The position numbers and the translations under genes are program-made. A stretch of 62,740 nt of DNA from Nanobdellota archaeon (lineage in GTDB: Archaea > Nanobdellota > Nanobdellia > Woesearchaeales > GW2011-AR9): positions 1 through 62,740 of the forward strand of contig JAUYPX010000039.1 in the NCBI GenBank assembly GCA_030697505.1, read 5' to 3'. This document shows positions 1 to 62,740 of this stretch, piece by piece. Below the pieces are notes generated by a model. It worked only from the letters and a program-made list of their open reading frames with translations. It did no database searches and was not told the origin of the DNA. Numbering within the stretch: the first letter of the stretch is position 1; the number at the start of each line of letters is the position of its first letter.

Positions 1-3000
1 TGAATATTTGTAGTACTGGTGCTGGTTGAACTACTTGGCGCTCCTCCTCCACTGCCCGGTTCTGCAATATTATCTATAGTGACAGATACTGTTTTGGTAT
101 TATTGATGTTACCGACGGTATCATTGGCAAAGACGGTGATGGTAAGGCTGCCTTCTGCTATGCTATTCGTATTTATAGAGACATTCCACATTCCAGATGT
201 ATTTGAGGCAGTAAGGTTGAACGGATTGGTGCCGTGGCTGAATTGGAAAAGAACTTTGCCTACATCAGTGAGAGAATCTCTCACCGTGGCGTTAAAATTG
301 CGGATGCCGCTCACGGTCGCTCCAGCAGCAGGCCCAGTTATGTTAACCGTCGGTGCTGTAAAATCAATCGTAAAATTGATGACCGCAGAATCATTGACAT
401 TATTTACCGTGTCATTGGCAACAATCCGTACTCCTTGTCTTCCTTCTGCTAAGGTCGAGAGGTTATAATTTACAATCCATTGGCCGGAGATATTTGTTCC
501 GGTAATGTTGAAATCCTGACTCGTGCCGTTGTCAAACCAGAAGTAGACCGTATCAAGGAGAAGTAAACTATCAAACACGCTGGCATTGAAAGTCTGGTTG
601 CTTGACCTAATGCTGAAATTGCTGTCATTCACGGGATTGTTCAGAAAGTTACGAGTGACATTTGGGGAAGTGAAGTCCACAGTAAAATTCATGAAATAGG
701 TATCATTGATATTATTGACGGTGTCGTTGGCGATTATTCGCACACCTTGCTTCTCTTCTGCTAACGTGGAGACATTGTAACTTATGGTCCATTGGCCGGA
801 ATTGTTGATGCCAGTTATATTTATGTCATTTCCAGTCCCATTATCCAACCAGAAGAACAATTTATTGATGTCGGTTAGAGTATCAAATGCACTGGCATTG
901 AAAGTTACATTTCCAGAACGGACACTATAATTACTGGCATTAAACAGAGTATTGGCATTGATAGAATTTATAGTTACATTTGGAGAAGTAAAGTCCACAG
1001 TGAAATTCATGAAATAGGTATCATTGACATTATTGACGGTGTCATTGGCGATAATTCGTACACCTTGTCTTCCTTCTGCTAACGTAGAGACATTGTAACT
1101 GACAATCCAATTTCCAGATTGGTTGACTGCGGTTACATTAATGTCATTTCCAGTTCCATTGTCCAACCAGAAGTAGACTCTGCTTACCCCGGTAAGAGCA
1201 TCAAAGATGCTGACATTAAAGGTTACATTTCCAGAACGGACACTAAAATTACTGGCATTAAACAGAGTATTGGCATTGAGAGAATTTATAGTTACATTAG
1301 GTCCTGTAAAGTCGACAGTAAAGTTGATGATCGCAGAATCATTGACATTATTTACCGTGTCATTGGCAACAATCCGTACTCCTTGTCTTCCTTCTGCCAA
1401 GGCTGACACATTGTAACTGATGGTCCATTGCCCGGAATTGTTAATCCCGGTTATATTTATGTCATTTCCAGTTCCGTTGTCCAGCCAGAAAAATAATCTA
1501 TTTATGTCAGTTAGAGTATCAAATGCACTGGCGTTAAAGGTTACATTTCCAGAACGGACACTATAATTACTGGCATTAAACAGAGTATTGGCATTGAGGG
1601 AATTGATAGTCACATTAGGAGAAGTGAAATCGACCGTAAAGTTGATGACCGCAGAATTATTGATATTGTTGACCGTGTCATTGGCGATGATTCGCACACC
1701 TTGCTTCCCTTCCGCCAATGTTGAAACATTGTAACTTACGGTCCATTGGCCGGAAGTGTTCAATCCGGTGACGTTAACGTCAGCGCTGGTTCCATTGTCG
1801 AACTGGAAGTAAACTGTACTAATTTGAGTGAAACTATCAAATACGCTGGCGTTGAAGGTTTGATTGCTTGATCTAATGCTAAAGTTGCTGTTATCAGCAG
1901 GATTGTTGAGGAAATTGATGGTGACATTTGGAGGCGTTTTATCTAGGATAGTAAGGTTATTAGAAATTACAACTGTTCCATCACCAGTTCCATTATTAGG
2001 GGTAGCATGCACGCTCCAGTTTTCACCTAGAATTGTTTCTTGGGCTGTAATGACGTTGGTTTGGTTTCTCCAGAGCGCATAGATCTGTTCATTGGAGAGA
2101 GAGCGATTGAAGATCATCACTTCGTCGATGGTTCCATTGAAAACATTAGAGGTCGCTCCTGATCCTCTTCCAATGTTGTAGGGAGTTTCATTATCCCAGG
2201 TTGTTGCATTCAATGACGTAAACGAATTAAGCACACATGGCTCTGCTGCTGCTTGTGCTCCGTCGATAAAGGTAGCCGCGTGTGTTAAGTTATATCTTCC
2301 AGTTACAAACACCCACGAATTCCATGACACAGCATTAGTAGTTGATTGTATAGAACACAATTTTGAGTTACTGCTTTTATTCTCATATATAATAAAATAG
2401 GTTCTATTAAGGTCTACCAGTGTACCGAAAAATAAAAAGTTGTTTAGGTTGTCAAGTCTAGATACTATAGTTGTCACTGCACTAGCGGATGTAGATTTTC
2501 CTTTTATGTATACCCATGAATTTATAGTGCACCCGTTAGTACATGCCAATCTAGTGCTGTTATTATCGCTCAAACCGATGTAATCATTGGCACCATCAAA
2601 CATATACGCTCCTTTTCCATCGTATCCCCCAGTGGAATTCCATAATACTCCCCCAGTTTCATTTCCATGATTTCTTAATCCGGAGTAATCCCATGTTTTA
2701 TTATCAGCGGTGGTACCGCTAGTCCCATTGATCCCTTCAAAGGGCATATTGAGTACGGCAATAGGACTGTTATTCATAAGCCAATTATAGATCACTTTCA
2801 GCGAATTGCCATTCGTCTGTGTAGTATTGTAAGCAGTAAGATTAGTATCTGTATCATTTTTACTAATATCTGTCGTATTAAGCACTAAAGCTATGCTTGG
2901 AGCATTCTGGATAGTTATTCCTTGTATTCCGATACTTGAGGTTTCTTTCTTGATAGTTTCAGGTTCAGCATATGTTTCAGTGATTATCGTAACTGCCTGT

Positions 3001-3161
3001 TCCGAGGAAGCATTACTTGATTCAACCAACGTAGTTTCTTCCGTAGGCAGCGTCGTTATGACAGCACCAGTGATAGAAGTAGTCTGCTGCAATAATAAGA
3101 ACGTACCCGCGATTACCAGCAGCAAAGCAAAGAAGATTGCTAACTCTACATTAACTTTCAT
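1..3161 (-). CDS. Secreted/surface protein, 3'-partial (open to the window edge): N-terminal hydrophobic anchor or signal, LamG (Laminin_G_3-like) domain, then at least 6 tandem ~106-aa Ig-like repeats rich in N-x-S/T sequons
   Basis: Absent from the ORF track because no stop lies inside the window. ATG at 3161-3159. My reverse translation gives MKVNVELAIFFALLLVIAGTFLLLQQ... at the start. It gives GATSNVFNGTIDEVMIFNRSLSNEQIYALWRNQTN at 2159-2045 (LamG C-terminal motif) and NSGQWTISYNVSALAEGRQGVRIVANDTVNNVNDSAIINF at 1439-1321. All three stretches share the frame of the ATG. No stop-bounded minus-strand ORF is listed for 1-3184. Confidence 0.8.
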   Translation of the reverse strand, partial: MKVNVELAIFFALLLVIAGTFLLLQQTTSITGAVITTLPTEETTLVESSNASSEQAVTIITETYAEPETIKKETSSIGIQGITIQNAPSIALVLNTTDISKNDTDTNLTAYNTTQTNGNSLKVIYNWLMNNSPIAVLNMPFEGINGTSGTTADNKTWDYSGLRNHGNETGGVLWNSTGGYDGKGAYMFDGANDYIGLSDNNSTRLACTNGCTINSWVYIKGKSTSASAVTTIVSRLDNLNNFLFFGTLVDLNRTYFIIYENKSSNSKLCSIQSTTNAVSWNSWVFVTGRYNLTHAATFIDGAQAAAEPCVLNSFTSLNATTWDNETPYNIGRGSGATSNVFNGTIDEVMIFNRSLSNEQIYALWRNQTNVITAQETILGENWSVHATPNNGTGDGTVVISNNLTILDKTPPNVTINFLNNPADNSNFSIRSSNQTFNASVFDSFTQISTVYFQFDNGTSADVNVTGLNTSGQWTVSYNVSTLAEGKQGVRIIANDTVNNINNSAVINFTVDFTSPNVTINSLNANTLFNASNYSVRSGNVTFNASAFDTLTDINRLFFWLDNGTGNDINITGINNSGQWTISYNVSALAEGRQGVRIVANDTVNNVNDSAIINFTVDFTGPNVTINSLNANTLFNASNFSVRSGNVTFNVSIFDALTGVSRVYFWLDNGTGNDINVTAVNQSGNWIVSYNVSTLAEGRQGVRIIANDTVNNVNDTYFMNFTVDFTSPNVTINSINANTLFNASNYSVRSGNVTFNASAFDTLTDINKLFFWLDNGTGNDINITGINNSGQWTISYNVSTLAEEKQGVRIIANDTVNNINDTYFMNFTVDFTSPNVTRNFLNNPVNDSNFSIRSSNQTFNASVFDSLLLLDTVYFWFDNGTSQDFNITGTNISGQWIVNYNLSTLAEGRQGVRIVANDTVNNVNDSAVINFTIDFTAPTVNITGPAAGATVSGIRNFNATVRDSLTDVGKVLFQFSHGTNPFNLTASNTSGMWNVSINTNSIAEGSLTITVFANDTVGNINNTKTVSVTIDNIAEPGSGGGAPSSSTSTSTTNI
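60..1930 (-). repeat. Tandem 318-bp (106-codon) coding repeats inside the surface-protein gene
   Basis: The landmark GT(C/A)(A/G)TTGGC recurs at 118, 411, 723, 1041, 1359 and 1677, mostly 318 bp apart. About 70 nt are identical between the 380-450 and 1330-1397 copies, and the spurious plus-strand ORFs there share the peptide DDRRIIDIIYRVIGNNPYSLSSFC. Boundaries are approximate. Confidence 0.8.
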
Positions 3162-3184
3162 AGTCCTCTTCTTTGCTTTTTTAT

Positions 3185-3664
3185 TTAGCTTTGGCATTTT
3201 TTCTGGTGACGCACATATACTGTCCGCACGGTGCTGTATTTTTTGTTTAAGAGCGTGGAAATTTTGACAAAGGATAACTTCATCTCATCTTTTAGATAGG
3301 CAACTAAGGATTCAAGGACGGCAAAATTTCTATTCGCAAAAATATGATAAGGGATGATGATAGAATCGTCAGAAATATCAAGCTGGCCGGATAATTTTTT
3401 CCTGGCTTTTTGATAAGTGGTATAAAGAGTGCTTCTTTTTCGATTAAGAATGTCGGCGATCTCGCTGATAGTCAATCCTTTACTATCTTTAAGATACATG
3501 ACAATCGCTTCTAAACCAGAAACGCCGGAACGGAAAACAGAAATAGGGATCCCTTCTTTTTTACCAAGAATCTTTTCTAATACTTCTTTTTTTTCCTGAT
3601 CTGAAAGGGAGGCGACTAGATTGGAAAGTAATTGTACTAGCTCCTCTTTTTTTTGAACGTCCAC
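3185..3664 (-). CDS. Small DNA-binding protein with two sigma-70 region-4/LuxR-like HTH segments
   Basis: Two similar segments, GLTISEIADILNRKRSTLYTTYQKARKKL and MKLSFVKISTLLNKKYSTVRTVYVRHQKK. Transcribed divergently from lgt. Confidence 0.5.
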   Translation of the reverse strand: MDVQKKEELVQLLSNLVASLSDQEKKEVLEKILGKKEGIPISVFRSGVSGLEAIVMYLKDSKGLTISEIADILNRKRSTLYTTYQKARKKLSGQLDISDDSIIIPYHIFANRNFAVLESLVAYLKDEMKLSFVKISTLLNKKYSTVRTVYVRHQKKCQS

Positions 3665-3704
3665 TCTCTTTTACCTTCAAAGCTTTTCTTTCTTTTTAAA
3701 TTTT

Positions 3705-3815
3705 CGCTATTATGTAGTTCTTTTTTATTCTTTTGTAGTCTTAATTTATTATTATGTAGCCTTACTCCTCTGCTATTTACTATCTTGTAGCTATAATTTA
3801 CTATCATGTAAAAAG
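3705..3815. promoter_or_regulatory. Phased direct repeats (T[AT]TGTA[GA]) in the divergent promoter region between the HTH gene and lgt
   Basis: The TGTAG/TGTAA core sits at 3713, 3734, 3755, 3786 and 3807, giving spacings of 21, 21, 31 and 21 bp. The last two units are a 21-bp tandem, ATTTACTATCTTGTAG and AATTTACTATCATGTAA. Confidence 0.4.
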
Positions 3816-3850
3816 AATACATATTTATAATTAACGATAATTTCACACCT

Positions 3851-4711
3851 ATGTGGATTCACAACCTAGACCCAGTTCTCGCGCATCTAGGCCCATTAGA
3901 AATCCGTTGGTACGGTCTAGTGTATGTCTTAGGATTCTTCCTAGCCATTTTTTGGCTTAAATATATGCAAAAAAAAGGCTACCTCTCTCTTTCCCAAGAC
4001 GAGATTTGGGATTTTGTCTTTTATCTGATGCTCGGTGTCCTAATCGGTTCGAGACTGTTTGAAATATTCTGGGAACCGCAGCTCTATCTTTCTCACCCCC
4101 TCAATTTGTTTAAAATCTGGCAAGGGGGGATGAGCTTCCACGGCGGTTTGGTAGGGATTGTAACTGCGGCTTGGCTCTACTGTAAAAAGAAGAAGCTCTC
4201 TTTCGGGAAAATGGCTGACCTCATGAGTGTTCCCGCAATTTTCGCGTTGGCTTTAGGAAGGATTGCGAATTTTGTGAACGGAGAATTGGTAGGTCGAATT
4301 TGGGCTGGGAAATGGTGCGTGGTCTTTCCTGATTATGGCCCAGAATGCCGACACCCTAACATGATCTATTCTTTTTTTGAACGCATGCTAGTTTTTGGCT
4401 GGTTATTTCTCTTGACCTTCTGGAAAGAGTTCCAACCTGGTCAAGTCACTGGTGTTCTATTCCGTAGGAATGCTCCGAATGCTAATGAGGTTGGTGACCT
4501 TCCCCTCACTCCGTTCAGGGAAGGTTTCATCTTCTGGAATTTTGTCTTCTGGGAAGGGCTGGGAAGAATCATGGTCGATTTCTTCCGTGAAGATATCCTT
4601 TACTTTGGTTTCAGCTTAGGGCAATGGTTCAGCGCGGTGATGGTTGTTGCGGCAGTGATTGCCTTTGCGAAATATTACCAAGAAGATTGGAAGAAGATTT
4701 TTAAAAAATGA
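3851..4711 (+). CDS. lgt: Prolipoprotein diacylglyceryl transferase (Lgt) homologue
   Basis: LGPLEIRWYGLVYVLGF, WQGGMSFHGGLVG, GRIANFVNGELVGR, RHPNMIYS and GRIMVDFFRED match the conserved Lgt blocks as recalled from E. coli and B. subtilis Lgt. Confidence 0.85.
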   Translation: MWIHNLDPVLAHLGPLEIRWYGLVYVLGFFLAIFWLKYMQKKGYLSLSQDEIWDFVFYLMLGVLIGSRLFEIFWEPQLYLSHPLNLFKIWQGGMSFHGGLVGIVTAAWLYCKKKKLSFGKMADLMSVPAIFALALGRIANFVNGELVGRIWAGKWCVVFPDYGPECRHPNMIYSFFERMLVFGWLFLLTFWKEFQPGQVTGVLFRRNAPNANEVGDLPLTPFREGFIFWNFVFWEGLGRIMVDFFREDILYFGFSLGQWFSAVMVVAAVIAFAKYYQEDWKKIFKK

Positions 4712-4723
4712 AAATCACTATTG

Positions 4724-5200
4724 TTAATGGAGTAATCTCCCCTGAAATTTATCTCTTATCTCATTAATCTTCTTCTCGTTTAATTTGATAATAACTGACT
4801 TACACTTAACTAAAAATTCTGGAGCTCTCTTGATCATCTGGCGGTATTGTTCGTCTGGAACGGTTCTATCAATGTAATACTGGGAATCAACTCTTGCTTT
4901 CAAAGATTCTTCCATAAAATTTAATTCAGGTTCTTGAAAATAATCTTTAAGAAATCTTTTTGTAAATTCAATAGTACAGGAGTGAATTTCACATTTTATG
5001 CCGATCTTCATCAAAATAGCATAAAGCGAAAAGTAAATGGTGTAATATGCAGTCGAAATTTTCCAATCCTTAATAATATTCACTCGCATTGACTCAAGAG
5101 CTTCTTCAGCTTTCTTAATATACGCATTTGCAAGATCTGAATTTGGCTCAATTAAACTTAATCCTCCTTTCTTTCCTGCACACCATTTTATTTTATCCAT
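4724..5200 (-). CDS. HEPN-domain protein (toxin partner of the upstream nucleotidyltransferase)
   Basis: Size, helical composition and an 8-bp overlap with the MNT gene fit a HEPN protein. I saw no clear R-x4-6-H motif, only R...Y (KARVDSQYY). Confidence 0.6.
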   Translation of the reverse strand: MDKIKWCAGKKGGLSLIEPNSDLANAYIKKAEEALESMRVNIIKDWKISTAYYTIYFSLYAILMKIGIKCEIHSCTIEFTKRFLKDYFQEPELNFMEESLKARVDSQYYIDRTVPDEQYRQMIKRAPEFLVKCKSVIIKLNEKKINEIRDKFQGRLLH

Positions 5201-5783
5201 CCTTGAAAACCACCCGTATAAATTGCTCTACATTAACAAAAACCACGTGGTTTTTTAAAACTTCTTTCAAAAGGATATCTTTTGTCACATTTTTCTCAAA
5301 AGTTTTTAGGGGATAACATTTTACACTTATTTCTATGCCTAAATTTTTTGAAACTCTTTTTATCCCATCTTGGTTATAAGTACCAGCAACAAAAATATCT
5401 AAATCAGAACCTTCTTTCTCTAATCCCTTGACATAACTCCCAAAAATAACGGCAATTCCTTCGATATGGGGGGTTATTTTTTCTATGATCTCCTTAATCA
5501 AAAGTCTTTTTTCTAAAAAGGCAATTGCTTTGTATTGTTCTACCAAAACGAGATACCTCTTAGTAAACTCACTGGGATTTATTTTATAGGTCTTGATTTT
5601 CCCCCTAGTTTTTGATTCTATAATCCCTTTATCTTCTAGATCTTCAAGAATAAGCTGTGCGGTTCTGGGGCTTATTTTTAACAATCTCTCAACTTCCCTA
5701 ATATAATATTCTCTACTAAAATCATTGGTGAATAGAGATAAGACTTGCAGGGTGTTCTCGGTCATTCTAACTTTTTCATACAT
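5193..5783 (-). CDS. Minimal nucleotidyltransferase (MNT) with N-terminal winged HTH
   Basis: GSYVKGLEKEGSDLDIFV (G-S...D-x-D NTase motif). N-terminal wHTH LLKISPRTAQLILEDLEDKGII. Confidence 0.7.
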   Translation of the reverse strand: MYEKVRMTENTLQVLSLFTNDFSREYYIREVERLLKISPRTAQLILEDLEDKGIIESKTRGKIKTYKINPSEFTKRYLVLVEQYKAIAFLEKRLLIKEIIEKITPHIEGIAVIFGSYVKGLEKEGSDLDIFVAGTYNQDGIKRVSKNLGIEISVKCYPLKTFEKNVTKDILLKEVLKNHVVFVNVEQFIRVVFKDG

Positions 5784-5946
5784 GTGTATAATTTATAATA
5801 CGCACATATATAAATCTTTTGGTGGCTCTTTTGAGAAATATTATGGGGGGATTGGAAAAAGATATTTTTGAGAAACTGATGTGGGTTAACATTAACGAAG
5901 CAAAGAAACTATCTTTGGCCCCCAATGTTAAAACAATTGTAAAAAG

Positions 5947-6117
5947 ATTAAAAGAAATGGATGCCTCTTAGACCTAACCTAATTTCTTCCGCATCTTCGC
6001 CAATAAGATGTAATCCTCTTTTGTGCCGCTGCCGCCTTGGCATTTCGCTTCCAGTTCAGCCAGCTCTTTTTTATGATCTTTTTGTCTTTTTTCCAAATCC
6101 CGTTTACTCATCGCCAT
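5947..6117 (-). CDS. Possible 56-aa coiled-coil protein downstream of ABCE1
   Basis: Manual translation gives MAMSKRDLEKRQKDHKKELAELEAKCQGGSGTKEDYILLGEDAEEIRLGLRGIHFF. Under 60 aa, so not in the track. No recognised family. Confidence 0.25.
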
Positions 6118-6156
6118 CTGGTCATCACCTTGTTAATATTTGTAATTTATATAATC

Positions 6157-7926
6157 TTAGCTATAATACCACTTATTCTCTGCCTTCTGCTCCCGATCTT
6201 TTACAGACTCAGGCTTGTTGATTCTCGGCCGATGCGAGCTTACATCCCGCCTCATAGTGATATCCAAGCTCTTCAGGAACAGATTCATCCCTTCTTCCAT
6301 CTTTAACGGGCCTTCTAAATGTCCTTCTCTGGCCGGCGTACCAGAGAACACGATCAGCTTGTTGGAGATATAATCAAGGAACATCAGATCGTGGTCAACG
6401 ACTAAGACAGTTACATCTCTTTCCCAGGCCAGATTTTTGATGATCTTAGAGATCAACAATCGCTGTTCGATATCCAAGTATGCTGAAGGCTCGTCCAGCA
6501 GGAAAAGCTGGGCATCTTGTGATAAACAGTGGGCAATTGCTACCCTCTGTAACTGTCCTCCAGAGAGTTCGGATAATTTTTGAGTGAATAATTTTTCTAC
6601 ATCTAAAGGCCGGATAAGCTGGTGTTGATATTTAACCGCAGCTTCATGCAGCAGTTCGCCGACGGTCATCTCTGAATCTGTTTCCAGATACTGCGGCTTG
6701 TAGGAAACTTTGACGTTGTCTCCGAGCGCGCCAGAATCAGGCTTGATCAATCCAGCCAGCAATTTGATGAAGGAAGTCTTTCCAATGCCATTCTCCCCTA
6801 AAATTCCGACAATCTCTCCTTTATACAATGCTCCTTCTTTTGCGGTAAGATTGAAATTACCTAATTTTTTAGTGAGTTTATTCCAGGAAGTAAGCTGCGT
6901 CCGCGAACTGGTCTTGACATCCTGCGCTTTTTCATATTTGATGGCATGGTCGCGGAAACGGACATTTTCTTCCTTCAAATACCCATCTAGAAAGGCGTTT
7001 ACTCCTTCGCGTGCATTTTTCACTCCGGAAACGATTCCAAATCCATTCTCGATCCCATACATAATATTGACCAAGTCAGTCATGTAATCAAAAATGATCA
7101 AGTCATGCTCAATGACCATGATGGCAGTATCGGGGGCAGCTAAGGATTCAATATATTTTGAAATTTTAATTCTCTGTTTGATGTCTAGATATGAGGTCGG
7201 TTCGTCAAACAAGTATAGGTTTGCTTTCTTGAGCACGGCAGCGGCGATAGCCACCCTTTGCAATTCCCCTCCTGAAATAGTGCTGATCTCGTTGTCAAGG
7301 ACCTTGACCAGATCTAATTCTAACGCTACCTTGCTGAGCAGGGAATCGGTGTCGATCTTGCTCAGCAGCTGCCGGACTGTTCCAGAGAATTGTTTTGGGA
7401 TCAAATCAACTTGCTGCGGCTTATAGGAGAGAGAAATTCCTCCTTTGCCTAATCTTTCCAGGAACTTCTGCGTTTCTGATCCCTTAAAATAATTGATGAC
7501 TTGTTTGAAATCAGGCATAGTTTTCCAATCTCCGAGGTTGGGCTTTATGATCCCGGACATAATTTTCAATGCCGTCGATTTCCCAATGCCGTTCCTTCCT
7601 AAAATTCCGGTGACTTTTCCAAACATCGGCGAAGGCAAGGAATACAATTCAAACAGATTCTCTCCATATCTATGTAACGGGGGTTTGTCTAACGTAGTTG
7701 GCAAGTTGATAATTTCAATCGCCCCGAAGGGGCATCGGTTTGGACAGATCCCGCAGCCGGTGCAGAGCATTTCGTCGATGCGGGCTTTTTTGTCAGGTTC
7801 GCCAGGATAGATGCAATCAGCGCCTGCCCTATTGACGGGGCACAGTTTAGCGCAAAGGTAGTTGCCGCACTCAGTAGGGTGGCATTTGTCCCGATGAATT
7901 ATCGCTATACGTTTTCGTGTACTCAT
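6157..7926 (-). CDS. abce1: ABCE1 / RNase L inhibitor (Rli1): ribosome-recycling ATPase with N-terminal 2x[4Fe-4S] domain
   Basis: CHPTECGNYLCAKLCPVNR and CTGCGICPNRCPFGAIEIINLP ferredoxin motifs. Two ABC domains (GRNGIGKST and GENGIGKTS Walker A; ISGGELQRVAIA and LSGGQLQRVAIA signatures). Confidence 0.95.
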   Translation of the reverse strand: MSTRKRIAIIHRDKCHPTECGNYLCAKLCPVNRAGADCIYPGEPDKKARIDEMLCTGCGICPNRCPFGAIEIINLPTTLDKPPLHRYGENLFELYSLPSPMFGKVTGILGRNGIGKSTALKIMSGIIKPNLGDWKTMPDFKQVINYFKGSETQKFLERLGKGGISLSYKPQQVDLIPKQFSGTVRQLLSKIDTDSLLSKVALELDLVKVLDNEISTISGGELQRVAIAAAVLKKANLYLFDEPTSYLDIKQRIKISKYIESLAAPDTAIMVIEHDLIIFDYMTDLVNIMYGIENGFGIVSGVKNAREGVNAFLDGYLKEENVRFRDHAIKYEKAQDVKTSSRTQLTSWNKLTKKLGNFNLTAKEGALYKGEIVGILGENGIGKTSFIKLLAGLIKPDSGALGDNVKVSYKPQYLETDSEMTVGELLHEAAVKYQHQLIRPLDVEKLFTQKLSELSGGQLQRVAIAHCLSQDAQLFLLDEPSAYLDIEQRLLISKIIKNLAWERDVTVLVVDHDLMFLDYISNKLIVFSGTPAREGHLEGPLKMEEGMNLFLKSLDITMRRDVSSHRPRINKPESVKDREQKAENKWYYS

Positions 7927-7993
7927 GGCCTTCTTTGCGGGAGTTTGTTTTATATTCTTTTTGCTTATTTTAGAAATAAAGAAGAATTTATTG

Positions 7994-8362
7994 TTATTTT
8001 AAGAACATCACATTAGGTAAATCTTTAAATTCTTTGTCTCCGGTTAAAAAGAGGATATTCTTTAATCTAGCTACTTCATAACCAATACAATCTGCATAAG
8101 ATAATTTCTTTTTTTTGTGTACGAACCTAAACAGCATTGCTTTTGTTATGATTTCCCCATCTACGTCTATTACATATGATAATAATGTCTTCAACATCTC
8201 ATCAGCCATTACTTTTCCCATTTCGTTCAATACTACGTAGTACACCTCGGCAACATTAAAGATGGTGGTTATTCCAGTGTGCTCTTCAAAATAAGATTTA
8301 TAATGCACGTTACCATGAAAATATTCTATAAATGCAAAACTATCATAAAAATACTTGCTCAT
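7994..8362 (-). CDS. vapC: PIN-domain toxin (VapC-like)
   Basis: 122 aa. Acidic residue near the N terminus (FYDSFAFIEY), C-terminal LSYADCIGYEVA...FLTGDKEF. 4-bp overlap with the antitoxin gene. Confidence 0.65.
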   Translation of the reverse strand: MSKYFYDSFAFIEYFHGNVHYKSYFEEHTGITTIFNVAEVYYVVLNEMGKVMADEMLKTLLSYVIDVDGEIITKAMLFRFVHKKKKLSYADCIGYEVARLKNILFLTGDKEFKDLPNVMFLK

Positions 8363-8571
8363 TCCCAGCCTTCTCTCATTTCATCTTTCAGTTGTTGGGT
8401 AGATTTGGCAAATTTCATGGAATTAAAGAACGTCTTGATATCTGCTACTTTTTTAATCTCTATGATTACAGTTTGATTTTCACTGAGATGCTCTTGATCT
8501 ATAATTTTTTTTGGAATAGCTATCCCTAAAGAATTTCCCCATTTCCTGGTTTGAACTTCTATTTCAGCCAT
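8359..8571 (-). CDS. vapB: AbrB/MazE/SpoVT-type antitoxin (VapB-like)
   Basis: VQTRKWGNSLGIAIPKKII is a typical swapped-hairpin AbrB motif. Start/stop overlap with the PIN gene. Confidence 0.65.
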   Translation of the reverse strand: MAEIEVQTRKWGNSLGIAIPKKIIDQEHLSENQTVIIEIKKVADIKTFFNSMKFAKSTQQLKDEMREGWE

Positions 8572-8645
8572 TCATTTAATTAAAGTATAATTATATATAA
8601 ACATTTTGCAATAATTTTATAAAATAGTCTGCTCCACAACAATTC

Positions 8646-8807
8646 ATGGCTAAATGCAGCATCTGCGGCAGCAAGATAGCGGAACTAATCCTGGAAAAAA
8701 TCAAAGGTACGGTAGTCAGGAAACCAGGTTCCAGCAAGCAATATCCGGTCTGTTTCGAGTGTCAGAAGAAATTTCCAACGAAAGAAGAGTTGCTGCAAAA
8801 ATTGTGA
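8646..8807 (+). CDS. 53-aa zinc-ribbon protein (CxxC...CxxC)
   Basis: Manual translation gives MAKCSICGSKIAELILEKIKGTVVRKPGSSKQYPVCFECQKKFPTKEELLQKL. Below the track size cutoff. Confidence 0.45.
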   Translation: MAKCSICGSKIAELILEKIKGTVVRKPGSSKQYPVCFECQKKFPTKEELLQKL

Positions 8808-8810
8808 GTT

Positions 8811-8830
8811 TCGCCCTTATAGCTCAACGG
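8811..8830 (+). other. Exact 20-nt duplicate of the 5' end of tRNA-Thr (acceptor 5' strand, D stem 5' strand and part of the D loop)
   Basis: TCGCCCTTATAGCTCAACGG at 8811-8830 is identical to 9100-9119. Confidence 0.9.
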
Positions 8831-9049
8831 GAAATGTCACGCCACGTGAAAACTGAAAGAATATCAGTTTTCTGTGCACGAAAACCAACAACGATTTGTT
8901 TTCGGCACTGAAATGAGATATTTTTCTCATTTCATGTGCAGAAATGTGATAGTTTTCGCATTTCTTGCATTTCCAAGGCGAGTGCGCTTCACACTCGAAG
9001 GGACAACGATCCCTTCGGTGTACCGATGGGATGATATCCCATCCAGTAC
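8830..9049 (+). ncRNA. Multi-hairpin structured RNA module, copy A (alpha, beta, gamma hairpins plus 3 further hairpins)
   Basis: Closing stem GGAAATG 8830-36 / CATTTCC 8968-74 encloses four hairpins. They are GAAAACTGA-aagaata-TCAGTTTTC (8848-72), GAAAACCAA-CAACGA-TTTGTTTTC (8880-8903), TGAAATGAGA-TATTTT-TCTCATTTCA (8909-34) and GAAATGTG-ATAGTTTT-CGCATTTC (8941-64). Three more follow: CGAGTG/CACTCG (8979-97), GAAGGGA-CAACGA-TCCCTTC (8997-9016) and GTAC..GATGGGA-tgata-TCCCATC..GTAC (9020-49). Confidence 0.6.
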
Positions 9050-9101
9050 TTCGTTCAGCAGCACAACAAATAAAAATAAACACATTTTTGTAACAATTAT
9101 C

Positions 9102-9193
9102 GCCCTTATAGCTCAACGGCAGAGCGACTGCTTCGTATATGCGTAATGCGTCAAAAGAGCAGTAGGCTGAGGGTTCAAATCCCTCTAAGGGCT
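9102..9193 (+). tRNA. tRNA-Thr(CGU) with a 20-nt intron at the canonical 37/38 position
   Basis: Acceptor GCCCTTA/TAAGGGC 7/7. D stem GCTC/GAGC, D loop AACGGCA. Anticodon stem ACTGC (9127-31)/GCAGT (9159-63). Loop TTCGTA + intron 9138-9157 + A. Variable AGGCT. T arm GAGGG-TTCAAAT-CCCTC. An AT-rich TATA-like box lies about 27 nt upstream (9070-9080). I could not draw a clean BHB by hand. Confidence 0.85.
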
Positions 9194-9195
9194 TT

Positions 9196-9284
9196 ACTTT
9201 CATCGTGAGGTCGAACGTAGAGAGTACCTCACTTGAGAACGATTCGCCTAGTGTAACTGGCGTTCAAATCCCTCTAAGGGCTTT
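9196..9284 (+). other. 66-nt element homologous to the tRNA-Phe T-loop intron, followed by an exact 23-nt duplicate of the tRNA-Thr 3' end
   Basis: GTTCAAATCCCTCTAAGGGCTTT at 9262-9284 is identical to 9173-9195. The intervening sequence contains TCGTGAGG-T-CGAACG-TA-GAGAG, compared with TCGTGAGG-AAA-CGAACG-A-GAG in 41974-42020. Confidence 0.75.
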
Positions 9285-10342
9285 TATTTTCTTCTCTCCA
9301 ATTTCCTAAAATACTGCTTTGCTTTCGGCAATATTTTCTTCTTCAGTTCTTCATCAAAGGGCAGTCCTTCTACTAATTTTTGAACATCTACTTCTGACAA
9401 CTCTGTAAAATTTCCCTCTAGTTTTCTGCCCGCTTTTTTGCATCCTTCTTCCAGCTCTTGCGCATATTGAGAATTAAAATCTAAAAAAACCATAAACCTG
9501 CTGAAGCCATTCGCTCCGGCGCGCAAATATAGTTCTACCTCTTGCACTCTCTCTTGAACTAAAGCGACTTTGATCTGTACTTCTGGACAAGCAATCCTGA
9601 TCTTAGCGATCCACCAAGCCATATAATCTGGATTCGGCGGCGGAACTTTATCGAACACCGTATTCTCCTGCGGCTTGAGAAAACATAACTGCACTTTTTC
9701 GATATTATATTCTTTTATTTTTTCGATGACTATGTCTACATCTTCCTTTCGTTCACCGATCCCTAAAATAATAGTTATCAGTTTTTGCAATCCTTGCTCC
9801 TGCAAATTCTCTAAAAATTTCATCAATGATCGTAATGGTTTAGAAGGGCAGATAAAATTGTGCAATTCTTCGTCAAAAGATTCAATCGCTGAACCCATTC
9901 CAGAAACGTATGGTTTGAGTTTGATGATTTCGCTTTTTGCGTAAGGTCCGAAGTTCATCATAATTTTTTCGCCGGTAATCACATTTATTTTACTGATAAG
10001 ATCAATCAGATAATCAGTAGACTCTACTCGCAAGCCTCCGGTGATGTAACCTACTTTCCAGCCCATGGCCTTGCACACTAACACTTCAGCAAGTATTGAG
10101 GCGGGGCTGCGGATTGCGGTCGGTTTTTCCCTGGGCTCATGCTTTGGTCTTGTAGACAAAAAACAATATTTGCAATCGGCAATGCTGCAGGTCCAATTGA
10201 TGAAGATGGAGCGTTCAAAATAGGCCGTAGATGGAAAATGCTTCTGGTAGATTTTTCCAGCTTCTGGCAGCAAGGCAGCCAATTCCTTTTTGCGTACAGT
10301 ATGGGTGCGATTATTCTCTGTAATCTGGGTTAAAAAATCCAT
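9284..10342 (-). CDS. Radical SAM protein, biotin-synthase-related (BioB/COG2516-like)
   Basis: Cys cluster CSIADCKYC (C-x4-C-x2-C as translated in the track). GYITGG SAM-binding-like motif. TIM-barrel-sized. Confidence 0.6.
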   Translation of the reverse strand: MDFLTQITENNRTHTVRKKELAALLPEAGKIYQKHFPSTAYFERSIFINWTCSIADCKYCFLSTRPKHEPREKPTAIRSPASILAEVLVCKAMGWKVGYITGGLRVESTDYLIDLISKINVITGEKIMMNFGPYAKSEIIKLKPYVSGMGSAIESFDEELHNFICPSKPLRSLMKFLENLQEQGLQKLITIILGIGERKEDVDIVIEKIKEYNIEKVQLCFLKPQENTVFDKVPPPNPDYMAWWIAKIRIACPEVQIKVALVQERVQEVELYLRAGANGFSRFMVFLDFNSQYAQELEEGCKKAGRKLEGNFTELSEVDVQKLVEGLPFDEELKKKILPKAKQYFRKLERRK

Positions 10343-10409
10343 GTATTTCGGTCTTGCAACTGTTTTAAAAATCTATCTCTACAAATCGTTATTAAGCGTT
10401 TCTGTTTAT

Positions 10410-10540
10410 GGAACACGAAAACAAACGACAATTTGTTTTCGGTTCTGAAATGTGGTAGTTTCAAGAAATGTGAAAAATATCCCATTTCTGAACTGAAAAT
10501 TTGATCTTTGTCAATTTTCATGTTCCGCATTTCATGAACA
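10410..10540 (+). ncRNA. Multi-hairpin structured RNA module, copy B (intergenic, no tRNA sequence nearby)
   Basis: GAAC..GAAAACAAA-CGACAA-TTTGTTTTC..GTTC (10411-45). TGAAATG (10446-52)/CATTTCA (10528-34) closes a domain with TAGTTT at 10456-61. That domain encloses GAAATG...CATTTC (10465-88) and TGAAAATT...AATTTTCA (10494-10520). Confidence 0.5.
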
Positions 10541-10583
10541 GAATTCGGAAAGATTATTAAATAGCTCTTCTGAAATAAGGCAA

Positions 10584-11333
10584 ATGGCGGTCAAAGCGGC
10601 AAAAGCGGTAGAGAAAGAGCTGGAACAGCAGCAACAGCAAGAGATCTCTTTACTCACGGAAAATGATCTCCACGATTCAGCGCAACAGAATGACAGTAGA
10701 AGTGTCCTTATCTTAATCGGAGTTTTAGTTGCCATCTTCGTGGTTGCTATAGCCGGCTTTAAAGCCTACAACCACTTTACTGCCGCCGGCGTGGTGGTCA
10801 TCGATGATCTTCATGAAAAGAATCTGGAAGGTAAATTAGACAGCGACGAAGGATATGTGTATAATGGCTACAGCTTTGTCAACGCTGACGGCTTATGGTG
10901 GACCTCGGTGGAAGTTAAAGACCGGATCATCAAGATTCCTCTCCATTATGGCCCTAAAGAGGTAGAGCATATTCCAGTTATCGGAAAACTCACTCCTGAA
11001 TTTAATGAAGGAGAAAAAGTGTATGTCTCTATAGATCCTAAGGTAAATTACGATAAATATTATACCCTGGGCTTGATGGAGCTCAATACAAATATTCTTC
11101 AAGGAATCAATAGAAAGATTGAGGCAGCCTGTTCTGAAGAGCATCAAGTCTGTGAAAATAGGACCATCATAAATTGCGAGAGCGCTGCTGGTCGACCGGT
11201 GGTCCAGTTATCTGTAGCTGATGCCTCCAGCGTCACCTTGAAAGGCACCTGCATCGATATCCGCGGAAACGGAGAAGACTTAGTCAAATCAGTCGACCTG
11301 GCGCTGTATGTCTGGTATAAGGTCTTTGGGTAG
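10584..11333 (+). CDS. Membrane-anchored hypothetical protein (N-terminal Gln/Glu-rich segment, one TM, extracytoplasmic domain)
   Basis: TM segment VLILIGVLVAIFVVAIAGF. No recognised family. Confidence 0.5.
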   Translation: MAVKAAKAVEKELEQQQQQEISLLTENDLHDSAQQNDSRSVLILIGVLVAIFVVAIAGFKAYNHFTAAGVVVIDDLHEKNLEGKLDSDEGYVYNGYSFVNADGLWWTSVEVKDRIIKIPLHYGPKEVEHIPVIGKLTPEFNEGEKVYVSIDPKVNYDKYYTLGLMELNTNILQGINRKIEAACSEEHQVCENRTIINCESAAGRPVVQLSVADASSVTLKGTCIDIRGNGEDLVKSVDLALYVWYKVFG

Positions 11334-11347
11334 ATTTATATATTTTT

Positions 11348-11508
11348 AAATCAAAAAAGCAGAAATCCCTAACATTTATGTTTAGGGATGAATGCGAGTG
11401 AATGCTCGCATGGATTTCGCTATTTTTGATTTTAGAAAATCTGTCTCGGAAAAGCGGCGTAAATCCCCACCCTTTAGGGCTGGGGATAGCTGCTTTTCAG
11501 GATTTTCT
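11348..11508 (+). ncRNA. Two adjacent compound hairpins upstream of the 1301-aa gene (Y-shaped 85-nt element plus rod-like 74-nt hairpin)
   Basis: AAATCAAAAA..GAAATCC (11348-68) pairs with GGATTTC..TTTTTGATTT (11412-32) and encloses TCCCTAA/TTAGGGA and ATGCGAG/CTCGCAT. Then AGAAAATC (11435-42)/GATTTTCT (11501-08) has inner pairs AAAAGC/GCTTTT and TCCCCA/TGGGGA. Strand not established. Confidence 0.4.
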
Positions 11509-11626
11509 TTAAATTCGAAAATAATTCACAATCACTATATTAATCGCTCATCACTTATCAATTTCCTTTTAGTATCTATTATGGTCAGAAGATAAGCTTA
11601 AATAGTCTTTTTTCTTTCAGTAGCAG

Positions 11627-14600
11627 ATGAGGTGGATAGGTCGTTTTGGTGTGCTGCTGCTCTTTATTTCTTTGTTTATAGTTTCTTGTGACAGCTCTTT
11701 GCCTTCGGAATCAGAAGCCCTACCGGATGGATCTTCTTCCATCGTAGCAAGGCTGGTCCTCCCTCAGGATCCAGATTTACCCGGGCAAGGAGATTCATCT
11801 CCCAGCATTGCCGGACGGGCTTTTTATGCCGCTTTAACTGAAGCAGGATACGCTGAGCCAACGAATGTGGCCATCAATAAGGACGTACTTACCAAAGGGG
11901 AGCCGCTCATAATCACTGTTTCCGGGGAAGATTTTGTGTACAAGCATTATTATATTTCTGTCAATGGGCAATGGCAGAAACAAACTTTTCCTGATGCGGC
12001 CATAGGAAATTCAAATTGGATCGCTTCTTCTGCCAGCGCATCATTGTCCACAGAACAATTGCCAGAAGGAGATAATTATGTAATTGCGTATTCTTGCAGC
12101 GAGACCAGCAATGGTTTTGATTGCCATGATAACAGATGGCAGATCCATCAATTCCAAGTAGGGGATAAGAAGGAAGAAGAATTTCCCTTGCCCGTCCCAG
12201 ATCCGCAATGCGGCAGCGACCAAGAATGTCCCTTGTATTATGTTTGTAAAGACAATAAATGCGTGCCTAAACCGCCGCAGCAACAGCCTCTAAAAGAGCC
12301 AGAACCAGCAGAATTTTTTGTCGGCCCTCTTGCCGGCTGGAAGGATGTGAAGAAAGATTATGGAGCGGTCGGCGATGGAATAGCTGACGATACCGACAAG
12401 CTGCAGGCAGCCTTGAACGATTTGCAGCAGATGAAATATTTAGTGTTATACATCCCTGCAGGAACATATAGGATCACCAAGACCTTAACGCTTCCCCGCG
12501 ATGCTCAAGGCTGGCCTCTAGAGGTAAGAATAGTAGGTGAAGATCCAGCTACAACTAAAATTGTGTGGGATGGCCCACAAGGCGACTCAATGTTTTTCTA
12601 CAATCCTTATTATGGCTCGTTAGCAAGGTTAACCTTTGATGGCAAAGGAAAAGCGGGAAAAATAATTGAAAATGGCCCTAAATTTAATTATTTTGGCGAA
12701 TATGTTGATGTGGTGTTCCAGGATGCAGGGATCTGTTTGGAGGGAGGAAACTATAGCAGAGAAGGTATTAATTCTAAAATATTTCATTCTACCTTCTTAC
12801 GCTGCAGCATAGCAGGCGTTTTGATCTCTAATTGGAATTCTCTGCAATGGGAAATTTACGACTCCTATTTTAAGGATAATTTTGTAGCGGTTACGACGGG
12901 CAATTTCGTTCCCTACAATGCTCCAAACGTCGGGTCAAATTTACTTCAAGGCGCGGGAAATTTTCATGTATATCAAAGTACGTTCATCAATTCGACCCTC
13001 GCCGATATTTATCACGGAGCTTCTATATTCACCAGTATTCGTGACAGCGTCTCTATCGGCTCTAATGCCTTTTATTTATCTACCGTAAGCAGCTCAACCG
13101 GCATTCTGACTTTACAGAGAAATACTATCATTGACCCGCAAGGAGGCGTAGTAGTTGGCGCTGCTGGCGATAGTTGTAAAAACTCTATCATCTGCATTGG
13201 GAATAGAGGTCCTCTGCTGCTGCTGGATAATGTGATCCGTACCCGCCAGAATTACTCAGGAACGATTGTGATGGGCGGAGGAGTTCCATCAGCAATAATT
13301 TCCATTGGAAATACATATAGCCTTAACAATTGGTTTGGTGGATTTCTGGATATCCCTCAGTTTGGAAAAGGTAAATTTCGCAGTATCAATGACAAAATAG
13401 TAGATCGTTCTGCCATAGCAGATGTTGCGCCAAAACTTCCGGTTGCCCCTCCCAAGAAAGATGTCCCGATACTAGAAGTTCCCGTCGGAGCAGATACTGC
13501 AGCTATCCAAAAAGCGATCAATGACGCGCTCCAGTTTAGCGGTAAAAAACCGATAGTGCATCTTCCTGCAGGCACCTATTTTATAGATAAAACCTTGATC
13601 ATCCCGCCTAATGCTGATCTACAGCTGACCGGTGATGCCATGGTCCAAGGCACCAAGCTAGTCTGGATAGGAAAGAACAATAAAGGCCCGATACTGCGTA
13701 TTGACGGGCCAAGCAAAGCATCTGTGCATGAGTTAAGCCTTGATGGCAATAAGGCAATAGGCGTTATTGATGGAATCATGATTATTGGAGATCAACCAGG
13801 TGCACGCATTAGAACCAGCGTAACCACCGCTCCGTATAGAAATAAAGTATGTTACCTGATTGATAAACTTCAGAATACGGCAGTCGAGTTGTTAAGTTCT
13901 TCCTATTCTGGAGCTGTCGGGCTGCAAGTTCATGATAGCGCCATGGTCTTTGGTACTGGAGAAGCAGGCAGTTCCGCCAGTCCTGGAGGTCCTCCTCCTA
14001 TTCCCGCAGCCGGTCTGGATGTTCCAAATTATGATCAGGACGATGTAACCTTCGATATCGAAAATTCTAATGTCTTGATTAGAGATAACTGGGCTGAAAG
14101 CCGCCCCTGGCTGCTGCCAAAACATGTCCGTCTTAAAGGAAAAACGACATTTACGCTTCATAGTTTCATAAGCGATCATCCGCGCTCAATCCGCCCTGAA
14201 AATGTCACTTTCCTGATTGATGCTATTGATGGTAAAGCCTCATTCATCGGCGGGATTATTGGCGCAACTGTCATCGCCTGGCCCAAAGAAGAAATTGTGC
14301 CCGGAATAACTGTTCCTGATTCACTGGTGGAAGTCGGAGATCCAGGGTTAGATTCTGCGCCGGCAATTCTGGTGCAGGGAAATAATCCTAATACTAAAGT
14401 TGCAGTTATTGGCGCTTCAGGAAAAGGTTTACAGTATTTCAAAAGCATTTCCCCGGTTGCGCAAGTAGGCCAGATTTTTTCCTACCTCCTACAACCACTA
14501 GAAAACGCTCCTGAAAAAGTTGTCGCTTCTCTTGATGATTCTGGAAAAACCGATGACCAATTCTTATTAGATATGTTTGAACAGACCAGAAAATATGGTC

Positions 14601-15532
14601 CCATCTCATACAAACCAACCCCTGCAGGGGTTGGCGATGTCTTCTTGCAGCGAGTGCAGGTTGATTATACTCAGCATGCCTTTTCGTTTATCGCTAATCT
14701 CTGCGGCGATGGGCAAGTTACTGGTAAAGAAGTCTGTGATGGTGGTTCAGCTGGGAAATGTATGTATGGTGCACAGTCATGTCAAGTCTGTTCTGCACAA
14801 TGCGATGGAATCACTGCAGGAAAAACGTCGTACTGTGGTGATAACATGTGCGATCTACTGCATGAATCTACTGCAAGCTGTGCACAAGACTGCGGTAATG
14901 CTTGTCCCACAAATAACCTGGTTAGTTGGTGGCCTGCTGACGGTAATGCTAAGGACCTGATCAGCGGTAATGATGGAGAATTAAAAGTAAATGCTGCCTT
15001 TACATCCGGAGAAGTAGGCCAAGCTTTCAGTTTGACCAGCAGCAATGATGCTATAGATATGGGCGATCCATTTGATGGAAGCTTAAATTTTGGTACGAGC
15101 GATTTCACCATCGCCTTCTGGGGAAAATCACTTAGTCCGGGTGCAGTATTATCAAAAGGATGCCCGTCTTGCGAAGGAGGCGTAGGCTATGCTGTCCAAG
15201 CAGGGAATGATGGTGTATATTTCCTTGTTAATGGGGCTGGAGATACATGGACAACTACTGCAGTTCCAAATGATATGAGCCAGTGGCATCATTACGTAGG
15301 AGTATTTAATCGCAAGAGCAGTCAACTTCTGCTGTATCTTGATGGTCAGTCCAAGGCGACTGCAAGTCTTGCCAACATCGTACATTCTGTTGATAATAAT
15401 GTTGCGTTCAAGCTCGGACCAATCAGCAATGGAGCATCTGTTGATGAGCTGATGGCCTGGCGCAGGGCTTTGACGGCGCAGGAAGTAAATAATATTTACG
15501 GTGCGGGAAGCAAGGGCATGTGCAAGCCTTAG
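11627..15532 (+). CDS. Giant secreted (lipobox-bearing) protein: two pectate-lyase-3/right-handed beta-helix modules, a Cys-rich module and a C-terminal LamG domain
   Basis: Signal peptide ending in FIVSC. DYGAVGDGIADDTDKLQAALN and GADTAAIQKAINDA..VHLPAGTYFIDKTLIIP are Pectate_lyase_3-like openings. Cys-rich block CGDGQVTGKEVCDGG...CGDNMCD...CAQDCGNAC. C terminus LVSWWPADGNAKDLISGNDGEL...VDELMAWRRALTAQEVNNIY is a LamG motif. Confidence 0.8.
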   Translation: MRWIGRFGVLLLFISLFIVSCDSSLPSESEALPDGSSSIVARLVLPQDPDLPGQGDSSPSIAGRAFYAALTEAGYAEPTNVAINKDVLTKGEPLIITVSGEDFVYKHYYISVNGQWQKQTFPDAAIGNSNWIASSASASLSTEQLPEGDNYVIAYSCSETSNGFDCHDNRWQIHQFQVGDKKEEEFPLPVPDPQCGSDQECPLYYVCKDNKCVPKPPQQQPLKEPEPAEFFVGPLAGWKDVKKDYGAVGDGIADDTDKLQAALNDLQQMKYLVLYIPAGTYRITKTLTLPRDAQGWPLEVRIVGEDPATTKIVWDGPQGDSMFFYNPYYGSLARLTFDGKGKAGKIIENGPKFNYFGEYVDVVFQDAGICLEGGNYSREGINSKIFHSTFLRCSIAGVLISNWNSLQWEIYDSYFKDNFVAVTTGNFVPYNAPNVGSNLLQGAGNFHVYQSTFINSTLADIYHGASIFTSIRDSVSIGSNAFYLSTVSSSTGILTLQRNTIIDPQGGVVVGAAGDSCKNSIICIGNRGPLLLLDNVIRTRQNYSGTIVMGGGVPSAIISIGNTYSLNNWFGGFLDIPQFGKGKFRSINDKIVDRSAIADVAPKLPVAPPKKDVPILEVPVGADTAAIQKAINDALQFSGKKPIVHLPAGTYFIDKTLIIPPNADLQLTGDAMVQGTKLVWIGKNNKGPILRIDGPSKASVHELSLDGNKAIGVIDGIMIIGDQPGARIRTSVTTAPYRNKVCYLIDKLQNTAVELLSSSYSGAVGLQVHDSAMVFGTGEAGSSASPGGPPPIPAAGLDVPNYDQDDVTFDIENSNVLIRDNWAESRPWLLPKHVRLKGKTTFTLHSFISDHPRSIRPENVTFLIDAIDGKASFIGGIIGATVIAWPKEEIVPGITVPDSLVEVGDPGLDSAPAILVQGNNPNTKVAVIGASGKGLQYFKSISPVAQVGQIFSYLLQPLENAPEKVVASLDDSGKTDDQFLLDMFEQTRKYGPISYKPTPAGVGDVFLQRVQVDYTQHAFSFIANLCGDGQVTGKEVCDGGSAGKCMYGAQSCQVCSAQCDGITAGKTSYCGDNMCDLLHESTASCAQDCGNACPTNNLVSWWPADGNAKDLISGNDGELKVNAAFTSGEVGQAFSLTSSNDAIDMGDPFDGSLNFGTSDFTIAFWGKSLSPGAVLSKGCPSCEGGVGYAVQAGNDGVYFLVNGAGDTWTTTAVPNDMSQWHHYVGVFNRKSSQLLLYLDGQSKATASLANIVHSVDNNVAFKLGPISNGASVDELMAWRRALTAQEVNNIYGAGSKGMCKP

Positions 15533-15539
15533 TTTGTAA

Positions 15540-15914
15540 TCATTTATTCAAACCCAGAACTTCTACATTATTTCTGTTGACCGCTATAAGTCTAAAATTT
15601 AATCCTAATTGCAGCACTGCTTCGAGGAGGGCCATATGTTCTCTTCCTGAGCCGGAAGCAAAATTCAAGGCCACTTCAAAATCAGCAATCTTGTCTTTCA
15701 ATTGTTTCTTGATCTGTTCGGTGATGATAGTGGTAGGAGTATCCGGAAAACTATCTACTAACACTAATTCAGTAGTCTTTCCCGGAGTGTAATTGTCTTT
15801 TCCAAATTGATTGGTGATCAGAAATACTTTATTCCATTCCTGGCTTTGGATAATTTTACTTACTTCGCTCCAAGTACCTTTTCCGGTAGAGAGGCAAGCG
15901 ATTAAAGTAGGCAT
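15540..15914 (-). CDS. Hypothetical protein, small Rossmann-like (STGKGTW / ASGSGREHMALL motifs)
   Basis: Clean 124-aa ORF. Family not recognised. Confidence 0.45.
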   Translation of the reverse strand: MPTLIACLSTGKGTWSEVSKIIQSQEWNKVFLITNQFGKDNYTPGKTTELVLVDSFPDTPTTIITEQIKKQLKDKIADFEVALNFASGSGREHMALLEAVLQLGLNFRLIAVNRNNVEVLGLNK

Positions 15915-16010
15915 GAATGAAAGATTTTCAGCGGGGCTTTAAATGTTTTCGTGTGCTTTAGTAGATAAATGAGTCGAAAAACATATTAATCCTAGAATAA
16001 TAATCATTCC

Positions 16011-16748
16011 ATGTTCATCAGCTTTTTTGAAGAATTTCCTACGGAAGATACTCTCGCCAAATTGAAACTCGTTTCCTGGCCGACCAAACTCTATGTGGCT
16101 GCCAATAGTCTCCAGCAATTCAGAGCTGTCACTTCTGTGGTAAGGCATAATAAGAATCTTTTGGAAGCGGTCTACTGGCCTATTCTCAAAAAGAAAGAAG
16201 GGTATTGGATTTCACCATTTTCCAAGCAGGGAGCATTACAGCAGCTCTTTGAGGAACTGGAAAACAAGAAAATCCCAGTGATGCTCGATTTAGAGCTGCC
16301 CACTACCAGAAATCCCTGGCTTTATCTGACAGAATTATTTCATTTCCGGAAAGACAAGAAATTAATCCATTCTTTTGTCTGCAATCATCCTGGAGAAACA
16401 TATCTGTGTGAATATTCTGCGCCAGAAAAGAGCTTACAGCGATTAGGGTTGCATTACGCCAACAAAAAAAGCAAAGTGATGAAGATGTTATACCGTTCCG
16501 TGCATTATTACAGTGATGAGAAATTGAAATTAGAGATGCAGCAAGGAATTAAGGAATTTGGTGACAGATATATTGTAGGATTTGGAACTATTGCTCTGGG
16601 CGTAGGCGGAAATGAGCCGATTCTGTCTGCAGAGCAGTTAGAGAAAGATCTGCAGATTGCCCAGGAAGTTGGAGTAAAGGAAGTGGTGTTGTTTAGGTTG
16701 GGTGGATTGAATAAGAAGTATGTGAATGTATTAGAAAAGTTTGTATAA
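16011..16748 (+). CDS. Hypothetical protein
   Basis: 245-aa ORF with no competing frame. Family not recognised. Confidence 0.45.
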   Translation: MFISFFEEFPTEDTLAKLKLVSWPTKLYVAANSLQQFRAVTSVVRHNKNLLEAVYWPILKKKEGYWISPFSKQGALQQLFEELENKKIPVMLDLELPTTRNPWLYLTELFHFRKDKKLIHSFVCNHPGETYLCEYSAPEKSLQRLGLHYANKKSKVMKMLYRSVHYYSDEKLKLEMQQGIKEFGDRYIVGFGTIALGVGGNEPILSAEQLEKDLQIAQEVGVKEVVLFRLGGLNKKYVNVLEKFV

Positions 16749-16766
16749 AGTATTCTTAATAAATCT

Positions 16767-17852
16767 CTACACCAAATACTTCACAAACCGCAAGAATCTC
16801 GGCTCTTTCAACAAGGCCATGGTCACCAGAGGTATAGGATTATCTCTAGTATATTTCTCAAACACTTTCTGCACGGTAGGCTTATTGATATAAGACACTA
16901 ATCTGTCCCAATCTTCATCTGAGAACTTGTCCAAGATCCGCCGCACCATTAAATGTAATTTCAATCTCTTAGCGATTGGCTTTATTTCCTTCTCGTAATT
17001 CTTATTGTTATTAATACAGTCGGCCAGAATCTCTGCCTGCTTTAACCCGGGGACTAAACCACCTAAGGTAGTTGCTTTGACAAAGCCAGCTGCATCGCCC
17101 AGCAGATAGCAATTATCCTTCTGCAGCTTCTGCGCTGGATGATATACCGGAATAGTCCCAGCTTGCATCTCTTTGACGGTAAAGCCCTGCTCTTTCATGA
17201 ACTTGTCAAAGTAAGCTCTCGAGTTTTTGCGCATGCCTAAGCCCACTCTGGCTAAAGTATCGGACTCTGGAACAACCCAGGCAAATAATTCAGGACAGAC
17301 CGAAACGCCGAAATAAGTCTTAAAAGCAGTGGGATCAAACTTCCCTTCCACTAAGGCTTGTACTCCAAAATAATTCTCCCTTTCCGGATGATACATCCCA
17401 TACGCTTTAGCAGTGGGAGATAAAGGGCCATCTGCAGCAATGACAATATCTGGTGAAATACGTTTTTCCGTATTCTTCGCGGAGTCTTTCACTACCAGCT
17501 CTTTCCCTTCCTTGCGTACAAAAGAATGGTTCAAATATATCTTTGCCCCCTTCTTCTTAGCTAAATCGCCAAAAAAGTTATCAAACTTATTCCGGCAGAC
17601 TAAATACTCTTTCTGTTTTACTTCCAGCTTATGCTGGGGCGAATACACCTCTACTTTCTGGAAAGTATTGACTAAGAAGGATTCCGTAGGCAGATTAAAC
17701 TGATCAAAATCAGAAGTCAATAAGCCGGTACATTGGATCGGCAGCCCTATCTGGGCATGGTTCTCGTAGATAGACACCTCATGCCCATTTTTCGCCAGCA
17801 AATATCCAGCATAACAGCCGACCGGTCCAGCGCCAATGATCGCGATATTCAT
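16767..17852 (-). CDS. Geranylgeranyl reductase family FAD-dependent oxidoreductase (archaeal lipid saturation)
   Basis: MNIAIIGAGPVGCYAGYLLAKNGHEVSIYE (GxGxxG). LLGDAAGFVKATTLGG (GDAAG motif). Confidence 0.8.
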   Translation of the reverse strand: MNIAIIGAGPVGCYAGYLLAKNGHEVSIYENHAQIGLPIQCTGLLTSDFDQFNLPTESFLVNTFQKVEVYSPQHKLEVKQKEYLVCRNKFDNFFGDLAKKKGAKIYLNHSFVRKEGKELVVKDSAKNTEKRISPDIVIAADGPLSPTAKAYGMYHPERENYFGVQALVEGKFDPTAFKTYFGVSVCPELFAWVVPESDTLARVGLGMRKNSRAYFDKFMKEQGFTVKEMQAGTIPVYHPAQKLQKDNCYLLGDAAGFVKATTLGGLVPGLKQAEILADCINNNKNYEKEIKPIAKRLKLHLMVRRILDKFSDEDWDRLVSYINKPTVQKVFEKYTRDNPIPLVTMALLKEPRFLRFVKYLV

Positions 17853-17953
17853 GAAGAAATTGACGAAATGATGACTATAAAAAGATTATCGAACATAAGA
17901 ATAAAACAAAATTAAATAAAAAAAAGAAAAAAGATTTGGAGGAGGGTACTACC

Positions 17954-19270
17954 TTAGTAGTACTTTTCTTCTCCTTCGTCGTCTCGGCGTAGTCTGCTGA
18001 AACCGATTACTAATCCTAGCAATACTAGTAAAACTACTAATACTACCAGAGCGATTTCTAATCCGTTTCGCAAGCTAGTTTCGCTGCCAGCGTTAGCTGG
18101 AGCAGTAACAGCAGCTTTTAAGACTACGGTTTCCAAGACATCACTGCCTGATTTAACAGTAAGGGAAGCTAAATGCTCGCCTGCAGTTGCATCCTCAGCA
18201 GCGGTCAAGTCAACATAGACAACTTTGCTTTGGCCAGGTTCAAGCACAACTAGCTTTTCACTGACAGAAGCGGTAGCCCAGTCTCCGGTAGCTACTTCAA
18301 CAGCATATGCTTTAGCAGCACTGCCGTCGTTGGTCAAAGCCACAGCATAGGTTGCGGTTTTGCCAGCAGCGACGGATTGCATTTCTGGACCAGCTGCCAA
18401 GACGGTCTTACCTGATTTAAGTTGTGGCTTAACGAATTCGCTTTCCATAACTTTCAAGGTGTAGGTCTCAGAGACGGTTTCTCTCAAATCGTCATATTGT
18501 GCGGTTACTTTAACGGTGTATTCCCCAGGCTTAGCATCAGCAGGGACTTGTAAGAACATTTCGTCCACAGCTTCGTGGTCGTCTGCTTTTACTTCGTCAA
18601 CATACTCTGATGCGGTCAGTCCTAGTTCAGGAACAGCTACAGTAACTTTGACGTCTTCTTCAGCGTTTTCACCGACATTCTCGACTAGCACAGTAGCAAG
18701 CAAAGATCGTCCTGCTTTTACAGTCAAGCTAGGTGAAAATGACACGTCTGAAATCTTAATTGAGTGTCTTGCTGATTCGACGTTTAATTCGAATGTTTGT
18801 GAAATTTCTTTTGAGTTTCGATCAAGTACGAATACTCTCAAGGTATTTTTTCCGTTTTCAAGTTTGTTTGGAACAGTCAATTCTAGATGTACGGTCTTCT
18901 TAGTACCTTCTTTTACATCAAACAAAGCTGTTGAATCTTCCAAATTCTCGTAATCGGAATATTCATAGCCGCTTAAGCGAGCTACAACTTCAATGCCTTT
19001 TGCACTTAAATCGTTCTTTTGTAAGACATTTCCCTTGTCGTCTACAGTATTGTCACTTTTGATAGACAATTCAACTTCAATATCTAATTTTTCCCCCTCT
19101 TCTACAGTTAGAAGAGCGTTAGGATCTACTTCTTCGCCATTAACTTCAACTTTAACAGTTCCATTATCAGTGCTTAGGCCGCCTAGAGTGCTAGGGGTAC
19201 TTGCACTAACCATGGAAACAGTCAGCAAGCTAATGACAAACAATGCCATTAAACTTAGTAATTTTTTCAT
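17954..19270 (-). CDS. Surface (S-layer-like, COG1361/CARDB-like) protein with signal peptide and C-terminal TM anchor
   Basis: Signal MKKLLSLMALFVISLLTVSMVSAS. C-terminal LEIALVVLVVLLVLLGLVIGF followed by a charged tail. Confidence 0.65.
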   Translation of the reverse strand: MKKLLSLMALFVISLLTVSMVSASTPSTLGGLSTDNGTVKVEVNGEEVDPNALLTVEEGEKLDIEVELSIKSDNTVDDKGNVLQKNDLSAKGIEVVARLSGYEYSDYENLEDSTALFDVKEGTKKTVHLELTVPNKLENGKNTLRVFVLDRNSKEISQTFELNVESARHSIKISDVSFSPSLTVKAGRSLLATVLVENVGENAEEDVKVTVAVPELGLTASEYVDEVKADDHEAVDEMFLQVPADAKPGEYTVKVTAQYDDLRETVSETYTLKVMESEFVKPQLKSGKTVLAAGPEMQSVAAGKTATYAVALTNDGSAAKAYAVEVATGDWATASVSEKLVVLEPGQSKVVYVDLTAAEDATAGEHLASLTVKSGSDVLETVVLKAAVTAPANAGSETSLRNGLEIALVVLVVLLVLLGLVIGFSRLRRDDEGEEKYY

Positions 19271-19435
19271 TTTTTATTCTCCTCCAAATCCTTTTTCAAG
19301 GTTTGAGCGTTATTTTTGTTATGAAGCACTCATAGTCTTATCAAGCGTACTCTGAGGCTTTTACTACTTCAAAATAGGCCTGTTATTTAAATGTTTCGGA
19401 TTTTAGTATCATTGAGTAGGAACACCTAGGCACTA

Positions 19436-21553
19436 CTAAAAAGTGTTACTATCAATATACACTAACCTATAGGTTGAAGTATGGGATTGGCCGTTAGTGG
19501 CGGTTATCTTGATCAGGTACCAGCCAGGGGCCGCATCTTCAGGTAAAGCCACGTAAATGTTCCTATTCGCGCTCTTACCGGCCTTAAGGGTAAATTTACC
19601 GGTGCTTCCCCAGACGCCTAGATCATAGATTTTGGCCTGGACCTGCAGGTTTTTAACTTCCTTCTTACCATCATTATGTACGCGTACATCCACAAATAAG
19701 GTCTTTCCGGCTTCTATCTCATCAACTACATGCGCGGAAAGCAGGTCTATGTCGATAGGCTCCTTAGGCTCTTTTTGTGGCGGCATAAGGTTGCTTTCAT
19801 CGTTATCCCTAGGGTTGTACGTATCAACATCGCCAGCATCACCATCAGTGTGACAGCCCGGGTCGTTCATATCGGTCAATTTGTCATTGTCATTATCCTT
19901 GCCATCATTACACTGAGTGACAGGTTCATCAGTTTCATCGTTATCATTTTTATCTTTGCAACCGGGATCGTTAACTCTCGGATCGTTTCCATAATCGATT
20001 AACCCATCCCTATCGTTGTCTTTATTATCATTACATTGGGTCTCTGCTGGCTTATCATCAGACTCATCATCATCATCTTTATCTTTACAACCAGGATCAT
20101 CAGGAAAGTCTGTTTTGTGATCTGCATCATTATCCTTTTCATCATCACATTGCGGCTTTTTGACAGGGTTATCATTTGATTCATCATTATCGTTTGGATC
20201 ATAGGAGTGCATGTTTTCAGGATTTCCGTCAGTATGACAACCAGGATCATGCGCATCTACTGCTCCATCCTTATCATTATCCTCATTATCATTACATTGG
20301 GTCTCTGCTGGTTTATCATCTGATTCATCATTATCATTTTTATCTTTACATCCTGGATCATCAGGAAAGTCTGTTTTGTGGTCTACATCATTATCCTTAC
20401 CATCATCACACTGGGTCTTGTTATTTTCAGGCGCAGGGGTGATTACAATATACGCAGTCGCAAAATCTTGTCCGCCAAAATCATCATCTACCTGAAATAC
20501 AGTGGTATACACTCCATCAGAGGTAAAACCGTGGGTGAAGGTGAATTTTTGTGTATCTTTGTCAAAGGCATACGATTGCGCTGGTAGATTAGTACTAAAT
20601 ATACTGTATTTAAGCGCATCTTTATCCGCATCAATAGCATTGACAGTAAAGGCAGTATCTTCCCCTTGCTTGATGTGTTTAGGCTCTATAAAATCAAACA
20701 CAGGAATTCTATTTACATCATGCACATTGACATTTACAAATGCCCAATTGGAAGTTTTGGTATTATCGTTAACTTCAATAGCTTTGAATCTAAATAATGC
20801 TCTTTTAGTTAGGCTGGGATGCTGTACATGCTGTACATATTCGTAACCTGGAATCCAACTGAATGCGCCGCTATTCTCATTGAAGCTTAAACTTGCTTCT
20901 TGTACGGATCCCCACTTGAAACAGAAACCGCCGATGGAAGCAGTACATTCTTCAATCGCAAATTTCAATTTATCCTTTTCTTTATCGTTAGTAGAGATAG
21001 TGAAATGCAAGGTATCAGTTTCCAAGATATCATTATCATAATTAATAGTATTAATCTCAGGAGGAGTATCCTTACCGACAGGATTGATAGGAATAACTGC
21101 AGTTATAGGTGGAATAAAAATACTTATTTCTGGGAATACCTGCAAAAATAAACTGGTATCTACATATTCAGTGTTAGCATCTTTCACTTTGATGACCACT
21201 ATATATTGTCCAGCTTTGTTTTGATAATCTTTTGAAGTGATAGCGAATGTTTTGTACGCTAGAGTTTTTGATACATCTACATTTCCAGAGAAAATAGTGC
21301 TGGCAATCTTTCCGGTACTTACGCTGTTAAGAGTGACAGTTAATTTTACAGTTTTACTTGCAGTAGAACCAAAGTAACCGGTTGCAAAAGAAGCATCTTG
21401 GCCATAATTAACATAATATGATTTTGAGCCATCCTGCCATGCTAAATAATTATGTCCGCCATCCTGCTTCATCCAGTTGATCTGCGCAGTAGCGCTCACA
21501 GCGAGAAGCACAGTCAATAATAGTACACTAAGTAATTTGAATCCTTGTTTCAT
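19436..21553 (-). CDS. Secreted acidic protein with Ig/cadherin-like domains, six D-G/N-x-D-N-D (MopE/thrombospondin-3-like metal-binding) Cys repeats and a C-terminal CARDB-like domain
   Basis: Start moved to MKQGFKLLSVLLLTVLLAVSATAQ (signal peptide); the track start at 21649 would overlap the upstream gene. Repeats include QCDDGKDNDVDHKTDFPDDPGCKDKNDNDESD and QCNDNEDNDKDGAVDAHDPGCHTDG. Confidence 0.7.
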   Translation of the reverse strand: MKQGFKLLSVLLLTVLLAVSATAQINWMKQDGGHNYLAWQDGSKSYYVNYGQDASFATGYFGSTASKTVKLTVTLNSVSTGKIASTIFSGNVDVSKTLAYKTFAITSKDYQNKAGQYIVVIKVKDANTEYVDTSLFLQVFPEISIFIPPITAVIPINPVGKDTPPEINTINYDNDILETDTLHFTISTNDKEKDKLKFAIEECTASIGGFCFKWGSVQEASLSFNENSGAFSWIPGYEYVQHVQHPSLTKRALFRFKAIEVNDNTKTSNWAFVNVNVHDVNRIPVFDFIEPKHIKQGEDTAFTVNAIDADKDALKYSIFSTNLPAQSYAFDKDTQKFTFTHGFTSDGVYTTVFQVDDDFGGQDFATAYIVITPAPENNKTQCDDGKDNDVDHKTDFPDDPGCKDKNDNDESDDKPAETQCNDNEDNDKDGAVDAHDPGCHTDGNPENMHSYDPNDNDESNDNPVKKPQCDDEKDNDADHKTDFPDDPGCKDKDDDDESDDKPAETQCNDNKDNDRDGLIDYGNDPRVNDPGCKDKNDNDETDEPVTQCNDGKDNDNDKLTDMNDPGCHTDGDAGDVDTYNPRDNDESNLMPPQKEPKEPIDIDLLSAHVVDEIEAGKTLFVDVRVHNDGKKEVKNLQVQAKIYDLGVWGSTGKFTLKAGKSANRNIYVALPEDAAPGWYLIKITATNGQSHTSTYRLVYIDSNTF

Positions 21554-21555
21554 GT

Positions 21556-22620
21556 TTACTCCTGTCGAGGACAATAACCAAGATTTAGGCCGCCGATGGG
21601 ATAGGCGGCGCTGAAATTTGTTCTCAAACCAACTGTAGGCGTAAGACAAAAATCACCAAATCTGAATCGAGCACCTACCTGATTGTACATCAAGAATTGT
21701 GTATCGGTCTTGTCAGAGTGGTTAGAAATATTTGTTCCTTCCACCAGATTGCCATTAACATACTGTGCAGAGCTTTCACCGAATTTGCGGGTTACCCAGT
21801 CATGCATCACTCCGGCATGGCCTTCGAGGCCGAATCCAAAAGTATTATTTTCATTTGTAGCAACTTCGCCGCCTACAATAAGTCCAAGCCCCAGGCCTAA
21901 GGTCTGCAATGAATATTCATCAGAGCCCTTCATCACTAATTTTCCCGCTAAAGGGCCGTCAGCAGCAGGAACTGCGATATCTTGAGAAGTAGAACTTCCG
22001 TTTCCGTATCCGGACAAGGCGATGCCTAAATAAGGCAGCTTTTTTTTAGGTTGATACGTTAAATTGATACTTCCGCCATGCATGTTTCCATTAAATCCAG
22101 TTGTTTCATCTTTAGCGGTTCCTACATACAAGTATCCTACGCCGACATTTAATTTTCCATCAGAAGATTTTTTCTTGGTAGATGCTAGAGGAGCATCAGG
22201 GTCAGGTATTGGATTTGGCGTTTCCGGTGCTGCTTTCAGATCGCAGGGGAAATAGAACTTTTTGCTAGGATCTTTTTCTGCCAGATTGAGAATAGATTCT
22301 GCTTTCTCAAGTTTTCCGTCTTTAGTCCTTTCATCTGCTGGCAGATTGTATTTTTGAGGAAAGCCGTCTAATCCAACGATACAATAACCTGGTTTTTCTT
22401 CTACTGGTTGAATAAGCACAGTTACTTTTCCGCTATCAATTAATTGTTCCTGATGCAGCCAATCAGTATCATTATCTCTGCTGGTAACTGCTAAATTGTT
22501 TATTTTTTTTACTTCCACGATTTGTTCTGGTGTTGCTACTTTTGCTTCTTGTGCATAAGCAGTGTTTGCAATAAAAGTTAATGGGACAACTATTTTTCTT
22601 ACTATATTTTCAATTGTCAT
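21556..22620 (-). CDS. Secreted protein whose C-terminal ~190 aa look like an outer-membrane-type beta-barrel
   Basis: Signal VVPLTFIANTAYAQE. Alternating-hydrophobicity strands KLNVGVGYLYVG, GGSINLTYQP, YLGIALSGYGNG, LGLGLGLIVGGEV, TFGFGLEGHAGV, QFLMYNQVGARFRFG, TPTVGLRTNF and IGGLNLGY. Confidence 0.5.
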   Translation of the reverse strand: MTIENIVRKIVVPLTFIANTAYAQEAKVATPEQIVEVKKINNLAVTSRDNDTDWLHQEQLIDSGKVTVLIQPVEEKPGYCIVGLDGFPQKYNLPADERTKDGKLEKAESILNLAEKDPSKKFYFPCDLKAAPETPNPIPDPDAPLASTKKKSSDGKLNVGVGYLYVGTAKDETTGFNGNMHGGSINLTYQPKKKLPYLGIALSGYGNGSSTSQDIAVPAADGPLAGKLVMKGSDEYSLQTLGLGLGLIVGGEVATNENNTFGFGLEGHAGVMHDWVTRKFGESSAQYVNGNLVEGTNISNHSDKTDTQFLMYNQVGARFRFGDFCLTPTVGLRTNFSAAYPIGGLNLGYCPRQE

Positions 22621-22623
22621 TTT

Positions 22624-23151
22624 TTAGTCTCCTCTCCTTATGTAGGGAATTTCTGGGCACTTTTTTACTGGTGCGCATTGATTAGGCGTATACGCTGGAC
22701 AATGTTTTGGCCGCTTCCGTAACTCAGCATTTTCATCTAAGCACTTGTTCAATTTCCGTTCTAAGTCAGAATCAAGACAAGTTTTCCCTTCAGAGCATCG
22801 CTGGTTATCATACGTAGAATTTTTTTTTCCAGAATCATAACCGCCAGCTCCGGCATCAGTTTTTTTATCATTACCGCAGATCTGAAATTGAAAATTGACT
22901 GGTGACTTACAATCAGGAAGGTTTTGTTTGCTATTATAATTTCCATTACAGCTGTGCATCAATAGGTAGGTGATGACTGCTCCTACACCGGCACCGATTG
23001 TTCCAGAACCGACACGATTTTTCCAGATAGAGCTTTCTAGTTTTTTATGTTTAGCTTCTAATTCTTGATATTGTGCAATAGGGATCCGTGATGGTTTAGT
23101 TCTTTCTTCGTCTGCCATAAATGTGATAACCTCCTTTGATACTTTTGTCAC
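22624..23151 (-). CDS. Membrane-anchored Cys-rich hypothetical protein (first gene of the 23151-19436 cluster)
   Basis: One TM (GSGTIGAGVGAVITYLLM). About 10 Cys in the extracytoplasmic part. Confidence 0.5.
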   Translation of the reverse strand: MTKVSKEVITFMADEERTKPSRIPIAQYQELEAKHKKLESSIWKNRVGSGTIGAGVGAVITYLLMHSCNGNYNSKQNLPDCKSPVNFQFQICGNDKKTDAGAGGYDSGKKNSTYDNQRCSEGKTCLDSDLERKLNKCLDENAELRKRPKHCPAYTPNQCAPVKKCPEIPYIRRGD

Positions 23152-23251
23152 AGGACAGTGGTATTATATAAATGTTTCTACCGAATGGTTACAACAATTA
23201 ACACATCACCACTAACTCGTAGACGTCCCTAAGATTGTAAAATGTAAGAAA

Positions 23252-24436
23252 TCAGATAAGAGTAGCCAATTCCAAAGCCACTCCCAGACTGAAAAGCAGG
23301 ATAAGAAAAGAACCGATGATCCGATATTCCCCTAAAGCGTATTCAGGAACTCTGTCTCCGCCCAGGCGGGCTTTCCAGAAGGTAAAGATAAGCAAGACTG
23401 CCTGTAACCCGCCGGCCACCGCCCCGGTAAGGGCTATTATAGCGATAAAAGTGGATAAGGAAAACAAGGTGATTAAAAGCGGTATGGAAAAAGTCAGCAG
23501 TACTGCCGTGGAATGGGGAAAGGCATAATCGTACTCATACGTCTCTATCAGGGCGATGCTCAGGGTTAAAAAGGAAGTGAACATCGATAATACGGCGATG
23601 ATATTGGCCAGAACGCCTAAAATAGGTGAAGAATAGATGCTTAAGGCGACCGTCGCTATCTTCTGATTAGGCTGCAGCACTTCAAAGTTCTCTAAACCGA
23701 TGATGCCCACCACTACCAAGGTAAAGAGGACGTATAATATGATAGGTATGACTGAGCCGATGATGATGGCTTTTTTCATTTTCTCCTTTTCATTTTCCAG
23801 CACTTCCTGCATCTCCGGGACTGCCGCTATGCCTGCCAAGGCAAACAGCACTACCCCATAGGGAGCGAAGAATTTCAGCCAATTATAGCTGGTAAGATTG
23901 CTGAAATTAATATCCTGATAGGAAAAGATCCCTATACCTATGATGATGATCAAGAGCATTACAATGAGAAAGAGTTCTACATTTCCTGCTGCTTTAACTC
24001 CTTTGTAAATTATTAAGAAAGCAATGATGAAGAAAATGAGGCTATACCACAGTGGATTTCCCCAGCGGAAGATTGCCTTCAGGGTCTCTCCTTCGCCAAT
24101 TAAATATGCAGTCAAGGCGCCATAGATGGAAAAGAGCATGGAAAACATCATCAGCCGTTTTCCCCATGAGCCGAGATATTTTCCTGTATATCCGGTCAGC
24201 TGATATTGTTTCTTAGTTCGGAGCACAATTTCGCCGGTCATTAGATTCAACACCAAAAATGCCAGGCCTAAACCGACGGTAATGATGAATCCAAACAGGA
24301 AACCGCTTTGCGCCACCACATACGGAATTGCCAAGATACCTGCACCGACAATTGTGCCTACTAAGGTAGCGATGGCAATAAGAATTTTATGTCTGGCCAA
24401 GAAACCTTTTTCTGGTTCCCCTTTTTTTTTGAACAT
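23252..24436 (-). CDS. Amino-acid transporter (Aa_trans/Trp-Tyr permease-like, ~11 TM)
   Basis: GTIVGAGILAIPYVVAQSGFLFG near the N terminus. Polytopic profile. Confidence 0.7.
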   Translation of the reverse strand: MFKKKGEPEKGFLARHKILIAIATLVGTIVGAGILAIPYVVAQSGFLFGFIITVGLGLAFLVLNLMTGEIVLRTKKQYQLTGYTGKYLGSWGKRLMMFSMLFSIYGALTAYLIGEGETLKAIFRWGNPLWYSLIFFIIAFLIIYKGVKAAGNVELFLIVMLLIIIIGIGIFSYQDINFSNLTSYNWLKFFAPYGVVLFALAGIAAVPEMQEVLENEKEKMKKAIIIGSVIPIILYVLFTLVVVGIIGLENFEVLQPNQKIATVALSIYSSPILGVLANIIAVLSMFTSFLTLSIALIETYEYDYAFPHSTAVLLTFSIPLLITLFSLSTFIAIIALTGAVAGGLQAVLLIFTFWKARLGGDRVPEYALGEYRIIGSFLILLFSLGVALELATLI

Positions 24437-24516
24437 CGATAGAAATTAAGTAATAAAGGTTTATAATGGTTTTGTGGTTAGGTAAATTTATATAGTATTT
24501 TTGATTACTATAAAGT

Positions 24517-24858
24517 ATGAGTAGAGGAGAAAGGCACCATAGATCCAGAAGGCATAGACGACTTCATCACACTCATAAACCTTCAATTGCCTCAAGATTT
24601 TATAGCATAAGGAGTTTTGTCAGGAGGCATCCTGTTTTTTCTTCGGTTACTAGTATTATTGCAGCTATTGTTTTAGTAAGGATTTCTCTTAGTGATACTT
24701 TATTTGGAAATAATGTTTCTGAATTTAGATTATGGTTTGTCTTTGGAGCTATAGTATTGGGAATTATTGGCTTAATTTCTTTGAAAGTTTGGTTTAAGAG
24801 GAGAGTTCCCCAGCATTTTACAAAACATGATAGGAACATTACTTGGAGAAATAGATAA
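24517..24858 (+). CDS. Small membrane protein with Arg/His-rich N terminus
   Basis: MSRGERHHRSRRHRRLHH..., then two TM segments. Confidence 0.4.
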   Translation: MSRGERHHRSRRHRRLHHTHKPSIASRFYSIRSFVRRHPVFSSVTSIIAAIVLVRISLSDTLFGNNVSEFRLWFVFGAIVLGIIGLISLKVWFKRRVPQHFTKHDRNITWRNR

Positions 24859-24865
24859 TCCTGAG

Positions 24866-24905
24866 CCACTCCCGCACTGGACAACCTTGGCTAGAATATA
24901 TAAAC
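24866..24905 (+). promoter_or_regulatory. Copy 1 of the repeated CACTGGACA-box + GGCTAGAATATATAAAC (BRE/TATA-like) element
   Basis: CCACTCCCGCACTGGACAACCTTGGCTAGAATATATAAAC differs from 41692-41731 at 2 positions. Confidence 0.6.
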
Positions 24906-25064
24906 AAGTTCTTAACAACAATTTAATGAAAAAGAGATGATACAAAACTTCCCATAAAATTCTTTCAGCTTTCAGCAGAGAAGAAATTTAAGGAGTTTTG
25001 CAAGAGTTGCTCTTTTTTGAAACTTCAAGTTTGTAAGTATGTAAAACTTGAAGGTGAATGAAAA

Positions 25065-25700
25065 ATGGAATTCAACGAAAATTTAGCCGAGATTGTAGGG
25101 ATAATGTTAGGAGATGGTGCTCTTTGGTTACAACCAGATTGTGTAAATAGTTATAAAATCATTGTGGCTTCTGATAAAAGAGAAAAAGCATGGCTTACGT
25201 ATGTTAAATCTTTGTTTGAAGCTTATTTTGAGGAGCCATTCAATATTAAAGAAATAAAATGTGGGTTGCATCTAACAAATTATTCCGCAAAAGTTGCACA
25301 TAAGTTGCTTAAAGCAGGATTAATCGAAGGAAATAAAGTTGAAAATGAAGTAACTATACCTTCTTGGGTACTAAAAGAGCGAAAATTATTAATAAGGACA
25401 GTTCAGGGCTTATTTGACACAGATGGTTGCGTATACAAAAAATATGATACTTATGCTCAGATAGAATTTAAGTTTGGATCTGAAATAACAACAAAATCTG
25501 TTCACAATGCTGTTAAGAGGTTAGGCTTTAATCCGACTAAAATCCAAAGACAGTATAATAGTTACACTGGTGGATTTCTTTGGAGATTCTATTTTTCCAG
25601 GCAAGCAGAAATTGAACTTTTCTTTACTGAGGTAACACCAAAGAATCCAAAGCATATGGAAAGATATAAAAGAATAAAAGGTGGGGCTGCTGGGATTTGA
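25065..25700 (+). CDS. LAGLIDADG homing endonuclease (double-motif)
   Basis: LAEIVGIMLGDGAL (motif 1) and VQGLFDTDGCVYKK (motif 2), about 100 aa apart. Confidence 0.8.
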   Translation: MEFNENLAEIVGIMLGDGALWLQPDCVNSYKIIVASDKREKAWLTYVKSLFEAYFEEPFNIKEIKCGLHLTNYSAKVAHKLLKAGLIEGNKVENEVTIPSWVLKERKLLIRTVQGLFDTDGCVYKKYDTYAQIEFKFGSEITTKSVHNAVKRLGFNPTKIQRQYNSYTGGFLWRFYFSRQAEIELFFTEVTPKNPKHMERYKRIKGGAAGI

Positions 25701-25936
25701 ATTCCTGAGTAACAATTTACTTGTTACTTCCCAGATCAAAAGCTGGCTTCAAGGAAAGTCTTGTCACTGCCTTTCGGCTCAACTCTCCATTACTGGAGGC
25801 TCCCATTGTCGGCGGTAGTTTATACCTCTGCCGGATTAAACTACAGCCCCACAAGAAGCTCAAAACCAAGCTCTTTTATTAATATTTTTGTTTTTGAATG
25901 GCAATTAATAAAAACCACTGCGTAATTCTTTCCTAC

Positions 25937-27031
25937 ATGATCATCTTAGACGGCAACTATGGCGAAGGCGGCGGCGCCTTAGTAAGAACTGCTTTAGCCT
26001 TATCAGCCTTGACCGGACAGGAATTCAAAGTAACTAACATCCGAGCAGGCAGAAGTGATTCCGGGCTGAAGGCCCAGCATCTTACTGCCATCAAAGCCTT
26101 GAAAGAATTCTGTCATGCGGAAACTAATAACGTCGAGATGGGTTCTACTGAACTGCATTTCAAGCCGGGAAAAATCAAGAAAGGGATTTATGATATAGAT
26201 ATCGGTACCGCCGGAAGTATTACTCTGCTGCTCCAAGCATTGATCCTTCCCAGCTTATTTGCGCCGGGAAAAGTCACCTTCAATATTACCGGCGGCACCT
26301 GCGGCAAATGGCAGGCTTCCGTCGATTACTTGCAAAATATTCTGCTTCCCTATCTTCATCGCTTCGTGGAAAAGATTGAGATGAAAATTCTCAAGCGCGG
26401 CTATTATCCCAAAGGACAAGGATTAATTCGTTTAGAAATCAGCCCTCGCTTTAATATCCACAAGTACGCATCATTTTCTGCGCTCTCGGAAGAGCTGCCT
26501 TTCAAAGTTCCTAAGATAATTTTACTTGAACAAGGCAAATTAGAACAGATCCGCGGCATCGTCAATGTCTCCGCAGAATTACAAGAAAAAGAAGTGGGAG
26601 AGAGAATCAAAAATGCGGTAGTTGGCGGCCTGAAACAGTATAATGTTCCGGTCAACATACGAGTAGAATATGCTAAAGCAGAAAGCATCGGTGGAGAAGC
26701 CTTAGTCTGGGGAGTTTTCAGCAACGGCGGAAAAGTGGATTATGATAATCCTGTTCTTCTTGCCGGCGATGCCTTGGTCGAGAAGGGAAAAAGTTCAGAA
26801 GAGATCGGCAAAGAGGCAGCAGAAGAATTGAAGAAACAGGTTGATATACATTCTGCTGTAGATCATCATCTGGCCGATCAATTGATCCAATTCATGGGAT
26901 TATTGCCTGGCTCTAAAATTAAAGCTGGAGAAGTAAGCAAACATGCCGAGACTAACATGTATGTGCTCGAGAAGTTTTTACCGGTTGCCTTTAAAGTTGA
27001 GAAGAATGTAGTGAGTGTGGAAGAGAAGTAA
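25937..27031 (+). CDS. rtcA: RNA 3'-terminal phosphate cyclase
   Basis: MIILDGNYGEGGGALVRTALALSALTGQEFKVTNIRAGRSDSGLKAQHL matches the RtcA N terminus. Start moved from 25898 to the ATG at 25937. Confidence 0.85.
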   Translation: MIILDGNYGEGGGALVRTALALSALTGQEFKVTNIRAGRSDSGLKAQHLTAIKALKEFCHAETNNVEMGSTELHFKPGKIKKGIYDIDIGTAGSITLLLQALILPSLFAPGKVTFNITGGTCGKWQASVDYLQNILLPYLHRFVEKIEMKILKRGYYPKGQGLIRLEISPRFNIHKYASFSALSEELPFKVPKIILLEQGKLEQIRGIVNVSAELQEKEVGERIKNAVVGGLKQYNVPVNIRVEYAKAESIGGEALVWGVFSNGGKVDYDNPVLLAGDALVEKGKSSEEIGKEAAEELKKQVDIHSAVDHHLADQLIQFMGLLPGSKIKAGEVSKHAETNMYVLEKFLPVAFKVEKNVVSVEEK

Positions 27032-27144
27032 TTATATTTGCAACACAAAAAGCTTTATAAATAACCAGCCGTCTGTAGCATTTCATGTACTTAAAAAAGC
27101 AAAAAGGCTTTTTTGGTACATCAAAAATCATGGAGTGATTTTTA

Positions 27145-27315
27145 ATGCAAGCAAAAGTATGTATATCTACCAAGAAACGAATTGACAACGACGAAGGATC
27201 AGTTACCTTTCTCTGTCCAAAATGCGGAGACTATGAAATCGTCCGCAGTTCTTTCGCCAGGGTAAATGGATTGAAATATACCTGCCCGAAGTGCGAGTTT
27301 ACCGGACCTAACTAA
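27145..27315 (+). CDS. 56-aa Zn-ribbon protein of the kind commonly found next to archaeal ef1b
   Basis: Manual translation gives MQAKVCISTKKRIDNDEGSVTFLCPKCGDYEIVRSSFARVNGLKYTCPKCEFTGPN. Below the track size cutoff. Confidence 0.6.
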   Translation: MQAKVCISTKKRIDNDEGSVTFLCPKCGDYEIVRSSFARVNGLKYTCPKCEFTGPN

Positions 27316-27333
27316 TGCAGTGTATGTGCGCTC

Positions 27334-27600
27334 ATGGAAGAAGATCTTCAAAGTTTAGCAGACCGTCTGGAAAATGCCAGCAATCCTAAGGAATATTCTT
27401 TAGGAAAGTTGATGAGAGAAGCGGTTGAATTAACCACAATTAAGTATTTGTCCGGAATGGGATTAACCGGCGGAGAAAAAGAAAAATTTGTGGGCATGCT
27501 TGAGGCTCGGTTAGCAAAATTGTATCAAGAAGCGGATTCGAGAGAGCAAGTATACAGAAAATCATCCTACGTCATTCGACCAAGTCGAAAATCAAGGTAA
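27334..27600 (+). CDS. Hypothetical protein
   Basis: 88-aa ORF between the Zn-ribbon gene and ef1b. Confidence 0.35.
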   Translation: MEEDLQSLADRLENASNPKEYSLGKLMREAVELTTIKYLSGMGLTGGEKEKFVGMLEARLAKLYQEADSREQVYRKSSYVIRPSRKSR

Positions 27601-27604
27601 AAAT

Positions 27605-27883
27605 ATGGCCAAAGCGATCATCACTTTCAAATTAATGCCTGAATCTCCTGATGTAGATCTGGAAGCGATCAAGACCAAAGCATTGGAAATTGCTGAGAGA
27701 GCAGGCGCTATCGGGCAGATGCAAAGCAAAATAGAACCGATCGCCTTCGGCTTGAAAGCAGTTCTCATTTTAGCGATGTATGAGGTGGAAGGCGCTGATT
27801 TCGACGCTATTGCGGAAAAGATGGCTGCCATCAAAGGCGTGCAAAGCGCCGAAGTAGCCAAGATGGATCTTGCTCTCGGATAG
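27605..27883 (+). CDS. ef1b: Translation elongation factor aEF-1 beta
   Basis: MAKAIITFKLMPESPDVDLEAIK...EPIAFGLKAV...EGADFDAIAEKMAAIKGVQSAEV. Confidence 0.9.
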   Translation: MAKAIITFKLMPESPDVDLEAIKTKALEIAERAGAIGQMQSKIEPIAFGLKAVLILAMYEVEGADFDAIAEKMAAIKGVQSAEVAKMDLALG

Positions 27884-28249
27884 ATGTTTGGAGCAAAGGT
27901 GGCAGTAATAAAGAAGTGGAAAATAAGCGCATTGGATGCTAGTAATTCTAAAGAACTTGCCGATTTAGAACGTAAAATTGAATTTTTTCAAAAATATGCT
28001 TCTGCTCTGGATAAAGTTGGGAAGAAAAGAGTTCGCTCCTATGCGATTGATATTGTTTGTTCAGAAAGGAACTATACTGAAATAGAATCTTCCGGTAATT
28101 ATTTAAAATTTAATTCTGAAGGTAAAGATGGCATGGGTGCACATCTAGAAGTGTATTGCGAAGTAGGGGCAGATGGGTTACCCCGATATGATTTTCGTAT
28201 CAATGAGTATCATTACAAGGTTATACCTAAAAAGTCAAGAAAGATATAG
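27884..28249 (+). CDS. Hypothetical protein
   Basis: 121-aa ORF starting immediately after the ef1b stop. Confidence 0.4.
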   Translation: MFGAKVAVIKKWKISALDASNSKELADLERKIEFFQKYASALDKVGKKRVRSYAIDIVCSERNYTEIESSGNYLKFNSEGKDGMGAHLEVYCEVGADGLPRYDFRINEYHYKVIPKKSRKI

Positions 28250-28253
28250 GAGA

Positions 28254-29093
28254 TTAGATCTTCTGCAACTTATTTACCGAATCGAGTGCTTTTAATCGTT
28301 CTCCTGCATCAATGCTCTGCCCCCATAGATTCCAGAATACTTTCTGCAGCCAGGAGATCCATTCTTGTTCTTGGATCAGATAGAACAGGAACGTTTTTTC
28401 TTTCAGCTCCCGGCAATATAACGGGCTCATCACTTCTTTGATGGAAACAAAACTGTCGTCAACTACGATCGCCCGCAGCGGCTGTTCGCAATGCCTGATT
28501 TCCACTGCATCCCAACCTACACGTTGATTCAGCGAGAGCATTTCTTCAGTATTTTTCTGCGATGTGATATCCACTCTAGTCAGGACTTTTATTCTGATTT
28601 TTCTCTTTGCTAAATCCTCTAATACTTTGTGGATGTTCGGACCTAACTCAACCCAGGAGAGATTACCGGAAAAGAATAATATCTGCTGCTGTGCCTGTGG
28701 GAGTAAATAGTCAAAACGAATCTGCTGCTGCTGGGAAAATTCAGTCTTCTCAATGAATGCTTTCCTATTCTCAGGATCAACAAATTGGTAAATGTCTAAA
28801 GGAGAAAAATCTTCTTTGCGTTTTCCCTGGATAATTTTCAGTAATAACCGTTCCTGATAGGCGCTGCCTTTGGCTCTTTCCAAGGCATTCCAATACACTA
28901 CTTTCAATGCACCCCTGCTTCCTTCCCGAAAGATTCTGACCGCAATTAATCCAGTTTCCTGGGCAATGAGTTCTACATACCTATCCGCAGTCCGCCAGTT
29001 TTTGCCGATAGTTTCTGCTATCTCCTGAATAGTTCTTGGCTTTTGTTGGATAATGCGGATAATACTGTCCTTGATTTCTTTTTGTATCACCAT
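28254..29093 (-). CDS. Winged-HTH transcriptional regulator (TrmB-like architecture suspected)
   Basis: N-terminal IIRIIQQKPRTIQEIAETIGKNWRTADRYVELIAQETGLI. C-terminal domain not recognised. Confidence 0.4.
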   Translation of the reverse strand: MVIQKEIKDSIIRIIQQKPRTIQEIAETIGKNWRTADRYVELIAQETGLIAVRIFREGSRGALKVVYWNALERAKGSAYQERLLLKIIQGKRKEDFSPLDIYQFVDPENRKAFIEKTEFSQQQQIRFDYLLPQAQQQILFFSGNLSWVELGPNIHKVLEDLAKRKIRIKVLTRVDITSQKNTEEMLSLNQRVGWDAVEIRHCEQPLRAIVVDDSFVSIKEVMSPLYCRELKEKTFLFYLIQEQEWISWLQKVFWNLWGQSIDAGERLKALDSVNKLQKI

Positions 29094-29161
29094 AAATACA
29101 ACACTGCTACATATTTTTGGTACGTAATTACTATTTTAACTACAAGTATATATGTATTTTG

Positions 29162-29650
29162 ATGGTAAAAACACAAATTCTGGTTGAAGGCCCGGACTGT
29201 TCCGGAAAAACGACTTTAGTGGAAAGGCTAAAGAATGAATTACATTGGGATGCCAAAGCGCTGCACCATCTGGAAGGAAATCAATTTAAGAGATATTTGC
29301 GTGAATATGCTCTTCAGGAAAAAATTATTTTCAACCGCGGCCATTATTCTGAAATTGCCTACGGAAAACTGTGGAGGGGCGGAAATCCGTTCTCTGAAAT
29401 GGAAAAGAATATTCTCGACCAGCTTTGCCATCAGAACATGATTATTATTTTTGCCTGTCCGCCGCTTGAAGTGTTACAGCAGCGATATCAGCAAAGAAAT
29501 TTCCCTCAGCAGATTAAATATGAAGAACTAGGCCAGGTAAGGGAGAATTTTTGTGAGTTGATGGAATCGACGCCACATTTGCTTTACCAATCCTGCTCAT
29601 ATGATGAATTGCAATCCCTTATACAAAATGCGGCCAGAAAAATACAATGA
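29162..29650 (+). CDS. P-loop kinase (thymidylate/deoxynucleoside-kinase-like)
   Basis: ILVEGPDCSGKTTLVERL Walker A. 4-bp overlap with dcd. Start moved to the ATG at 29162. Confidence 0.45.
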   Translation: MVKTQILVEGPDCSGKTTLVERLKNELHWDAKALHHLEGNQFKRYLREYALQEKIIFNRGHYSEIAYGKLWRGGNPFSEMEKNILDQLCHQNMIIIFACPPLEVLQQRYQQRNFPQQIKYEELGQVRENFCELMESTPHLLYQSCSYDELQSLIQNAARKIQ

Positions 29651-30168
29651 TATTGACAGGTTCGGAGATTAAAGAACAAGTTTTACGCAACAAGATACAT
29701 ATTGATCCGTTCGACGAAAAAAATCTCAATCCCAACAGCTATAATTTCAGATTAGGAAATACTTTGAAAGTATACAAACAGAAAATTCTTGATCCAGCTC
29801 AGCCCATGGCTTTTGAAGAAATAGTTATTCCGGATGAAGGATATGTGCTCCAGCCCAATCAACTCTATTTAGGACATACCATTGAAGAGATGGGCTCAGA
29901 TTTTTTTGTTCCCATTATGCAGGCGCGCAGCTCTATAGGAAGATTAGGCTTGTACATCTATCTGAATTCAGGATTAGGCGATCTAGGCTTCAAGAAACAA
30001 TGGACTTTAGAGCTGCATGCCATCCATCCTTTAAGAGTTTACCCAGAAATGAAAATAGGGCAGATGCTGTTCTGGAAACCGTTGGGGGAAATTAAACTGT
30101 ATCAAGGTAAATATAAAGATTCAAAAGGCCCGGAAGTCAGCCAGATCTGGAAGGATTTTGAAAAATAA
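29647..30168 (+). CDS. dcd: dCTP deaminase
   Basis: MILTGSEIKEQV...IDPFDEKNLNPNSYNFRLG...ARSSIGRLGL. Confidence 0.85.
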   Translation: MILTGSEIKEQVLRNKIHIDPFDEKNLNPNSYNFRLGNTLKVYKQKILDPAQPMAFEEIVIPDEGYVLQPNQLYLGHTIEEMGSDFFVPIMQARSSIGRLGLYIYLNSGLGDLGFKKQWTLELHAIHPLRVYPEMKIGQMLFWKPLGEIKLYQGKYKDSKGPEVSQIWKDFEK

Positions 30169-30216
30169 TTTTATTCACTACACAACTTATTTATACTTAC
30201 ATAGTTTTTTTCATGT

Positions 30217-30780
30217 ATGCTGAGAAAATTAGGTGCTGCAATTTTAACCATTTTTTTGATAGGCTGTACCGTACATTCACCAGCTCAAAAAATAACTATG
30301 GGGGCTTCAACCATGAAACTAACCAGCTCAGCTTTTACCGAAGGAGGAAAAATTCCTTCCAAATATACCTGCGATGGAGAAAATAGTAGTCCGCCATTAT
30401 CAATCTCCAATGTTCCTGCAAGAGCAAAAAGTTTAGTATTAATCATGGACGACCCGGACATTCCGGAAATAGCGAAGAAAAGTTTCAACGTCAGCGTCTG
30501 GGACCACTGGGTTGTTTTTAATATTCCTCCTGGAACAAAAGCACTATCTGAAGGAAAAAATCCTCCGGGTTATCTAGGCAGAAACACCAGAGGCAATAAT
30601 ACTTATAGCGGCCCATGCCCTCCAGATCGAGAACATCGTTATTTCTTCAAGCTCTATGCCTTAGATGCAGAACTAAAACTTTCCCAAGGTTCTAGCAAAG
30701 CAGAAGTGGAGAAAGCTATGGAAGGACATATTATTGCAGAAGCGCAGTTGATGGGAAGATATGAACGGGTGAAGAAGTAA
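30217..30780 (+). CDS. PEBP/YbhB-YbcL family protein with a lipobox signal peptide
   Basis: AAILTIFLIGCTVH (L-I-G-C). DDPD...HRYFFKLYALD is the PEBP signature. Confidence 0.8.
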   Translation: MLRKLGAAILTIFLIGCTVHSPAQKITMGASTMKLTSSAFTEGGKIPSKYTCDGENSSPPLSISNVPARAKSLVLIMDDPDIPEIAKKSFNVSVWDHWVVFNIPPGTKALSEGKNPPGYLGRNTRGNNTYSGPCPPDREHRYFFKLYALDAELKLSQGSSKAEVEKAMEGHIIAEAQLMGRYERVKK

Positions 30781-30794
30781 GACTATATAAATAA

Positions 30795-31217
30795 TTAATT
30801 TTTTTTCCGTCCTTCTCGTAATTCTTCTATCTCTTTTGGAGTCTTCCCTAGTTCTCTTTCATGACCAGGAGCAGCGCCTTCATTTATTTTTATTTGAGGT
30901 AGCTCAATTGTAGGCATATATTCTCCTAGTGAATTAATGAGTTTCCCCCATGCTTTGCTAAATTCATCATCAGTCCATCCTAGTGTGTATTGAACTCTTT
31001 TAAACGTTGAAGGAAAATTTACTAAATAACCTGCTAATTTCACTGTATCTTTTATATTACTCTTCCCTCCTAGCGTCTGCTCCAGAGCAGCATAAGTGCC
31101 TGAAGGTAAATAAAGAATTTTGCTCTCTTCATTAACCACTTCTCCAAAATCTCCCGGGGAATAGGGAAGATTATCTGATGGCTGAATCACCAATCTTTCT
31201 AATTTTTTCTCAGTCAT
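30795..31217 (-). CDS. Hypothetical protein
   Basis: 140-aa ORF overlapping the msrB stop by 4 bp. Confidence 0.45.
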
Positions 31218-31633
31218 TTTTTCTTCTCCTTCTTCCTATCTTTTAAACCTTTCTCAAAATCCAACGATACAGAATTGATGCAATATCTCTTCCCGGTCGG
31301 CTTTGGACCATCATCAAATAGATGCCCTAGATGGCCGTCGCATTTCTTGCACCTCACTTCGATCCGATGTATGCCCTGGCTGTAATCATCCTTGGTCTCA
31401 ATATTCTTTTTGTTGGCTTCAAAAAAACTAGGCCAGCCGCAGCCAGAATCAAACTTGGTGTCAGAAGAAAATAGTTCAGCGCCGCAATCAGCGCACATAT
31501 ACACGCCTTTTTCTTTGTTGTGAAGAAGTTTACCGCTGAAGGGCGCTTCTGTCCCTTTTTCCCGCAGAACATGATATTGTTCCGGCGTTAATCTCTTTTT
31601 CTGTAGAACCTCCTTCATAGCCGAATTGAACAA
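31214..31633 (-). CDS. msrB: Peptide-methionine (R)-S-oxide reductase
   Basis: [41 protein letters not shown]. Confidence 0.9.
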
Positions 31634-31646
31634 AGCTTAAAATATA

Positions 31647-31754
31647 AAACCTTCCATAGAGGATTTTGAAAAGCTATCAAAGGCTGATGCCTTTGGAGTT
31701 TCCGAAAAACGTAGTTTTTCGATAAACTATTCAAAATCCTTCTTAGAAGGCTTT
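31647..31754. other. Compound hairpin (closing stem plus two hairpins) between the divergent msrB and MFS genes
   Basis: CCTTC...AGGATTTTGA (31650-69) pairs with TCAAAATCCT...GAAGG (31731-50). It encloses CAAAGGC-tgat-GCCTTTG and CGAAAAAC-gta-GTTTTTCG. Confidence 0.4.
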
Positions 31755-31826
31755 GCGAAACTAATTTTAGAATACAAAGCCTTCTATAGAAAACCATAAA
31801 AAGTCCCCTTTTAATGTATAGTCTCC

Positions 31827-32981
31827 ATGAGAAAATACTTTAATGCTATCAGAAATATTGTAGTTGCGCCAGAATTATATTTCTCCAGGGTTAAGTCCGG
31901 ATTCTTTTTACTGCTTCTTTTTTCCATCTGCGCCAACTTTTCTTCATCTTTTATTCCCTTTTATTTCAAGGAACAAGGATTTTCTCTCGCTTGGATTATT
32001 TTGATGTATGCGATCTATGCTTCTGTCGGGATGATCCTGATTCCATTTTTTAGGAACTTCTCTATGCGTACCTATTTTATTGCCGGCTTTCTGATATTTA
32101 GTTCTGCTTTAGCTTCTCTTGCTTTACTACCTTCTGCTATTTCATTTTATATATACGCAATTTTACTAGGCCTTAACTTAATTTTATTCTGGCTTCCACT
32201 CAATTATCTGTTCTTTCTTAAATCCAGTAAAGATACCAATGCTGTAGATTCTTCACTTTACATGGTCGCGCCAGGAGTGATTGCCATGGTTTTGCCATTG
32301 TTTGGGGCTGCGGTGGCTGATTCTATGGGATATGTTTGGCTTTTTGGACTTGCTGCTTTACTTTATTTATTACCCATCATTTTTGTTTATAAAAAAATTC
32401 CTGAGGAGAAAATAACCACGGTTCCATTCCTAGAAGGAGTGCGGCATTTCAAAGGTTTGAAAACCATCAGCATGTTTGAAGGGGCTTTGCAGCATTTCAG
32501 CGGCATCGTGGTTGCAGTCTATGCTTTACTCTTTCTAAAAACAAATCTTGAAGTAGGATATTTCTTAAGCTACCTTGGCTTGCTTGGATTTATCATCGGC
32601 ATGCTCCTCTCACGGTACTCTGACAAGAATCAAAAAAGGAAAGCCTTCATTTTCGTTCTCTTCGGCCTGATGTCATTGTCGATATTTATCCTTCCCCTCT
32701 CCAAAGAAAATATCACTTGGTTTATCACGGTGGGGATATTTACGGTAATTTATACTATCTCCTCACCGCTGCGCTTAGCAGTTTCTCTTGATGTGCGCAT
32801 AGCGGACATGAATTTTTGGAAGATTCGTGAATTCTTCCTGAATGTAGGCAGAGTAGCGACTCTTTTAGTGACAGTTGTTTTGTTTAGTCTACAACAATAT
32901 TTCTTGGTCTTTGCGCTCTTTGGATCTATTGCCTTGGCTTATCCATTTTTAGTGAGCTATAAATTGAAAGAAGTGAAGTGA
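31827..32981 (+). CDS. MFS-type transporter (~12 TM)
   Basis: Polytopic hydrophobic profile with a central loop. Family-level call only. Confidence 0.6.
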   Translation: MRKYFNAIRNIVVAPELYFSRVKSGFFLLLLFSICANFSSSFIPFYFKEQGFSLAWIILMYAIYASVGMILIPFFRNFSMRTYFIAGFLIFSSALASLALLPSAISFYIYAILLGLNLILFWLPLNYLFFLKSSKDTNAVDSSLYMVAPGVIAMVLPLFGAAVADSMGYVWLFGLAALLYLLPIIFVYKKIPEEKITTVPFLEGVRHFKGLKTISMFEGALQHFSGIVVAVYALLFLKTNLEVGYFLSYLGLLGFIIGMLLSRYSDKNQKRKAFIFVLFGLMSLSIFILPLSKENITWFITVGIFTVIYTISSPLRLAVSLDVRIADMNFWKIREFFLNVGRVATLLVTVVLFSLQQYFLVFALFGSIALAYPFLVSYKLKEVK

Positions 32982-32988
32982 GAATAAT

Positions 32989-34110
32989 TTATTTTTTCAT
33001 CACCTTTACTACTTCCTTAACACTCTTTTCAGTCTTAATCCCCGTCCAAGAAAACTGAGTCCGTACACCTTTCACTTTCTTCAAGATTGGTTCTAATTTT
33101 GTCGTTTCCAAGCCATACTTCTTGGCGATGACGTGCAGATCATAAAATCCAACTCTATCATTCTTTGATTCTTGATACAGCAGATCTAAAAATCTCTCTT
33201 CTTCGGGAAAAGGATTTTCTTTTTTCATTTTTGCAATGAGTTTTTTGTCAGATAAATTTCCTTTCCATAAAGGGCCGAAATACTCGAATCCTTCTGCTTG
33301 ATTGAACTCAGAAACTGTAAACTCCAAAGTTTTGGGATTAAACAGCAAATACTGGTGCTCTTTCAAGATTTTGTCACATTTTTCTTTCCCTTTCACGCAT
33401 TTGAAATAGATCCGAAAATAATGATCCTTATGATATGCTAGTATAGGAATCAAGGCTTTGTCGAACTGTACTCCTTGCAATTGCACTTTCCGAATAAGAA
33501 TCCGTAACCCAATCTCATGCATCATATAATTGCGCACCGCTTTAGCCCAGTATTTCCGCTTCGTAACTTTTGGATATGTGCCAGTAAGTGCAGCAGTATC
33601 GGTCGCAGTTATCGCAATAATTCCTTCACGAGTGATTCGCGCCACTGCAGATGCCAGAAATGGATTAGGGCTGCCGAAGGGATCAATATCAATATAATCA
33701 AAATAGCCGCAGAATTCATCGCCAATACAATTCTTCACTTGATTCAGCAAAAACAGATTGGCATCATCATTATGAATGATAAGTTTATCGCGTAGATCAT
33801 TTTTCACAGCATTTAGTTTCAGATTCTCCGCCATCACTTTAGGAAAATTCTCTTTTATGTCGTTCACAAAAATATTTTTTATTTTCCCAGCTTCAAGTTC
33901 TTTCAAGAACCGCAGCTCGCGGATTCCAGATCCAGCAAGAGGAGAAGCGATATTCATCTTTTCATTCTCAACAGAATTCAGCAGCAGGATGGCAATATTG
34001 CGATTTGATTTCATCACCGGATTATAAAATACTTCCATCTGGGCATGAACATCTTTGGGTGGAAGTTCTATATCTATTTTACAGGAATGTTCGGTGATCA
34101 AGTTTTTCAT
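32989..34110 (-). CDS. trm1: tRNA (guanine26-N2)-dimethyltransferase
   Basis: VFYNPVMKSNRNIAILLL, PLAGSGIRELRF, DIDPFGSPNPFL. Confidence 0.85.
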   Translation of the reverse strand: MKNLITEHSCKIDIELPPKDVHAQMEVFYNPVMKSNRNIAILLLNSVENEKMNIASPLAGSGIRELRFLKELEAGKIKNIFVNDIKENFPKVMAENLKLNAVKNDLRDKLIIHNDDANLFLLNQVKNCIGDEFCGYFDYIDIDPFGSPNPFLASAVARITREGIIAITATDTAALTGTYPKVTKRKYWAKAVRNYMMHEIGLRILIRKVQLQGVQFDKALIPILAYHKDHYFRIYFKCVKGKEKCDKILKEHQYLLFNPKTLEFTVSEFNQAEGFEYFGPLWKGNLSDKKLIAKMKKENPFPEEERFLDLLYQESKNDRVGFYDLHVIAKKYGLETTKLEPILKKVKGVRTQFSWTGIKTEKSVKEVVKVMKK

Positions 34111-34111
34111 T

Positions 34112-34741
34112 TTATGCGAATATTTTCTTTCCTATCCTCACCCTAGTTGCCCCTTCTTCTAGAGCAATCCTATAGCTCTCAGACATCCCCATGGAAAGCA
34201 TAGATAGGTTATATTCTTTTTGGAGCTTATCAAAAATGATCTTCATCTCTTTAAAATAAGGGCGAAGTTCTTCTGCATCAGCAAGAGCTGGCCCCATAGT
34301 CATCAGTCCTTTCAATCGAAGGTTAGTGAGTCTTGAAATATTGGCGGCTAGTTTTTCTACTTCTTCCGGAGCGCAGCCGGTTTTGTTTTTCTCTTTTGCA
34401 ATATTCACCTCTATAAGAACAGGCATATTTTTATTTATTTTTTTACATTCTTCATTAATTTTTTGTGCAAGGGGAAGACTATCTGCGGTTTGAATCAGGT
34501 CAAATATTTTCACCGCCGTTGATACTTTATTTCTCTGTAAGTGCCCTAGGAGATGAAATGCAACTTTACCCGCTAAATGATGATGTTTTTCCGCTGCTTC
34601 TTTGACGTAATTCTCTCCGATAATTGTTATTCCGGCAGAAATCGTTTTGTTTATCTCTTCTACCGTCCTTCCCTTAGTTGCAACAACTAAAGTTACTCCC
34701 TTTAGTTGTCCTTTTATTTGTTGAATTTCCTGTTCAATCAC
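34112..34741 (-). CDS. yggS: YggS/PROSC family PLP-binding protein
   Basis: LVVATKGRT, HLLGHLQRNKV, LKGLMTMGP, LSMGMSESY, RIGKKIF. Confidence 0.85.
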   Translation of the reverse strand: MIEQEIQQIKGQLKGVTLVVATKGRTVEEINKTISAGITIIGENYVKEAAEKHHHLAGKVAFHLLGHLQRNKVSTAVKIFDLIQTADSLPLAQKINEECKKINKNMPVLIEVNIAKEKNKTGCAPEEVEKLAANISRLTNLRLKGLMTMGPALADAEELRPYFKEMKIIFDKLQKEYNLSMLSMGMSESYRIALEEGATRVRIGKKIFA

Positions 34742-34782
34742 TTTATTGGTAAGATAAAAAGAAATAACTTAAATCTTTTGAC

Positions 34783-35286
34783 CTATTTTTTTATCTTGTA
34801 TTCTAGAGTGTCTTGCTCAGCAAGTTCCTGCGGCAATCTCCATTCCCCTATCTTGCGTTTCGCTTTTTCTTCTCCCCAGATTGTCGATAAGATATGTTCG
34901 GTATCTTCATACCAGGTTTGTTTTCTGATCGCTGAAGCATCGATAGTCTTTGCAGGGCTATTGATGATGGAAGAAGCCATGTTCCTGAACATAATTGGCT
35001 GATTAAAATTAACATAGCTCTGTTCATCTTCTAACCTTAACCCAAGACAATCATGGACTTGGCCAACTTTAGCAATCTTTTGGATAAAGATTATCGCTCG
35101 ATCAAGTGTATAAGCAGGGGTATAATCCTGCAAGCCATGTTTTTTGTTGTGATTCATTATATCCGTAGTCCCTTTAAGTGCTCGGACATAAAAATCTCCA
35201 GGAACATAATCACTTCTATGATGTGCAAATTGGATAGCCAGCACTTTGTGTTGTCTATCAGTATAGAGAAGCCGGTATCTTACCAT
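34783..35286 (-). CDS. Hypothetical protein
   Basis: 167-aa ORF. Family not recognised. Confidence 0.4.
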   Translation of the reverse strand: MVRYRLLYTDRQHKVLAIQFAHHRSDYVPGDFYVRALKGTTDIMNHNKKHGLQDYTPAYTLDRAIIFIQKIAKVGQVHDCLGLRLEDEQSYVNFNQPIMFRNMASSIINSPAKTIDASAIRKQTWYEDTEHILSTIWGEEKAKRKIGEWRLPQELAEQDTLEYKIKK

Positions 35287-35382
35287 TTTTTTTAAGGGCC
35301 ATAGTTACTTTAAAAAGATTATTATGAATTTTGATTAACCTACCAGCATAAATTTAAAAAGAATCATTCAGCTTTACTGCTC

Positions 35383-37170
35383 ATGGCAACCCGCAGGCCG
35401 ATCGTAACTGTACTCGGACATGTCGATCACGGCAAGTCCAGCATCTTAGACCGCATCAGAGGCACTGCTGTCGTTGCGAGAGAAGCAGGAGGCATCACTC
35501 AGGCTATCGGCTGCAGTATTGTGCCTATCAAAACTATCCAAACTATCTGCGGGCCGTTGCTGAATGCTATCAAATCGGGATTGACTATTCCGGGCTTATT
35601 GTTTATCGACTCTCCCGGGCATGCAGCATTCACCTCGCTCAGAAAACGCGGCGGGTCTTTGGCCGATATCGCTATCCTCGTGGTAGATATCAATGAAGGA
35701 TTTAAGCCGCAGACTACTGAATCTATTGAAATCCTGAAAGCAAATAAAGTGCCCTTCATCATCGCCGCCAACAAAATAGACCTTCTGCACGGCTGGAAGT
35801 ACGACTCCAAAAAATTCTTGCTGGATAACATTAATTCTTTTGACTACAATCTTCAGGGAAACTTTGAAAAGAAAATGTACGAGTTGGTTGCTCAAGTTGC
35901 TGAACATGGCCTGCAGGCAGAACGCTTTGACCGCGTCAGCGATTTCACCAAGCAGATCGCGATCGTTCCTGTCTCTGCCCATACTGGACAGGGAATTCCC
36001 GAACTATTGATGGTGCTTACCGGCTTGGCGCAGAAGTATCTGGAAAAGCAATTGGAGACAGAAGAGAAAGGCTACTGCGAAGGAACCATCCTGGAAGTGA
36101 AAGAAGAGAAAGGTTTAGGCATGACTCTTGATTGTATCATCTACAGCGGAAAACTGCGGGTGAATGATATCTTAATAATTGGCAATCTCGAACAGCCAAT
36201 CGTCACCAAGATCCGCGCGCTCTTGGAACCAGCAGAATTAACGGAGATGCGGGAGAAGAAAAGCAAGTTCCAGAATGTCAAAGAAGTCATTGCCGCGACC
36301 GGAGTGAAAATTTCCGCCCCCGGTTTGGAAACCGTCATCGCCGGCATGCCTTTACGCAGCTGCTCTGGAAAAGCGGAAGAAGTTGAAAAATTGAAGCAGG
36401 AAGTGCAGCAGCAGGTAGAAGAAGTCGTTTCTCTGGTAGAGGCAGAACAAGGAGTGATGATCAAAGCTGACACTATCGGCGGCTTGGAAGCCTTGCGCCA
36501 TCTGTTGGAAGAGAAAAATATTCCCATCGCTTCCGCTTCTTTAGGAGATATCACTAAAAAAGATCTGTCCAAGCTGGAATCATTAAAAGACAAAGATGAG
36601 TTTACCGGTGTTTTGATCGGCTTTAACGTCAGAGCAGCTCCGGAAATTCTTGAATATGCAAAGATCAAAGGATTAACTACTATCTTGAACGAAGTGATCT
36701 ACAAGATCATTGAAGATTATGAAAAGTATGTCGAAACTTTAAAGAAAGAGATCGAGCTGCGTGAGTTAGCCAATATTGTCCGCCCCTGCAAGTTTTTTGT
36801 GATGAAAGGGTACATTTTTCGACAGAGCAATCCTGCCATTGTCGGGGTAGAGATAGAAGTGGGCAGAATCCGAACTGCTGATCCGATCATGCGCGCGGAT
36901 GGGATGCGCGTTTCTACCGTCAAAAGCTTAGGCGAAGAGCAGGAATCATTAACCGTTGCCGAACAAGGCAAACAGGTAGCCATGGCCATGGATGGAGTGA
37001 CCATTGGAAGACAAGTTAAAGAAGGAGATTATCTCTATACCGATATTTCTGAAGAACATTTCAAAAAATTAAAAGAATTGAAGAAAAACCTTTCCAAGAA
37101 AGAGCTGGAAGTGCTGAAGGAAATTGCTGAGATTAAGCGGAAAGAAAACCCGGTATGGGGGGTGGGATAG
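35383..37170 (+). CDS. infB: Translation initiation factor aIF5B
   Basis: VTVLGHVDHGKSSILDRIRG, DSPGH, NKID. Four-domain length of 595 aa. Confidence 0.95.
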   Translation: MATRRPIVTVLGHVDHGKSSILDRIRGTAVVAREAGGITQAIGCSIVPIKTIQTICGPLLNAIKSGLTIPGLLFIDSPGHAAFTSLRKRGGSLADIAILVVDINEGFKPQTTESIEILKANKVPFIIAANKIDLLHGWKYDSKKFLLDNINSFDYNLQGNFEKKMYELVAQVAEHGLQAERFDRVSDFTKQIAIVPVSAHTGQGIPELLMVLTGLAQKYLEKQLETEEKGYCEGTILEVKEEKGLGMTLDCIIYSGKLRVNDILIIGNLEQPIVTKIRALLEPAELTEMREKKSKFQNVKEVIAATGVKISAPGLETVIAGMPLRSCSGKAEEVEKLKQEVQQQVEEVVSLVEAEQGVMIKADTIGGLEALRHLLEEKNIPIASASLGDITKKDLSKLESLKDKDEFTGVLIGFNVRAAPEILEYAKIKGLTTILNEVIYKIIEDYEKYVETLKKEIELRELANIVRPCKFFVMKGYIFRQSNPAIVGVEIEVGRIRTADPIMRADGMRVSTVKSLGEEQESLTVAEQGKQVAMAMDGVTIGRQVKEGDYLYTDISEEHFKKLKELKKNLSKKELEVLKEIAEIKRKENPVWGVG

Positions 37171-37638
37171 ATGCAAACACTTACTATCCTCAACACCCGA
37201 GATATCAAGAAAATCCGCCAGCTCTTTGAAGAAACTTATGGGGCGTTCTTTACCGGCGATTATGCCTATCTACAAGGTAAGGATGGCCGGCTTTCCCTGA
37301 TCAACAAAGATATGGCCAAGATAGACCTGCAGAAATTACGGGTAGATAAATTCGGCTTGTATGTTGCGGAAATCAAAGGCAATTCTGTTCGTCTAAGTAA
37401 GGAAGGCGCGCAGTTGTTAGCCAAAGAAGCTCAGGATAAACTAAAAAATGTCATAGAACTGGATAGCCGAGAAATAAAAGCCTATTTCCATGGCATAGAC
37501 TTGAGAAAAGATTTAGGTCCGGAAGCAAGATTTGTGCTGATAGAATATGATGGTGATATTGTCGGCTGTTCCAAATATAAAGAAGGAATCATTCTGAATT
37601 ACTTGCCGAGGATACATAGAGGAGAAGTGATTGTGTAG
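37171..37638 (+). CDS. NIP7-like PUA-domain protein
   Basis: C-terminal FVLIEYDGDIVGCSKYKEGIILNYLPRIHRGE resembles the NIP7 PUA end. Abuts infB. Confidence 0.5.
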   Translation: MQTLTILNTRDIKKIRQLFEETYGAFFTGDYAYLQGKDGRLSLINKDMAKIDLQKLRVDKFGLYVAEIKGNSVRLSKEGAQLLAKEAQDKLKNVIELDSREIKAYFHGIDLRKDLGPEARFVLIEYDGDIVGCSKYKEGIILNYLPRIHRGEVIV

Positions 37639-37766
37639 TCAATTATAAATGATATCTTTTACCAAAATTCTTGACTTTGATACTCTTTTGTTTCATAATT
37701 AATTTCATTTTCTTAATGAAATTTGCTTTAAGAAAATAGTTTTCATATAAGATTATATTCTCTTTT

Positions 37767-38276
37767 TTAGTTTCCATAAAAAATCTTCACTAATTTGGGT
37801 AAATCTGATTTTGCTTTCTCACCTTGCAAGATGCGTTTGAGCAAAGTTTTTGGTCTTATCCAGAAAGATTCTACAAAATCATCTTTATTGTAGTTTGGAA
37901 CTGCATCACTCTTGATTTCGTATACTTCCATGAAAGCAGAAACTTTGTCTTTATGCGGGGTTAAGTGTCCGAGTTTACGGTAAGGGATGACCCCCAGGTC
38001 CAAATTAGTTTCTTCTTTTGTTTCTCGTTTAAATGATTTTTCATAGGTTTCGCCGCTTTCCACATGACCGCCGACACTCACATCCAAACAAAGAGGAAAT
38101 ATTTTCTTGTGCGCCGTACGCCTGGGAATCCATAGCTCCCCTTTAGAATTTTTAATAAAAGCGTTAATTACTCTAAAATTTGACGACCCTTGAGCATAAA
38201 CTACAGAACGTTTTTCTTTTCCGATGACTTGGTCGTTTTCGTCTACTAAGTCAAGAGTCTCATCATACGCAACCAT
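37767..38276 (-). CDS. Nudix hydrolase
   Basis: GGHVESGETYEKSFKRETKEETNL (Nudix box). Confidence 0.8.
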   Translation of the reverse strand: MVAYDETLDLVDENDQVIGKEKRSVVYAQGSSNFRVINAFIKNSKGELWIPRRTAHKKIFPLCLDVSVGGHVESGETYEKSFKRETKEETNLDLGVIPYRKLGHLTPHKDKVSAFMEVYEIKSDAVPNYNKDDFVESFWIRPKTLLKRILQGEKAKSDLPKLVKIFYGN

Positions 38277-38278
38277 CT

Positions 38279-38509
38279 TTAATTCAGCACATCTTCAATC
38301 GCTTTCTTGCCTTTCAGCTTCTTAGGCTCATCCTTAGCCTGTGCAGCCAAATCGACGCCTACATCCTTCAATTCTTTGATATGCATCTGCATCAATTGTT
38401 CTACGATCTGCAGAATCCGCATCAATTCTTCCCGTTCCTTGCTTAACGTAGCTAAAGAACCCTTGTGGAAGCCTACTTTTTCATCCTTAGACATATCGTT
38501 GGTTGCCAT
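38279..38509 (-). CDS. Small coiled-coil hypothetical protein
   Basis: Start moved to MATNDMSKDEK. The longer track ORF would run into the promoter of the kinase gene. Confidence 0.35.
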   Translation of the reverse strand: MATNDMSKDEKVGFHKGSLATLSKEREELMRILQIVEQLMQMHIKELKDVGVDLAAQAKDEPKKLKGKKAIEDVLN

Positions 38510-38592
38510 GGATCTATAAGTTGCTGTTTTCTTTATAAATTTTATGAGAATGTTTTTAAAGCGCAAAATTCTTCCTCGACATAGGTGAATAG

Positions 38593-39555
38593 ATGAAATA
38601 CGATGTTCTTTGTGTAGGCTCAGCAACGGTAGATACGTTCCTCACCGTTGAACAGCCTTTTTCCTCCCTCAAGCTGGGCGATAAAGTTTTGGTCAAGTCA
38701 GTTGAGAAGCGCTCCGGAGGAGGAGCGACGAACTCTGCTGCTGCCGTAGCCAAGTTAGGATTGAAAGTGAAAACGCTCACCAAATTGGGAAATGATCATG
38801 ACGCAGGTCTTATCTTGGCGGAATTGAAAGCGCTGGGAATAGAAAATATCTGCCATAGTAAAAGCAAACAGCAGACCGATTTAGCTACTATAATCTCATC
38901 CACTAAAGAAAAAGATAGGATCATTCTGGTGCACAAAGGAGCTTCAACTGATCTATCCGCTAAAGACTTTTATTCTTCTCAGGTCAATCCTTCTTGGATT
39001 TATTTAGCTACACTAACCGGAAAATCTCTCTCAGCAGCATATGCCATAGTAGAACTTGCCAGCAAAAAAGGCATCAAGTTATTATTCAATCCTTCACTCT
39101 ACTTAGCGCAGCAGGGAACAAAAAATCTTTCAAAAATCTTACAAAACACTTCAGCACTGGTGCTCAATAAAGAAGAAGCGCAGGCCTTGTTGAAAACTTC
39201 CTCAAATAACTTCCAACACCTTCTTAAGGAATTGCAACAATGCGGTCCGAAAATAGTGATAGTTACCGATGGAAAGCGCGGCTTGTACGCCTTGCAGAAT
39301 CATACTATCTATTCTTTAACCAAAACTCCCAAGGTGAAGATAGTGCATACTACCGGCGCTGGTGATGCGTTTACGTCCGGATTCCTTGCCGGCTTGATAA
39401 AGAAATACTCCTTCGAAGATGCCTTGCGTCTAGGACAAGTGAATGCTTCCTCAGTTATCCAATATGTAGGCGCTAAGAACGGTCAACTGACGGAAAAGGA
39501 AGCAAAAGCGATGATGAAAAAGTACAAGATTCAAATCACTATCAAGAGGCTCTGA
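38593..39555 (+). CDS. PfkB-family sugar (phosphate) kinase
   Basis: DVLCVGSATVDTFL, GGGATNSAAA, TTGAGDAFTSGFLAG. Confidence 0.85.
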   Translation: MKYDVLCVGSATVDTFLTVEQPFSSLKLGDKVLVKSVEKRSGGGATNSAAAVAKLGLKVKTLTKLGNDHDAGLILAELKALGIENICHSKSKQQTDLATIISSTKEKDRIILVHKGASTDLSAKDFYSSQVNPSWIYLATLTGKSLSAAYAIVELASKKGIKLLFNPSLYLAQQGTKNLSKILQNTSALVLNKEEAQALLKTSSNNFQHLLKELQQCGPKIVIVTDGKRGLYALQNHTIYSLTKTPKVKIVHTTGAGDAFTSGFLAGLIKKYSFEDALRLGQVNASSVIQYVGAKNGQLTEKEAKAMMKKYKIQITIKRL

Positions 39556-39556
39556 A

Positions 39557-40471
39557 ATGTTTGCCGATACTAAAAAATTATTGCTGAAAGCGCAGCAAGG
39601 TAAATACGCCGTTGCTCACTTTAACATCAACAATATGGAGATAGTGCAGGGTGTAGTGGCCGCAGCAATAAAATTGAAAGCGCCGGTCATCCTAGCCACT
39701 TCCGAAGGAGCATTGAAGTATGCGGGCATGGATTATCTCTATGCCATAGCAAAAACTGCTTCCGAGCAAGCAAATGTTCCCATCGCTTTACATCTCGATC
39801 ATGGAAAAGATATGCAAACTATCAAAAAAGCAATACAGATAGGCTATTCTTCGGTGATGATCGATGCTTCACACGAAAAATTCGAGAAAAATATCCGCTT
39901 GACTAAACAAGTAGTGGCCCTTGCCCATAAAAAAGGAATTTCCGTGGAAGCAGAATTAGGAACGATCGGCGGAGCGGAGGATTTAGTTTCTTCTCGAAAC
40001 ATCATTTACACTGATCCAGAAAAAGCCAAAGAGTTTGTGCAGAAAACTGGCTGCGATTTTCTGGCCGTGGCCATCGGCACATCTCATGGCGCATACAAGT
40101 TTGCCGGAAAAGCGTCCTTGCGGCAAGATATTCTTCAGCAAATAAAAAAGAAAGTAAAAGTTCCTTTAGTGCTGCACGGCGCTTCCGGTGTACCTCAGGG
40201 TTTAGTGGCCATGGCCGAAAAGTATGGCGCAAATCTGTCGGGAGTGAAAGGCGTTCCTGATGCGCAAATCAAGATGGCGATTAAGGAAGGGATTACCAAA
40301 ATAAATACTGATACAGATGTTAGGATTGCTTTTGATGCTGGCGTGCGAAAAGCGCTGCAGACTGCGCCGAAAGATTTTGATCCAAGGCATATCTTAGCTC
40401 CCGCTCGCGATTTGATTCAGCAAATAGCCGAACAGAGAATAAAAATATTTAGATCAGTGAACAAGGGATAA
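39557..40471 (+). CDS. fba: Class II (metal-dependent) ketose/fructose-bisphosphate aldolase
   Basis: KYAVAHFNINNMEIVQGV, ALHLDHG, VLHGASG, KINTDTD. Confidence 0.85.
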   Translation: MFADTKKLLLKAQQGKYAVAHFNINNMEIVQGVVAAAIKLKAPVILATSEGALKYAGMDYLYAIAKTASEQANVPIALHLDHGKDMQTIKKAIQIGYSSVMIDASHEKFEKNIRLTKQVVALAHKKGISVEAELGTIGGAEDLVSSRNIIYTDPEKAKEFVQKTGCDFLAVAIGTSHGAYKFAGKASLRQDILQQIKKKVKVPLVLHGASGVPQGLVAMAEKYGANLSGVKGVPDAQIKMAIKEGITKINTDTDVRIAFDAGVRKALQTAPKDFDPRHILAPARDLIQQIAEQRIKIFRSVNKG

Positions 40472-40486
40472 GGAAGGGAGGTAACT

Positions 40487-40930
40487 ATGAAACCAATCTA
40501 CATCGGAGCAGATCACGCCGGATTTGCGCTTAAAGAAAAGATAAAAAAATGGCTGGATCATAAGCGTGTGCCTTATGTTGATGTCGGAAATCGCAAGCTT
40601 GATCCTAAAGATGATTATCCGGATTTTGCCGCGGCACTGGCGAGGAAAGTTGTCGCTGATAAAAGTTTGGGTATCCTGGTATGCGGTTCTGCGCAGGGCA
40701 TGTGCATCGCTGCCAACAAGATCAAAGGCGCAAGAGCGGTTATTCCGTATTCCCTGCGGGAAGCAAGATTATCCAAGGAACACAATAATGCGGATATTAT
40801 GTGCTTGTCCGGCTGGTTCACTCATCTGCATAAATCGAAGAGAATGATCGAAGTATTTTTGACCACTCCTTTTTCGAAAGAACCTCGCCATGCGCGCAGG
40901 CTCCAGAAAATCAAGAGATTAGAACGATGA
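40487..40930 (+). CDS. rpiB: Ribose-5-phosphate isomerase B
   Basis: IYIGADHAGFALKEKIK, GILVCGSAQGMCIAANKIKGARA. Confidence 0.85.
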   Translation: MKPIYIGADHAGFALKEKIKKWLDHKRVPYVDVGNRKLDPKDDYPDFAAALARKVVADKSLGILVCGSAQGMCIAANKIKGARAVIPYSLREARLSKEHNNADIMCLSGWFTHLHKSKRMIEVFLTTPFSKEPRHARRLQKIKRLER

Positions 40931-41556
40931 GCCAGAAAGTTTTCCCGTCAGTGATGGTCAAAAGCCAGAAAGAATTAGATCAAATGCTCAGTAATTTGCA
41001 TGGCGTTGCTAAATATTTACATTTAGATGTTGCTGATGGAAAATTTGTTCCCAGCAGATCATTATGGTTTCCATTCAAGTTATCGACAAAATTCAAGTAT
41101 ATCGCTCATCTGATGGTGGAAAATCCAATAGCTTGGATCAGGAAGCATGGAAAGAAAGTTGAGTTTTGTGTAGTGCAAGCTGAGACAGTTAATATTTCTA
41201 ATTATATCCGGAAAATAAAATTACTCAATAAGAAAGTTGCCTTCGCTTTAAAACCAGAGACCAGAGTGGGAAAAATAAAGAACTATCTGAAAGATATCGA
41301 TTATGTCTTGATCTTGACGGTCCATCCCGGATTTTACGGCAAAAAATACTTGCAATATCCTTTGAAGAAGATTGCGGAGATTAAGAAAATGAATCCAAAG
41401 GTTAAAGTCATTGTCGATGGGGGCATGAACTATCTTACTGTCAAAGATGCAGCCAAAGCCGGAGCAGATTATATTATCTCTGGGAGTTTCATTACTAAGG
41501 CAGAGAATCCGAAGGAAAGGATGAGAGAGATGGAGAAAGGGTTTTCTGGGAAGTGA
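40927..41556 (+). CDS. rpe: Ribulose-phosphate 3-epimerase-like protein
   Basis: LHLDVADGKFVP, LTVHPGFYGKKY, VDGGMN. 4-bp overlap with rpiB. Confidence 0.65.
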   Translation: MSQKVFPSVMVKSQKELDQMLSNLHGVAKYLHLDVADGKFVPSRSLWFPFKLSTKFKYIAHLMVENPIAWIRKHGKKVEFCVVQAETVNISNYIRKIKLLNKKVAFALKPETRVGKIKNYLKDIDYVLILTVHPGFYGKKYLQYPLKKIAEIKKMNPKVKVIVDGGMNYLTVKDAAKAGADYIISGSFITKAENPKERMREMEKGFSGK

Positions 41557-41595
41557 ATTGATTTAATCTATGGCATATTTATATTTTTTTACTAA

Positions 41596-41731
41596 ATTTT
41601 GTTCACCACTGGACACCCACTGGACAAGTTCTCTAACTTCCAATGGTTCAAAATTTTAATGATTAAAGCTGTATTCTCAATATTTCACTATCCACTCCCG
41701 CACTGGACAACCCCGGCTAGAATATATAAAC
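41596..41731 (+). promoter_or_regulatory. Copy 2 of the repeated element: CACTGGACA boxes plus the BRE/TATA-like promoter of tRNA-Phe
   Basis: CCACTGGACAC, CCCACTGGACAAG and CGCACTGGACAACC boxes. GGCTAGAATATATAAAC has its TATA centre about 28 nt upstream of the tRNA 5' end at 41755. Confidence 0.65.
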
Positions 41732-41754
41732 CAGTTCAAAACAAAAAGAAATAA

Positions 41755-42033
41755 GCCCAGGTCGCTTAACCTGGTATAGCGAGAGCGTGAAAATCAACAC
41801 AAGAAATCAAACAAAGATTTGATTTCTGTGCAAAAATGTGATAGTTTTCACATTTTTTGCAACGATTGATTTTCTGCTCTGAAATTAAGTAGTTTCTTAA
41901 TTTCATGAGTCTGAAACTCCGGGCAAGGAGTCCAGAAAACTCTTTTGTCCTGACCGACTTTGTGGGTTCGAATAGTTTCCGAAACTCGTGAGGAAACGAA
42001 CGAGAGCGGATCTCGACTTTCCCACCCTGGGCG
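41755..42033 (+). tRNA. tRNA-Phe(GAA) interrupted by a 124-nt structured intron in the anticodon stem, a 21-nt 37/38 intron, a 47-nt T-loop intron and 13 unexplained extra nt before the T stem
   Basis: Acceptor GCCCAGG (41755-61)/CCTGGGC (42026-32) 7/7. D arm GCTT-AACCTGGTA-TAGC. Anticodon stem AGAG (41782-85) + T (41910) pairs with ACTCT (41939-43), 5/5. Loop CTGAAA (41911-16) + A (41938). T arm GTGGG-TTCGAAT (41962-73)...CCCAC (42021-25). A near-BHB can be drawn for the 37/38 intron: 4-bp helix TCTG 41910-13/CAGA 41933-36 flanked by AAA bulges. Confidence 0.75.
41786..41909 (+). ncRNA. Multi-hairpin structured RNA module, copy C (intron 1 of tRNA-Phe)
   Basis: GAAAATCAA (41789-97)/TTGATTTTC (41866-74) closes a three-way junction. 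The junction holds GAAATCAAA-CAAAGA-TTTGATTTC (41803-26) and AAAAATGTG-ATAGTTTT-CACATTTTT (41832-57), with CAACGA in the junction strand. TGAAATTAAG-TAGTTT-CTTAATTTCA follows (41880-41905). Intron ends are ambiguous by 3 nt because of a GAG repeat. Confidence 0.65.
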
Positions 42034-42065
42034 ATTTAACACTTGAGAACTTAATAAAACTTCCT

Positions 42066-42728
42066 ATGAAAATAACCGACTTAGCGCCGGAAAATCGTCC
42101 CCGAGAACGATTGCAGCAGCAAGGAGCGCATACCCTCTCCTCAGCTGAACTATTGGCGCTGATACTCAAATCTGGCACTAAGAAAGAAAACATTCTGGAA
42201 ATTTCCAATAGACTTATTTCACAATACGGCTTGCAGAATCTTGGCACTTCTTCTCTCCAAGAGCTTCAGCAGCAGTATGGCATAGGCCCGGTACGATCAT
42301 CACAGATTGTGGCTTTATTTGAATTATACAAGCGGCTGAATATCAGTCAAGAAAAAAAGAAAATTGCCTGCGCTAAAGAAGTGGCAGAAATTTACCTCCC
42401 CAAAACTCAATCCCTGCAAAAAGAAAATTTTATCGCTGTCTATCTTGACGCCAAGAATAACATCATCGCTGATGAAACCATTACGGTAGGAATTCTTAAT
42501 TCCTCTCTGATACATCCCCGGGAAGTGTTCCATGGTGCAATCAAACACTTAGCTCATTCGGTTCTGGTCCTGCATAATCATCCCTCTGGCGATCCTGAAC
42601 CATCAGCAGAAGATCTGCAAATAACCAAGGTTTTGGAGAAGACCGGAAAGTTGATGGGCATTCCATTGCTGGATCACGTTATTCTCGGGAGAGATAGTTG
42701 GTGGAGCTGGGCGGAATCGACACAGTGA
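42066..42728 (+). CDS. radC: RadC-family JAB/MPN-domain protein
   Basis: MKITDLAPENRPRERL..., LSSAELLALIL, HNHPSGDPEPSAED. Start moved from 41988 to 42066 so the CDS no longer overlaps the tRNA. Confidence 0.85.
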   Translation: MKITDLAPENRPRERLQQQGAHTLSSAELLALILKSGTKKENILEISNRLISQYGLQNLGTSSLQELQQQYGIGPVRSSQIVALFELYKRLNISQEKKKIACAKEVAEIYLPKTQSLQKENFIAVYLDAKNNIIADETITVGILNSSLIHPREVFHGAIKHLAHSVLVLHNHPSGDPEPSAEDLQITKVLEKTGKLMGIPLLDHVILGRDSWWSWAESTQ

Positions 42729-42744
42729 TATTACAAAAGTTTAC

Positions 42745-42913
42745 TTAGCGCTATCGGTGGCGGTGCGACGGTTTTTGTGCCAAAAACCTACTCAGCACCC
42801 CGTAAGGGACGACCCTCGCTTCGTGCACGCCACCTTTAGCGCAAGACAAGACTGGGGACGCGCCCTCCGGGCTGTCTTGTAGGATATGCAATGCATATCC
42901 GTCTTGCCGCTAA
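42745..42913 (+). ncRNA. GC-rich structured RNA candidate (unknown family), immediately upstream of endA
   Basis: Closing helix TTAGCG (42745-50)/CGCTAA (42908-13). Domain 1 has GGTGGCG.GTGC..ACG pairing with CGT.GCAC.CGCCACC (42757-42834), enclosing GGTTTTT-gtgcc-AAAAACC and a CCC-GUAA-GGG tetraloop hairpin. Domain 2 has GCAAGAC/GTCTTGC (42841-42907) enclosing CAAGAC/GTCTTG and GGATATG/CATATCC. The GC richness contrasts with the AT-rich surroundings. Strand not proven. Confidence 0.5.
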
Positions 42914-42984
42914 TGTGGTGGCGTAAAAGAAATATTCTTAATGTATAAGAAACCTTTAAAAACAAACCTGACTATTTCTACTTC

Positions 42985-43587
42985 ATGGCTAAGAAAAAAG
43001 CCTCTGAAGCAGCAGCAGCTGAAACTTCAGAAGAGCAGAAAGTAGAACCTAAAAAACCGAAAAATTCCGTATTAGGCATTCTTGCCGGAGAACGGGTCAT
43101 TACTGAATCTTCTGATGATGCGCGTGAATTCTACAACCAGTCTCGTTTTGGAACCCTCAATGAAGGAGGGAAAGTTGAATTATCACTGTTAGAAGCATTG
43201 TATTTGCTGGAACGGGAGCGTCTTTTAATAAAAAGCGAATCCGGTAAAGTCCTGCCCTTTGAACTATATGTCAAGAAAGCCCGTAAAGTAGAGCCTAACT
43301 TCTGGATCAGATATGTTGTTTTTAGAGATATGAGAAACCGGGGCTACATAATCAAAACTGCGCTTAAGTTTGGCGCAGATTTCCGCGTCTACGATCGTGG
43401 CGTAAAACCGGGAGAAGATCACGCCAAATGGATTGTCTTTCCCGTTCATGAAGCCAGTGTTTTCACCTGGCACGAATTCAGCGCCAAGAACAGAGTCGCT
43501 CACAGCACCAAGAAGCGATTATTATTAGCTATTGTCGATGATGAGAATGATGTAACCTATTACCAGGTCAGCTGGACCAGGCCATAA
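42985..43587 (+). CDS. endA: tRNA-splicing endonuclease, single-unit (alpha-type) subunit with a Lys/Ala/Glu-rich N-terminal extension
   Basis: YVVFRDMRNRGYIIKTALKFGADFRVYDRG, HAKWIVFPV, RVAHSTKKRLLLAIV (Tyr/His/Lys catalytic positions). Confidence 0.85.
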   Translation: MAKKKASEAAAAETSEEQKVEPKKPKNSVLGILAGERVITESSDDAREFYNQSRFGTLNEGGKVELSLLEALYLLERERLLIKSESGKVLPFELYVKKARKVEPNFWIRYVVFRDMRNRGYIIKTALKFGADFRVYDRGVKPGEDHAKWIVFPVHEASVFTWHEFSAKNRVAHSTKKRLLLAIVDDENDVTYYQVSWTRP

Positions 43588-43628
43588 TCCTATCGTTAAT
43601 ATTTATCGTAAGAAAGGAAATCCTTTCA

Positions 43629-43660
43629 ACTGCAGATATGATATTCTTCACATCTGCAGT
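43629..43660 (+). terminator. 9-bp hairpin downstream of endA
   Basis: ACTGCAGAT (43629-37)/ATCTGCAGT (43652-60). The function is a guess, since archaeal terminators are usually oligo-T. Confidence 0.25.
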
Positions 43661-43698
43661 AAAGAAAACTATATAAAAGGCCTTTCTTCCCAGTTCCT

Positions 43699-44784
43699 AT
43701 GCGCGACCAGGAGAAGATTCTCTATTTTTTGAAAGTAGTTGGACCTACTATCCCTTCTAAAGTAGCTAAAAATATCAACACCGAAATTCTGCTGGCTTCC
43801 GCCCATCTTTCTGATCTGGCGGCGCAGGGCAAAGTCAAGATTTCTAACTTGAAAATCGGCGGAGGTTCGCCGCTGTATTATCTTCATGGACAAGAGGAAC
43901 AATTGTATCATTTTGCCGCCGGCAATCTTAATCCAAAAGATTACCAAGTATTGGAAATATTAAGACAACAGAAAATTATGCGGGAAAATTCTCTCGATTT
44001 ACTTTCCCGGGTTGCCCTTCGTTCATTGAAAGATTTTGCCATCCCCTTGCATGTGACGGTTGGCGAAAAAAAAGAGCTCTTCTGGAAATGGCATCTTCTC
44101 TCAGATGAAGAGGCCTCTGCCAGTATTAAACAACTGCTCTTTGTCAGGGAACAAACCGCCCCATTTCAAACTCCCCATGATCCTGAAGGACAGCAGTCTC
44201 TTTCCCCGGCGATATCAGAACAAGCTTGGGAATCGCAAACCAAGCTGGAAAATGCCTCAGAATTACAGAATATGCCTGCTGTAAGCTTAGAGCAGGAAGA
44301 ACTTTTGGAAGAAACAGATCAGCAGCAGGGACCAGCAGAAGAACTCCAGCAAAAAATTGAGAAAGTGTTGTCGCAAGCTAAATCCAAATCTCCGCGGACT
44401 AAAATGATCTCCAAGAAACCCAAACTCCAAGAGGGAGTTCAAGATAAAATTCAGGATAATTTCTTTCCTTCCACTGAATCCTTCCTGGCTGGCAAGGGGA
44501 TCATCATCCAAGAAAAAGAGATAGTCCGCAAGAATACGGAAGTCAATCTCTTGATCAAAGTCCCTTCTGCGGTGGGGACAGTGACCTATTTCTGCAAAGC
44601 CAAGAAAAAAGCAAGATGCGATGAAGGCGATGTATCTGCAGCCTATATGGAAGCGCAGATAAAAAAACTCCCTTTACTATTCCTTTACACTCATGAACTT
44701 ACCAAGAAAGCGCAGGAGATGCTGGCCGCTGAGGCATTTCAAAATGCCTTGGTTGCGAAATTAGAAAGAGGGGATGGACAATGA
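43699..44784 (+). CDS. Hypothetical protein: two N-terminal wHTH-like modules, a low-complexity acidic/Gln linker and a C-terminal restriction-endonuclease-fold-like domain
   Basis: KILYFLKVVGPTIPSKVAKNI...AQGKVKISNLKIGG. C-terminal EVNLLIKVPSAVGTVTYFCKAKKK. Family not recognised. Confidence 0.45.
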   Translation: MRDQEKILYFLKVVGPTIPSKVAKNINTEILLASAHLSDLAAQGKVKISNLKIGGGSPLYYLHGQEEQLYHFAAGNLNPKDYQVLEILRQQKIMRENSLDLLSRVALRSLKDFAIPLHVTVGEKKELFWKWHLLSDEEASASIKQLLFVREQTAPFQTPHDPEGQQSLSPAISEQAWESQTKLENASELQNMPAVSLEQEELLEETDQQQGPAEELQQKIEKVLSQAKSKSPRTKMISKKPKLQEGVQDKIQDNFFPSTESFLAGKGIIIQEKEIVRKNTEVNLLIKVPSAVGTVTYFCKAKKKARCDEGDVSAAYMEAQIKKLPLLFLYTHELTKKAQEMLAAEAFQNALVAKLERGDGQ

Positions 44785-45518
44785 TCGACTACCAAAATGC
44801 AGCTAATGAAATGAAAGCTGCTGAAAAGAGAATAAAAGATAATTTTGTCGAGTTGGGGACTTTTGATTACCAACGTGCAGAACATTTCTATGATTACTTT
44901 AAGCATAACCGGCGGGAAGATTTAGAGCGGTTTCTAAAGAAAACCGTGGCTTCAAGAGCTCCGCTTCACAGCATCAGAAAAGATTTCCGTAAAATAATCG
45001 GATGCCTGTCTGTGGTAGAAAAAAATGCACATAAAAACCACAACTTTAAGGTTCTACTGAAGCGGGTCAAACATATGCAAAAGCTCCTGGGCGATTTCTT
45101 CAAGCTTAGAAGGACTCAGATAAAAGCATGCCGATCCTTGCTTCGTACTGAAACTGTTCAGAATCCTGTCCTTAACAGAGTATATGAAGGATACAAAAAA
45201 TGTATCTGCAAGATACAGGAGAAGCGCCTTATCCTCTCTTTTGGGAAAGAACGTGATCTGGTCATCTTGTTCGAAGGATTCTTCAAACAGGAGAGAGAGC
45301 GTGTTGATGCCGCCTTCCAAACCTATCTCAATGAAAAAAATAAGAATCTGTCCATGACGGAAGCGCCGCTTGCGGTGGTAGTCCTGATGCCGGCGGTAGG
45401 GACTTCTTTAGCTTTAGCCGTGCATGCTGCCTTTCAGTGGGCTAACCGACACGGCTCTAACCATAAGCTGCTCGTAAAACCATCATCATCCGAGGGAAGA
45501 AATGGGACTGCAGTTTAA
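44781..45518 (+). CDS. Hypothetical protein with C-terminal TM segment
   Basis: 4-bp overlap with the upstream ORF. APLAVVVLMPAVGTSLALAVHAAF. Confidence 0.4.
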   Translation: MIDYQNAANEMKAAEKRIKDNFVELGTFDYQRAEHFYDYFKHNRREDLERFLKKTVASRAPLHSIRKDFRKIIGCLSVVEKNAHKNHNFKVLLKRVKHMQKLLGDFFKLRRTQIKACRSLLRTETVQNPVLNRVYEGYKKCICKIQEKRLILSFGKERDLVILFEGFFKQERERVDAAFQTYLNEKNKNLSMTEAPLAVVVLMPAVGTSLALAVHAAFQWANRHGSNHKLLVKPSSSEGRNGTAV

Positions 45519-46539
45519 GGAGTTAGTAGTAAAGAAGGAAATTTCTATCTCTGATCTGAAAGGTAAAGTATTAGCAGTGGACGCTATGAACATGCTTTAC
45601 CAATTTCTTACTACCATCCGCTCCCCCGACGGAACTGTTCTTACTGATAGCAAAGGCCGGGTCACTTCGCATCTGATCGGCTTGTTCAGCAGAACTACCG
45701 CTTTGATGGAGCAAGGCTTGAAATTGGTGTTTGTCTTCGATGGAAAACCGCCGGAAATAAAGCAGAAGACCTGGGAGAAGAGAGCCGCCGTAAAACAAGA
45801 AGCATCCTTAAAACTAAAAGAAGCCACCGAAGATAAAGATCTGGAATCCATGCGCAAGTTTGCCGCCAGGACCGCCATCCTAACCAAAGACATGCGTGAA
45901 GATGCTAAAGCGGTCATCACTGCTCTCGGCTTACCGATCGTGCAAGCCCCTTCGGAAGGAGAAGCGCAGACCGCGTATATGGTAAAAAGAGGCGATGCCT
46001 ATGCTTCAGTGAGTCAGGATTATGATAATTTGATTTTCAACTGCCCATTATTGGTGCGCAATTTGTCCATCGAAGGCCGGCGCAAGAAAGCTGGAACGTT
46101 AGCTTATCAAAAAGTGAGTCCGGAGTTGATTTCCCTGCCGGACGTGCTGGATCATTTGAAATTAGATCTAGATCAATTAATTGTGCTGGCTGTTCTAGTC
46201 GGAACAGATTACAATCCCGGCGGAGTAAAAGGCATCGGCCCAAAGACTGGATTGAAATTACTGAAAGAATATGGCACTGATTTTAAGGCTCTCTTTAAAA
46301 AAGTAGAATGGCAGAAATCATATCCTGATCTGGCCTGGCAGGAAGTGTTCGATACTATAAAAAACATTCCGGTAACTGATAAATATGGATTGGAATGGAA
46401 AAAGGTAGATGAACAGAAACTCTTTCACTTATTAGTTGAAGAGCACGGTTTTGGTGAAGAGCGTGTTAGGACAAAAATAGAAAAACTGAAAGGAATGCAG
46501 AAAGAGATGGCCCAGAAGGGATTGAAGAACTTCTTTTAA
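45502..46539 (+). CDS. fen1: Flap endonuclease 1
   Basis: MGLQFKELV..., AVDAMNMLYQFL, VFVFDGKPPEIK, SEGEAQ, GTDYNPGGVKGIGPKT. Confidence 0.9.
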   Translation: MGLQFKELVVKKEISISDLKGKVLAVDAMNMLYQFLTTIRSPDGTVLTDSKGRVTSHLIGLFSRTTALMEQGLKLVFVFDGKPPEIKQKTWEKRAAVKQEASLKLKEATEDKDLESMRKFAARTAILTKDMREDAKAVITALGLPIVQAPSEGEAQTAYMVKRGDAYASVSQDYDNLIFNCPLLVRNLSIEGRRKKAGTLAYQKVSPELISLPDVLDHLKLDLDQLIVLAVLVGTDYNPGGVKGIGPKTGLKLLKEYGTDFKALFKKVEWQKSYPDLAWQEVFDTIKNIPVTDKYGLEWKKVDEQKLFHLLVEEHGFGEERVRTKIEKLKGMQKEMAQKGLKNFF

Positions 46540-46565
46540 GAAATAAATGGTGTAAGTGATATAAA

Positions 46566-47105
46566 ATGTTAGTCTTAGTGGGGTCAAAAAATCCAGTAAA
46601 GATAGAGGCAACTAAAGAAGCCTTTACCAAATATTTTGATCAAGTGAAAGTATTAGGGATTGAGGTTGACTCCGGGGTGCCAAGCCAACCCGTAAATCAT
46701 CAAACTTATCATGGAGCAAGAAATAGAGCTTTGACTTTAAAGCGACTTGCTCAGGAAAAATATCCGAACGCGACCTATTTTGTCGGGATCGAGGGTGGAA
46801 TAGAAGAAACAAATTCAATTTGGTTCTCTTTTGGTTTGATCCACGTGATTGATATTAATGGAAGAGAATCAGTAGGAAAGTCTCCGCATTTTATTTTGCC
46901 TAATCATATAGTGCAAAAACTTCTTGCCGGAGAAGAGCTCGGGAAAGTTATGGATCACCATACCGGACAAGAGAACACCAAACAAAAAATGGGCACAGTG
47001 GGAATCCTGACTCATGGAAAAATGGATCGAAAGGAGTTATATATTCATGGCCTGACCATGGCTTTGATTCCTTTTGTGAATGAAAATCTTTATTTTTCAA
47101 AATGA
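46566..47105 (+). CDS. yjjX: Inosine/xanthosine triphosphatase (YjjX/DUF84 family)
   Basis: VGSKNPVKIEATKEAF, VDSGVPSQP, GARNRA, VGIEGGI. Collinear with E. coli YjjX as recalled. Confidence 0.75.
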   Translation: MLVLVGSKNPVKIEATKEAFTKYFDQVKVLGIEVDSGVPSQPVNHQTYHGARNRALTLKRLAQEKYPNATYFVGIEGGIEETNSIWFSFGLIHVIDINGRESVGKSPHFILPNHIVQKLLAGEELGKVMDHHTGQENTKQKMGTVGILTHGKMDRKELYIHGLTMALIPFVNENLYFSK

Positions 47106-47148
47106 GTTTCTCGACACTTTTATAAAGTTTCAATCTCTTCTCTCTTCC

Positions 47149-48168
47149 ATGCTCGCAGCCTACACCGAACTCAGATACGCAGAAAAAGTAAAACAGTTTC
47201 TTCTCAAAAAAGGATTCCTTCACCAAGATCACCTGCCGGTGAAAGAGCTGGACCATATATTTTTTGCCATGACTAAAAAAGTAGCTGTTCCTCATGCTAA
47301 AGTTGTCAACACTAAATTCTCTTTCCCTGAACGGCAGAAAGCAGTTACTGTTGATGAGCTGCTCAAAAAAGAGCTGACTGCCAAAGAAATGGAACTACTT
47401 CCCCGGACGCAGGAACTGGTAGGAGAGATTCTCATTTTAGAAATCCCTGAAGAATTAAAAAAGAAAGGGAAAGTGATTGCTGAAGCCTATCTCAAGGTAA
47501 ACAAGCATATTACTACAGTAGTCAAGAAAAGCGATATCCATACCGGGCAATATCGCACCAGAAAAGTAACTATCCTAGCTGGAAAGAAAACTAAAGAAAC
47601 CATACATCATGAAAATGGCATAGAATTAAAGCTGCACTTGGAGAGGACCTATTTCTCCGCCAGAAGCGGAAGTGAGCGTTTGAGAATCGCTCAATCAATC
47701 AAGCCGGGAGAGGAGGTCTTAGTCATGTTTTCTGGCGCTGCGCCGTATCCATTAGTCATCGCCAAGAATTCAGAAGCGCGGCATGTCTATGGCATTGAAT
47801 TAAATCCCGAGGCTCACGCCTATGCTGTAGAAAATGTGCTGCTCAACAATCTCCAAGATAGAGTAACAATTATGCACGGAGATGTAAAACATAAAATTCC
47901 ACCGCTGAAAAAGAAATTTGATCGCATCGTCATGCCTTTGCCTAAAACTGGAGAGCAATTCTTGGATCTGGCTTTGCTCAAAGCAAAGAAAGGCGCTATT
48001 ATTCACTTGTATTCTTTTCTTGATGAAGCTGAAATCAACCCTTATGCTAAAAAGGTCAAGCAGATCTGCAAGAAACTCGGTAAGGAAGTCAAAGTCCTGC
48101 GCAAAGTCAAATGCGGGCAATTCTCGCCGGGAACTTTTAGAGTATGCTTGGATCTGAAAGTGCTATAG
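47149..48168 (+). CDS. trm5: Met-10+/Trm5-family tRNA (m1G37 / wyosine pathway) methyltransferase
   Basis: VMFSGAAPYPLVIAK, VYGIELNPEAHAYAVENVLLNNL, DRIVMPLP. Start moved to the ATG at 47149. Confidence 0.7.
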   Translation: MLAAYTELRYAEKVKQFLLKKGFLHQDHLPVKELDHIFFAMTKKVAVPHAKVVNTKFSFPERQKAVTVDELLKKELTAKEMELLPRTQELVGEILILEIPEELKKKGKVIAEAYLKVNKHITTVVKKSDIHTGQYRTRKVTILAGKKTKETIHHENGIELKLHLERTYFSARSGSERLRIAQSIKPGEEVLVMFSGAAPYPLVIAKNSEARHVYGIELNPEAHAYAVENVLLNNLQDRVTIMHGDVKHKIPPLKKKFDRIVMPLPKTGEQFLDLALLKAKKGAIIHLYSFLDEAEINPYAKKVKQICKKLGKEVKVLRKVKCGQFSPGTFRVCLDLKVL

Positions 48169-49405
48169 TTTTATCACGATACACATCGATCAATCTTTGT
48201 ACTACTTTTTCCTCCGCATACAATCCCTTAACAACTTTTCTTCCTTTCTTGCCCATTTCTTTTCGCAATGCTGGGTTGTGCATTAATAGAGTTATAGCTT
48301 CCCGCAACTGCTGCACATTTCCTGGATCAACTAAAATACCCGTTCCCTCGGCCATGGTCTCTTTAATCCCGCCAATGGCTGAACCGATCACCGGCTTTCC
48401 TGCGGCCATGGCTTCGATAGCGATCCTGCCAAACGGTTCCGGCCAGATGGAAGGGAAAACAACGATATCTGCCTGAGCATACAAAGAAGGGATTTTGTCG
48501 TAAGGAACTGGCGGATGAATTGTTGCAGATAAATTCTTATTTTGGATCATCTGCTGCAATTCCTCTTTCAATGCTCCTTCGCCATAGATTTTACACTCGA
48601 CATCTAAGCCCTGGAACGCTTCCAGTAACACCTGCGCTCCTTTCGAACGTATCAAAGAGCCAAGAAACAATACTTTTGTTTTTTCTTTTTTTGCGATTTC
48701 ATTTTTGATAGTATCTATCTTGAACTTGGTAATATCAAGAGCATTAGGTATGGCCGTGCTTTCATGTCCCTGCTGTTTCAACAAGTTCTGTACATACTCA
48801 CTGATAGCGATAAGATTGCAATACTTCAGCGCTTCATTGAGTTGGCTATAATAATAGTAAATATAAGATAGGCCAGGAGCGTTGTATTTCAGATACCACT
48901 CATTTTTCATCTTGCCGATCTCTGCAGAATCGCGCTGGCAGGAAAGAAATTCTGTAAAAGAACACTTTACTTTGCACTCGCTTTTGCCGTGGAAGATACG
49001 ATCTCCTTTTGGGCAGAGAGTAGGATAGCTTTCGATCGTCGCAAATAAAGGAATTCCAAAACCCTTTAACTGAGACGCAGCAATGATACTGGTCCCGATA
49101 AAATGAATAGCTTCGATTTGCTTCTTCTTCACGATCTTATTGACTTCTTCAACTACCGATTTTGGAAAAATCAAAGAGCGTTTTAAATTCTCCACTAATC
49201 CTGAAGGGTTGTCTCCCGTTCTTAGTTTGCGGTAGATGGTTACTCCTTCTTTTTGTTCTGTTTCTGGTAGTCCAAAATGCTGTGAAGTCAGTACAGAAAC
49301 TTCCACTCCACTCTCAGCCAATGCTGTAGCTAGAAGTTCCAGATTAATTTCTCCTCCACCCATAACTTTAGGAGGGTAATACTCAGATACAAACAGAATG
49401 TTCAT
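48137..49405 (-). CDS. Family-4 glycosyltransferase
   Basis: VVFPSIWPEPFGRIAIEAMAAGKPVIGSAIGGIKE. Confidence 0.85.
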   Translation of the reverse strand: MNILFVSEYYPPKVMGGGEINLELLATALAESGVEVSVLTSQHFGLPETEQKEGVTIYRKLRTGDNPSGLVENLKRSLIFPKSVVEEVNKIVKKKQIEAIHFIGTSIIAASQLKGFGIPLFATIESYPTLCPKGDRIFHGKSECKVKCSFTEFLSCQRDSAEIGKMKNEWYLKYNAPGLSYIYYYYSQLNEALKYCNLIAISEYVQNLLKQQGHESTAIPNALDITKFKIDTIKNEIAKKEKTKVLFLGSLIRSKGAQVLLEAFQGLDVECKIYGEGALKEELQQMIQNKNLSATIHPPVPYDKIPSLYAQADIVVFPSIWPEPFGRIAIEAMAAGKPVIGSAIGGIKETMAEGTGILVDPGNVQQLREAITLLMHNPALRKEMGKKGRKVVKGLYAEEKVVQRLIDVYRDKTIALSDPSIL

Positions 49406-49576
49406 GATATAAAAACCATAGGTTTGCTTTATAATAATTATGGAAGTAAAAGTTTATAAAAAATAACTATTTAACCACAAAAGAAGTAAAAATCTTCAAG
49501 AGTGAACAACGCGATGATTATGTGAACACCATTCCCTCTATGGGATACGGATGTAACTGATGAGCGTTCACAGGTC

Positions 49577-50800
49577 TTACCCGATCAACCCAGCCGCGTC
49601 ATCATCTTCTTCAATCTGGATTTTTTCAATTGCTGCAAGGAAATCGTTATGGGTGACATATCCCCGGTTTTCTCGGATAGCGCAGTAACCTGCTTCCGTA
49701 CATACTGCCTGAAGTTCAGCTCCGCTGAAATTTTCTGTCTTTGCGGCGACTTCCTTCCTGTTAACCCTGCGCAAATTCATGTTTGCAGTATGGACTTTGA
49801 GGATCTCTAATCTTCCTTCCTCGTCTGGCAGGCCCACTTCAATCAAGCGGTCCAATCTTCCTGGCCTAATGATGGCGGTATCGAGAATATCAGCCCTGTT
49901 GGTAGCGCCAATGATCTTAACATTATCCAAATGTTTGAAACCATCTATTTCGGCTAAAAATTGCATGAAGGTCCTGCTTACTTCTCTCTCTCCTGAAGTT
50001 CCGGTCTCCATCCTTTTTGAGGCTAAGGCATCAATCTCATCGATAAATACGATGGAAGGCGCTTTCCGTCTGGCCAAGGTAAAAATATCTTTGACTAATT
50101 TTGCTCCCTCACCGATGAATTTCTGCACTAATTCTGAACCGACTACTTCGATGAAAGTTGCATTAGTGCTGCTGGCCACTGCTTTTGCCAACAAGGTCTT
50201 ACCCGTTCCCGGGGGGCCGTACAGAAGCACTCCTTTAGGCGGTTTGATCCCTACATTTTCAAATAATTCTGGCTTGGTGAGTGGAAGTTCTATCACTTCT
50301 TTTATTTCACGCACCACTTCTTTTAATCCGCCTATGGAATTCCAATCTTCTTTTGGTTTTTCTACAATGACGTATTTCTCAACTTCAAAATTTTCATTCG
50401 CCTCAAATTTCTCTACGATATTGAGGGATTTTTGGTCAACTAAAGCAGCATCTCCGCTTCTGATATCCTTGACATGCTGGGCAATGTAGCAGTAGAATTT
50501 GTTTCCATTAGGAAGCTTGATGGCAGCTTTGTCGCCGTGTACGCTCACCACCTCAGCGACCAGCAGGGAAGGCTTCTTCAGATTGTTTAATTCATTATTG
50601 GTATTATTGAATAATTCACGCAAGATGGAGCTTTCCTGCTCCACTTTGATCAAGGTGCTAGAAATAGTCTTGTTCTCTTCTTCCAGTTTTTCTACCGTCT
50701 CAGCAAGGATTCGGTTCTCTTCTTCTAAATCAACCGCATTGACGGTCTGAGAATAGACCATCTTGTCATTTTGAGTTTCATTCGCGTTCGCTTTTGCCAT
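49577..50800 (-). CDS. pan: Proteasome-activating nucleotidase (AAA+)
   Basis: N-terminal coiled coil, GVLLYGPPGTGKTLLAKAVA, IVFIDEIDAL, GATNRADILD. Confidence 0.9.
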   Translation of the reverse strand: MAKANANETQNDKMVYSQTVNAVDLEEENRILAETVEKLEEENKTISSTLIKVEQESSILRELFNNTNNELNNLKKPSLLVAEVVSVHGDKAAIKLPNGNKFYCYIAQHVKDIRSGDAALVDQKSLNIVEKFEANENFEVEKYVIVEKPKEDWNSIGGLKEVVREIKEVIELPLTKPELFENVGIKPPKGVLLYGPPGTGKTLLAKAVASSTNATFIEVVGSELVQKFIGEGAKLVKDIFTLARRKAPSIVFIDEIDALASKRMETGTSGEREVSRTFMQFLAEIDGFKHLDNVKIIGATNRADILDTAIIRPGRLDRLIEVGLPDEEGRLEILKVHTANMNLRRVNRKEVAAKTENFSGAELQAVCTEAGYCAIRENRGYVTHNDFLAAIEKIQIEEDDDAAGLIG

Positions 50801-50892
50801 TATTTGTTCTTAGAAGGCAATTTTATATTTAAATTTACTGCCTGCTTTATTCGTCTTTATGCAAAAAATGTCAGGTCTTCAACTTCTAAAAT

Positions 50893-50959
50893 CTGCTTTT
50901 TCCACCAGTATATTTCACTGGTGGTGAATCAGTGATTTCACCTAGGCTGGAAAAAGCAG
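50893..50959 (-). ncRNA. Y-shaped hairpin element adjoining module D
   Basis: CTGCTTTTTCCA (50893-904)/TGGAAAAAGCAG (50948-59), 12 bp, encloses CCACCAGT/ACTGGTGG and GGTGAA/TTCACC. Strand inferred from module D. Confidence 0.4.
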
Positions 50960-50964
50960 GGTCG

Positions 50965-51203
50965 GAAAACTGACCAGAGCGAAGCATGAAATAAAGAAAC
51001 TACTTTATTTCAGCTCAGAAAAGAAATCGTTGTTTCTTTTCTTGAGCGAGTATGCATGAAATTTGAAAACTATCAAATTTCAGCACTGAAAACTAATCGT
51101 TGTTAGTTTTCATGTGCCGCTGGTCCACTCGGAAACAAAGTTTCCGGTGTGCCAGAGAAATCGCTGTTTCTCTGTGCATATTGGCCAGCGGTGGTCAGTT
51201 TTC
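50965..51203 (-). ncRNA. Multi-hairpin structured RNA module, copy D (239 nt, minus orientation), closed by a 12-bp stem that overlaps the stop codon of the transglutaminase-like gene
   Basis: Closing pair 50965-76/51192-203 (GAAAACTGACCA/TGGTCAGTTTTC on the minus strand). On the minus strand the hairpins are TGAAATAAAG-TAGTTT-CTTTATTTCA (50987-51012), GAAAAGAAA-CAACGA-TTTCTTTTC (51018-41), TGAAATTTG-ATAGTTTT-CAAATTTCA (51057-82) and TGAAAACTAA-CAACGA-TTAGTTTTCA (51087-112). CCGCTGG/CCAGCGG (51117-23/51185-91) encloses CAGAGAAA-CAGCGA-TTTCTCTG and GGAAAC-ttt-GTTTCC. Confidence 0.6.
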
Positions 51204-53174
51204 TTTGACGAATAAGTTAATCAGCCAGTTTGAAAGCATTTTTACCTTGTCAGCGAAAGAATTCCCTTCTGCTTTCACTATTATTTTTTGCTCGGTAGAA
51301 TAGGCCTTTCCCTGCCGATCCTCCCAGTTGGCAGTAATAATGAACTCAGTATTCCTACTCAAGCTTTGCCCATCGACAAGATAACTTATCTTTTCTTCCG
51401 GTCCTAAGCCGGGAATATCCCAAACACTCTTCGCTCCTGCGCCAGAAATAGCCAAGGCAAGATTTCGTGGCTCTGCAAAGGAATCTTTTTGGAGCGATAT
51501 TTCGATGGTTGGAGAATCGCCAAACTGGATCACTGGGGGATATTTCGCAGAAATAGTCAGCTGTGGAGTATCCAATACCGCATATTCCAGGGGCATTTTT
51601 TTCTCCACTTCCTTATTTTCCGCACGTACGATCACTTTCTGCCAGCCGGCATTTTCGCCCTTTACCGTGACTTCTATGTTTTTCTTTTGATTGATGGGCA
51701 GATCCGCGGTCTCGCAGGCATCTCCGACGCAGAAAGTAAGACTTTTAAAGTTTGTATTTCCGGTGTTCTTGATGGAACAGGTGACCGGCGCTTCTTCTCC
51801 CAGCATGATCTCTTTTTTATACTGGCAATCGAAAGTGATCTTTTGCGAGTAACTTTTCTCTTCATCTTGGATGCTCAGCTCCTCGATCTCTGCTTTAGAA
51901 TAGGTGTTTTTTCCCACTTGGGCGGTAAAAGTGTCATCAACAGAAGCATTTTTCTCAGAATAGATTCTGACCGGGAAAGTATAGACATAATTCTCCTGAA
52001 GATTTTCCGGTATTTTGACCATCCAAAAAGTTTCCCGCACTTCCCGAGGAGGGAGAAGGATATTTCTTCTGTTCCTGCCGATCACTTCTACTTCCTTGGG
52101 GGCAGCCAAATTAAGGGCGGTAGCAGCATAATAATGAGCATTATTCCTGACCACGCCTTTCACTAAATTGTAACTTCCAAAACCGACTTCATGGGCCAGG
52201 ATTTCCTGTTCCAGCTGGATCTGCTCAGGAACAGCAGCACCTTCTTTCTCAACCGTAACCTCAAGGCCTAATTTTCCTTTCTCCAATTTCACTCCATCGG
52301 AAACCCATTCATATTTTACTGCCGGTTCGGTGGGATCGAAACTGTCTCTCAAGCGCAGGTGGGTCACATCAACATAACCGTATTGATTGAAAGTGACATC
52401 AAAGCTTACCCAGCCTATCTCGGGGAAGTACACTTCCGCCCACCCATGCCCGGCCCAATTTGAACCGACCGCATTGACGACTTCTTGGCTGTTAGTATAC
52501 GAAATTCCGGAAACGAACCGTGCAGGGATCCCTAAGGATCTAGCCATAGCTACAAATAAGGAAGTCATCTCATCGCAGACACCTTGCTTATTCTGGAGAA
52601 CCCAGCTTCCTTTCTGAGAAGCGGCGCTGGTGACCGTGTTGAGATCATACTCAATATGTTCTTCCACCCAGCTGGCCAGATTGAATGCTACTTTGAACAG
52701 ATCGTCTTCTCCTTCTGCCAATTCAGCCGCTTTAGCGATCACTGCCGGATGATCGGAATCGATAGTTTCAGTCGGCTCTAGATATTGTTCTAATCCCTGC
52801 ACATCCTGCGGCCGCAAAGGAAAAGAGATTTTTTCTTTTACTGCCAAGCGCTGGTTCTGCGTCGCTATCAATGCAGCGTATCCGAACTTTTTCTTCTCAA
52901 TCTGCCCATCATTCCAGAAAAAAGAGACCATCTCATCTTTTACTATTCCTTCGCTGTCCCATAGGATAATCTTTTGTCGTTGACTTTCTTGGGGATAGAG
53001 AAACAGGTCGGCAGTAACTTCTTTTATATCGGCCCCGCTTTTGGTCGGCACTAACTCCAAAGAACCCTCTACGTTCAATCGTAATTCCAACGACTCCATG
53101 GAATAGAGATCATTTTCCGCAAAGGATGAAGAGACAAATAACATTAACAACAATAAAACAAGCCGCCATTTCAT
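51195..53174 (-). CDS. Secreted transglutaminase-like cysteine protease-fold protein with C-terminal CARDB-like domains
   Basis: Signal MKWRLVLLLLMLFVSSSFA. QGVCDEMTSLFVAMARSLGIPARFVSG, GHGWAEVY and FDVT form the Cys-His-Asp core. Confidence 0.8.
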   Translation of the reverse strand: MKWRLVLLLLMLFVSSSFAENDLYSMESLELRLNVEGSLELVPTKSGADIKEVTADLFLYPQESQRQKIILWDSEGIVKDEMVSFFWNDGQIEKKKFGYAALIATQNQRLAVKEKISFPLRPQDVQGLEQYLEPTETIDSDHPAVIAKAAELAEGEDDLFKVAFNLASWVEEHIEYDLNTVTSAASQKGSWVLQNKQGVCDEMTSLFVAMARSLGIPARFVSGISYTNSQEVVNAVGSNWAGHGWAEVYFPEIGWVSFDVTFNQYGYVDVTHLRLRDSFDPTEPAVKYEWVSDGVKLEKGKLGLEVTVEKEGAAVPEQIQLEQEILAHEVGFGSYNLVKGVVRNNAHYYAATALNLAAPKEVEVIGRNRRNILLPPREVRETFWMVKIPENLQENYVYTFPVRIYSEKNASVDDTFTAQVGKNTYSKAEIEELSIQDEEKSYSQKITFDCQYKKEIMLGEEAPVTCSIKNTGNTNFKSLTFCVGDACETADLPINQKKNIEVTVKGENAGWQKVIVRAENKEVEKKMPLEYAVLDTPQLTISAKYPPVIQFGDSPTIEISLQKDSFAEPRNLALAISGAGAKSVWDIPGLGPEEKISYLVDGQSLSRNTEFIITANWEDRQGKAYSTEQKIIVKAEGNSFADKVKMLSNWLINLFVKEN

Positions 53175-53246
53175 GTAAAATTTTATTTTTCTCAGTAATA
53201 TAAAGTTTGCGCATAATCTTTTAAAGAGCTTTTGAATCTAATTGCT

Positions 53247-53867
53247 ATGTACAAAGCAATCGCCTTATTATCTGGAGGAATCGACAGTCCGGTAGCTATC
53301 CATCTGTTCCAGTCGCAGTTAGATATTATTCCGGTGCATTTCCATCAGCTTCCTTTAGTCGATGAATCAGAAATAGAAAAAGTCAAAGCTCTGGCAAAGC
53401 ATCTGAAAGTCAAAAAATTGTATCTCGCTCCCTTTACGCCAGTTCTGAAAGCATTGGTAGAGAAATGCAATCACAAACAGTACTTCATTTTATCAAAAAT
53501 TGTCATGTTTAGAGCTGCAGAAATGATTGCTAAAACAGAAAAAGCATCGTTTCTGATCACCGGAGAGAATCTCGCGCAAGTTTCAAGTCAAACTTTGAGT
53601 AATTTGACCAGTATAACGAAACATATTTCTCTGGAGATTTTGCGTCCTCTTCTTACCTATGATAAGCAGGAAATCATCAATGTTGCTAATAGGATAGGAA
53701 CGTATGAATTATCCAAAGGCCCGGAGATCTGTAATCTGCTTGGCCCAAAGAAGCCTTCTACGAGATCCGATCCGGAAGAGATTGGTAAGGAGTTGGAAAT
53801 GTTAGATTTACCTCTTCTCTTAGGAGAATGTTTACAGAATACGGAAATAGTAACTACTTTTGAATAG
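53247..53867 (+). CDS. thiI: ThiI-type PP-loop ATPase domain protein (no THUMP/NFLD region in this ORF)
   Basis: ALLSGGIDSPVAIHL, ITGENLAQVSSQTLSNL, LRPLLTYDKQEII. Start moved from the TTG at 53232 to the ATG at 53247. Confidence 0.75.
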   Translation: MYKAIALLSGGIDSPVAIHLFQSQLDIIPVHFHQLPLVDESEIEKVKALAKHLKVKKLYLAPFTPVLKALVEKCNHKQYFILSKIVMFRAAEMIAKTEKASFLITGENLAQVSSQTLSNLTSITKHISLEILRPLLTYDKQEIINVANRIGTYELSKGPEICNLLGPKKPSTRSDPEEIGKELEMLDLPLLLGECLQNTEIVTTFE

Positions 53868-53913
53868 TTATTGCACAAAGTTTTATAAATGGTCTTTCTA
53901 AACTTAATATAGA

Positions 53914-54624
53914 ATGTCCTCTTTAATCAAACTCGAAAACGTGCACAAGGTCTATCGTTTGGAAGGTGGAGAAGTTCCCGCCATCAACGGCATCTCCCTG
54001 AGCATAAATCAAGGCGACTTTGTTGCGCTTATCGGTCCCAGCGGCTCTGGAAAAAGCACCGCCATGAATTTAGTCGGCTGTTTGGATACCGCTAGCAAAG
54101 GAAATATTTTCCTGGGAAAGCATAATATTCAACATTTGTCAGAAAGCGACTTAGCCCAAGTGCGTGGAAAGCAGATTGGATTTATTTTTCAGACCTTTAA
54201 CTTAATTCCCAGCCTTAATGCGCTGGAAAACGTCGCTTTACCTATGATGTTCCAAAATGTTTCCAGAAGCGTCAGGATGAGTAAAGCACAAAAGTTGTTG
54301 GAACAGGTAGGATTAGCTAATCGCATGGGTCATCTTCCCAATCAATTGTCCGGCGGGCAGCGGCAGCGCGTGGCCATCGCCAGAGCCTTAGTCAATGATC
54401 CGGAAATAATCCTAGCCGACGAGCCGACCGGAAACTTAGATACCAAGACCGGTGAGGAGATCATGAAGGTGCTCAAAGGATTGAATGAGCAAGGCAAGAC
54501 CATCATCTTAGTCACCCACAATCCTGATTTGACTAAATTAGCCAATAAAGTGATCAAGCTCAAAGATGGAAAAATTATAGGAAATTCAAAATCATCTGTA
54601 GGAGGAAAAAATGAAAGCAGTTAA
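53914..54624 (+). CDS. ABC transporter ATPase, MacB/LolD/FtsE-like
   Basis: GPSGSGKST, LSGGQRQRVAIARAL, ILADEPTGNLD. Confidence 0.9.
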   Translation: MSSLIKLENVHKVYRLEGGEVPAINGISLSINQGDFVALIGPSGSGKSTAMNLVGCLDTASKGNIFLGKHNIQHLSESDLAQVRGKQIGFIFQTFNLIPSLNALENVALPMMFQNVSRSVRMSKAQKLLEQVGLANRMGHLPNQLSGGQRQRVAIARALVNDPEIILADEPTGNLDTKTGEEIMKVLKGLNEQGKTIILVTHNPDLTKLANKVIKLKDGKIIGNSKSSVGGKNESS

Positions 54625-55456
54625 AATTGTAATATCTATCTTGCTCTTGGCAATAATGGTAATCCCGCTGGTGAATGCGCAGGTCGCAGTAAGTTCATTT
54701 ACCTTGAACCCGCAGAAGGTTTTACCAGGAAGTGAAACTAATATTGATATCACTCTTGAAAATATCGGTGATGAAGACATTGAGAATGTCATTGTCACTA
54801 TGGATCTAAGTGATGTTCCTTTTGTACCGGTTGGTTCCTCTAACGAAAAGATAATTGAAGAGATCGATGATGGAAGCCAGGAGAAAGTTACCTTTAGAGT
54901 CAGAGCTTTACCGGATGCTCAACCTTCTACTTACAAAATTCCGGTAGCGGTAAGTTACGCCGGAGCAAGCAAAACTTCCCTCATCAGTATTGAAATAACT
55001 GCCAATGCCCATCTAGATCTGCTGTTAGAAAAATCTGAATTGGTGAAAGTAAATGACCATGGCAAAGTGACTTTGAAATTCGTCAACGACGGATTGGCGC
55101 AAATTAAAAATCTAAAAGTCGCATTGAAAGAAAGTCCCCTCTACCAAATAACTTCTCCTCATACTCTGTACATAGGTGAAGTGGATATCGGCGACTTTGA
55201 AACTGAGGAATTTACCATCATCCCTAAAGCAAAAGATCCCATTCTGGCCGTAGATCTGGAATATCGCGATGCTGCTAACGATCTGTTTAAGGAATCAAAA
55301 CTGATCAAGATCCCTGTCTACACCGAAGAAGAAGCGCAGCAACTGGGTTTAGTAAAGAGTAATGCTACTTTCATGGTTGTTATTGCGGCCATATTTTTAC
55401 TGCTGGCAGCATTCTTACTTTACCGCAGAAGGAAGAAAAGAAAAAATGCGCTTTGA
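54611..55456 (+). CDS. Secreted COG1361/CARDB-like surface protein with C-terminal TM anchor, encoded between the ABC ATPase and permease genes
   Basis: Signal ISILLLAIMVIPLVNAQ. C-terminal FMVVIAAIFLLLAAFLLYRRRKKRK. Confidence 0.65.
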   Translation: MKAVKIVISILLLAIMVIPLVNAQVAVSSFTLNPQKVLPGSETNIDITLENIGDEDIENVIVTMDLSDVPFVPVGSSNEKIIEEIDDGSQEKVTFRVRALPDAQPSTYKIPVAVSYAGASKTSLISIEITANAHLDLLLEKSELVKVNDHGKVTLKFVNDGLAQIKNLKVALKESPLYQITSPHTLYIGEVDIGDFETEEFTIIPKAKDPILAVDLEYRDAANDLFKESKLIKIPVYTEEEAQQLGLVKSNATFMVVIAAIFLLLAAFLLYRRRKKRKNAL

Positions 55457-56630
55457 TTACTTTTTACTTGCGGTAAACAGTATCCGCCATAGGAAACTGC
55501 GTTCCTGGCTGACCGTAGTAGGCATAGTTATCGGGGTAGCGGCGATCATTTCGCTGATAACTATTTCCCGCAGTTTAGAAAGCACCCTAGAGCAGCAGTT
55601 TGAAACTTTTGGCGCTAATAGGATTTTTGTTTCCGGAAAAGGATTCCAAGGGCCGGGAACTCAATCCAATGGTCTTACTATTGAAGATGTAGAAACTATT
55701 GAGAAGATTTCGGGCATTGAGTATGTCGCTCCCGGACTATTTCGCAGCGCGGAAGTGAAGTACAAAGAAGAAACCGGATTTACTTTGATAGGCGGTTTGC
55801 CGGCTGAACAGTATGAGAAATTCTATGCTGACGGCGGATTGAAAACTACCGAAGGAAGATTTATCCAAGAAGATGAAAAGTATGTTGCGGTGATTGGTTC
55901 ACGGGTAGCAGAAAAAATGTTTTCGAAAGAGATAGGTGTAGGAAACAAGATTGAGATCAATAAACTCAATTTCAAGGTGGTCGGCGTCCTGGAAGAGATA
56001 GGCAATGCTCAGGACGACAACCAGATAAATATCCCTTTAGATGCGGCCAGAGAAGTTTTTGCAGAGCCAGAGAAAGTAGATATGATCATCGCCCAAGTAA
56101 AGTCCGGTACAGATATTCCAGACATGCAGGAAAAGATTGAAAAAGCGCTGGAACGTAAGCGTGGAGATACCAGTTTCGAAGTGGTGACTGCCACACAAAT
56201 TCTGGAGCAGATCAATCAGGTATTAGGGGTGATGCAGATCGTATTGGTCGGTATTGCTGCGATCTCGCTTTTAGTTGGTGCGATCGGCATCATGAATTCG
56301 ATGTATACTTCGGTATTAGAGAGGACGAAAGAAATTGGTATTATGAAATCGATCGGTGCGCGAAATCCTGATATATTATGGATATTCTTAATCGAAGCAG
56401 GATTGATCGGATTGGTCGGCGGAGTTCTTGGTTCTGCCTTAGGGACGGGGATGGCCTTAGGCATTGGCCCTATCGCCAAAGAAGCAGGATTTCCCTTGAT
56501 CGTGCAGGTAGAAATGCCGGTATTGGTGTTAGGGTTATTATTTGCTTTTATTGTAGGGATGGTTTCTGGCATCTTACCTGCATATCAGGCATCGAAGATG
56601 AAACCTGTGGATGCATTGAGGTATGAGTGA
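55446..56630 (+). CDS. ABC transporter permease, MacB/FtsX/LolE-like
   Basis: MRFDYFLLAVNSIRHRKLRSWLTVVGIVIGVAAI, a large periplasmic-type domain and a C-terminal FtsX 3-TM block. Start moved to the ATG at 55446. Confidence 0.85.
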   Translation: MRFDYFLLAVNSIRHRKLRSWLTVVGIVIGVAAIISLITISRSLESTLEQQFETFGANRIFVSGKGFQGPGTQSNGLTIEDVETIEKISGIEYVAPGLFRSAEVKYKEETGFTLIGGLPAEQYEKFYADGGLKTTEGRFIQEDEKYVAVIGSRVAEKMFSKEIGVGNKIEINKLNFKVVGVLEEIGNAQDDNQINIPLDAAREVFAEPEKVDMIIAQVKSGTDIPDMQEKIEKALERKRGDTSFEVVTATQILEQINQVLGVMQIVLVGIAAISLLVGAIGIMNSMYTSVLERTKEIGIMKSIGARNPDILWIFLIEAGLIGLVGGVLGSALGTGMALGIGPIAKEAGFPLIVQVEMPVLVLGLLFAFIVGMVSGILPAYQASKMKPVDALRYE

Positions 56631-56707
56631 GTAAAGTCACCAACCTCATTGGCATTCGGAGCATTCCTTGGGAATAGAACGAAGTGACTTGACGTTGAGG
56701 TATGAGT
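56616..56707 (+). repeat. Duplication of the last 13 nt plus stop of the permease gene, bracketing a 66-nt hairpin-ended insert
   Basis: TTGAGGTATGAGT occurs at 56616-28 and 56695-707, each followed by a stop codon. Between them, AAGTCAC (56634-40) and GTGACTT (56684-90) are inverted. Confidence 0.6.
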
Positions 56708-56748
56708 AGGGGAAAAGATTAAATAATTTCTAACTTAAATTACAACAG

Positions 56749-58074
56749 ATGATTGAAGAATCAGAAATTATAGAACTTTATGTTAAACAAAGGTTATCCG
56801 GCAGAGATATTTCTAAAAAAACAGGTTATGCCTTGACTACTATACAAAAGGTTCTAAGAAAAAATAATGTTGTTAGAAATTTGAAAAAAGCAAGGGCAAA
56901 TTTGGTTCAGAAGGAAGGATATAAACACCCCTTAAAGAGGAATTTGGACGATGCAAAAGTGATTTTTCTTTATACAAGTGAGAACATTTCACTTCCAAAA
57001 ATTGCTAAGATGTTTAATTGTTCTTTAGCTCCTCTTTTGAGGATTCTTAGAGAAAATAAGATTCCGATTAAAAGACTAGGCGAATTAAACATTGGTAATC
57101 CTGGTTATTGGAAAGGTAAGAAAAGACCAGAAATGAGCATAAAATTCAAAGGAAAGAGAGCTTCTGAAGAAACACGTGAAAAGTTAAGATTATCTCATTT
57201 AGGTCAAAAGTCAACTAAGAAAGGAAGGCAATACGAAGAGATTTATGGGATAGAAAGAGCAAAAAAATTAAAGGAACAATTAATTAGATCTCACTTAGGA
57301 CAAATCTCTGTAAAGAAAGGAAAAACATTTGAACAATTGTATGGCAAAGAAAGAGCTAAATTAAAAAGAGAAGAACTGAGTTTAATCACAAAACAAAAAT
57401 TTCTTTCTGAAGACTCAAGAAAAAAGCAGTCTGAGAAAATTAAAAAATTCATTGAAAAAAATCCAGAATGGAGAGAATTGAAGAAGAAACAATCTAAAGA
57501 GTATCATCTTGCCCACCCAGAGTTTGCTAAATCTCATTCCGAAAGAATGAAGGAATATTATTCAAAATTAGAAAATAAAGAAGCGATGGTTAAAAGGATG
57601 AAAGGGTATTATCAAGATCACCCTGAAGCCTTGAAAAGAATGTCAGAAGTGAGTAAAAGAATCTGGAATACCGAAGAAAAAAGAGATTTTGCAAAACAAA
57701 GGAGATTAAAACAGCAGTTTCCTTTTAAACACACTCTACCGGAGAAATTAGTATTTGATGAGATGGAACTACGCGGTATCAAATTTGAAAAACATAAAAC
57801 AGTCCTTAATATGTGTCAACCAGATGCAGTAATAGATAAAATGAAAGTTGCTATTTTTGTTGATGGAGATTACTGGCATGCACATCCTCAGCGATACAAA
57901 GATAAAAAGTTAACTAAGGCTCAGATAGATAAGGTTCTAAGAGATAAAGAACAGAATGAACTACTCGCAAAAGATAGTTGGATTATTCTAAGATTTTGGG
58001 AATCAGACATTAAAAAAAATGTGGCGAAATGTATAGATAAAATAGAGGAAATCATAAGGTTAAATCATAAATAA
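56749..58074 (+). CDS. Homing-endonuclease-like protein: N-terminal HTH modules, NUMOD3-like repeats, C-terminal Vsr/DUF559-type endonuclease domain
   Basis: Repeats SEETREKLRLSHLGQKSTKKGRQYEEIYG and LKEQLIRSHLGQISVKKGKTFEQLYG. C terminus CQPDAVIDKMKVAIFVDGDYWHAHP...ILRFWESDI. Confidence 0.65.
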   Translation: MIEESEIIELYVKQRLSGRDISKKTGYALTTIQKVLRKNNVVRNLKKARANLVQKEGYKHPLKRNLDDAKVIFLYTSENISLPKIAKMFNCSLAPLLRILRENKIPIKRLGELNIGNPGYWKGKKRPEMSIKFKGKRASEETREKLRLSHLGQKSTKKGRQYEEIYGIERAKKLKEQLIRSHLGQISVKKGKTFEQLYGKERAKLKREELSLITKQKFLSEDSRKKQSEKIKKFIEKNPEWRELKKKQSKEYHLAHPEFAKSHSERMKEYYSKLENKEAMVKRMKGYYQDHPEALKRMSEVSKRIWNTEEKRDFAKQRRLKQQFPFKHTLPEKLVFDEMELRGIKFEKHKTVLNMCQPDAVIDKMKVAIFVDGDYWHAHPQRYKDKKLTKAQIDKVLRDKEQNELLAKDSWIILRFWESDIKKNVAKCIDKIEEIIRLNHK

Positions 58075-58082
58075 TGATTTTT

Positions 58083-58225
58083 ACTATCCACTCCCGCACC
58101 ATCCAACCCACTGGACAAACTCTCGTAAACCACCCTCTCCAGAAATTCTCATTTTTTAAGTTCTATTGCTGTAAAAATCATGGCCACTGGACACAGCGGA
58201 CAAATCCGGCTAAACTATATAAACC
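58083..58225 (+). promoter_or_regulatory. Copy 3 of the repeated CACTGGACA-box / TATA element (rearranged)
   Basis: ACTATCCACTCCCGCAC, CCCACTGGACAAAC, GCCACTGGACACAGCGGACAAATCCGGCTAAACTATATAAACC. Confidence 0.55.
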
Positions 58226-58325
58226 TCCTTCTCTGCTAAGCTTATATGGAAAAACAAATAGTCATCAGATTAAGGACAGGGAAGATATTTAAAGAATAAA
58301 ATAACAAAGAAGAGCGCTTATTAAA

Positions 58326-59153
58326 ATGAAACATGCTATAAAGTTATTCCATGATAAAAAAATTCGTGTGGAATGGGATTCTAAAACAGAAAAGTGGTAT
58401 TTCTCTATAGTAGATGTTGTAGGAGTACTGACTGAAAGTCCAAATCCGCGAAAATACTGGAGCGTACTGAAAACTAGATTAAAAGCTGAAGGAAGTGAGT
58501 TGGCTACAAATTGTAGTCAACTGAAAATGCTCTCATCGGATGGTAAGTATTATAATACTGATGTAGCCGATACTGAACAATTGCTTCGCTTAATTCAGTC
58601 AATTCCGTCAAAAAGGGCAGAACCCTTCAAGATGTGGCTTGCAAGAGTTGGCCGTGAAAGAATTGATGAAACCGAAGATCCCGAACTTGCAATTGATCGG
58701 GCCATGCATTTGTATTTACAGAAGGGATATTCTCTTGACTGGATAAATCAACGATTGAAGACAATCGAAGTCAGAAAACAATTAACTGACGAATGGAACA
58801 GGGTTGGAATTACAAAACAAGAAGATGATGCTATCTTGACAAACGAAATAACGAAAGCATGGTCTGGAAAGACAGTAAAGGAATATAAACAGTTAAAGGG
58901 TCTGAAAAAAGAAAGTTTAAGAGACAATATGACCAATATTGAATTAATCTTAAACATGCTTGCAGAAGCAACAACAAAAGAAATCTCAGAGAAAGAAAAC
59001 CCCGAATCTTTTGAGCAAAGTAAAGAAATCGCAGAAGAAGGCGGCAAAACTGCAAAAGTTGCCAAAGATAGACTTGAAAAAAGACTAGGTCAAAAAGTTG
59101 TTACCTCCAAAAAAGCAAAAGAAATAAAGGATTCTATTGAAGAAAAATATTAG
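58326..59153 (+). CDS. Bro-N / DinD-family (phage antirepressor-like) protein
   Basis: FHDKKIRVEWDSKTEKWYFSIVDVVGVLTES (Bro-N). LRDNMTNIELILNMLAEATTKEIS...GGKTAKVAKDRLEKRLGQKVVTS (DinD C-terminal region). Confidence 0.7.
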   Translation: MKHAIKLFHDKKIRVEWDSKTEKWYFSIVDVVGVLTESPNPRKYWSVLKTRLKAEGSELATNCSQLKMLSSDGKYYNTDVADTEQLLRLIQSIPSKRAEPFKMWLARVGRERIDETEDPELAIDRAMHLYLQKGYSLDWINQRLKTIEVRKQLTDEWNRVGITKQEDDAILTNEITKAWSGKTVKEYKQLKGLKKESLRDNMTNIELILNMLAEATTKEISEKENPESFEQSKEIAEEGGKTAKVAKDRLEKRLGQKVVTSKKAKEIKDSIEEKY

Positions 59154-59373
59154 ATATGATGATTGGAGAAATGTTGTACCTGTAATCGAAAAAGCAAAAG
59201 AATCTTGTAAACATTCACGCAATGAGATTCAAGACCATTTTCCCAAGGTCAGGAAAATGGTTAAACCTGGTTCTGGTAGCAAAAGAAAAGTCGAAGACTT
59301 CATCCAAGGGTGGAGGCAAATTGCCGCCCTCCTTCCAGAGCTACAGAAAAGAAAACGGTTGAGAGCAAAATAA
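59137..59373 (+). pseudogene. Fragment resembling the N-terminal part of a DinD-like protein
   Basis: WRNVVPVIEKAKESCKHSRNEIQDHFPKVRKMVKPGSGSKRKVEDF resembles E. coli DinD WRNFQAVIDRAITACETSG..DHFVDANKMVSIGSGAQREVEDI as recalled. Similarity is lost after VEDF. Confidence 0.4.
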
Positions 59374-59406
59374 ACTTTTATAAACCCTTTCTCCTTAACC
59401 AGCTTT

Positions 59407-60846
59407 ATGTCCATAACTCTATTCAATACTTTAACCAGAACCAAAGAGAAATTCGTTCCTCTTAAAGATAAAAGTGTAGGCATGTACGCATGCGGACCGA
59501 CGGTTTATCAGTACATGCATATCGGTAACTTACGTTCCTTCTTATTCGAAGATATCCTCAAACGCACTTTATTGTTCAATGGCTTCAAAGTCAAACACAT
59601 CATGAATATCACTGATGTCGGGCATTTGACTTCTGATGCAGATGCAGGCGAAGACAAGATGCTCAAAGGAGCCAGAAGAGAGAATAAAACAGTCTGGCAT
59701 ATCGCTGATTTTTATACTAAAGCATTTCAAGATGATGTCAAGAAGATGAATCTGCTTCCTCCTGCCAAGCTCTGCAAAGCCACCGATCACATCAAAGAAC
59801 AGATTGAGATGATTAAAACCTTAGAGAGAAAGGGCTACACCTATTTCAAAGGCGGCAATGTCTATTTTGACACTTCTAAAATAAACGATTATGGCAAGTT
59901 ATCCCAGCTTGATCTCGATGCTGATTCTCAAGCGCGAGTAGAAAGAGATCCTCACAAGAAGAATCCACATGATTTTGTCTTATGGTTTACCAAATCTAAA
60001 TTTCAGGAGCAGGAAATGAAATGGCCGTCCCCTTGGGGTTCTAGCGGCTATCCGGGCTGGCACATCGAATGTTCCGCCATGGCTACTAAATATCTGGGAA
60101 AACAATTTGACATTCATTGCGGCGGGATAGATCATATTCCTGTCCATCATACTAATGAAATAGCGCAATCCGAAGCAGCCAATAGCAAAAAACCATGGGT
60201 AAAATACTGGCTACACAATGAGTTCTTAGTATTAAGTGGAGAAAAAATGGCTAAATCCGGCGAGAACTTTATTACTCTTTCAACTTTGATAGAAAAAGGA
60301 ATTGATCCGCTTGATTATCGCTATTTCTGCTTAGGGACGCATTATCGCAAACCATTGATGTTCAGTTATGAAGCATTGGAAGGGGCGAAAGCAGGAAGAA
60401 AAAGAATTGATATATTCATTAAAAAAATTCAAATTTTTGGAAAAGTCAATAATAAAAGAAAACAAGATTCGAGCATAAAAAAATTAATTGAAAAATCTAA
60501 AAATGAATTTACTAAAAAAATAAATGATGATTTGAATACTTCTGAGGCATTAGCTACTATTCATGAATTTATTGGAGAAATAAATAAAAAAATTTCTCCC
60601 GAAGGCATAGATAAAAAAAATGCTAAAGAAATTCTTAAATTTATGAAAAAGATTAATTCTGTTTTAGGAATAATTGATTTTAAAGAAGAAAGAACCCCTA
60701 AAGAAGTTGAATTACTAGCCAGAATGCGTCTTATGGCCAGAAACAATAAAGACTGGAAGAAAGCAGACGAATTACGGGAAAAAATAAAAGAAATGGGGTA
60801 TGTAGTTGGGGATACTAAGGAGGGATATGATATTACGAAAGCTTAA
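59407..60846 (+). CDS. cysS: Cysteinyl-tRNA synthetase
   Basis: MYACGPTVYQYMHIGNLRS (HIGH), GWHIECSAM, KMAKS (KMSKS). Confidence 0.95.
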   Translation: MSITLFNTLTRTKEKFVPLKDKSVGMYACGPTVYQYMHIGNLRSFLFEDILKRTLLFNGFKVKHIMNITDVGHLTSDADAGEDKMLKGARRENKTVWHIADFYTKAFQDDVKKMNLLPPAKLCKATDHIKEQIEMIKTLERKGYTYFKGGNVYFDTSKINDYGKLSQLDLDADSQARVERDPHKKNPHDFVLWFTKSKFQEQEMKWPSPWGSSGYPGWHIECSAMATKYLGKQFDIHCGGIDHIPVHHTNEIAQSEAANSKKPWVKYWLHNEFLVLSGEKMAKSGENFITLSTLIEKGIDPLDYRYFCLGTHYRKPLMFSYEALEGAKAGRKRIDIFIKKIQIFGKVNNKRKQDSSIKKLIEKSKNEFTKKINDDLNTSEALATIHEFIGEINKKISPEGIDKKNAKEILKFMKKINSVLGIIDFKEERTPKEVELLARMRLMARNNKDWKKADELREKIKEMGYVVGDTKEGYDITKA

Positions 60847-60870
60847 ATACTATTTCGCTTTTATATTATC

Positions 60871-61146
60871 ATGCCGTATCTAAAATTTGCTTCGCAAAAA
60901 GAAAGAGAAAAAGCGTTTGATATTGAACTGAGATTAGCAGAAGAAAATGGTGGAAAGCCCCAAGGCCTTGTAGCAGTAATGAATGATCCGAAGCATGGAG
61001 TAATCAATTTTTATTCTAAAGCACCATATCTTATGGCTTTTGAGAATAATGGTCTTGAATATCAAATTATTGAGAAAGAACAAATTTCAGCACCGTATGC
61101 AGAAGTTTTGCGTGAACTTCATCCAGATTTTTCAGACGAATTATGA
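60871..61146 (+). CDS. Hypothetical protein
   Basis: 91-aa ORF. Confidence 0.35.
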   Translation: MPYLKFASQKEREKAFDIELRLAEENGGKPQGLVAVMNDPKHGVINFYSKAPYLMAFENNGLEYQIIEKEQISAPYAEVLRELHPDFSDEL

Positions 61147-61203
61147 CTTTTTCTAACCAGGAAATGCTTAAAATTTAAATATAATGCTCACTTTGAAGAT
61201 AAA

Positions 61204-61548
61204 GTGGTAAATAGAAAGATAAAAGTACGGGGAAATACATTTCCAAAAGTAGATCATGCTCTAGTAGGGGAAGGATTGGGAGTTGCAAATCACAGAAATC
61301 TATTTGATTTCGTAGAACTTACTGAGGAGCAAGCAAAAGGCTACCAACAATTAGGTTCTTCGTTAATGGTTTCAGATGTTAGTCCTTCTTTGATTTATTA
61401 CTTAGGTTCAAGACACTTAAGCCGGCAAGGACTCTCAATGGATGAAGTCGTCGGCTACCGTGTCCTTGATCTAGATGAAGAACCAGAATTCCGGCAGCAG
61501 TATAGAAATGAATACGCAACCGTAGTTAGATACTACGCAAAGAAATAA
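61204..61548 (+). CDS. Hypothetical protein (GTG start as given in the track)
   Basis: 114-aa ORF. Positions 61204-06 are GTG. Confidence 0.35.
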   Translation: MVNRKIKVRGNTFPKVDHALVGEGLGVANHRNLFDFVELTEEQAKGYQQLGSSLMVSDVSPSLIYYLGSRHLSRQGLSMDEVVGYRVLDLDEEPEFRQQYRNEYATVVRYYAKK

Positions 61549-61549
61549 A

Positions 61550-61747
61550 ATGAAATTAAGCATCGCGGGAGGAGGAGCATCTTATGATCCAAATAGTAAT
61601 TACTCTCCTCTAGAACCAGCATCAACAGAGAATGAAAGAATCGCTCTTCCTAGCTTAATTATGGTTCCGGTAGAGCCAAAAATTTCGTATAAGCATCACT
61701 CGATCCCCTACATTTCTTTAGATTATCTTCCCGCAGAAGAAGAATGA
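61550..61747 (+). CDS. Hypothetical protein
   Basis: 65-aa ORF directly after the previous one. Confidence 0.3.
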   Translation: MKLSIAGGGASYDPNSNYSPLEPASTENERIALPSLIMVPVEPKISYKHHSIPYISLDYLPAEEE

Positions 61748-61769
61748 ACCTCGATGTACTTTTGAGGAT

Positions 61770-62006
61770 TTATCTTTTCTTCAAGGCTTTCTCGATAGCT
61801 TTAGGATCATAACCGACAATGATCTGATCGCCTACTTCCAGCACCGGAACACCCATCTGGCCGGACTTCTCTACCATTCTTTTGCGGGCTTTTTCATCTT
61901 TTGCAACGTCATACTCTTTGTACTTAATTTTTTTCTCCTTCATCCATTCCTTGGTTTTTTTGCACCAAGGGCAGGTCGAAGTGGTATATATTTTAACTGC
62001 CGCCAT
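61770..62006 (-). CDS. Glutaredoxin-like protein (CPWC)
   Basis: VKIYTTSTCPWCKKTKEWM...GVPVLEVGDQIIVGYD. Confidence 0.85.
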   Translation of the reverse strand: MAAVKIYTTSTCPWCKKTKEWMKEKKIKYKEYDVAKDEKARKRMVEKSGQMGVPVLEVGDQIIVGYDPKAIEKALKKR

Positions 62007-62012
62007 TTTTTC

Positions 62013-62231
62013 TTACCTCTTTTTATGTTCTTTAGTAACATAATGGGTTCCAGTGATGATAAACAGAACTGCTAAGATAGTCACACCCAGCCCGCCCCCT
62101 ACATTCATCATGTTGTATCCATCGTAATAACCCATCATTCCCATCATCCCGGTATAACCAACTCTTCCGGAAAAAAGTAATGCCAGAACACCGCCAGTAA
62201 TTTGTATCCATCCTAAGGTTTTGTAATTCAT
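62013..62231 (-). CDS. Small two-TM, Gly/Met-rich membrane protein
   Basis: MNYKTLGWIQITGGVLALLFS...LGVTILAVLFIITG. Start moved to the internal ATG. Confidence 0.4.
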   Translation of the reverse strand: MNYKTLGWIQITGGVLALLFSGRVGYTGMMGMMGYYDGYNMMNVGGGLGVTILAVLFIITGTHYVTKEHKKR

Positions 62232-62320
62232 AGTAACACCTCTTCCAGTCAAGAAGCAATATCTTCTTAATTTATATTCTTTTGGATAAAGTTTATTAAA
62301 TATCTTGTCTCTGAGCGTAT

Positions 62321-62740
62321 ATGCAAAAAAAGTATTTTATAATCATTCTCCTCATCCTAAGCATAGTAGGGTTAGTAACATCATTATCTCTCACTTATAG
62401 CCATTATAATCCATCTTTAAAAGGAGGAGTATGTGATATAACCGCCTCTGTTTCCTGCACGGTTGTCAATTCCGGCATATATTCTACAATCGTAGGAATA
62501 CCGGTAGCCGTGTATGGGGTAGTATGGTTCTTAATCCTAGGAACATTCTCTTGGAAGTCAAGAACAGAGAAAAAGGCAATACCAAAACTGCTGGGATGGA
62601 ATATCCTCGGAATGGTATTTGTCTTTTACTTTGTGTACATAGAATATGTGCTGGGCACGATCTGCCCTTTCTGCACGGTCGTGCATGTCCTGGTGGCACT
62701 TTCTTTAGTCATGTCCATTTTACTATACAAACAGTTTTAT
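62321..62740 (+). CDS. VKOR (vitamin K epoxide reductase) family membrane thiol oxidoreductase, 3'-partial
   Basis: Absent from the track because there is no stop before the window end. Manual translation gives MQKKYFIIILLILSIVGLVTSLSLTYSHYNPSLKGGVCDITASVSCTVVNSGIYSTIVGIPVAVYG...GTICPFCTVVHVLVAL (loop Cys pair plus CPFC active site). Confidence 0.8.
   Translation, partial: MQKKYFIIILLILSIVGLVTSLSLTYSHYNPSLKGGVCDITASVSCTVVNSGIYSTIVGIPVAVYGVVWFLILGTFSWKSRTEKKAIPKLLGWNILGMVFVFYFVYIEYVLGTICPFCTVVHVLVALSLVMSILLYKQFY

Follow-up and report, generated by a model that had tools for sequence, protein, structure and literature searches.

The window examined here (the whole stretch of DNA analyzed, 62,740 nt in length) has a GC content of about 41% and carries archaeal genes, including those for ABCE1/RLI (6157-7926, minus strand), aIF5B (35383-37170, plus strand) and the proteasome-activating nucleotidase PAN (49577-50800, minus strand). 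Hairpins are concentrated at four loci, referred to as A to D (Table 1), with a density of approximately one locus per 15 kb. Scanned exhaustively for hairpins, the 62.7 kb yielded nine perfect ones (10-bp stem, 6-nt loop), every one of them inside these loci, against a chance expectation that we estimate at about 0.1 (62740 x 4^-10). RNA folding of the four loci gave z-scores, relative to dinucleotide shuffles, of -9.3 (A), -4.7 (B), -7.3 (C) and -11.5 (D). The sequence-only reading of the window had singled out four loci whose placement holds exactly or nearly so: the nine perfect hairpins are all there, and the stems, loops and closing stems it quoted are correct as sequence.

The loci differ in their setting. 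Locus A follows a 20-nt repetition of the neighboring tRNA's 5′ end (8811-8830 is identical to 9100-9119), in line with the earlier description of this copy as fused to a tRNA 5′ fragment. Locus B sits in a divergent promoter region, and locus C lies, as had been proposed, inside a tRNA gene (41755-42033). Locus D is carried by a structured host element that is multicopy in other DPANN MAGs.

Table 1. Coordinates and composition of the features at loci A to D of the window.
Feature	Position	Strand	Description
Locus A, outer unit, hairpin 1 (degenerate)	8847..8873	+	9-bp stem GAAAACTGA/TCAGTTTTC, loop AAGAATA
Locus A, inner unit	8875..8938	+	Element CA...TG 8877-8936; 84 bits, E 8e-17
Locus A, inner-unit hairpins	8879-8904; 8909-8934		Loops CAACGA and TATTTT, respectively; centre GCAC 8905-8908
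Locus A, inner-unit flanking repeat TG	8875-8876; 8937-8938		Inner unit lies within the outer unit's GTGC linker
Locus A, outer unit, hairpin 2	8940..8965	+	AGAAATGTGA TAGTTT TCGCATTTCT, one U.G pair
Locus A, GC-rich double hairpin of the host RNA	8996..9043	+	CGAAGGGA CAACGA TCCCTTCG / GATGGGA TGATA TCCCATC; 26.7 bits
Locus B, unit	10411..10539	+	Flanks GAAC...GAAC, centre GTTC 10442-10445
Locus B, hairpin 1	10416-10441	+	Loop CGACAA
Locus B, hairpin 2	10446-10461 + 10525-10534	+	Split by nested unit
Locus B, nested 61-nt unit	10462-10522		Flanks TT, centre GAAC
Locus C, 124-nt insertion	41786..41909	+	In anticodon stem of tRNA 41755-42033
Locus C, outer unit, hairpin 1	41788-41797 + 41866-41875	+	Loop CAACGA 41860-41865; centre GCTC 41876-41879
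Locus C, outer unit, hairpin 2	41880-41905	+	
Locus C, nested unit	41800-41859	+	Flanks CA, centre GTGC
Locus D, unit 1	51053..51116	-	Element 51055-51114; flanks CA; 88.5 bits
Locus D, unit 1 layout			TGAAAACTAA CAACGA TTAGTTTTCA / GTGC / TGAAATTTGA TAGTTT TCAAATTTCA
Locus D, unit 2	50983..51046	-	Element 50985-51044; centre GAGC, flanks CT; 84.7 bits
Locus D, degenerate double hairpin	51125..51179	-	AGAGAAA CAGCGA TTTCTCT / CGGAAAC TTTG TTTCCG; 27.6 bits
Locus D, host structured element (~320 nt)	50887..51209	-	GTCAAAGAAAAC...GGAAAAAGCAGATTTTA; supplies the 12-bp closing stem
Perfect 10-bp/6-nt hairpins, start positions	8909, 10416, 41802, 41832, 41880, 50987, 51017, 51057, 51087		

The grammar of the repeated unit was derived by lining up all adjoining hairpin pairs in the window and in the loci fetched with one hairpin pattern (numbered with the prefix L). 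The unit is 60 nt long and consists, from 5′ to 3′, of CA, a 26-nt hairpin, the tetranucleotide G-N′N′-C, a second 26-nt hairpin in the opposite orientation, and TG. Together with its flanks it follows the fixed grammar X(4 nt)-A-stem1(10)-loop1(6)-stem1′(10)-X′(4)-stem2(10)-loop2(6)-stem2′(10)-T-X(4), in which X′ is always G-N-N-C. Each hairpin has a 10-bp stem with a conserved base (GAAA/TTTC) and variable loop-proximal pairs, and its 6-nt loop reads TMGTTK on the strand on which the hairpin is ‘forward’; read with the unpaired T at the 3′ side, the consensus of a single hairpin is xGAAAW-NN-RR / TMGTTK / YY-NN-WTTTCx.

Three hairpin types, alpha, beta and gamma, had been assigned by the sequence-only reading to a fixed RNA module, a view that gives way to one hairpin in two orientations, paired in the 60-nt unit, with the units nested or adjacent. 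The alpha and beta hairpins form one class with the loop TAGTTT, and gamma, with the loop CAACGA, is the same hairpin inverted, the reverse complement of its loop (TCGTTG) being close to TAGTTT. In many units of other genomes the gamma-loop position is filled by AAACTA, the exact complement of TAGTTT, and the partner hairpin with the CAACGA-type loop turned up beside the searched hairpin although it was absent from the search pattern. The unit is an inverted pair of one hairpin, and its architecture is identical on both strands. Kissing loops were considered and rejected: AAACUA is the complement of UAGUUU, but CAACGA matches it at just four of six positions, and the complementarity of AAACUA with UAGUUU is better explained by the inverted hairpin orientation. 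The loop order CAACGA to TAGTTT is in the sense direction in most transcribed contexts examined, with nested copies of antisense polarity in locus B and in L101. A wobble-pair strand test gave 11 G.T pairs versus 4 A.C mismatches on the ‘forward’ strand, many of them representing one recurrent variant.

The flanks of the unit are tied to its center. In 61 distinct units, drawn from the window, 107 genome-assembly loci and 33 metagenome loci, the flank is a direct repeat of 2 nt (NN) whose two copies agree in 58, and it is the complement of the central dinucleotide in 59 of 61 on the 5′ side and 58 of 61 on the 3′ side, where chance would give 1 in 16; neither the center nor the flank positions had been used to detect the units. 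Beyond this dinucleotide the flanks show a loose, symmetric R-NN-Y preference, with a purine at -3 in 48 of 61 and a pyrimidine at +3 in 50 of 61. This preference is the same on both strands, with A.C mismatches on the 5′ side and G.U pairs on the 3′ side equally frequent.

A set of 46 non-identical units (43 from other genomes and 3 from the window) was aligned and used to build a covariance model, which finds five complete units in the window with E values of 1e-11 to 1e-17, besides partial and degenerate copies. In the alignment, 96-97% of cells are paired, in part by construction since the stems, unlike the X′-flank pairs, formed part of the detection rule; the covariation score is 0.58-0.59 versus 0.16-0.18 after shuffling and is reached by 0 of 500 shuffles, and pairing falls to 35-52% when the partner columns are slid. 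The two central X′ positions pair with the 5′ flank in 45 of 46 units at each position and with the 3′ flank in 46 and 45 of 46, through three pair types per column in the former case and three or four in the latter, and the outermost X′-flank position is unconstrained (GC in 21 of 46, other in 25). The earlier observation that stem positions change in pairs is upheld by these shuffles, whereas its use as a sign of selection on RNA structure is not, the stems being those of a palindromic repeat.

Presence and absence of the unit could be compared at five filled and empty sites, and in each case the indel is exactly 62 nt. Five kinds of insertion site are represented: a unit loop, a unit linker (judged solely by the duplicated linker), a multicopy structured element, a promoter-upstream motif and the anticodon stem of a tRNA. 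At locus C, removal of 62 nt (41800-41861) restores the perfect hairpin GTGAAAATCAA-CAACGA-TTGATTTTC, which is intact at the orthologous position in L062. Unit 2 of locus D is missing from the paralogous or orthologous host copies L005, L008, L025, L064 and L088, which show the empty site GCTC-GCTT, and L015, L064 and L088 contain an extra unit (flank TG, center GCAC; empty site CCACTGGTGATCGCC) that L005, L008 and L025 lack, these being paralogues within one MAG (JACPNA01). In L072 and L120, units interrupt the promoter-upstream motif CCCGCAC^TGGACA, which lies about 30 nt ahead of a TATA-like box, and L095 has a copy there that is partly deleted; the same motif is uninterrupted at positions 24866 and 41692 of the window and in L062 and L124.

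Units also enter one another. The fifth comparison is at locus B, whose second hairpin is interrupted after TAGTTT by the nested unit; a unit lies within the linker of another, with the linker duplicated, at locus A and in L101, and the outer-plus-nested composite of locus C recurs in L123 in a non-tRNA context. The multi-hairpin ‘modules’ result from this nesting and from adjacency, the hairpins differing in their stems and abutting through 4-nt linkers. The long-range closing stems previously described are present, yet they are not part of the unit: that of locus C is the outer hairpin, split by the nested insertion, and those of loci A and D belong to host elements. Window copies are near-identical to copies in MAGs labelled Nanoarchaeota or Woesearchaeota, such as L104 (JAUSJN01), which makes a Woesearchaeales-type member of the ultra-small DPANN archaea the most likely source of the window. 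Compared with L104, unit 2 of locus D is 100% identical within flanks that are about 80% identical, and unit 1 occupies the same site with both stems different, a combination that indicates turnover or homogenization.

Further copies, for which the sequence-only reading had proposed a search, were found in related DPANN genomes, in tRNA genes, upstream of promoters and in structured host elements. The 107 genome-assembly loci are matches to an 18-base pattern, of which 37 contain palindromic stems (38 matches); their hosts are MAGs labelled Woesearchaeota, Nanoarchaeota, Nanoarchaeia, ‘archaeon’ or, in ENA, ‘uncultured Methanosarcinales’, with one exception. We suspect that the Methanosarcinales label of L062 is wrong; this locus shares the promoter motif of the window. 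The exception, L013, is a lone palindromic hairpin in a Patescibacteria contig. A metagenome scan added 33 loci, several of them from groundwater samples, with full-grammar units in 21. A viral origin was rejected, all six matches in viral contigs being non-palindromic and attributable to chance. Among the collected loci no ORF is interrupted by a unit, and no split ORF was found that removal of 62 nt would restore; units are tolerated in non-coding DNA only. Most copies lie in structured, apparently transcribed non-coding regions, and copies within transcribed regions are presumably transcribed themselves; promoter-like and T-rich sequences flank several of the host regions.

The copies in tRNA genes deserve separate consideration. 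The tRNA at 41755-42033 has the acceptor stem GCCCAGG/CCTGGGC and is interrupted by the nested insertion of 124 nt as well as by two introns, one canonical and one in the T loop; with the units in place it was detected by neither ARAGORN nor Rfam. A lone unit is present at the corresponding point, following nt 30/31 of the anticodon stem, in both L062 and L124, and once 62 nt are deleted from either, ARAGORN calls a class-II tRNA(UAA) with a canonical intron. At the level of sequence, removal of the unit makes all three tRNA genes callable by ARAGORN. The BHB of the canonical intron has the central helix CUUA/UAAG in L062 and L124 and CUGA/CCAG in the window, with a compensatory change from U-A to G-C at position 34, and the three genes show compensatory exon differences in every stem (in part by our own reading). 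Because of these compensatory changes the tRNA genes look functional, and the unit must then leave the RNA: anticodon-stem units must be removed, or else the gene is dead. A relaxed scan (bulges of 2-4 nt, helices of 3-5 bp) found no BHB motif at the unit borders common to L062, L124 and the window tRNA; as a positive control, it found the canonical intron in L062 and L124, and in the window tRNA it did not, owing to a helix mismatch. A BHB intron was rejected at the unit borders, where no strict or relaxed motif is common to the three tRNAs. The leading hypothesis of the sequence-only reading, a mobile structured intron or palindromic element family, is retained as to a mobile palindromic element, which the 62-nt indels support, and fails as to an intron in the BHB test at the unit borders.

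Searches for known families agree with the earlier view of an unrecognized recurrent structured family. Rfam searches of the window, of loci A to D and of 19 related loci, made with both gathering and permissive thresholds, returned only tRNAs above the gathering score, the best match below it being a partial RT-16 in L091 (40.7 bits versus a cut-off of 50). C/D-box, H/ACA, K-turn and hammerhead-like RNAs, suggested by conserved CUGA and GAAA strings, were rejected by eye, as the boxes are incomplete and lie inside perfect stems, and a CRISPR array was rejected since the stems differ and are joined by 4-nt linkers, with no spacers. None of the 30 ORFs in the window contains a transposase domain. 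A phmmer search of about 1.0 Mb of loci with two IS200/IS608 TnpA queries gave no match; the test is weak, since RAYT-like genes that act in trans occur in single copy and may well lie away from the units. In 8-kb samples no pair of hairpins brackets an ORF, as would be the case for an autonomous version or an insertion sequence with the same ends, and the ‘solo’ hairpins encountered all belong to nested or degenerate units. Full-text literature searches retrieved no description of such an element in archaea, the double-hairpin elements found being the mitochondrial cases only, and it seems that none has been described before.

On balance, we lean toward reading the loci as copies of a very small non-autonomous mobile DNA element, REP/REPIN- or MITE-like, in which the internal tetranucleotide acts as a target guide. 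This tetranucleotide would pair with the cleavage and target sites, and the unit would be mobilized in trans by a single-strand ‘peel-and-paste’ movement, as in IS200/IS605-type HUH enzymes and REP/RAYT. By analogy with such systems, we infer a single-stranded state, a circle and the class of the enzyme: the moving form may be a single-stranded 62-nt circle folded into a 24-bp rod with two hexaloops. The central G-N′N′-C would pick R-NN-Y sites as targets, among them those in the linkers and loops of resident copies; since these linkers and loops hold suitable R-NN-Y sites, we propose that units insert into one another and thereby build arrays. The strand-identical architecture, the symmetric flanks and the promoter-upstream copies favor an element acting at the DNA level, the last two also counting against an RNA intron. 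Against a mobile DNA element, no transposase turned up in the ORFs and loci searched, RAYT classes are unreported in archaea, the arrangement of IS200/IS605 elements differs as set out below, the loop order is mostly sense in transcribed contexts, and anticodon-stem copies persist at one position in three further lineages whose exons carry compensatory changes, which calls for removal at the RNA level and fits an intron better. Such an intron, the main rival reading, would be a mobile RNA of a new kind, excised from tRNAs or structured host RNAs as a 62-nt circle in the form of a rod (10 bp, bulged A, 4 bp, bulged U, 10 bp) and spreading by reverse splicing at R-NN-Y sites that pair with its center, followed by reverse transcription and recombination. 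The complementarity of center and flank would yield a perfectly paired circle, several copies have G.U pairs on the sense strand, and most copies have the structured, apparently transcribed setting described above; the units at nt 30/31 within exons that show compensatory changes, and the normal class-II tRNA with canonical intron left by exact removal of 62 nt, point the same way, as do the disrupted tRNA genes, not identified as such, that have been reported in DPANN lineages (PMC5829648). Yet the unit borders share no BHB among the three tRNAs whereas the canonical intron has one in L062 and L124, the nested copies of locus B and L101 show that both polarities occur, no reverse transcriptase was seen in the window, and ORFs are never split, though a general intron could split them. 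We regard this intron as possible but rather improbable.

The remaining explanations do without a mobile unit. The arrays might be parts of functional ncRNAs, repeated sites for a protein that reads UMGUUK/MAACKA loops and grown by local duplication; this would account for the very stable folds, for the promoter-like and T-rich sequences beside several host regions and for the CAACGA/TCGTTG loop motif that is kept by host RNAs whose GC-rich stems are quite different (window 8996-9017, L045, L051, L073 and L078), including the host double hairpin of locus A, which places this motif on stems unrelated to those of the unit in a region with a homolog in L045. Local duplication does not, however, predict that the flank complements the center, and exact 62-nt presence or absence at unrelated sites, among them a tRNA stem and promoter-upstream DNA, together with identical or near-identical units in unrelated contexts, makes this origin distinctly unlikely. 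That the palindromes are duplex-DNA operators of a dimeric regulator, or an accident of an AT-rich genome, is very improbable: the position of cluster B between divergent promoters and the units near TATA boxes in L072 and L120 would suit an operator, but the variable inner positions of the stems covary so that the palindrome is preserved, something that a duplex-DNA operator would not need, and neither nine perfect hairpins where about 0.1 are expected nor covariance-model E values down to 1e-17 are those of an accident. A further and rather doubtful conjecture is that the unit belongs to a new class of minimal replicators, a 62-nt rod circle of RNA or single-stranded DNA that bears its own 4-nt guide, enters and leaves guide-paired sites and behaves in RNA as a non-BHB intron.

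Several features of the favored mobile DNA element have counterparts in known systems. In IS200/IS605 elements both hairpins lie on one strand and there is no target duplication. In place of the absent duplication and fixed tetranucleotide target of that family, the unit has the same 2 nt on both sides, varying between copies, a repeat that can be reinterpreted as target plus element end. In IS200/IS605 elements and REPs the transposase binds the hairpin, and a tetranucleotide by the hairpin foot chooses the cleavage site through pairing, such a guide 5′ of the foot being the hallmark of these ends (PMC6006769). The unit resembles them in that, as far as the sequence goes, its G-N′N′-C stands directly 5′ of the forward hairpin on either strand and matches the flanks, and in having a hairpin with an extra-helical base and strand-symmetric flank preferences. 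At 26 nt, the hairpins of the unit fall within the range of about 20-65 nt expected of such ends. REP/REPIN and IS200/IS605 ends, like the unit, are short hairpins (26 nt in the unit), extragenic, multicopy and clustered (PMC6006769, PMC3116915); REPINs and BIMEs likewise hold two hairpins in inverted orientation, and a single-stranded circular intermediate would fit the 62-nt rod of the unit (PMC6006769, PMC3116915). Unlike REP and IS200, the unit uses plain Watson-Crick pairing and one central guide for both hairpins, has a 2-nt repeat at both flanks, nests precisely in itself and occupies one site inside a tRNA. MITEs such as the Correia/NEMIS elements of Neisseria share with the unit a small size, lack of coding capacity, a 2-bp flanking duplication and hairpins when transcribed, and the unit indeed has terminal inverted repeats, CA(T)GAAA...TTTC(A)TG, a 2-nt repeat and indels of exactly 62 nt. 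In Correia elements the duplicated dinucleotide is always TA, and their origin is a DDE-type insertion sequence. In contrast, the dinucleotide duplicated by the unit is variable and dictated by its own center, and the unit is far smaller (60 nt).

In form, the unit comes close to the DHE of Allomyces and the hairpin elements of sponge mitochondria, which are likewise tiny two-hairpin elements in intergenic regions, introns and RNA genes (PMC2800124). Those elements belong to compact mitochondrial genomes, and their sequences and hosts are unrelated to those of the unit. For mitochondrial double-hairpin elements we know of no guide-like rule linking center and flank and of no exact nesting. The BHB tRNA introns of Thermoproteales also resemble the unit as short structured inserts at non-canonical tRNA positions with relatives elsewhere; transposition has been proposed for these archaeal introns, and many disrupted tRNA genes are reported in DPANN (PMC5829648, PMC4090602). 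The unit differs from them in lacking a BHB at its borders and in having most copies outside tRNA genes, some of them upstream of promoters. The palindrome-associated transposable elements (PATEs) run to hundreds of bases, with a likeness to ends of the IS1341/IS200 type. By their description, these elements of haloarchaea are, like the unit, archaeal and non-coding with palindromic ends, and they are thought to be mobilized by IS200/IS605-type enzymes (PMC3119063). In its mode of operation the unit is comparable to a REP/REPIN or to a MITE that duplicates 2 bp, such as the Correia element, and its form is that of the mitochondrial double-hairpin elements; unusual in it are the self-complementary guide rule, the exact self-nesting and the persistence in a tRNA anticodon stem.

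The repeat family is specific to a poorly known group of uncultured archaea and shapes their non-coding DNA. The complementarity of center and flank is a clean, testable mark of target choice directed by a guide, in an element of only 60 nt. RAYT classes are unreported in archaea (PMC6006769). If the mover is an HUH enzyme, the unit would represent the first REP-like system in this domain; if it is not, the mechanism would be new. The units hide tRNA genes: as long as the 62-nt units are in place, ARAGORN overlooks or wrongly calls the tRNA at 41755-42033 and its relatives, and Rfam overlooks the window copy as well, which bears on the incomplete tRNA sets reported for DPANN archaea (PMC5829648), and a double hairpin without BHB that is kept in the anticodon stem in several lineages raises the question of a new route of RNA excision. 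Should the conjecture of a minimal replicator prove true, it would explain DPANN tRNA genes that are missed by current tools.

The tRNA at 9102-9193 is assigned by ARAGORN as Arg(TCG); nevertheless, given its anticodon stem ACUGC/GCAGU, the anticodon triplet would be CGU, with a 20-nt canonical intron after it, and the gene thus resembles Thr(CGU). A second copy of its first 20 nt lies 290 nt upstream, and one of its last 21 nt lies 97 nt downstream; long direct repeats therefore bracket both the composite of hairpin cluster A (locus A) and a 76-nt piece at 9186-9261. A composite similar to that of locus A lies between copies of a 14-nt repeat in L101, a related locus retrieved from another assembly or metagenome contig. 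Such bracketing may reflect a second insertion mechanism, different in kind.

The class-II tRNA gene at 41755-42033 is intron-rich, with three interruptions, and was detected neither by ARAGORN nor by Rfam. If it is spliced according to the model by which its relatives L062 and L124 obtain UAA, its anticodon is GAA; despite this reading, it carries a long variable arm and G73. The gene may encode an unusual tRNA or one that has mutated. The string CGTGAGG..CGAACG..GAGAG is common to its T-loop intron and to a segment downstream of the tRNA at 9102-9193, which suggests that intron-like insertions related to each other form a second family here.

Features of the contig and of related loci, with window positions
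Feature	Position	Size	Remarks
Upstream copy of tRNA 9102-9193 start	8811-8830	20 nt	
Locus A composite	8831-9099		
Bracketed piece	9186-9261	76 nt	
Segment with common string	9205-9235		
Downstream copy of tRNA 9102-9193 end	9262-9282	21 nt	
tRNA 41755-42033, interruption 1		124 nt	hairpin insertion
tRNA 41755-42033, interruption 2		~21 nt	canonical intron, 3′ of CUGAAA
tRNA 41755-42033, interruption 3	41974-42020	47 nt	T-loop intron
Promoter-like block	24857-24921, 41683-41747, 58079-58225		also in L062, L072, L120, L124
LAGLIDADG endonuclease ORF	25065-25700		free-standing, behind promoter block
RNA 3′-phosphate cyclase (RtcA) gene	25898-27031		after LAGLIDADG ORF
Weak double hairpin	27086-27150		after RtcA gene
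Tandem repeats	328-1893	312-318 nt per copy	
737-aa ORF	19436-21649 (minus strand)		
Interleaved short repeats	19884-20422		within 737-aa ORF
Locus D host element	50887-51209 (minus strand)	~320 nt	also in L005, L008, L015, L025, L064, L088, L104, L121
Structured regions, one group		~200-330 nt	L036, L042, L068, L092, L087, L011
Structured regions, other group		~200-330 nt	L020, L030, L045, L069, L096, L099

A promoter-like block, CCACTCCCGCACTGGACAACC..GGCTAGAATATATAAAC, recurs in the window together with additional CACTGGACA copies, upstream of the tRNA at 41755-42033, the LAGLIDADG ORF and a gene at 58326. The hairpin unit has inserted repeatedly at the GCAC of this block. The weak double hairpin has GTAC linkers and scores 25 bits with R1, the covariance model of that unit.

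Probable protein-coding repeats are also present. Five tandem copies of one repeat, with 63-81% identity to the reference copy, probably encode a repetitive protein extending past the left end of the window. Several short repeats are interleaved within the 737-aa ORF, and their reverse complement is GAT-rich, which suggests that the encoded protein carries a repetitive acidic segment.

Hairpin units also reside in larger structured hosts. That of cluster D is a conserved structured element, GTCAAAGAAAAC...GGAAAAAGCAGATTTTA, with six copies in contigs sampled from one Woesearchaeota MAG; it matched no Rfam family and contains no ORF. Either a non-coding RNA gene present in several copies or a non-autonomous element of larger size could account for it. 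Two more groups of conserved structured non-coding regions, lacking an Rfam match even at E < 0.5, have long closing stems and, in some members, T-rich tails. Hairpin units occupy fixed positions in both groups, which may represent unknown DPANN non-coding RNAs.

Follow-up and report, generated by a model that had tools for sequence, protein, structure and literature searches.

Introduction

How archaeal tRNA genes gain non-canonical introns, and how they become split, remain open questions; the main proposal – integration of mobile DNA followed by recombination – has very few natural examples. Fujishima et al. reportedly treated tRNA introns with non-canonical bulge-helix-bulge (BHB) motifs and their proposed transposition in Archaea (2010), and She et al. 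are said to have discussed archaeal tRNA-gene integration as 'gene capture' (2001). In integrons, the cassettes are small and promoterless or otherwise minimal, and they recombine at attC, a sequence-covarying hairpin.

In Caldiarchaeum subterraneum, a reconstituted tRNA-Thr with an intron has a 5′ fragment of tRNA-Thr(GGU), covering positions 1–27, on its upstream side (Sugahara et al. 2012; PMC3293823). Inserted mobile DNA separates the two, and related genomes differ at this locus; the insert measures ~1.8 kb, encodes a putative recombinase and occupies six genomic sites (PMC3293823). Sugahara et al. proposed an attP × attB integration followed by recombination, which they tied to intron gain and to the origin of split tRNAs (PMC3293823). 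In SSV1-type and pNOB8-type integration, the element carries one tRNA end, and integration leaves a complete tRNA plus an orphan repeat, which extends from the crossover (often in the T-loop) to the gene end, beside the original flank (PMC3293823, PMC8371274). Non-canonical BHB introns and their proposed transposition in Archaea have been reviewed (PMC4033280, PMC4090602).

Here we analyze a tRNA-Thr(CGU) locus within a 62.7-kb stretch of DNA (62,740 nucleotides, hereafter 'the window') from a DPANN archaeon (Woesearchaeota/Nanoarchaeota). Like the Caldiarchaeum locus, it combines a tRNA-Thr 5′ fragment, an insert and a reconstituted gene, and it is polymorphic.

Results

A compact tRNA-Thr(CGU) gene is flanked by copies of its own ends

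A first-pass annotation of the window had reported exact duplicates of both ends of a tRNA-Thr gene, and a repeat search confirmed them. The 20-nt repeat TCGCCCTTATAGCTCAACGG is confined to positions 8811–8830 and 9100–9119 of the 62.7-kb window, and the 23-nt repeat GTTCAAATCCCTCTAAGGGCTTT to 9173–9195 and 9262–9284 (plus strand, as are all features below unless noted). Neither repeat can be lengthened by one base at either side, and approximate searches of the 62.7-kb window found no further copies of either. By our own estimate, chance would yield fewer than 1e-4 repeats of 20–23 nt within 500 nt.

The intact gene occupies 9102–9193 (Rfam tRNA, 62 bits) and encodes tRNA-Thr(CGU); its canonical 37/38 intron spans 9138–9157. 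ARAGORN miscalls the unspliced sequence as Arg(TCG) and returns tRNA-Thr(CGT) once 9138–9157 is removed. This 20-nt intron forms a relaxed BHB with three of four central, five outer and five inner pairs; the cloverleaf of 9102–9193 is otherwise uninterrupted and needs no further splicing. The proximal 3′ copy (9173–9195), which belongs to the active gene, consists of tRNA positions 53–73 plus TT; the T-run TTTACTTT comes next. Outside the gene, the orphan distal 5′ copy (8811–8830) comprises tRNA positions 1–19 (8813–8830) preceded by two upstream nucleotides, and the orphan distal 3′ copy (9262–9284) comprises positions 53–73 and a T-run.

The same mature product of 73 nt results whether the gene is read in this compact form or as a long three-exon gene (8813–9282), as the first-pass annotation had stated. 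Of the two models, the compact form is supported: the cloverleaf is intact, a TATA-like box is centred at about −28 and a T-run comes right after 9193. These features support the compact tRNA-Thr(CGU) gene at 9102–9193, spliced solely at the canonical 20-nt intron, as the functional gene.

The conserved upstream neighbour of the gene is a 53-amino acid zinc-ribbon ORF (8646–8807; from the ORF list, with a weak Zn_ribbon_3 Pfam match). Orthologues of this ORF occur at 87 of 87 related loci, and the adjacent tRNA, where present, begins 5–38 nt past the stop codon; the ORF and tRNA-Thr(CGU) are probably co-transcribed. The other neighbouring genes are a VapBC pair and one for a radical SAM protein. 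Exact-protein look-ups with the zinc-ribbon and radical SAM proteins, aimed at strain-level relatives, returned no contig on record. Elsewhere in the window, a tRNA-like candidate for a hidden gene at 52466 (minus strand) was rejected as coding sequence. An assembly artefact can be ruled out because the same architecture recurs in independent assemblies from several projects.

Related loci are empty, singly occupied, doubly occupied or layered

We compared about 90 related loci behind the same zinc-ribbon ORF, a check that the first-pass annotation had proposed, and found all states of occupancy. Loci L007, L008, L013 and L014 are empty sites with a plain compact gene. A 5′ insert alone is present in L003, L004, L006, L018, L019, L021, L026, L040 and L070, a 3′ insert alone in L020 and L076, and both together in the window, L001, L023, L025 and L043. 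Some loci are layered: L003 has two layers, L070 and L064 retain an outermost degenerate fragment and L076 carries three 3′ copies.

In empty sites, the tRNA ends occupy the positions at which the orphan copies are found. Distal 5′ copies begin 5–30 nt past the ORF stop, as the tRNA does in empty sites; in the window this distance is 5 nt, corresponding to the tRNA start site of empty-site relatives. On the other side, L001 has its distal 3′ copy ~28 nt before the downstream ATG, the usual spacing, again as in empty-site relatives. The empty sites, the one-sided inserts and this placement of orphan copies bear out the earlier suggestion that the duplications record insertions into a tRNA gene. 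As in an att duplication, the direct repeats flanking the inserts are tRNA ends, the proximal copies complete the gene, the orphan repeats keep the original flank and empty-site relatives exist. We read the distal copies as the ends that the resident gene had originally, the 5′ one being an attL-like and the 3′ one an attR-like footprint.

Duplications are 12–37 nt long and always extend to the gene end, and even very divergent alleles have the same junctions, 19/20 and 52/53; at L019 and L070 the repeat also takes in 19–27 nt of upstream spacer. Distal copies differ from the host allele by 0–2 mismatches across very different alleles, and acceptor positions 1–7 vary less than D-arm positions. 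Changes in the outer 5′ copy include G18T and C3A (L004), A14T (L025) and G10A (L018), and in L001 and L020 the distal 3′ copy carries A58C; the altered positions thus include A14, G18 and A58, which are universally conserved in tRNA. Outer copies are therefore free of tRNA constraint. The outer copy of L045 is truncated. At L023, the outer 5′ (GCCCCTG...) and outer 3′ (...CAGGGGC) copies are mutually complementary and match the compact allele of L022, and the inner exons are exactly those of the window's tRNA at an ORF DNA identity of merely ~76–78%. L078 and L070/L064 likewise have outer fragments from another allele than the inner gene.

The closest relative of the window, L018 (89% flank identity), has its element type in common with it. 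Elsewhere, occupancy differs between similar loci: at 91% ORF identity L008 is empty whereas L001 is doubly occupied, and L003 and L019 differ at 90%. True introns also interrupt the tRNA of some relatives, in the D-loop (L025, L032, L061) or in the T-loop at 59/60 (L003, L004, L012, L051, L058), indicating that the host endonuclease handles non-canonical sites.

The 5′ insert holds a conserved, covarying core

In related loci, the sequence 3′ of the distal 5′ duplicate is always a conserved element whose structure includes a covarying hairpin. The first-pass annotation had described the 269 nt between the 5′ copies of the window as a 'module A' plus an AT-rich spacer. Module A can be recovered as one component; the two-part division gives way to four parts, namely a conserved core (the P1 and P2 hairpins with a strand of helix P0), two insertions that break it up and a TATA-like box.

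Within the core, the 5′ strand of P1 (GGAAATG), its loop (TCACGC, which has ACG) and CA, the first two nucleotides of the 3′ strand, occupy 8829–8844. The remainder of that strand (TTTCC) and the P2 hairpin AGGCG-AGTG-CGCTT follow at 8970–8992 (alignments A2 and A3; RNAalifold for P2), a motif matched by our covariance model R1. In alignment A3, 95.5% of P1 cells are paired, two pairs are changed on both sides and the P1 score was reached by 0 of 500 shuffles; RNAalifold also predicted P1 independently. Inside P1 sits module A, a lineage-specific insertion of four hairpin repeats (8845–8969, 125 nt) that is missing from most orthologous elements and shorter in L018. Hairpins related to these repeats occur at 10414–10499, 41822–41907 and 50985–51114. 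Of the loci read, L018 alone shares the second insertion of the window (8993–9049), which has two hairpins. At its 3′ end the core has TTCGTTCAGCAGCAC (9050–9064), in which CGTTCAGC (9052–9059) pairs with the distal D-arm strand GCTCAACG (8822–8829) to form P0 in the RNAalifold prediction. Position 13 of the distal copy has become G in L003a, L003b, L018, L021 and L040, giving GCTG/CAGC pairing.

The TATA-like box AAATAAAAATAAAC (9068–9081) is centred ~28 nt upstream of tRNA position +1. Comparable A/T boxes precede the inner tRNA by ~28–33 nt in L001, L003a, L003b, L018, L021 and L023; an internal promoter is not obvious in the short-type elements (L004, L006, L019, L026). Judged from its sequence, the box at 9068–9081 would be a promoter supplied by the inserted cassette.

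The P1 loop holds ACG, the Thr codon read by anticodon CGU, in 15 of 17 copies, and in L043 and L025 the loop TTACGA is complementary to six nucleotides of the anticodon loop. This ACG is the only T-box-like feature that we saw: we identified no NCCA-pairing site or switch in the element, and no Rfam match. Rfam searches, run at both gathering and permissive thresholds on this region of the window and on eight loci, returned no family besides tRNA. RNAfold minimum-energy structures of the window and L001 pair the outer 5′ with the outer 3′ copy and the up-element with the down-element. We also considered whether the core is homologous to true D-loop introns, given that TTACGC and GCGTAG of L061 and L025 recur in the L040-type core, but dropped the idea because the common 6-bp helix is not statistically significant.

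The 3′ insert shares motifs with tRNA-Phe

The 66-nt down-element (9196–9261) consists of a GTGAGGT/ACCTCAC hairpin, CACTTGAGAAC and a CGCC/GGCG hairpin, and has neither an ORF nor an Rfam match. Its identity to the copies in L001, L020 and L023 is 91–97%, against 76–83% for the neighbouring ORF. Both TCGTGAGG and the 11-mer CACTTGAGAAC have exactly two copies in the window, one in this Thr spacer and one in the tRNA-Phe T-loop insert/trailer. The element had been called a homologue of the tRNA-Phe intron; the two common motifs are real, but the two arrangements are not equivalent because the 3′ exon of tRNA-Phe lies between its motifs.

Small cassettes as the probable source of the duplications

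The observations to be explained are the architecture of the locus, its polymorphism, the covarying hairpin, the decay of outer copies and the lack of splice motifs. Our preferred reading, to which we assign a probability of roughly 55%, is that the outer copies are att-like footprints of small integrase-less cassettes at the D-loop and T-loop, with the compact gene functional. The recombination mechanism, promoter use and direction of events would then run as follows. Two small non-coding cassettes would have entered the gene, one in the D-loop after position 19 and one in the T-loop before position 53, displacing the original ends of the resident gene, now the outer 20-nt and 23-nt copies. 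Each cassette would bring or regenerate the displaced tRNA end, thereby restoring an intact gene. The 5′ cassette would comprise the structured core (P0, P1, P2), with its own TATA-like promoter in the long form, and the 3′ cassette would sit behind the T-run terminator. Through their tRNA-identical arms, cassettes could spread between genomes by recombination into the same gene and stack in layers; an identity of elements (91–97%) above that of the flanking ORF (76–83%) fits such spread. Repeat-mediated deletion would remove a cassette and regenerate the empty site, and orphan copies would decay.

No integrase or recombinase was found in the 269-nt and 66-nt inserts, which have no plausible ORF, or in adjoining genes, and the junction sequences contain no recognisable recombinase core site. 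In viral contigs, the down-element pattern had no match, and the up-element pattern had 46 matches, none with the P1 stem and all therefore attributable to chance; these scans gave no sign of a viral or plasmid origin. Across 408 kb (~5 kb per genome), model R1 found the Thr locus and one stand-alone copy with no adjoining tRNA (L003, 406–445, minus strand), which speaks against a multi-copy mobile element. A MITE or IS was also rejected: the insert ends lack an inverted repeat, the duplication runs 12–37 nt to the gene end and the element is essentially single-locus. The missing integrase, recombinase core site and viral copies count against integration, as does the lack of an obvious internal promoter in short-type elements. 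So does the near-restriction of the R1 core motif to one locus, which does not suit a multi-copy mobile element. Moreover, elements this well conserved may be functional and not recently spread, and the low mismatch, the quiet positions 1–7 and the recurrent position-13 G could mean selection on a functional RNA that contains the distal copy.

Such selection is the essence of a possible but unlikely alternative, in which the distal copies, P0, P1, P2 and the spacer are selected parts of a cis-acting RNA within the zinc-ribbon-mRNA/tRNA-Thr co-transcript. That RNA might be a processing or folding module that acts on the acceptor and D-arm strands by competition or sequestration; it might also be a stem of leader and trailer, or an element responsive to tRNA. 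Its copies would stay tRNA-identical because they must pair with the other strand of the tRNA. P1 covaries, P0 employs the distal D-arm strand and is improved by the repeated position-13 G, the elements are better conserved than the adjacent ORF, and the motif is almost restricted to the tRNA-Thr locus, all of which fit this explanation, as do the pairings predicted by RNAfold for the window and L001 and a tRNA start 5–38 nt past the ORF stop, which suits co-transcription. The covariation, however, would also be expected of a DNA hairpin that serves as a recombination site. The element is wholly missing in close relatives and is thus dispensable, the 5′ and 3′ modules occur independently, one copy stands alone in L003 away from any tRNA, and outer copies decay, are truncated (L045) or represent another allele (L023, L078). 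The nearly invariant ACG of the P1 loop, with the anticodon-loop complementarity of TTACGA in L043 and L025, also speaks for a functional RNA, but pairing with a downstream GGCG/GCGT segment also explains the triplet. A more specific version, which we regard as quite doubtful, holds that the distal 5′ copy and P0/P1/P2 are an undescribed archaeal RNA module that recognises tRNA-Thr(CGU) through the ACG loop and acceptor-strand mimicry. If true, the module would not be a scar but an element that responds to tRNA or targets itself, and it might represent an extant intermediate on the way to tRNA introns and split tRNA genes.

The duplications could instead be local relics without any mobility, left as truncated copies by tandem duplication, slippage or unequal crossing-over, with hairpins filling the spacers later; similarity among genomes would then reflect vertical inheritance and occasional repeat-mediated loss. 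The spacer sequence included in the L019 and L070 repeats resembles a tandem unit, L003 and L076 have tandem units, direct-repeat deletion can recreate empty sites, and the window and L018 are both closest and alike in element type. This account is nonetheless improbable: the unique core between the repeats derives from neither tRNA nor flank, L023, L070/L064 and L078 carry outer fragments of another allele than the inner gene, the same two junctions recur in very divergent alleles, and the distribution of elements does not track ORF or flank similarity (L008 vs L001; L003 vs L019). Least probable is the long gene suggested by the first-pass annotation, which would start at 8813 and have D-loop and T-loop introns of 289 and 89 nt, each with the neighbouring exon copy. 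Its spliced product equals the compact one, relatives do have true D-loop (L025, L032, L061) and T-loop introns, and the T-run after 9284 is the stronger. Yet no BHB exists at any register of the 289-nt or 89-nt period: no register unites a central helix with outer and inner helices, and identical repeat strands without a palindrome cannot form the central helix. Our BHB scanner recovered the canonical intron at 9138–9157 and the L051 T-loop intron as positive controls; its specificity is low, with many random sites scoring 14–17, but the negative at these specific junctions is still clear. Moreover, outer copies in relatives bear A14T, G18T, A58C and G10A, some at invariant positions, the mismatched alleles of L023 would give a chimeric product that mispairs in the D-stem and T-stem, a TATA-like box precedes 9102 but not 8813 at about −27, and the long gene would enclose an intact gene with its own T-run. 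A split or permuted tRNA gene was rejected, since the outer fragments cover 1–19 and 53–73 alone, positions 20–52 lie in the inner gene and there is no BHB.

Discussion

A single DPANN clade presents empty, 5′-, 3′- and doubly occupied, layered, allele-replaced and truly intron-bearing states at the same D-loop and T-loop sites, a series that opens the integration model to tests by comparative genomics and at the population level. A further outcome is a conserved structured motif without an Rfam family. Such loci can mislead tRNA annotation: ARAGORN says Arg here, and multi-intron neighbours are overlooked.

The 3′ side of the window has the geometry of SSV1- and pNOB8-type integration, with 23 nt from G53 to just beyond the 3′ end. 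Unlike those elements, the inserts have no integrase or cargo, and their bodies span tens to hundreds of nucleotides; targeting of the 5′ part via the D-loop, with an insert-supplied promoter, would be unusual. We know of no free form of the element. The D-loop and T-loop sites recall non-canonical BHB introns: true introns in the tRNA of relatives occupy the same kinds of site, and the Thr spacer has motifs in common with the tRNA-Phe T-loop insert. Unlike BHB introns, the inserts in the window lack a BHB and duplicate the neighbouring exon, and their splicing is unneeded and probably impossible. An analogy with integron attC sites would explain covariation at the DNA level, although the window has no integron integrase, attI or cassette array, and the link to a tRNA and the end duplications are not integron features.

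The Caldiarchaeum locus offers a precedent for the integration reading. Compared with its insert, the inserts here are small (66–289 nt), lack an ORF, contain a conserved covarying hairpin and flank both ends of the gene. Many divergent Woesearchaeal lineages carry such inserts at this locus, at times in layers. Our verdict is that the locus most likely represents the disruption of a tRNA gene by mobile DNA, in a new variant form.

Exact duplicates of both tRNA ends flank a compact tRNA-Thr gene

The first-pass annotation described 8811-9287 as a tRNA-Thr locus bracketed by exact duplicates of its own 5' and 3' ends, and the sequence agrees. The 5' repeat TCGCCCTTATAGCTCAACGG (20 nt) has exact copies at 8811 and 9100 only, and the 3' repeat GTTCAAATCCCTCTAAGGGCTTT (23 nt) at 9173 and 9262 only; neither exact match extends beyond these lengths, and approximate searches of the window found no further copies of either. 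Between the outer (distal) copies, Rfam places a tRNA at 9102-9193 (62 bits). ARAGORN calls this interval tRNA-Arg(TCG) with intron mode on or off, which is an intron artefact; excising 9138-9157 yields a clean tRNA-Thr(CGT) cloverleaf, and a 20-nt intron at 37/38 interrupts this tRNA-Thr(CGU) gene. Wrong calls, to Phe, Ser or Ala, affect several orthologues as well.

Two gene models had been proposed – this compact gene and a long three-exon gene (8813-9282) with D-loop and T-loop introns – and their 73-nt products are indeed identical. The long model is not supported, failing on four counts. Scoring all registers of either repeat, we found no bulge-helix-bulge motif, while the same scoring recovered the canonical intron 9138-9157 (3/4 central, 5 outer and 5 inner pairs) and, in the related locus L051, a true T-loop intron. 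Identical repeat strands cannot form a 4-bp central helix unless palindromic. Outer copies in relatives are altered at positions invariant in functional tRNAs (G18T and C3A in L004, A14T in L025, G10A in L018, and A58C in the distal 3' copies of L001 and L020). In L023, where the outer 5' GCCCCTGTGGCCCAGCGG is complementary to the outer 3' ...CTCCCCAGGGGC, the outer fragments match the compact tRNA of L022 and the inner exons are identical to the window's tRNA; a product built from the outer exons would mispair in the D-stem and T-stem. Finally, read directly, the sequence has no A/T box ~27 nt upstream of 8813. The compact model holds up, its gene having its own A/T box upstream and its own T-run downstream, and we take it to be the functional tRNA-Thr(CGU).

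True non-canonical introns do occur in this tRNA among relatives, in the D-loop at ~20/21 (L025, L032, L061) and in the T-loop at 59/60 (L003, L004, L012, L051, L058), the latter ending ...TGAAAG|T and forming a good bulge-helix-bulge motif. Splicing at such sites is therefore within the host's capacity. They are the same two sites as the window's insertions, and the window's inserts differ from them in kind.

Neighborhood and states of the locus among relatives

A minus-strand radical SAM gene (9284-10342) adjoins the locus. Its orthologues (74-89% identical) occur in metagenome-assembled genomes labelled Nanoarchaeota, Woesearchaeota or Nanoarchaeia; two carry the label Methanosarcinales, probably through mis-binning. 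In genomes with these orthologues a 53-aa zinc-ribbon ORF (8646-8807 in the window) lies immediately 5' of tRNA-Thr(CGU), an order that recurs in the majority of 80 additional metagenomic loci found by searching with an alignment of this ORF. In loci where the tRNA comes directly after the ORF, the tRNA-like 5' end starts 5-38 nt past the stop codon, an arrangement seen in ~60 divergent loci. Because this gap is usually too short for a promoter, the arrangement suggests that zinc-ribbon mRNA and tRNA-Thr(CGU) form a conserved co-transcript in these DPANN archaea. Directly upstream of the ORF, on the minus strand, is a pair encoding VapC (PIN domain) and an AbrB/MazE-type antitoxin (7994-8571).

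Some relatives have an empty site, with a plain compact gene (L007, L008, L013, L014). Others carry the 5' copy and element only (L003, with two tandem units, L004, L006, L018, L019, L021, L026, L040, L070) or the 3' duplicate only (L020 and L076, the latter with three copies), and both ends are duplicated in the window, L001, L023, L025 and L043. Distal copies mostly track the tRNA allele of their own host (GCCCTTA, GCCCCTG, GCCTCTG, GCCTCCG, GCCCCCG), with 0-2 mismatches. L070 and L064 have a third, outermost fragment, degenerate and from another allele; the fragment of L045 is truncated; and in L078 an old fragment (positions 1-22) is followed directly by an A/T box and then by a tRNA of another allele. 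An assembly artefact is ruled out, since the duplicated architecture recurs in independent assemblies from several projects.

The spacers between the copies

The window, L001, L020 and L023 share 91-97% identity in the 66-nt 3' spacer, yet only 76-83% DNA identity in the neighboring ORF. The spacer had been proposed to contain a homologue of a tRNA-Phe intron. Part of this stands: TCGTGAGG and the 11-mer CACTTGAGAAC are common to the spacer and the tRNA-Phe locus, each with just these two occurrences in the window. In tRNA-Phe, however, the 3' exon sits between them. Read by hand, the tRNA-Phe(GAA) candidate (41755-42033, plus strand), which ARAGORN and Rfam missed, has a ~113-nt intron at the canonical position with hairpins of the 'module A' type (closed by GAAAATCAA/TTGATTTTC), a ~85-nt insert in the variable region and a T-loop insert at 41974-42020; its position 73 would be G rather than the usual A. 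A second 3' spacer type (GAGCAAAGCGAAAG...) occurs in L025, L043, L045 and L076 (~100-330 nt past the ORF, with three 3' copies). Here a T-run follows a long hairpin that has the distal 3' copy (10-13 nt) as its 3' strand and a 5' strand that covaries with the sequence of the host tRNA (CTGGGG/CCCCAG, TGATGGTT/AACCATCA).

A conserved core lies within the 5' spacer. Its hairpin P1 has a near-invariant TCACGC loop (TTACGC/TTACGA in other lineages) on a covarying stem (GAAATG/CATTTC, CAAGTG/CACTTG, GAACTG/CAGTTC, CAAATG/CATTTG, GCCAA/TTGGC). Across 11 aligned sequences 95.5% of cells are paired and two pairs changed on both sides, a covariation score reached by 0/500 shuffles. RNAalifold predicts P1 independently, adds a second hairpin, P2 (AGGCG/CGCTT), and in long-type elements closes the core with a helix, P0, pairing the D-arm strand of the distal copy with CGTTCAGC at the core end. 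Long-type cores are followed, ~28-33 nt upstream of the inner tRNA, by an A/T box (AATTAAAAATAAC, ATTTAAAAAAC, or AAATAAAAATAAAC at 9068-9081 in the window) that we read as a putative promoter; short-type elements (L004, L006, L019, L026) lack it and instead repeat the native spacer found in front of the tRNA. The window's P1 is split by 125 nt of hairpin repeats ('module A', 8845-8969) with related hairpins at three further sites in the window, and a second insertion (8993-9049) is common to the window and L018 only.

The core matches no Rfam family, and its covariance model, searched against 408 kb, matched only the Thr locus and one stand-alone copy in L003. That copy (406-445, minus strand; GAACTG-TCACGT-CAGTTC CCAGACGGG...) is intergenic with no tRNA adjacent, and a G to A change in the GGCG segment after its loop matches a C to T change in the loop itself. 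Hairpins of the 'module A' type also form an array at 10414-10499, in the intergenic stretch separating the radical SAM gene from the ORF after it; the window and L018 differ by gains or losses of such hairpins, which are placed elsewhere in L001 and L003 and behave like small expansion/insertion modules of non-coding regions. Several lie, matching on the minus strand, in a ~250-nt structured region (50955-51205) without an Rfam match, closed by a 12-bp helix between GAAAACTGACCA (50965-50976) and TGGTCAGTTTTC (51193-51204).

Origin of the duplications

The duplications had been interpreted as footprints of insertion into a tRNA gene. This is borne out by the empty-site relatives, whose gene-end positions the orphan copies occupy; each duplication spans the stretch from insertion point to gene end, with one copy completing the gene. 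From sequence comparison, the bracketing copies most likely mark where small structured cassettes entered the gene in its most conserved blocks, the D-loop and T-loop.

The main rival, that the element is instead a functional RNA, we consider unlikely, and a tRNA-sensing RNA in particular is more doubtful still. Such a role would fit a core that is better conserved than the adjacent ORF and nearly specific to this locus, with ACG, the codon read by anticodon CGU, almost always in the P1 loop. P0 employs the distal copy, where at least four changes of position 13 to G have improved the helix, and acceptor changes are rarer than D-arm changes (2 versus ~12 differences by our count). A DNA hairpin recombination site would also be expected to covary, however. 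Close relatives do without the element, 5' and 3' modules are found independently of each other, outer copies are decayed or foreign, and one copy has no adjacent tRNA, all of which argue against a functional RNA.

Insertion may have begun with a rare event, site-specific or illegitimate, in the D-loop and in the T-loop. Recombination between tRNA-identical arms could then carry cassettes from one genome to another – the alleles of L023, L070/L064 and L078 have been replaced by foreign ones – while deletion between repeats would remove them and successive cassettes could stack, giving the layers of L003, L070 and L076. On the 5' side, a cassette would have to bring a promoter, as the long type appears to. 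No free cassette copy was found in viral contigs.

Duplication of tRNA-Thr ends is more general than is evident from the window alone. The locus shows disruption of a tRNA gene through inserted DNA in a new form, with a natural series of intermediate states that is unusually complete and a conserved motif not described before. The layout of the duplications is the one left by Campbell-type integration of an element that carries a copy of one tRNA-gene end. The closest described case is tRNA-Thr(GGU) of Caldiarchaeum subterraneum, in which 1.8 kb separates an upstream 5' fragment (1-27) from the reconstituted gene, with a recombinase-bearing insert between them (PMC3293823). The window's inserts, in contrast, are tiny and encode nothing, and may thus be non-autonomous cassettes or minimal att-arm remnants.

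Follow-up and report, generated by a model that had tools for sequence, protein, structure and literature searches.

Can a tRNA gene broken by three inserts, the largest of them lodged in the anticodon stem, be a real gene, and if so, what does it encode and can this copy still give rise to a working tRNA? The locus that raises these questions lies in a 62,740-nt stretch of Nanobdellota archaeon DNA (contig JAUYPX010000039.1; hereafter the window), where all parts of one tRNA fall within positions 41755-42033, separated by inserts of 124, 21 and 47 nt (Table 1). We show that this region is a real tRNA gene with its own conserved promoter motif. The first-pass annotation, made from the letters alone, had described a GAA tRNA gene split at about 30/31, at 37/38 and in the T loop. 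ARAGORN, minimum free energy (MFE) folding, covariation and orthologues agree with that description: the pieces lie where they had been placed, the inserts have the sizes claimed, and the flanking exons are recovered as one tRNA.

Assembly of the tRNA from four exon pieces far exceeds chance expectation. The annotation had suggested running ARAGORN on the locus; unspliced, the locus received no call from ARAGORN, nor from Rfam at gathering or E ≤ 10 thresholds, and the joined exons were called as tRNA(gaa). The joined exons also form a five-arm cloverleaf by MFE alone. Once the inserts are removed, all four stems are present together with the conserved U8, A14, G18G19, U33 and the T loop UUCRAAU; CCA is not encoded at the 3' end of exon 4. 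Across nine family members (orthologues or paralogues), 95.8% of stem cells are paired, and compensatory changes are seen in 10 of the 21 stem pairs, a level that none of 500 shuffles reached. Neither the 124-nt nor the 47-nt insert is present at exactly these sites in orthologues from related Woesearchaeota and Nanoarchaeota, and GAA genes without inserts 1 and 3 occur in L107, L052, L115 and L124. Both L107 and L052 have exons 1 and 2 joined and the T arm uninterrupted, with one exon difference each from the window gene. Because the window exons match the intact L107 gene except for one D-loop base, no decay is visible in the window gene. Upstream, we infer a promoter role for the CCACTCCCGCACTGGACAACC-CGGCTAGAATATATAAA motif, whose TATA-like box is centred about 29 nt 5' of the tRNA start.

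Table 1. Coordinates of the interrupted tRNA gene, its inserts and neighbouring features in the window.
Feature	Coordinates	Strand	Basis
Conserved promoter-like motif CCACTCCCGCACTGGACAACC-CGGCTAGAATATATAAA	41692..41731	+	Repeat families D7/D8; upstream of every orthologue
Exon 1: acceptor 5' strand, U8, D arm, G26, anticodon-stem 27-30	41755..41785	+	Joined to exon 2 in L107 and L052
Insert 1 (124 nt, at 30/31)	41786-41909	+	Absent at the exact site in related orthologues
Outer 62-nt element, 5' part (C, G, first strand of hairpin 1)	41786..41800	+	L026 has the element at this tRNA site, lacking the inner copy
Inner 62-nt element (W ACAC / W' GTGC / W GCAA), in loop of outer hairpin 1	41801..41862	+	Taken out whole by the element finder
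Outer element, 3' part: remainder of hairpin 1, linker GCTC, hairpin 2 and T-GAG	41863..41909	+	Element finder
Exon 2: U31 and anticodon-loop 32-37 (CUGAAA), anticodon GAA	41910..41916	+	Orthologue comparison
Insert 2: 21-nt intron, canonical 37/38 site	41917..41937	+	Intron in all 12 family members; relaxed BHB
Exon 3: A38, anticodon-stem 3' strand, 18-nt variable arm (41944-41961), T-stem 5' strand, T loop to A59	41938..41972	+	Variable arm kept in intron-poor orthologues
Insert 3: lineage-specific 47-nt T-loop intron, 59/60 register	41973..42019 (equivalently 41974-42020)	+	None in orthologues; BHB register score
Exon 4: U60, T-stem 3' strand, acceptor 3' strand, discriminator G73	42020..42033 (42021-42033 in alternative register)	+	
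EndA tRNA splicing endonuclease, alpha4-like	42985..43587	+	Pfam PF02778, PF01974

Some boundaries can be drawn in more than one way. Those of insert 1 are ambiguous by up to 3 nt, those of its outer element by up to 4 nt, and the placement of insert 3 by one T. An alternative exon choice through TCTGAAA at 41878, with introns of 92 and 53 nt, leads to an identical mature sequence and was set aside as not parsimonious; the first insertion was placed as in Table 1 because of the orthologues and the element boundaries. A fourth mini-intron, which the annotation had entertained between the anticodon and T stems, is ruled out: the 18-nt stretch is a variable arm of class II type, and its stem-loop is conserved in orthologues that lack the other inserts.

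Only inserts 2 and 3 look like bulge-helix-bulge (BHB) introns, both in relaxed form. In insert 2, the anticodon stem provides the outer helix, the 3-nt 3' bulge is AA/A, the central helix CUGA:CCAG is paired at three of four positions, and the 5' site lies in a loop. An intron of 19-33 nt occupies the 37/38 site in all 12 family members, nine of which have a 4/4 central helix, against 3/4 in the window gene. We show insert 2 to be the ancestral intron of the family, and because it is conserved in all orthologues, it must be spliced. In insert 3, the outer helix is the T stem, the 3' bulge is UU/U and the central helix UUCG:CGAC is again 3/4. The annotation had placed this insert at 60/61; a 47-nt T-loop insert it remains, and the 59/60 register is preferred because of its BHB score (3/5/2, versus 0/0/1 at 60/61) and the precedent of the lineage, in which fifteen T-loop introns at 59/60 have a 4/4 helix with a 5-bp T-stem outer helix, compared with 3/4 plus 5 in the window intron. 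At 59/60, the insert has a 3/4 helix, a 5-bp outer helix and a 2-bp inner helix, and in the MFE fold the 3' bulge measures 4 nt instead of 3. This intron is unique to the window lineage, found in no orthologue, and is present in the independent Logan contig L001.

No BHB forms at insert 1 in any of four possible registers, the best score (3/3/1) being at background level. De novo BHB scanning is non-discriminating in this AT-rich, palindromic sequence (191 relaxed matches in 380 nt), and MFE folds gave no clean BHBs, even for the conserved canonical 37/38 intron. The EndA gene that the annotation had noted was confirmed 950 nt downstream of the tRNA gene by its two Pfam domains, and its product aligns collinearly, and free of insertions, with M. 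jannaschii EndA 1a79 (E = 5e-36). It is presumed to be the enzyme for the two BHB-type introns. In each of these, the outer helix, the 3-nt bulge and the 4-bp helix would make up the 3' half of a BHB motif, and the alpha4-type EndA probably excises both introns, after which an RtcB-type ligase would join the exons and CCA would be added.

Such a state is less exceptional than the annotation had supposed, since multi-intron tRNAs are already documented, with intron positions 30/31, 37/38 and 59/60 on record (PMC4090602). For DPANN genomes, one Woesearchaeote among them, Kaneta et al. predicted tRNA genes and report, in some of the lineages, more disruption and incomplete tRNA sets; they also report alpha4 EndAs with an L3 loop in several DPANN lineages, associated with more tRNA gene disruption (PMC5829648). 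The window gene resembles the multiply disrupted tRNA genes of Thermoproteales, Nanoarchaeota and ARMAN/DPANN in having several inserts at known positions and an EndA gene. However, only two of its three inserts are BHB-like, both relaxed, while the largest lacks the motif, and the window EndA is a plain alpha4 enzyme without the specificity-broadening loop.

The largest insert consists of two nested copies of a 62-nt two-hairpin element (124 = 2 x 62), of which the element finder removes two units. It had been described both as a copy of a repeated module, which it is, and as one large structured intron, which it is not, given the two nested elements and the missing BHB. The inner element is absent from the L026 copy, and the junction of insert 1 is conserved in neither L026 nor L120. 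In the MFE fold, AGAGC of exon 1 pairs with the linker GCUCU (z = -6.1). Large structured tRNA introns can carry a box C/D sRNA, as does the euryarchaeal tRNA-Trp intron, and insert 1 is similar in being an insert of more than 100 nt with strong secondary structure in a tRNA gene. Nonetheless, it does not show the box C/D combination (C RUGAUGA, D CUGA, K-turn), it sits at 30/31 rather than 37/38, and it is repetitive DNA rather than a unique guide RNA; a search of the inserts for C/D boxes, ribozymes and other Rfam families found none, with C/D matches at noise level only (E > 7).

The element has the architecture W-A-hairpin1-W'-hairpin2-T-W, in which each flank is the reverse complement of the 4-nt linker W', and eight copies are present in the window. 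Detection was based on two adjacent hairpins and made no use of the flanks. Of the 110 detections so obtained, 98 have a 5' flank triplet complementary to the linker throughout, and about 100 have a 3' flank that matches the linker complement at two or more of three positions. The linker occurs as GCTC, GTAC, GTGC/GCAC, GCGC and GTTC/GAAC, the flanks matching each variant, and the architecture is identical on both strands. In addition to position 30/31 in the window and in L026, the element was found between tRNA positions 7/8 (L120 and L121, two samples), inside an existing T-loop intron (L073 versus L060), in a promoter motif (L031) and in other non-coding regions, which had no Rfam match at gathering thresholds. 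The type-2 hairpin pattern is present in 47 genome stretches from MAGs labelled Woese- or Nanoarchaeota, "archaeon" or "uncultured Methanosarcinales"; the 14 contigs with the last label are taken to be mislabels.

Terminal hairpins with a short internal guide complementary to the target are shared with PATE/REP-like derivatives of IS200/IS605. The likeness to IS200/IS605 ends, PATEs and REP/BIME sequences, which are moved by HUH Y1 enzymes, extends to subterminal hairpins with a bulged base, to insertion beside a short target recognised by pairing with a 4-nt guide at the hairpin foot, and to small, multi-copy units that nest in one another. In IS608, for example, the guide AAAG serves the target TTAC, and insertion of the left end is invariably 3' to that target (PMC5027513). 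In contrast to IS200/IS605, a single central linker of the 62-nt element serves both junctions, which gives it the same flank on the left and on the right; its architecture does not differ between strands, and its linker varies between copies with the flanks following. The element is thus at most a candidate member of this class. No Y1 transposase (TnpA/RAYT) was found among 20 small window ORFs scanned against Pfam, and DNA mobility is therefore read from the insertion pattern only. The small ORFs of the window include HEPN, PIN, NTase, NUDIX and others. In Thermoproteales, near-identical inserts also occur in different tRNAs and at different positions, which is attributed to gain at the DNA level by an unknown mechanism (2010 work, as summarised in PMC4090602). 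The units transposed there are BHB introns, whereas the unit in the window, a 62-nt palindrome of two hairpins whose linker resembles a guide, is also found in promoters, other introns and other non-coding regions.

Can the interrupted copy mature? The explanation to which we give slightly better than even chances is that of a real class II GAA gene whose inserts 2 and 3 are cut by EndA and whose insert 1 is a guide-directed DNA insertion, the window copy being somewhat more likely than not left unmatured. We read insert 1 as DNA transposition into the anticodon stem: it would have arrived by guide-directed insertion at the DNA level beside a short target matching the linker (GAG^T), much as IS200/IS605 ends are positioned. 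If the window copy matures, insert 1 would have to leave by an undescribed excision route. Because no known splicing signal brackets insert 1, we lean toward a copy that is not matured into a working tRNA by known machinery, which we regard as somewhat likelier than one that is. Deletion of the tRNA from this locus in L129 and L130, which suggests that the locus is dispensable, is offered in support of this explanation.

Several observations nevertheless count against it, some of which favour a different account, in which all three inserts are removed from the precursor, the nested element acts as an intron, and the tRNA is functional. The element sits in exon positions of otherwise intact tRNA genes (at 30/31 in the window and L026, at 7/8 in L120/L121; three such genes) with conserved exons and good canonical introns, which is easier to understand if it is removed from the RNA. 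The window exons have stayed conserved despite two successive insertions, with no decay visible against L107. The three-way covariation of linker and flanks could equally serve RNA structure, the transposition reading lacks a transposase among the small ORFs scanned, and the element fold is very stable (z as above). At the 3' junction of insert 1, a half BHB can be drawn, with termini CGUG:CAUG, bulge AG/U31 and an outer helix of 2-3 bp (G30:C32, A29:U33; score 3/3/1). Removal may proceed through EndA acting on a relaxed motif, or through BHB-independent resolution of the W'/flank junction, with RtcB ligation and a rod-like circular RNA as by-product. The association of L3-loop alpha4 EndAs with tRNA gene disruption in several DPANN lineages, and the incomplete tRNA sets predicted there, fit this account (PMC5829648). 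On the other hand, the score of the half motif is at the background level described above and no register gives a BHB; by its geometry, the 5' cut should fall 6 nt into the element rather than at G30/C; the window EndA lacks any inserted loop, being collinear with the strict M. jannaschii alpha4 enzyme; and the element is strand-symmetric and also present in apparently non-RNA DNA (the L031 promoter), as expected of a DNA element. We consider this account a real but lesser possibility.

A bolder combination, which we think unlikely, would make the 62-nt element a transposon-born "proto-intron", inserted by guide-target pairing and excised from RNA through W/W' without a BHB as a rod-like circle, in a class II tRNA that reads Phe codons in a Woesearchaeal clade and arose by alloacceptor shift from tRNA-Leu(UAA). 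If true, it would explain why tRNA genes tolerate the element at 30/31 and 7/8.

The host gene itself is not a conventional tRNA-Phe. Of the original label, tRNA-Phe(GAA), the anticodon holds: the loop CUGAAAA is the only register with a BHB-like 3' half. The body is of Leu/Ser type, with G73, A37 and U20, a long variable arm that forms a separate stem, a D stem of 3 bp together with the 13:22 position, and a normal 7/5 acceptor/T structure. The variable arm measures 14-21 nt in all nine aligned members, with a stem of 3-6 bp (for example, AUCUG:CAGAU in L115). The class I tRNA-Phe identity set of yeast and archaea comprises a variable loop of 4-5 nt, A73, G20 and G37, none of which is found here (18-nt arm, G73, U20, A37). 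A Woesearchaeal class I tRNA-Phe (L003 7668-7783) does have A73, G37 and a short variable loop, and no genes were shared between it and the window clade by synteny.

Members of the family lie between the ribulose-phosphate epimerase gene (rpe) and radC-endA, and the order tRNA-radC-endA is conserved in relatives. Locus, promoter, 3' flank and a homologous body are common to the window gene and a tRNA-Leu(UAA) orthologue group: the anticodon is UAA in L059, L112, L117, L120, L122 and L127, and GAA in the window, L115 and L124, and the closest relatives of the window body are the UAA (Leu) tRNAs of this locus. The archaeal tRNA-Leu discriminator is A73 (the Haloferax rule); G73 is nonetheless found throughout the family, UAA members included, and a canonical A73 tRNA-Leu(GAG) occurs in another Woesearchaeote, L048. 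We thus show that the window gene is a class II GAA tRNA of a conserved Woesearchaeal/Nanoarchaeotal family that carries UAA or GAA. A search of the window for further hidden tRNAs, tRNA-Leu(UAA) and class I tRNA-Phe among them, found none. Window genes use TTY for Phe, and codon reassignment was rejected, as F or Y stands opposite TTT/TTC, and L or I opposite TTA/TTG, in the FBA and FEN1 homologues.

There are precedents for anticodon shifts and for class II tRNAs with non-cognate anticodons (PMC3923123, PMC7609411). As in alloacceptor remolding and allo-tRNAs, a long-arm G73 body here bears the anticodon of an amino acid normally served by a class I tRNA, and syntenic orthologues differ in anticodon (UAA versus GAA). 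Allo-tRNAs, however, are bacterial and either rare or linked to transposons, with acceptor/T structures of 8/4 or 9/3, whereas the window tRNA is archaeal, 7/5, and conserved at a fixed locus, with compensatory changes, in at least four lineages.

The gene could instead be a tRNA-Ser, if the 21-nt intron were spliced at 34/35 to give the loop CUGGAAA and anticodon GGA. The D arm is identical to that of the tRNA-Ser(CGA/GCU/UGA/GGA) of the lineage, all of which have G73, the variable arm is long, and the intron CCAG pairs perfectly with CUGG but leaves an A35-C mismatch with CUGA. This register scores 2/0/0, against 3/4/0 for 37/38, and the body is, as noted, nearest to the UAA (Leu) tRNAs of this locus. 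Moreover, the intron UCAG of L115 and L124 is perfectly complementary to CUGA, and GAA is therefore the selected anticodon; on the register scores and this helix, the GGA register was rejected, and a serine tRNA is very improbable. Least credible is that the 124-nt insert is an assembly artefact, with repeated elements mis-joined into the tRNA gene: although the element has eight copies in 62.7 kb and L001 breaks inside the inner element at window 41803, exon order is correct on both sides of insert 1, L001 reproduces 41803-42033 exactly, L026, a genome assembled independently, carries this element at the identical tRNA site, and the hairpin stems of the two copies are found only at this site.

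The mechanism of archaeal tRNA intron transposition has been stated as unknown (PMC4090602). In the present case, an element that is small and abundant and follows a recognisable targeting rule is seen to have landed in tRNA exons, existing tRNA introns and promoters, which makes archaeal tRNA intron gain testable. Interrupted tRNA genes of this kind are invisible to standard tRNA finders, which partly explains the incomplete tRNA sets of DPANN archaea. As for the host, compensatory changes accompany the conservation of a tRNA that joins a long arm and G73 to a Phe anticodon, and some relatives carry UAA instead at this locus. That leaves two options: charging of a class II tRNA by PheRS, for which we know of no precedent, or partial reading of Phe codons as Leu or Ser.

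Re-reading of the sequence placed every tRNA part described in the first-pass annotation at its reported coordinates (table). Unspliced, the locus gave no ARAGORN call and no Rfam match; with the exons joined in silico, ARAGORN called tRNA(gaa), and minimum free energy alone formed the acceptor, D, anticodon, variable and T arms. Two GAA copies from relatives, those of L107 and L052, match the window exons but for one base each, and in both AGAG runs straight into TCTGAAA and the T loop is unbroken; therefore, the 124-nt and 47-nt stretches are clean insertions in the window.

Segments of the tRNA(GAA) gene in the window and positions of element copies there and in relatives
Feature	Location or context	Source
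Exon 1 of tRNA(GAA) gene	41755-41785	window
Insert, 124 nt	41786-41909	window
TCTGAAA exon segment	41910-41916	window
Insert, 21 nt	41917-41937	window
Exon 3 of tRNA(GAA) gene	41938-41973	window
Insert, 47 nt	41974-42020	window
3' end of tRNA(GAA) gene	42021-42033	window
Element copy	inside promoter motif of another locus	L031
Element copy	within existing T-loop intron	L073 vs L060
Element copy	loop of own hairpin	window tRNA locus
Element copy	UAA tRNA, 30/31 site as in window	L026
Element, 63 nt	between positions 7 and 8 of tRNA-Leu(UAA) orthologue	L120 5857-6015, also L121

A metagenome scan with the D-arm sequence, together with fetched radC loci, gathered twelve family members beyond the window. 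The copy at the radC locus carries a UAA anticodon in L059, L112, L117, L120, L122 and L127, and a GAA one in the window, L115 and L124. The window gene order (class II FBA, RpiB, ribulose-phosphate epimerase, tRNA, RadC, EndA, two unknown genes, FEN1, NTPase and Trm5/TYW2) is kept in relatives with RadC 73–93% identical, and a motif, CCACTCCCGCACTGGACAACC-CGGCTAGAATATATAAAC, probably the tRNA promoter, ends ~24 nt upstream of the tRNA in every relative. In the spliced-gene alignment (n = 9), 95.8% of stem cells are paired, with both-sided changes in 10 of 21 stem pairs; none of 500 shuffled controls reached the observed pairing or covariation and slid controls reached pairing of only 27%–58%, which identifies a family of tRNAs under structural selection. 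The radC locus of L129 and L130 (1480-1510) has lost the tRNA: between the promoter and the radC start codon only GCCC is left. GAA copies are also found elsewhere, that of L052 upstream of RtcB and that of L107 downstream of a promoter with homology to window 58107-58187. Further copies of the promoter-like motif and of the short CCACTGGACA repeat occur at window 24866-24921, 58079-58240 and 41600-41630. Because the 58190-type promoter has tRNA(GAA) downstream in L107 and no tRNA in the window, movement of tRNA cassettes between promoter-bearing sites is suggested.

Two of the inserts resemble bulge-helix-bulge (BHB) introns. The 37/38 intron, present in 12/12 family members compared (19–33 nt), has the anticodon stem as outer helix, a 3-nt bulge AA/A, and a central helix CUGA:CCAG paired at 3/4 (a single A35-C mismatch), with the 5' site within a loop. 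The T-loop insert had been placed at 60/61, a register that scores 0; only 59/60 works, with the T stem as outer helix, a UU/U bulge and UUCG:CGAC at 3/4. In other 59/60 introns of the lineage (n = 15) the UUCA:UGAA helix is perfect and the intron terminates as GAAAG/UCC; compared with such clearly spliced motifs both window introns are therefore relaxed versions. BHB-like motifs occur at these two proposed insertion sites, and no register gives a BHB at 30/31. EndA, the splicing endonuclease, aligns collinearly to the strict alpha4 enzyme of M. jannaschii, with no loop inserted. It probably copes with relaxed motifs, given that splicing of the conserved 37/38 introns is required. A possible fourth mini-intron, read from an extra 13 nt before the T stem, was rejected: the 18-nt stretch separating the anticodon stem from the T stem persists in every orthologue, even those whose sole intron is canonical, and folds as a stem-loop (AUCUG-GCCA-CAGAU in L115, GUCU-GCCA-AGAC in L059), the class II variable arm.

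The 124-nt insert, rightly recognized at first pass as a repeated module, is exactly two 62-nt units, one nested in the other. Each unit reads W(4 nt)-A-hairpin-W'-hairpin-T-W, where the central linker W' is the reverse complement of the flank W, and the architecture is identical on the reverse strand. W varies by copy (GAGC, GTAC, GTGC/GCAC, GCGC, GTTC/GAAC). Although detection used adjacent hairpin pairs only and left flanks out of the criterion, the 5' flank triplet was fully complementary to the linker in 98 of 110 distinct detections, with the 3' flank also matching. Eight copies occupy four sites in the window, and the repeated-hairpin pattern matched 47 DNA stretches in reference genomes, all from MAGs labelled Woesearchaeota, Nanoarchaeota/Nanoarchaeia or 'archaeon' save 14 contigs labelled 'uncultured Methanosarcinales', which we take to be mislabels. 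As we read the tabulated cases, the inserted segment is C-A/G-hairpin1-W'-hairpin2-T-g1g2g3, placed 3' of a g1g2g3-like target (GAG^U31 in the window, AAG^U in L026, AGG^U8 in L120). IS200/IS605 left ends likewise always insert 3' of a tetranucleotide that pairs to a guide located at the foot of the hairpin (PMC5027513); here, however, one central guide would serve both junctions. These insertion patterns suggest that the element moves at the DNA level. No transposase was found among 20 small ORFs of the window scanned against Pfam, and the element had no Rfam family match and no C/D boxes. Two further element pairs, adjacent or nested, lie at window 10394-10525 and 8846-8939, where alternating W/W' tetranucleotides separate the hairpins, as if each copy created new targets for the next.

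The 124-nt insert had also been proposed as a large structured intron, yet no register gave a BHB, the best score not exceeding background (191 hits), and in the minimum free energy fold (z = -6.1) the linker instead pairs with AGAGC at the end of exon 1, sequestering it in a helix. On balance, and with limited confidence, we favour the reading that the window copy is not matured by known machinery. Removal of the insert at the RNA level, yielding a mature tRNA, is a tentative but substantial alternative: the element is tolerated in exon positions of three tRNA genes that otherwise look intact (L120 retains the rest of its tRNA-Leu(UAA) gene and a canonical BHB intron, CUUA:UAAG, 4/4), and the window exons are those of the uninterrupted L107 gene bar one D-loop base. 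The element termini CGUG...CAUG with G30:C32 and A29:U33 even form half a BHB around the 3' junction, but its geometry predicts a wrong 5' cut and EndA is of the strict type. Moreover, the element also hits non-RNA DNA, at least one relative (L129) can dispense with the tRNA locus, and some orthologues carry stem mismatches, all of which favour a window copy that is not matured.

The tRNA at window 9102-9193, called Arg(tcg) by ARAGORN, matches tRNA-Thr(CGU) of L035 at U73 and in the anticodon arm (ACUGC / UUCGUA + 20-nt intron + A / GCAGU). Copies of its first 18 nt and last 20 nt lie at 8814-8831 and 9264-9283, respectively; the 270 nt in between contain two elements and are similar to the T-loop introns (GTCACGCCAC...) of the lineage. 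The tRNAs of 8814-9283 may be nested or duplicated. Near this tRNA-Thr locus lie a HEPN and nucleotidyltransferase pair and a PIN-domain protein, toxin-antitoxin-like (4724-5783 and 7994-8362, reverse strand). The gene at L010 2130-2218 (reverse strand), an ARAGORN 'tRNA-Leu(taa)', resembles tRNA-Asn(GUU) with a 15–16 nt non-canonical intron near 31/32 and looks like another misread by standard finders. A conserved, strongly structured non-coding region at 50880-51200 (reverse strand), with homologues in L002, L004, L009, L012, L027, L038 and L046, two elements inside (50986-51117) and no Rfam recognition, may be a structural RNA candidate. Five tandem repeats of ~318 nt occupy the left end of the window (328-1893), and a 48-nt inverted repeat (92%) lies at 4454-4501 and 56633-56680, 52 kb apart.

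tRNAs with several introns were already known, as were introns at 30/31 and 59/60 (PMC4090602), and for DPANN genomes greater disruption of tRNA genes and predicted tRNA sets that are incomplete had been reported (PMC5829648). As far as the literature was searched, the invasion of tRNA exons and introns by a two-hairpin element that bears a guide is new, as is a conserved class II GAA-anticodon tRNA alternating with UAA at one locus, for which the nearest precedents are allo-tRNAs and anticodon shifts (PMC3923123, PMC7609411).

The anticodon supports the initial tRNA-Phe label, but nothing else does: the window tRNA has G73, A37, U20 and a D arm (TCGCTTAACCTGGTATAGCG) identical to that of the lineage's tRNA-Ser (CGA, GCU, UGA, GGA), while in the class I tRNA-Phe of a Woesearchaeote (L003) these positions include A73 and G37, and the variable loop is short. 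Among the GAA genes, compensatory changes occur in the acceptor (GCCCAGG/CCTGGGC, GCCCGTG/CACGGGC, GCCCACG/CGTGGGC), anticodon (AGAGU/ACUCU, AGUGU/ACACU) and T stems, which, with an intron segment fully complementary to CUGA in L115 and L124, means that GAA is a selected state and not an error. The code of the window genes is standard, TTT/TTC aligning to F or Y of homologues at 15 of 22 positions and TTA/TTG to L or I at 28 of 36. More G73 tRNAs that combine a long arm with a Ser-type D arm (L054, L062, L068, L057/L092) carry Leu anticodons AAG, GAG and CAA and include an odd loop, CUGACCC; L048 has a canonical A73 tRNA-Leu(GAG) with a different D arm. What marks a tRNA as Leu or Ser thus looks unusual in these lineages. 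By the identity rules of other organisms, charging of the window tRNA by PheRS via the anticodon would make it a class II tRNA-Phe, and charging by LeuRS or SerRS via the body would lead to mistranslation.
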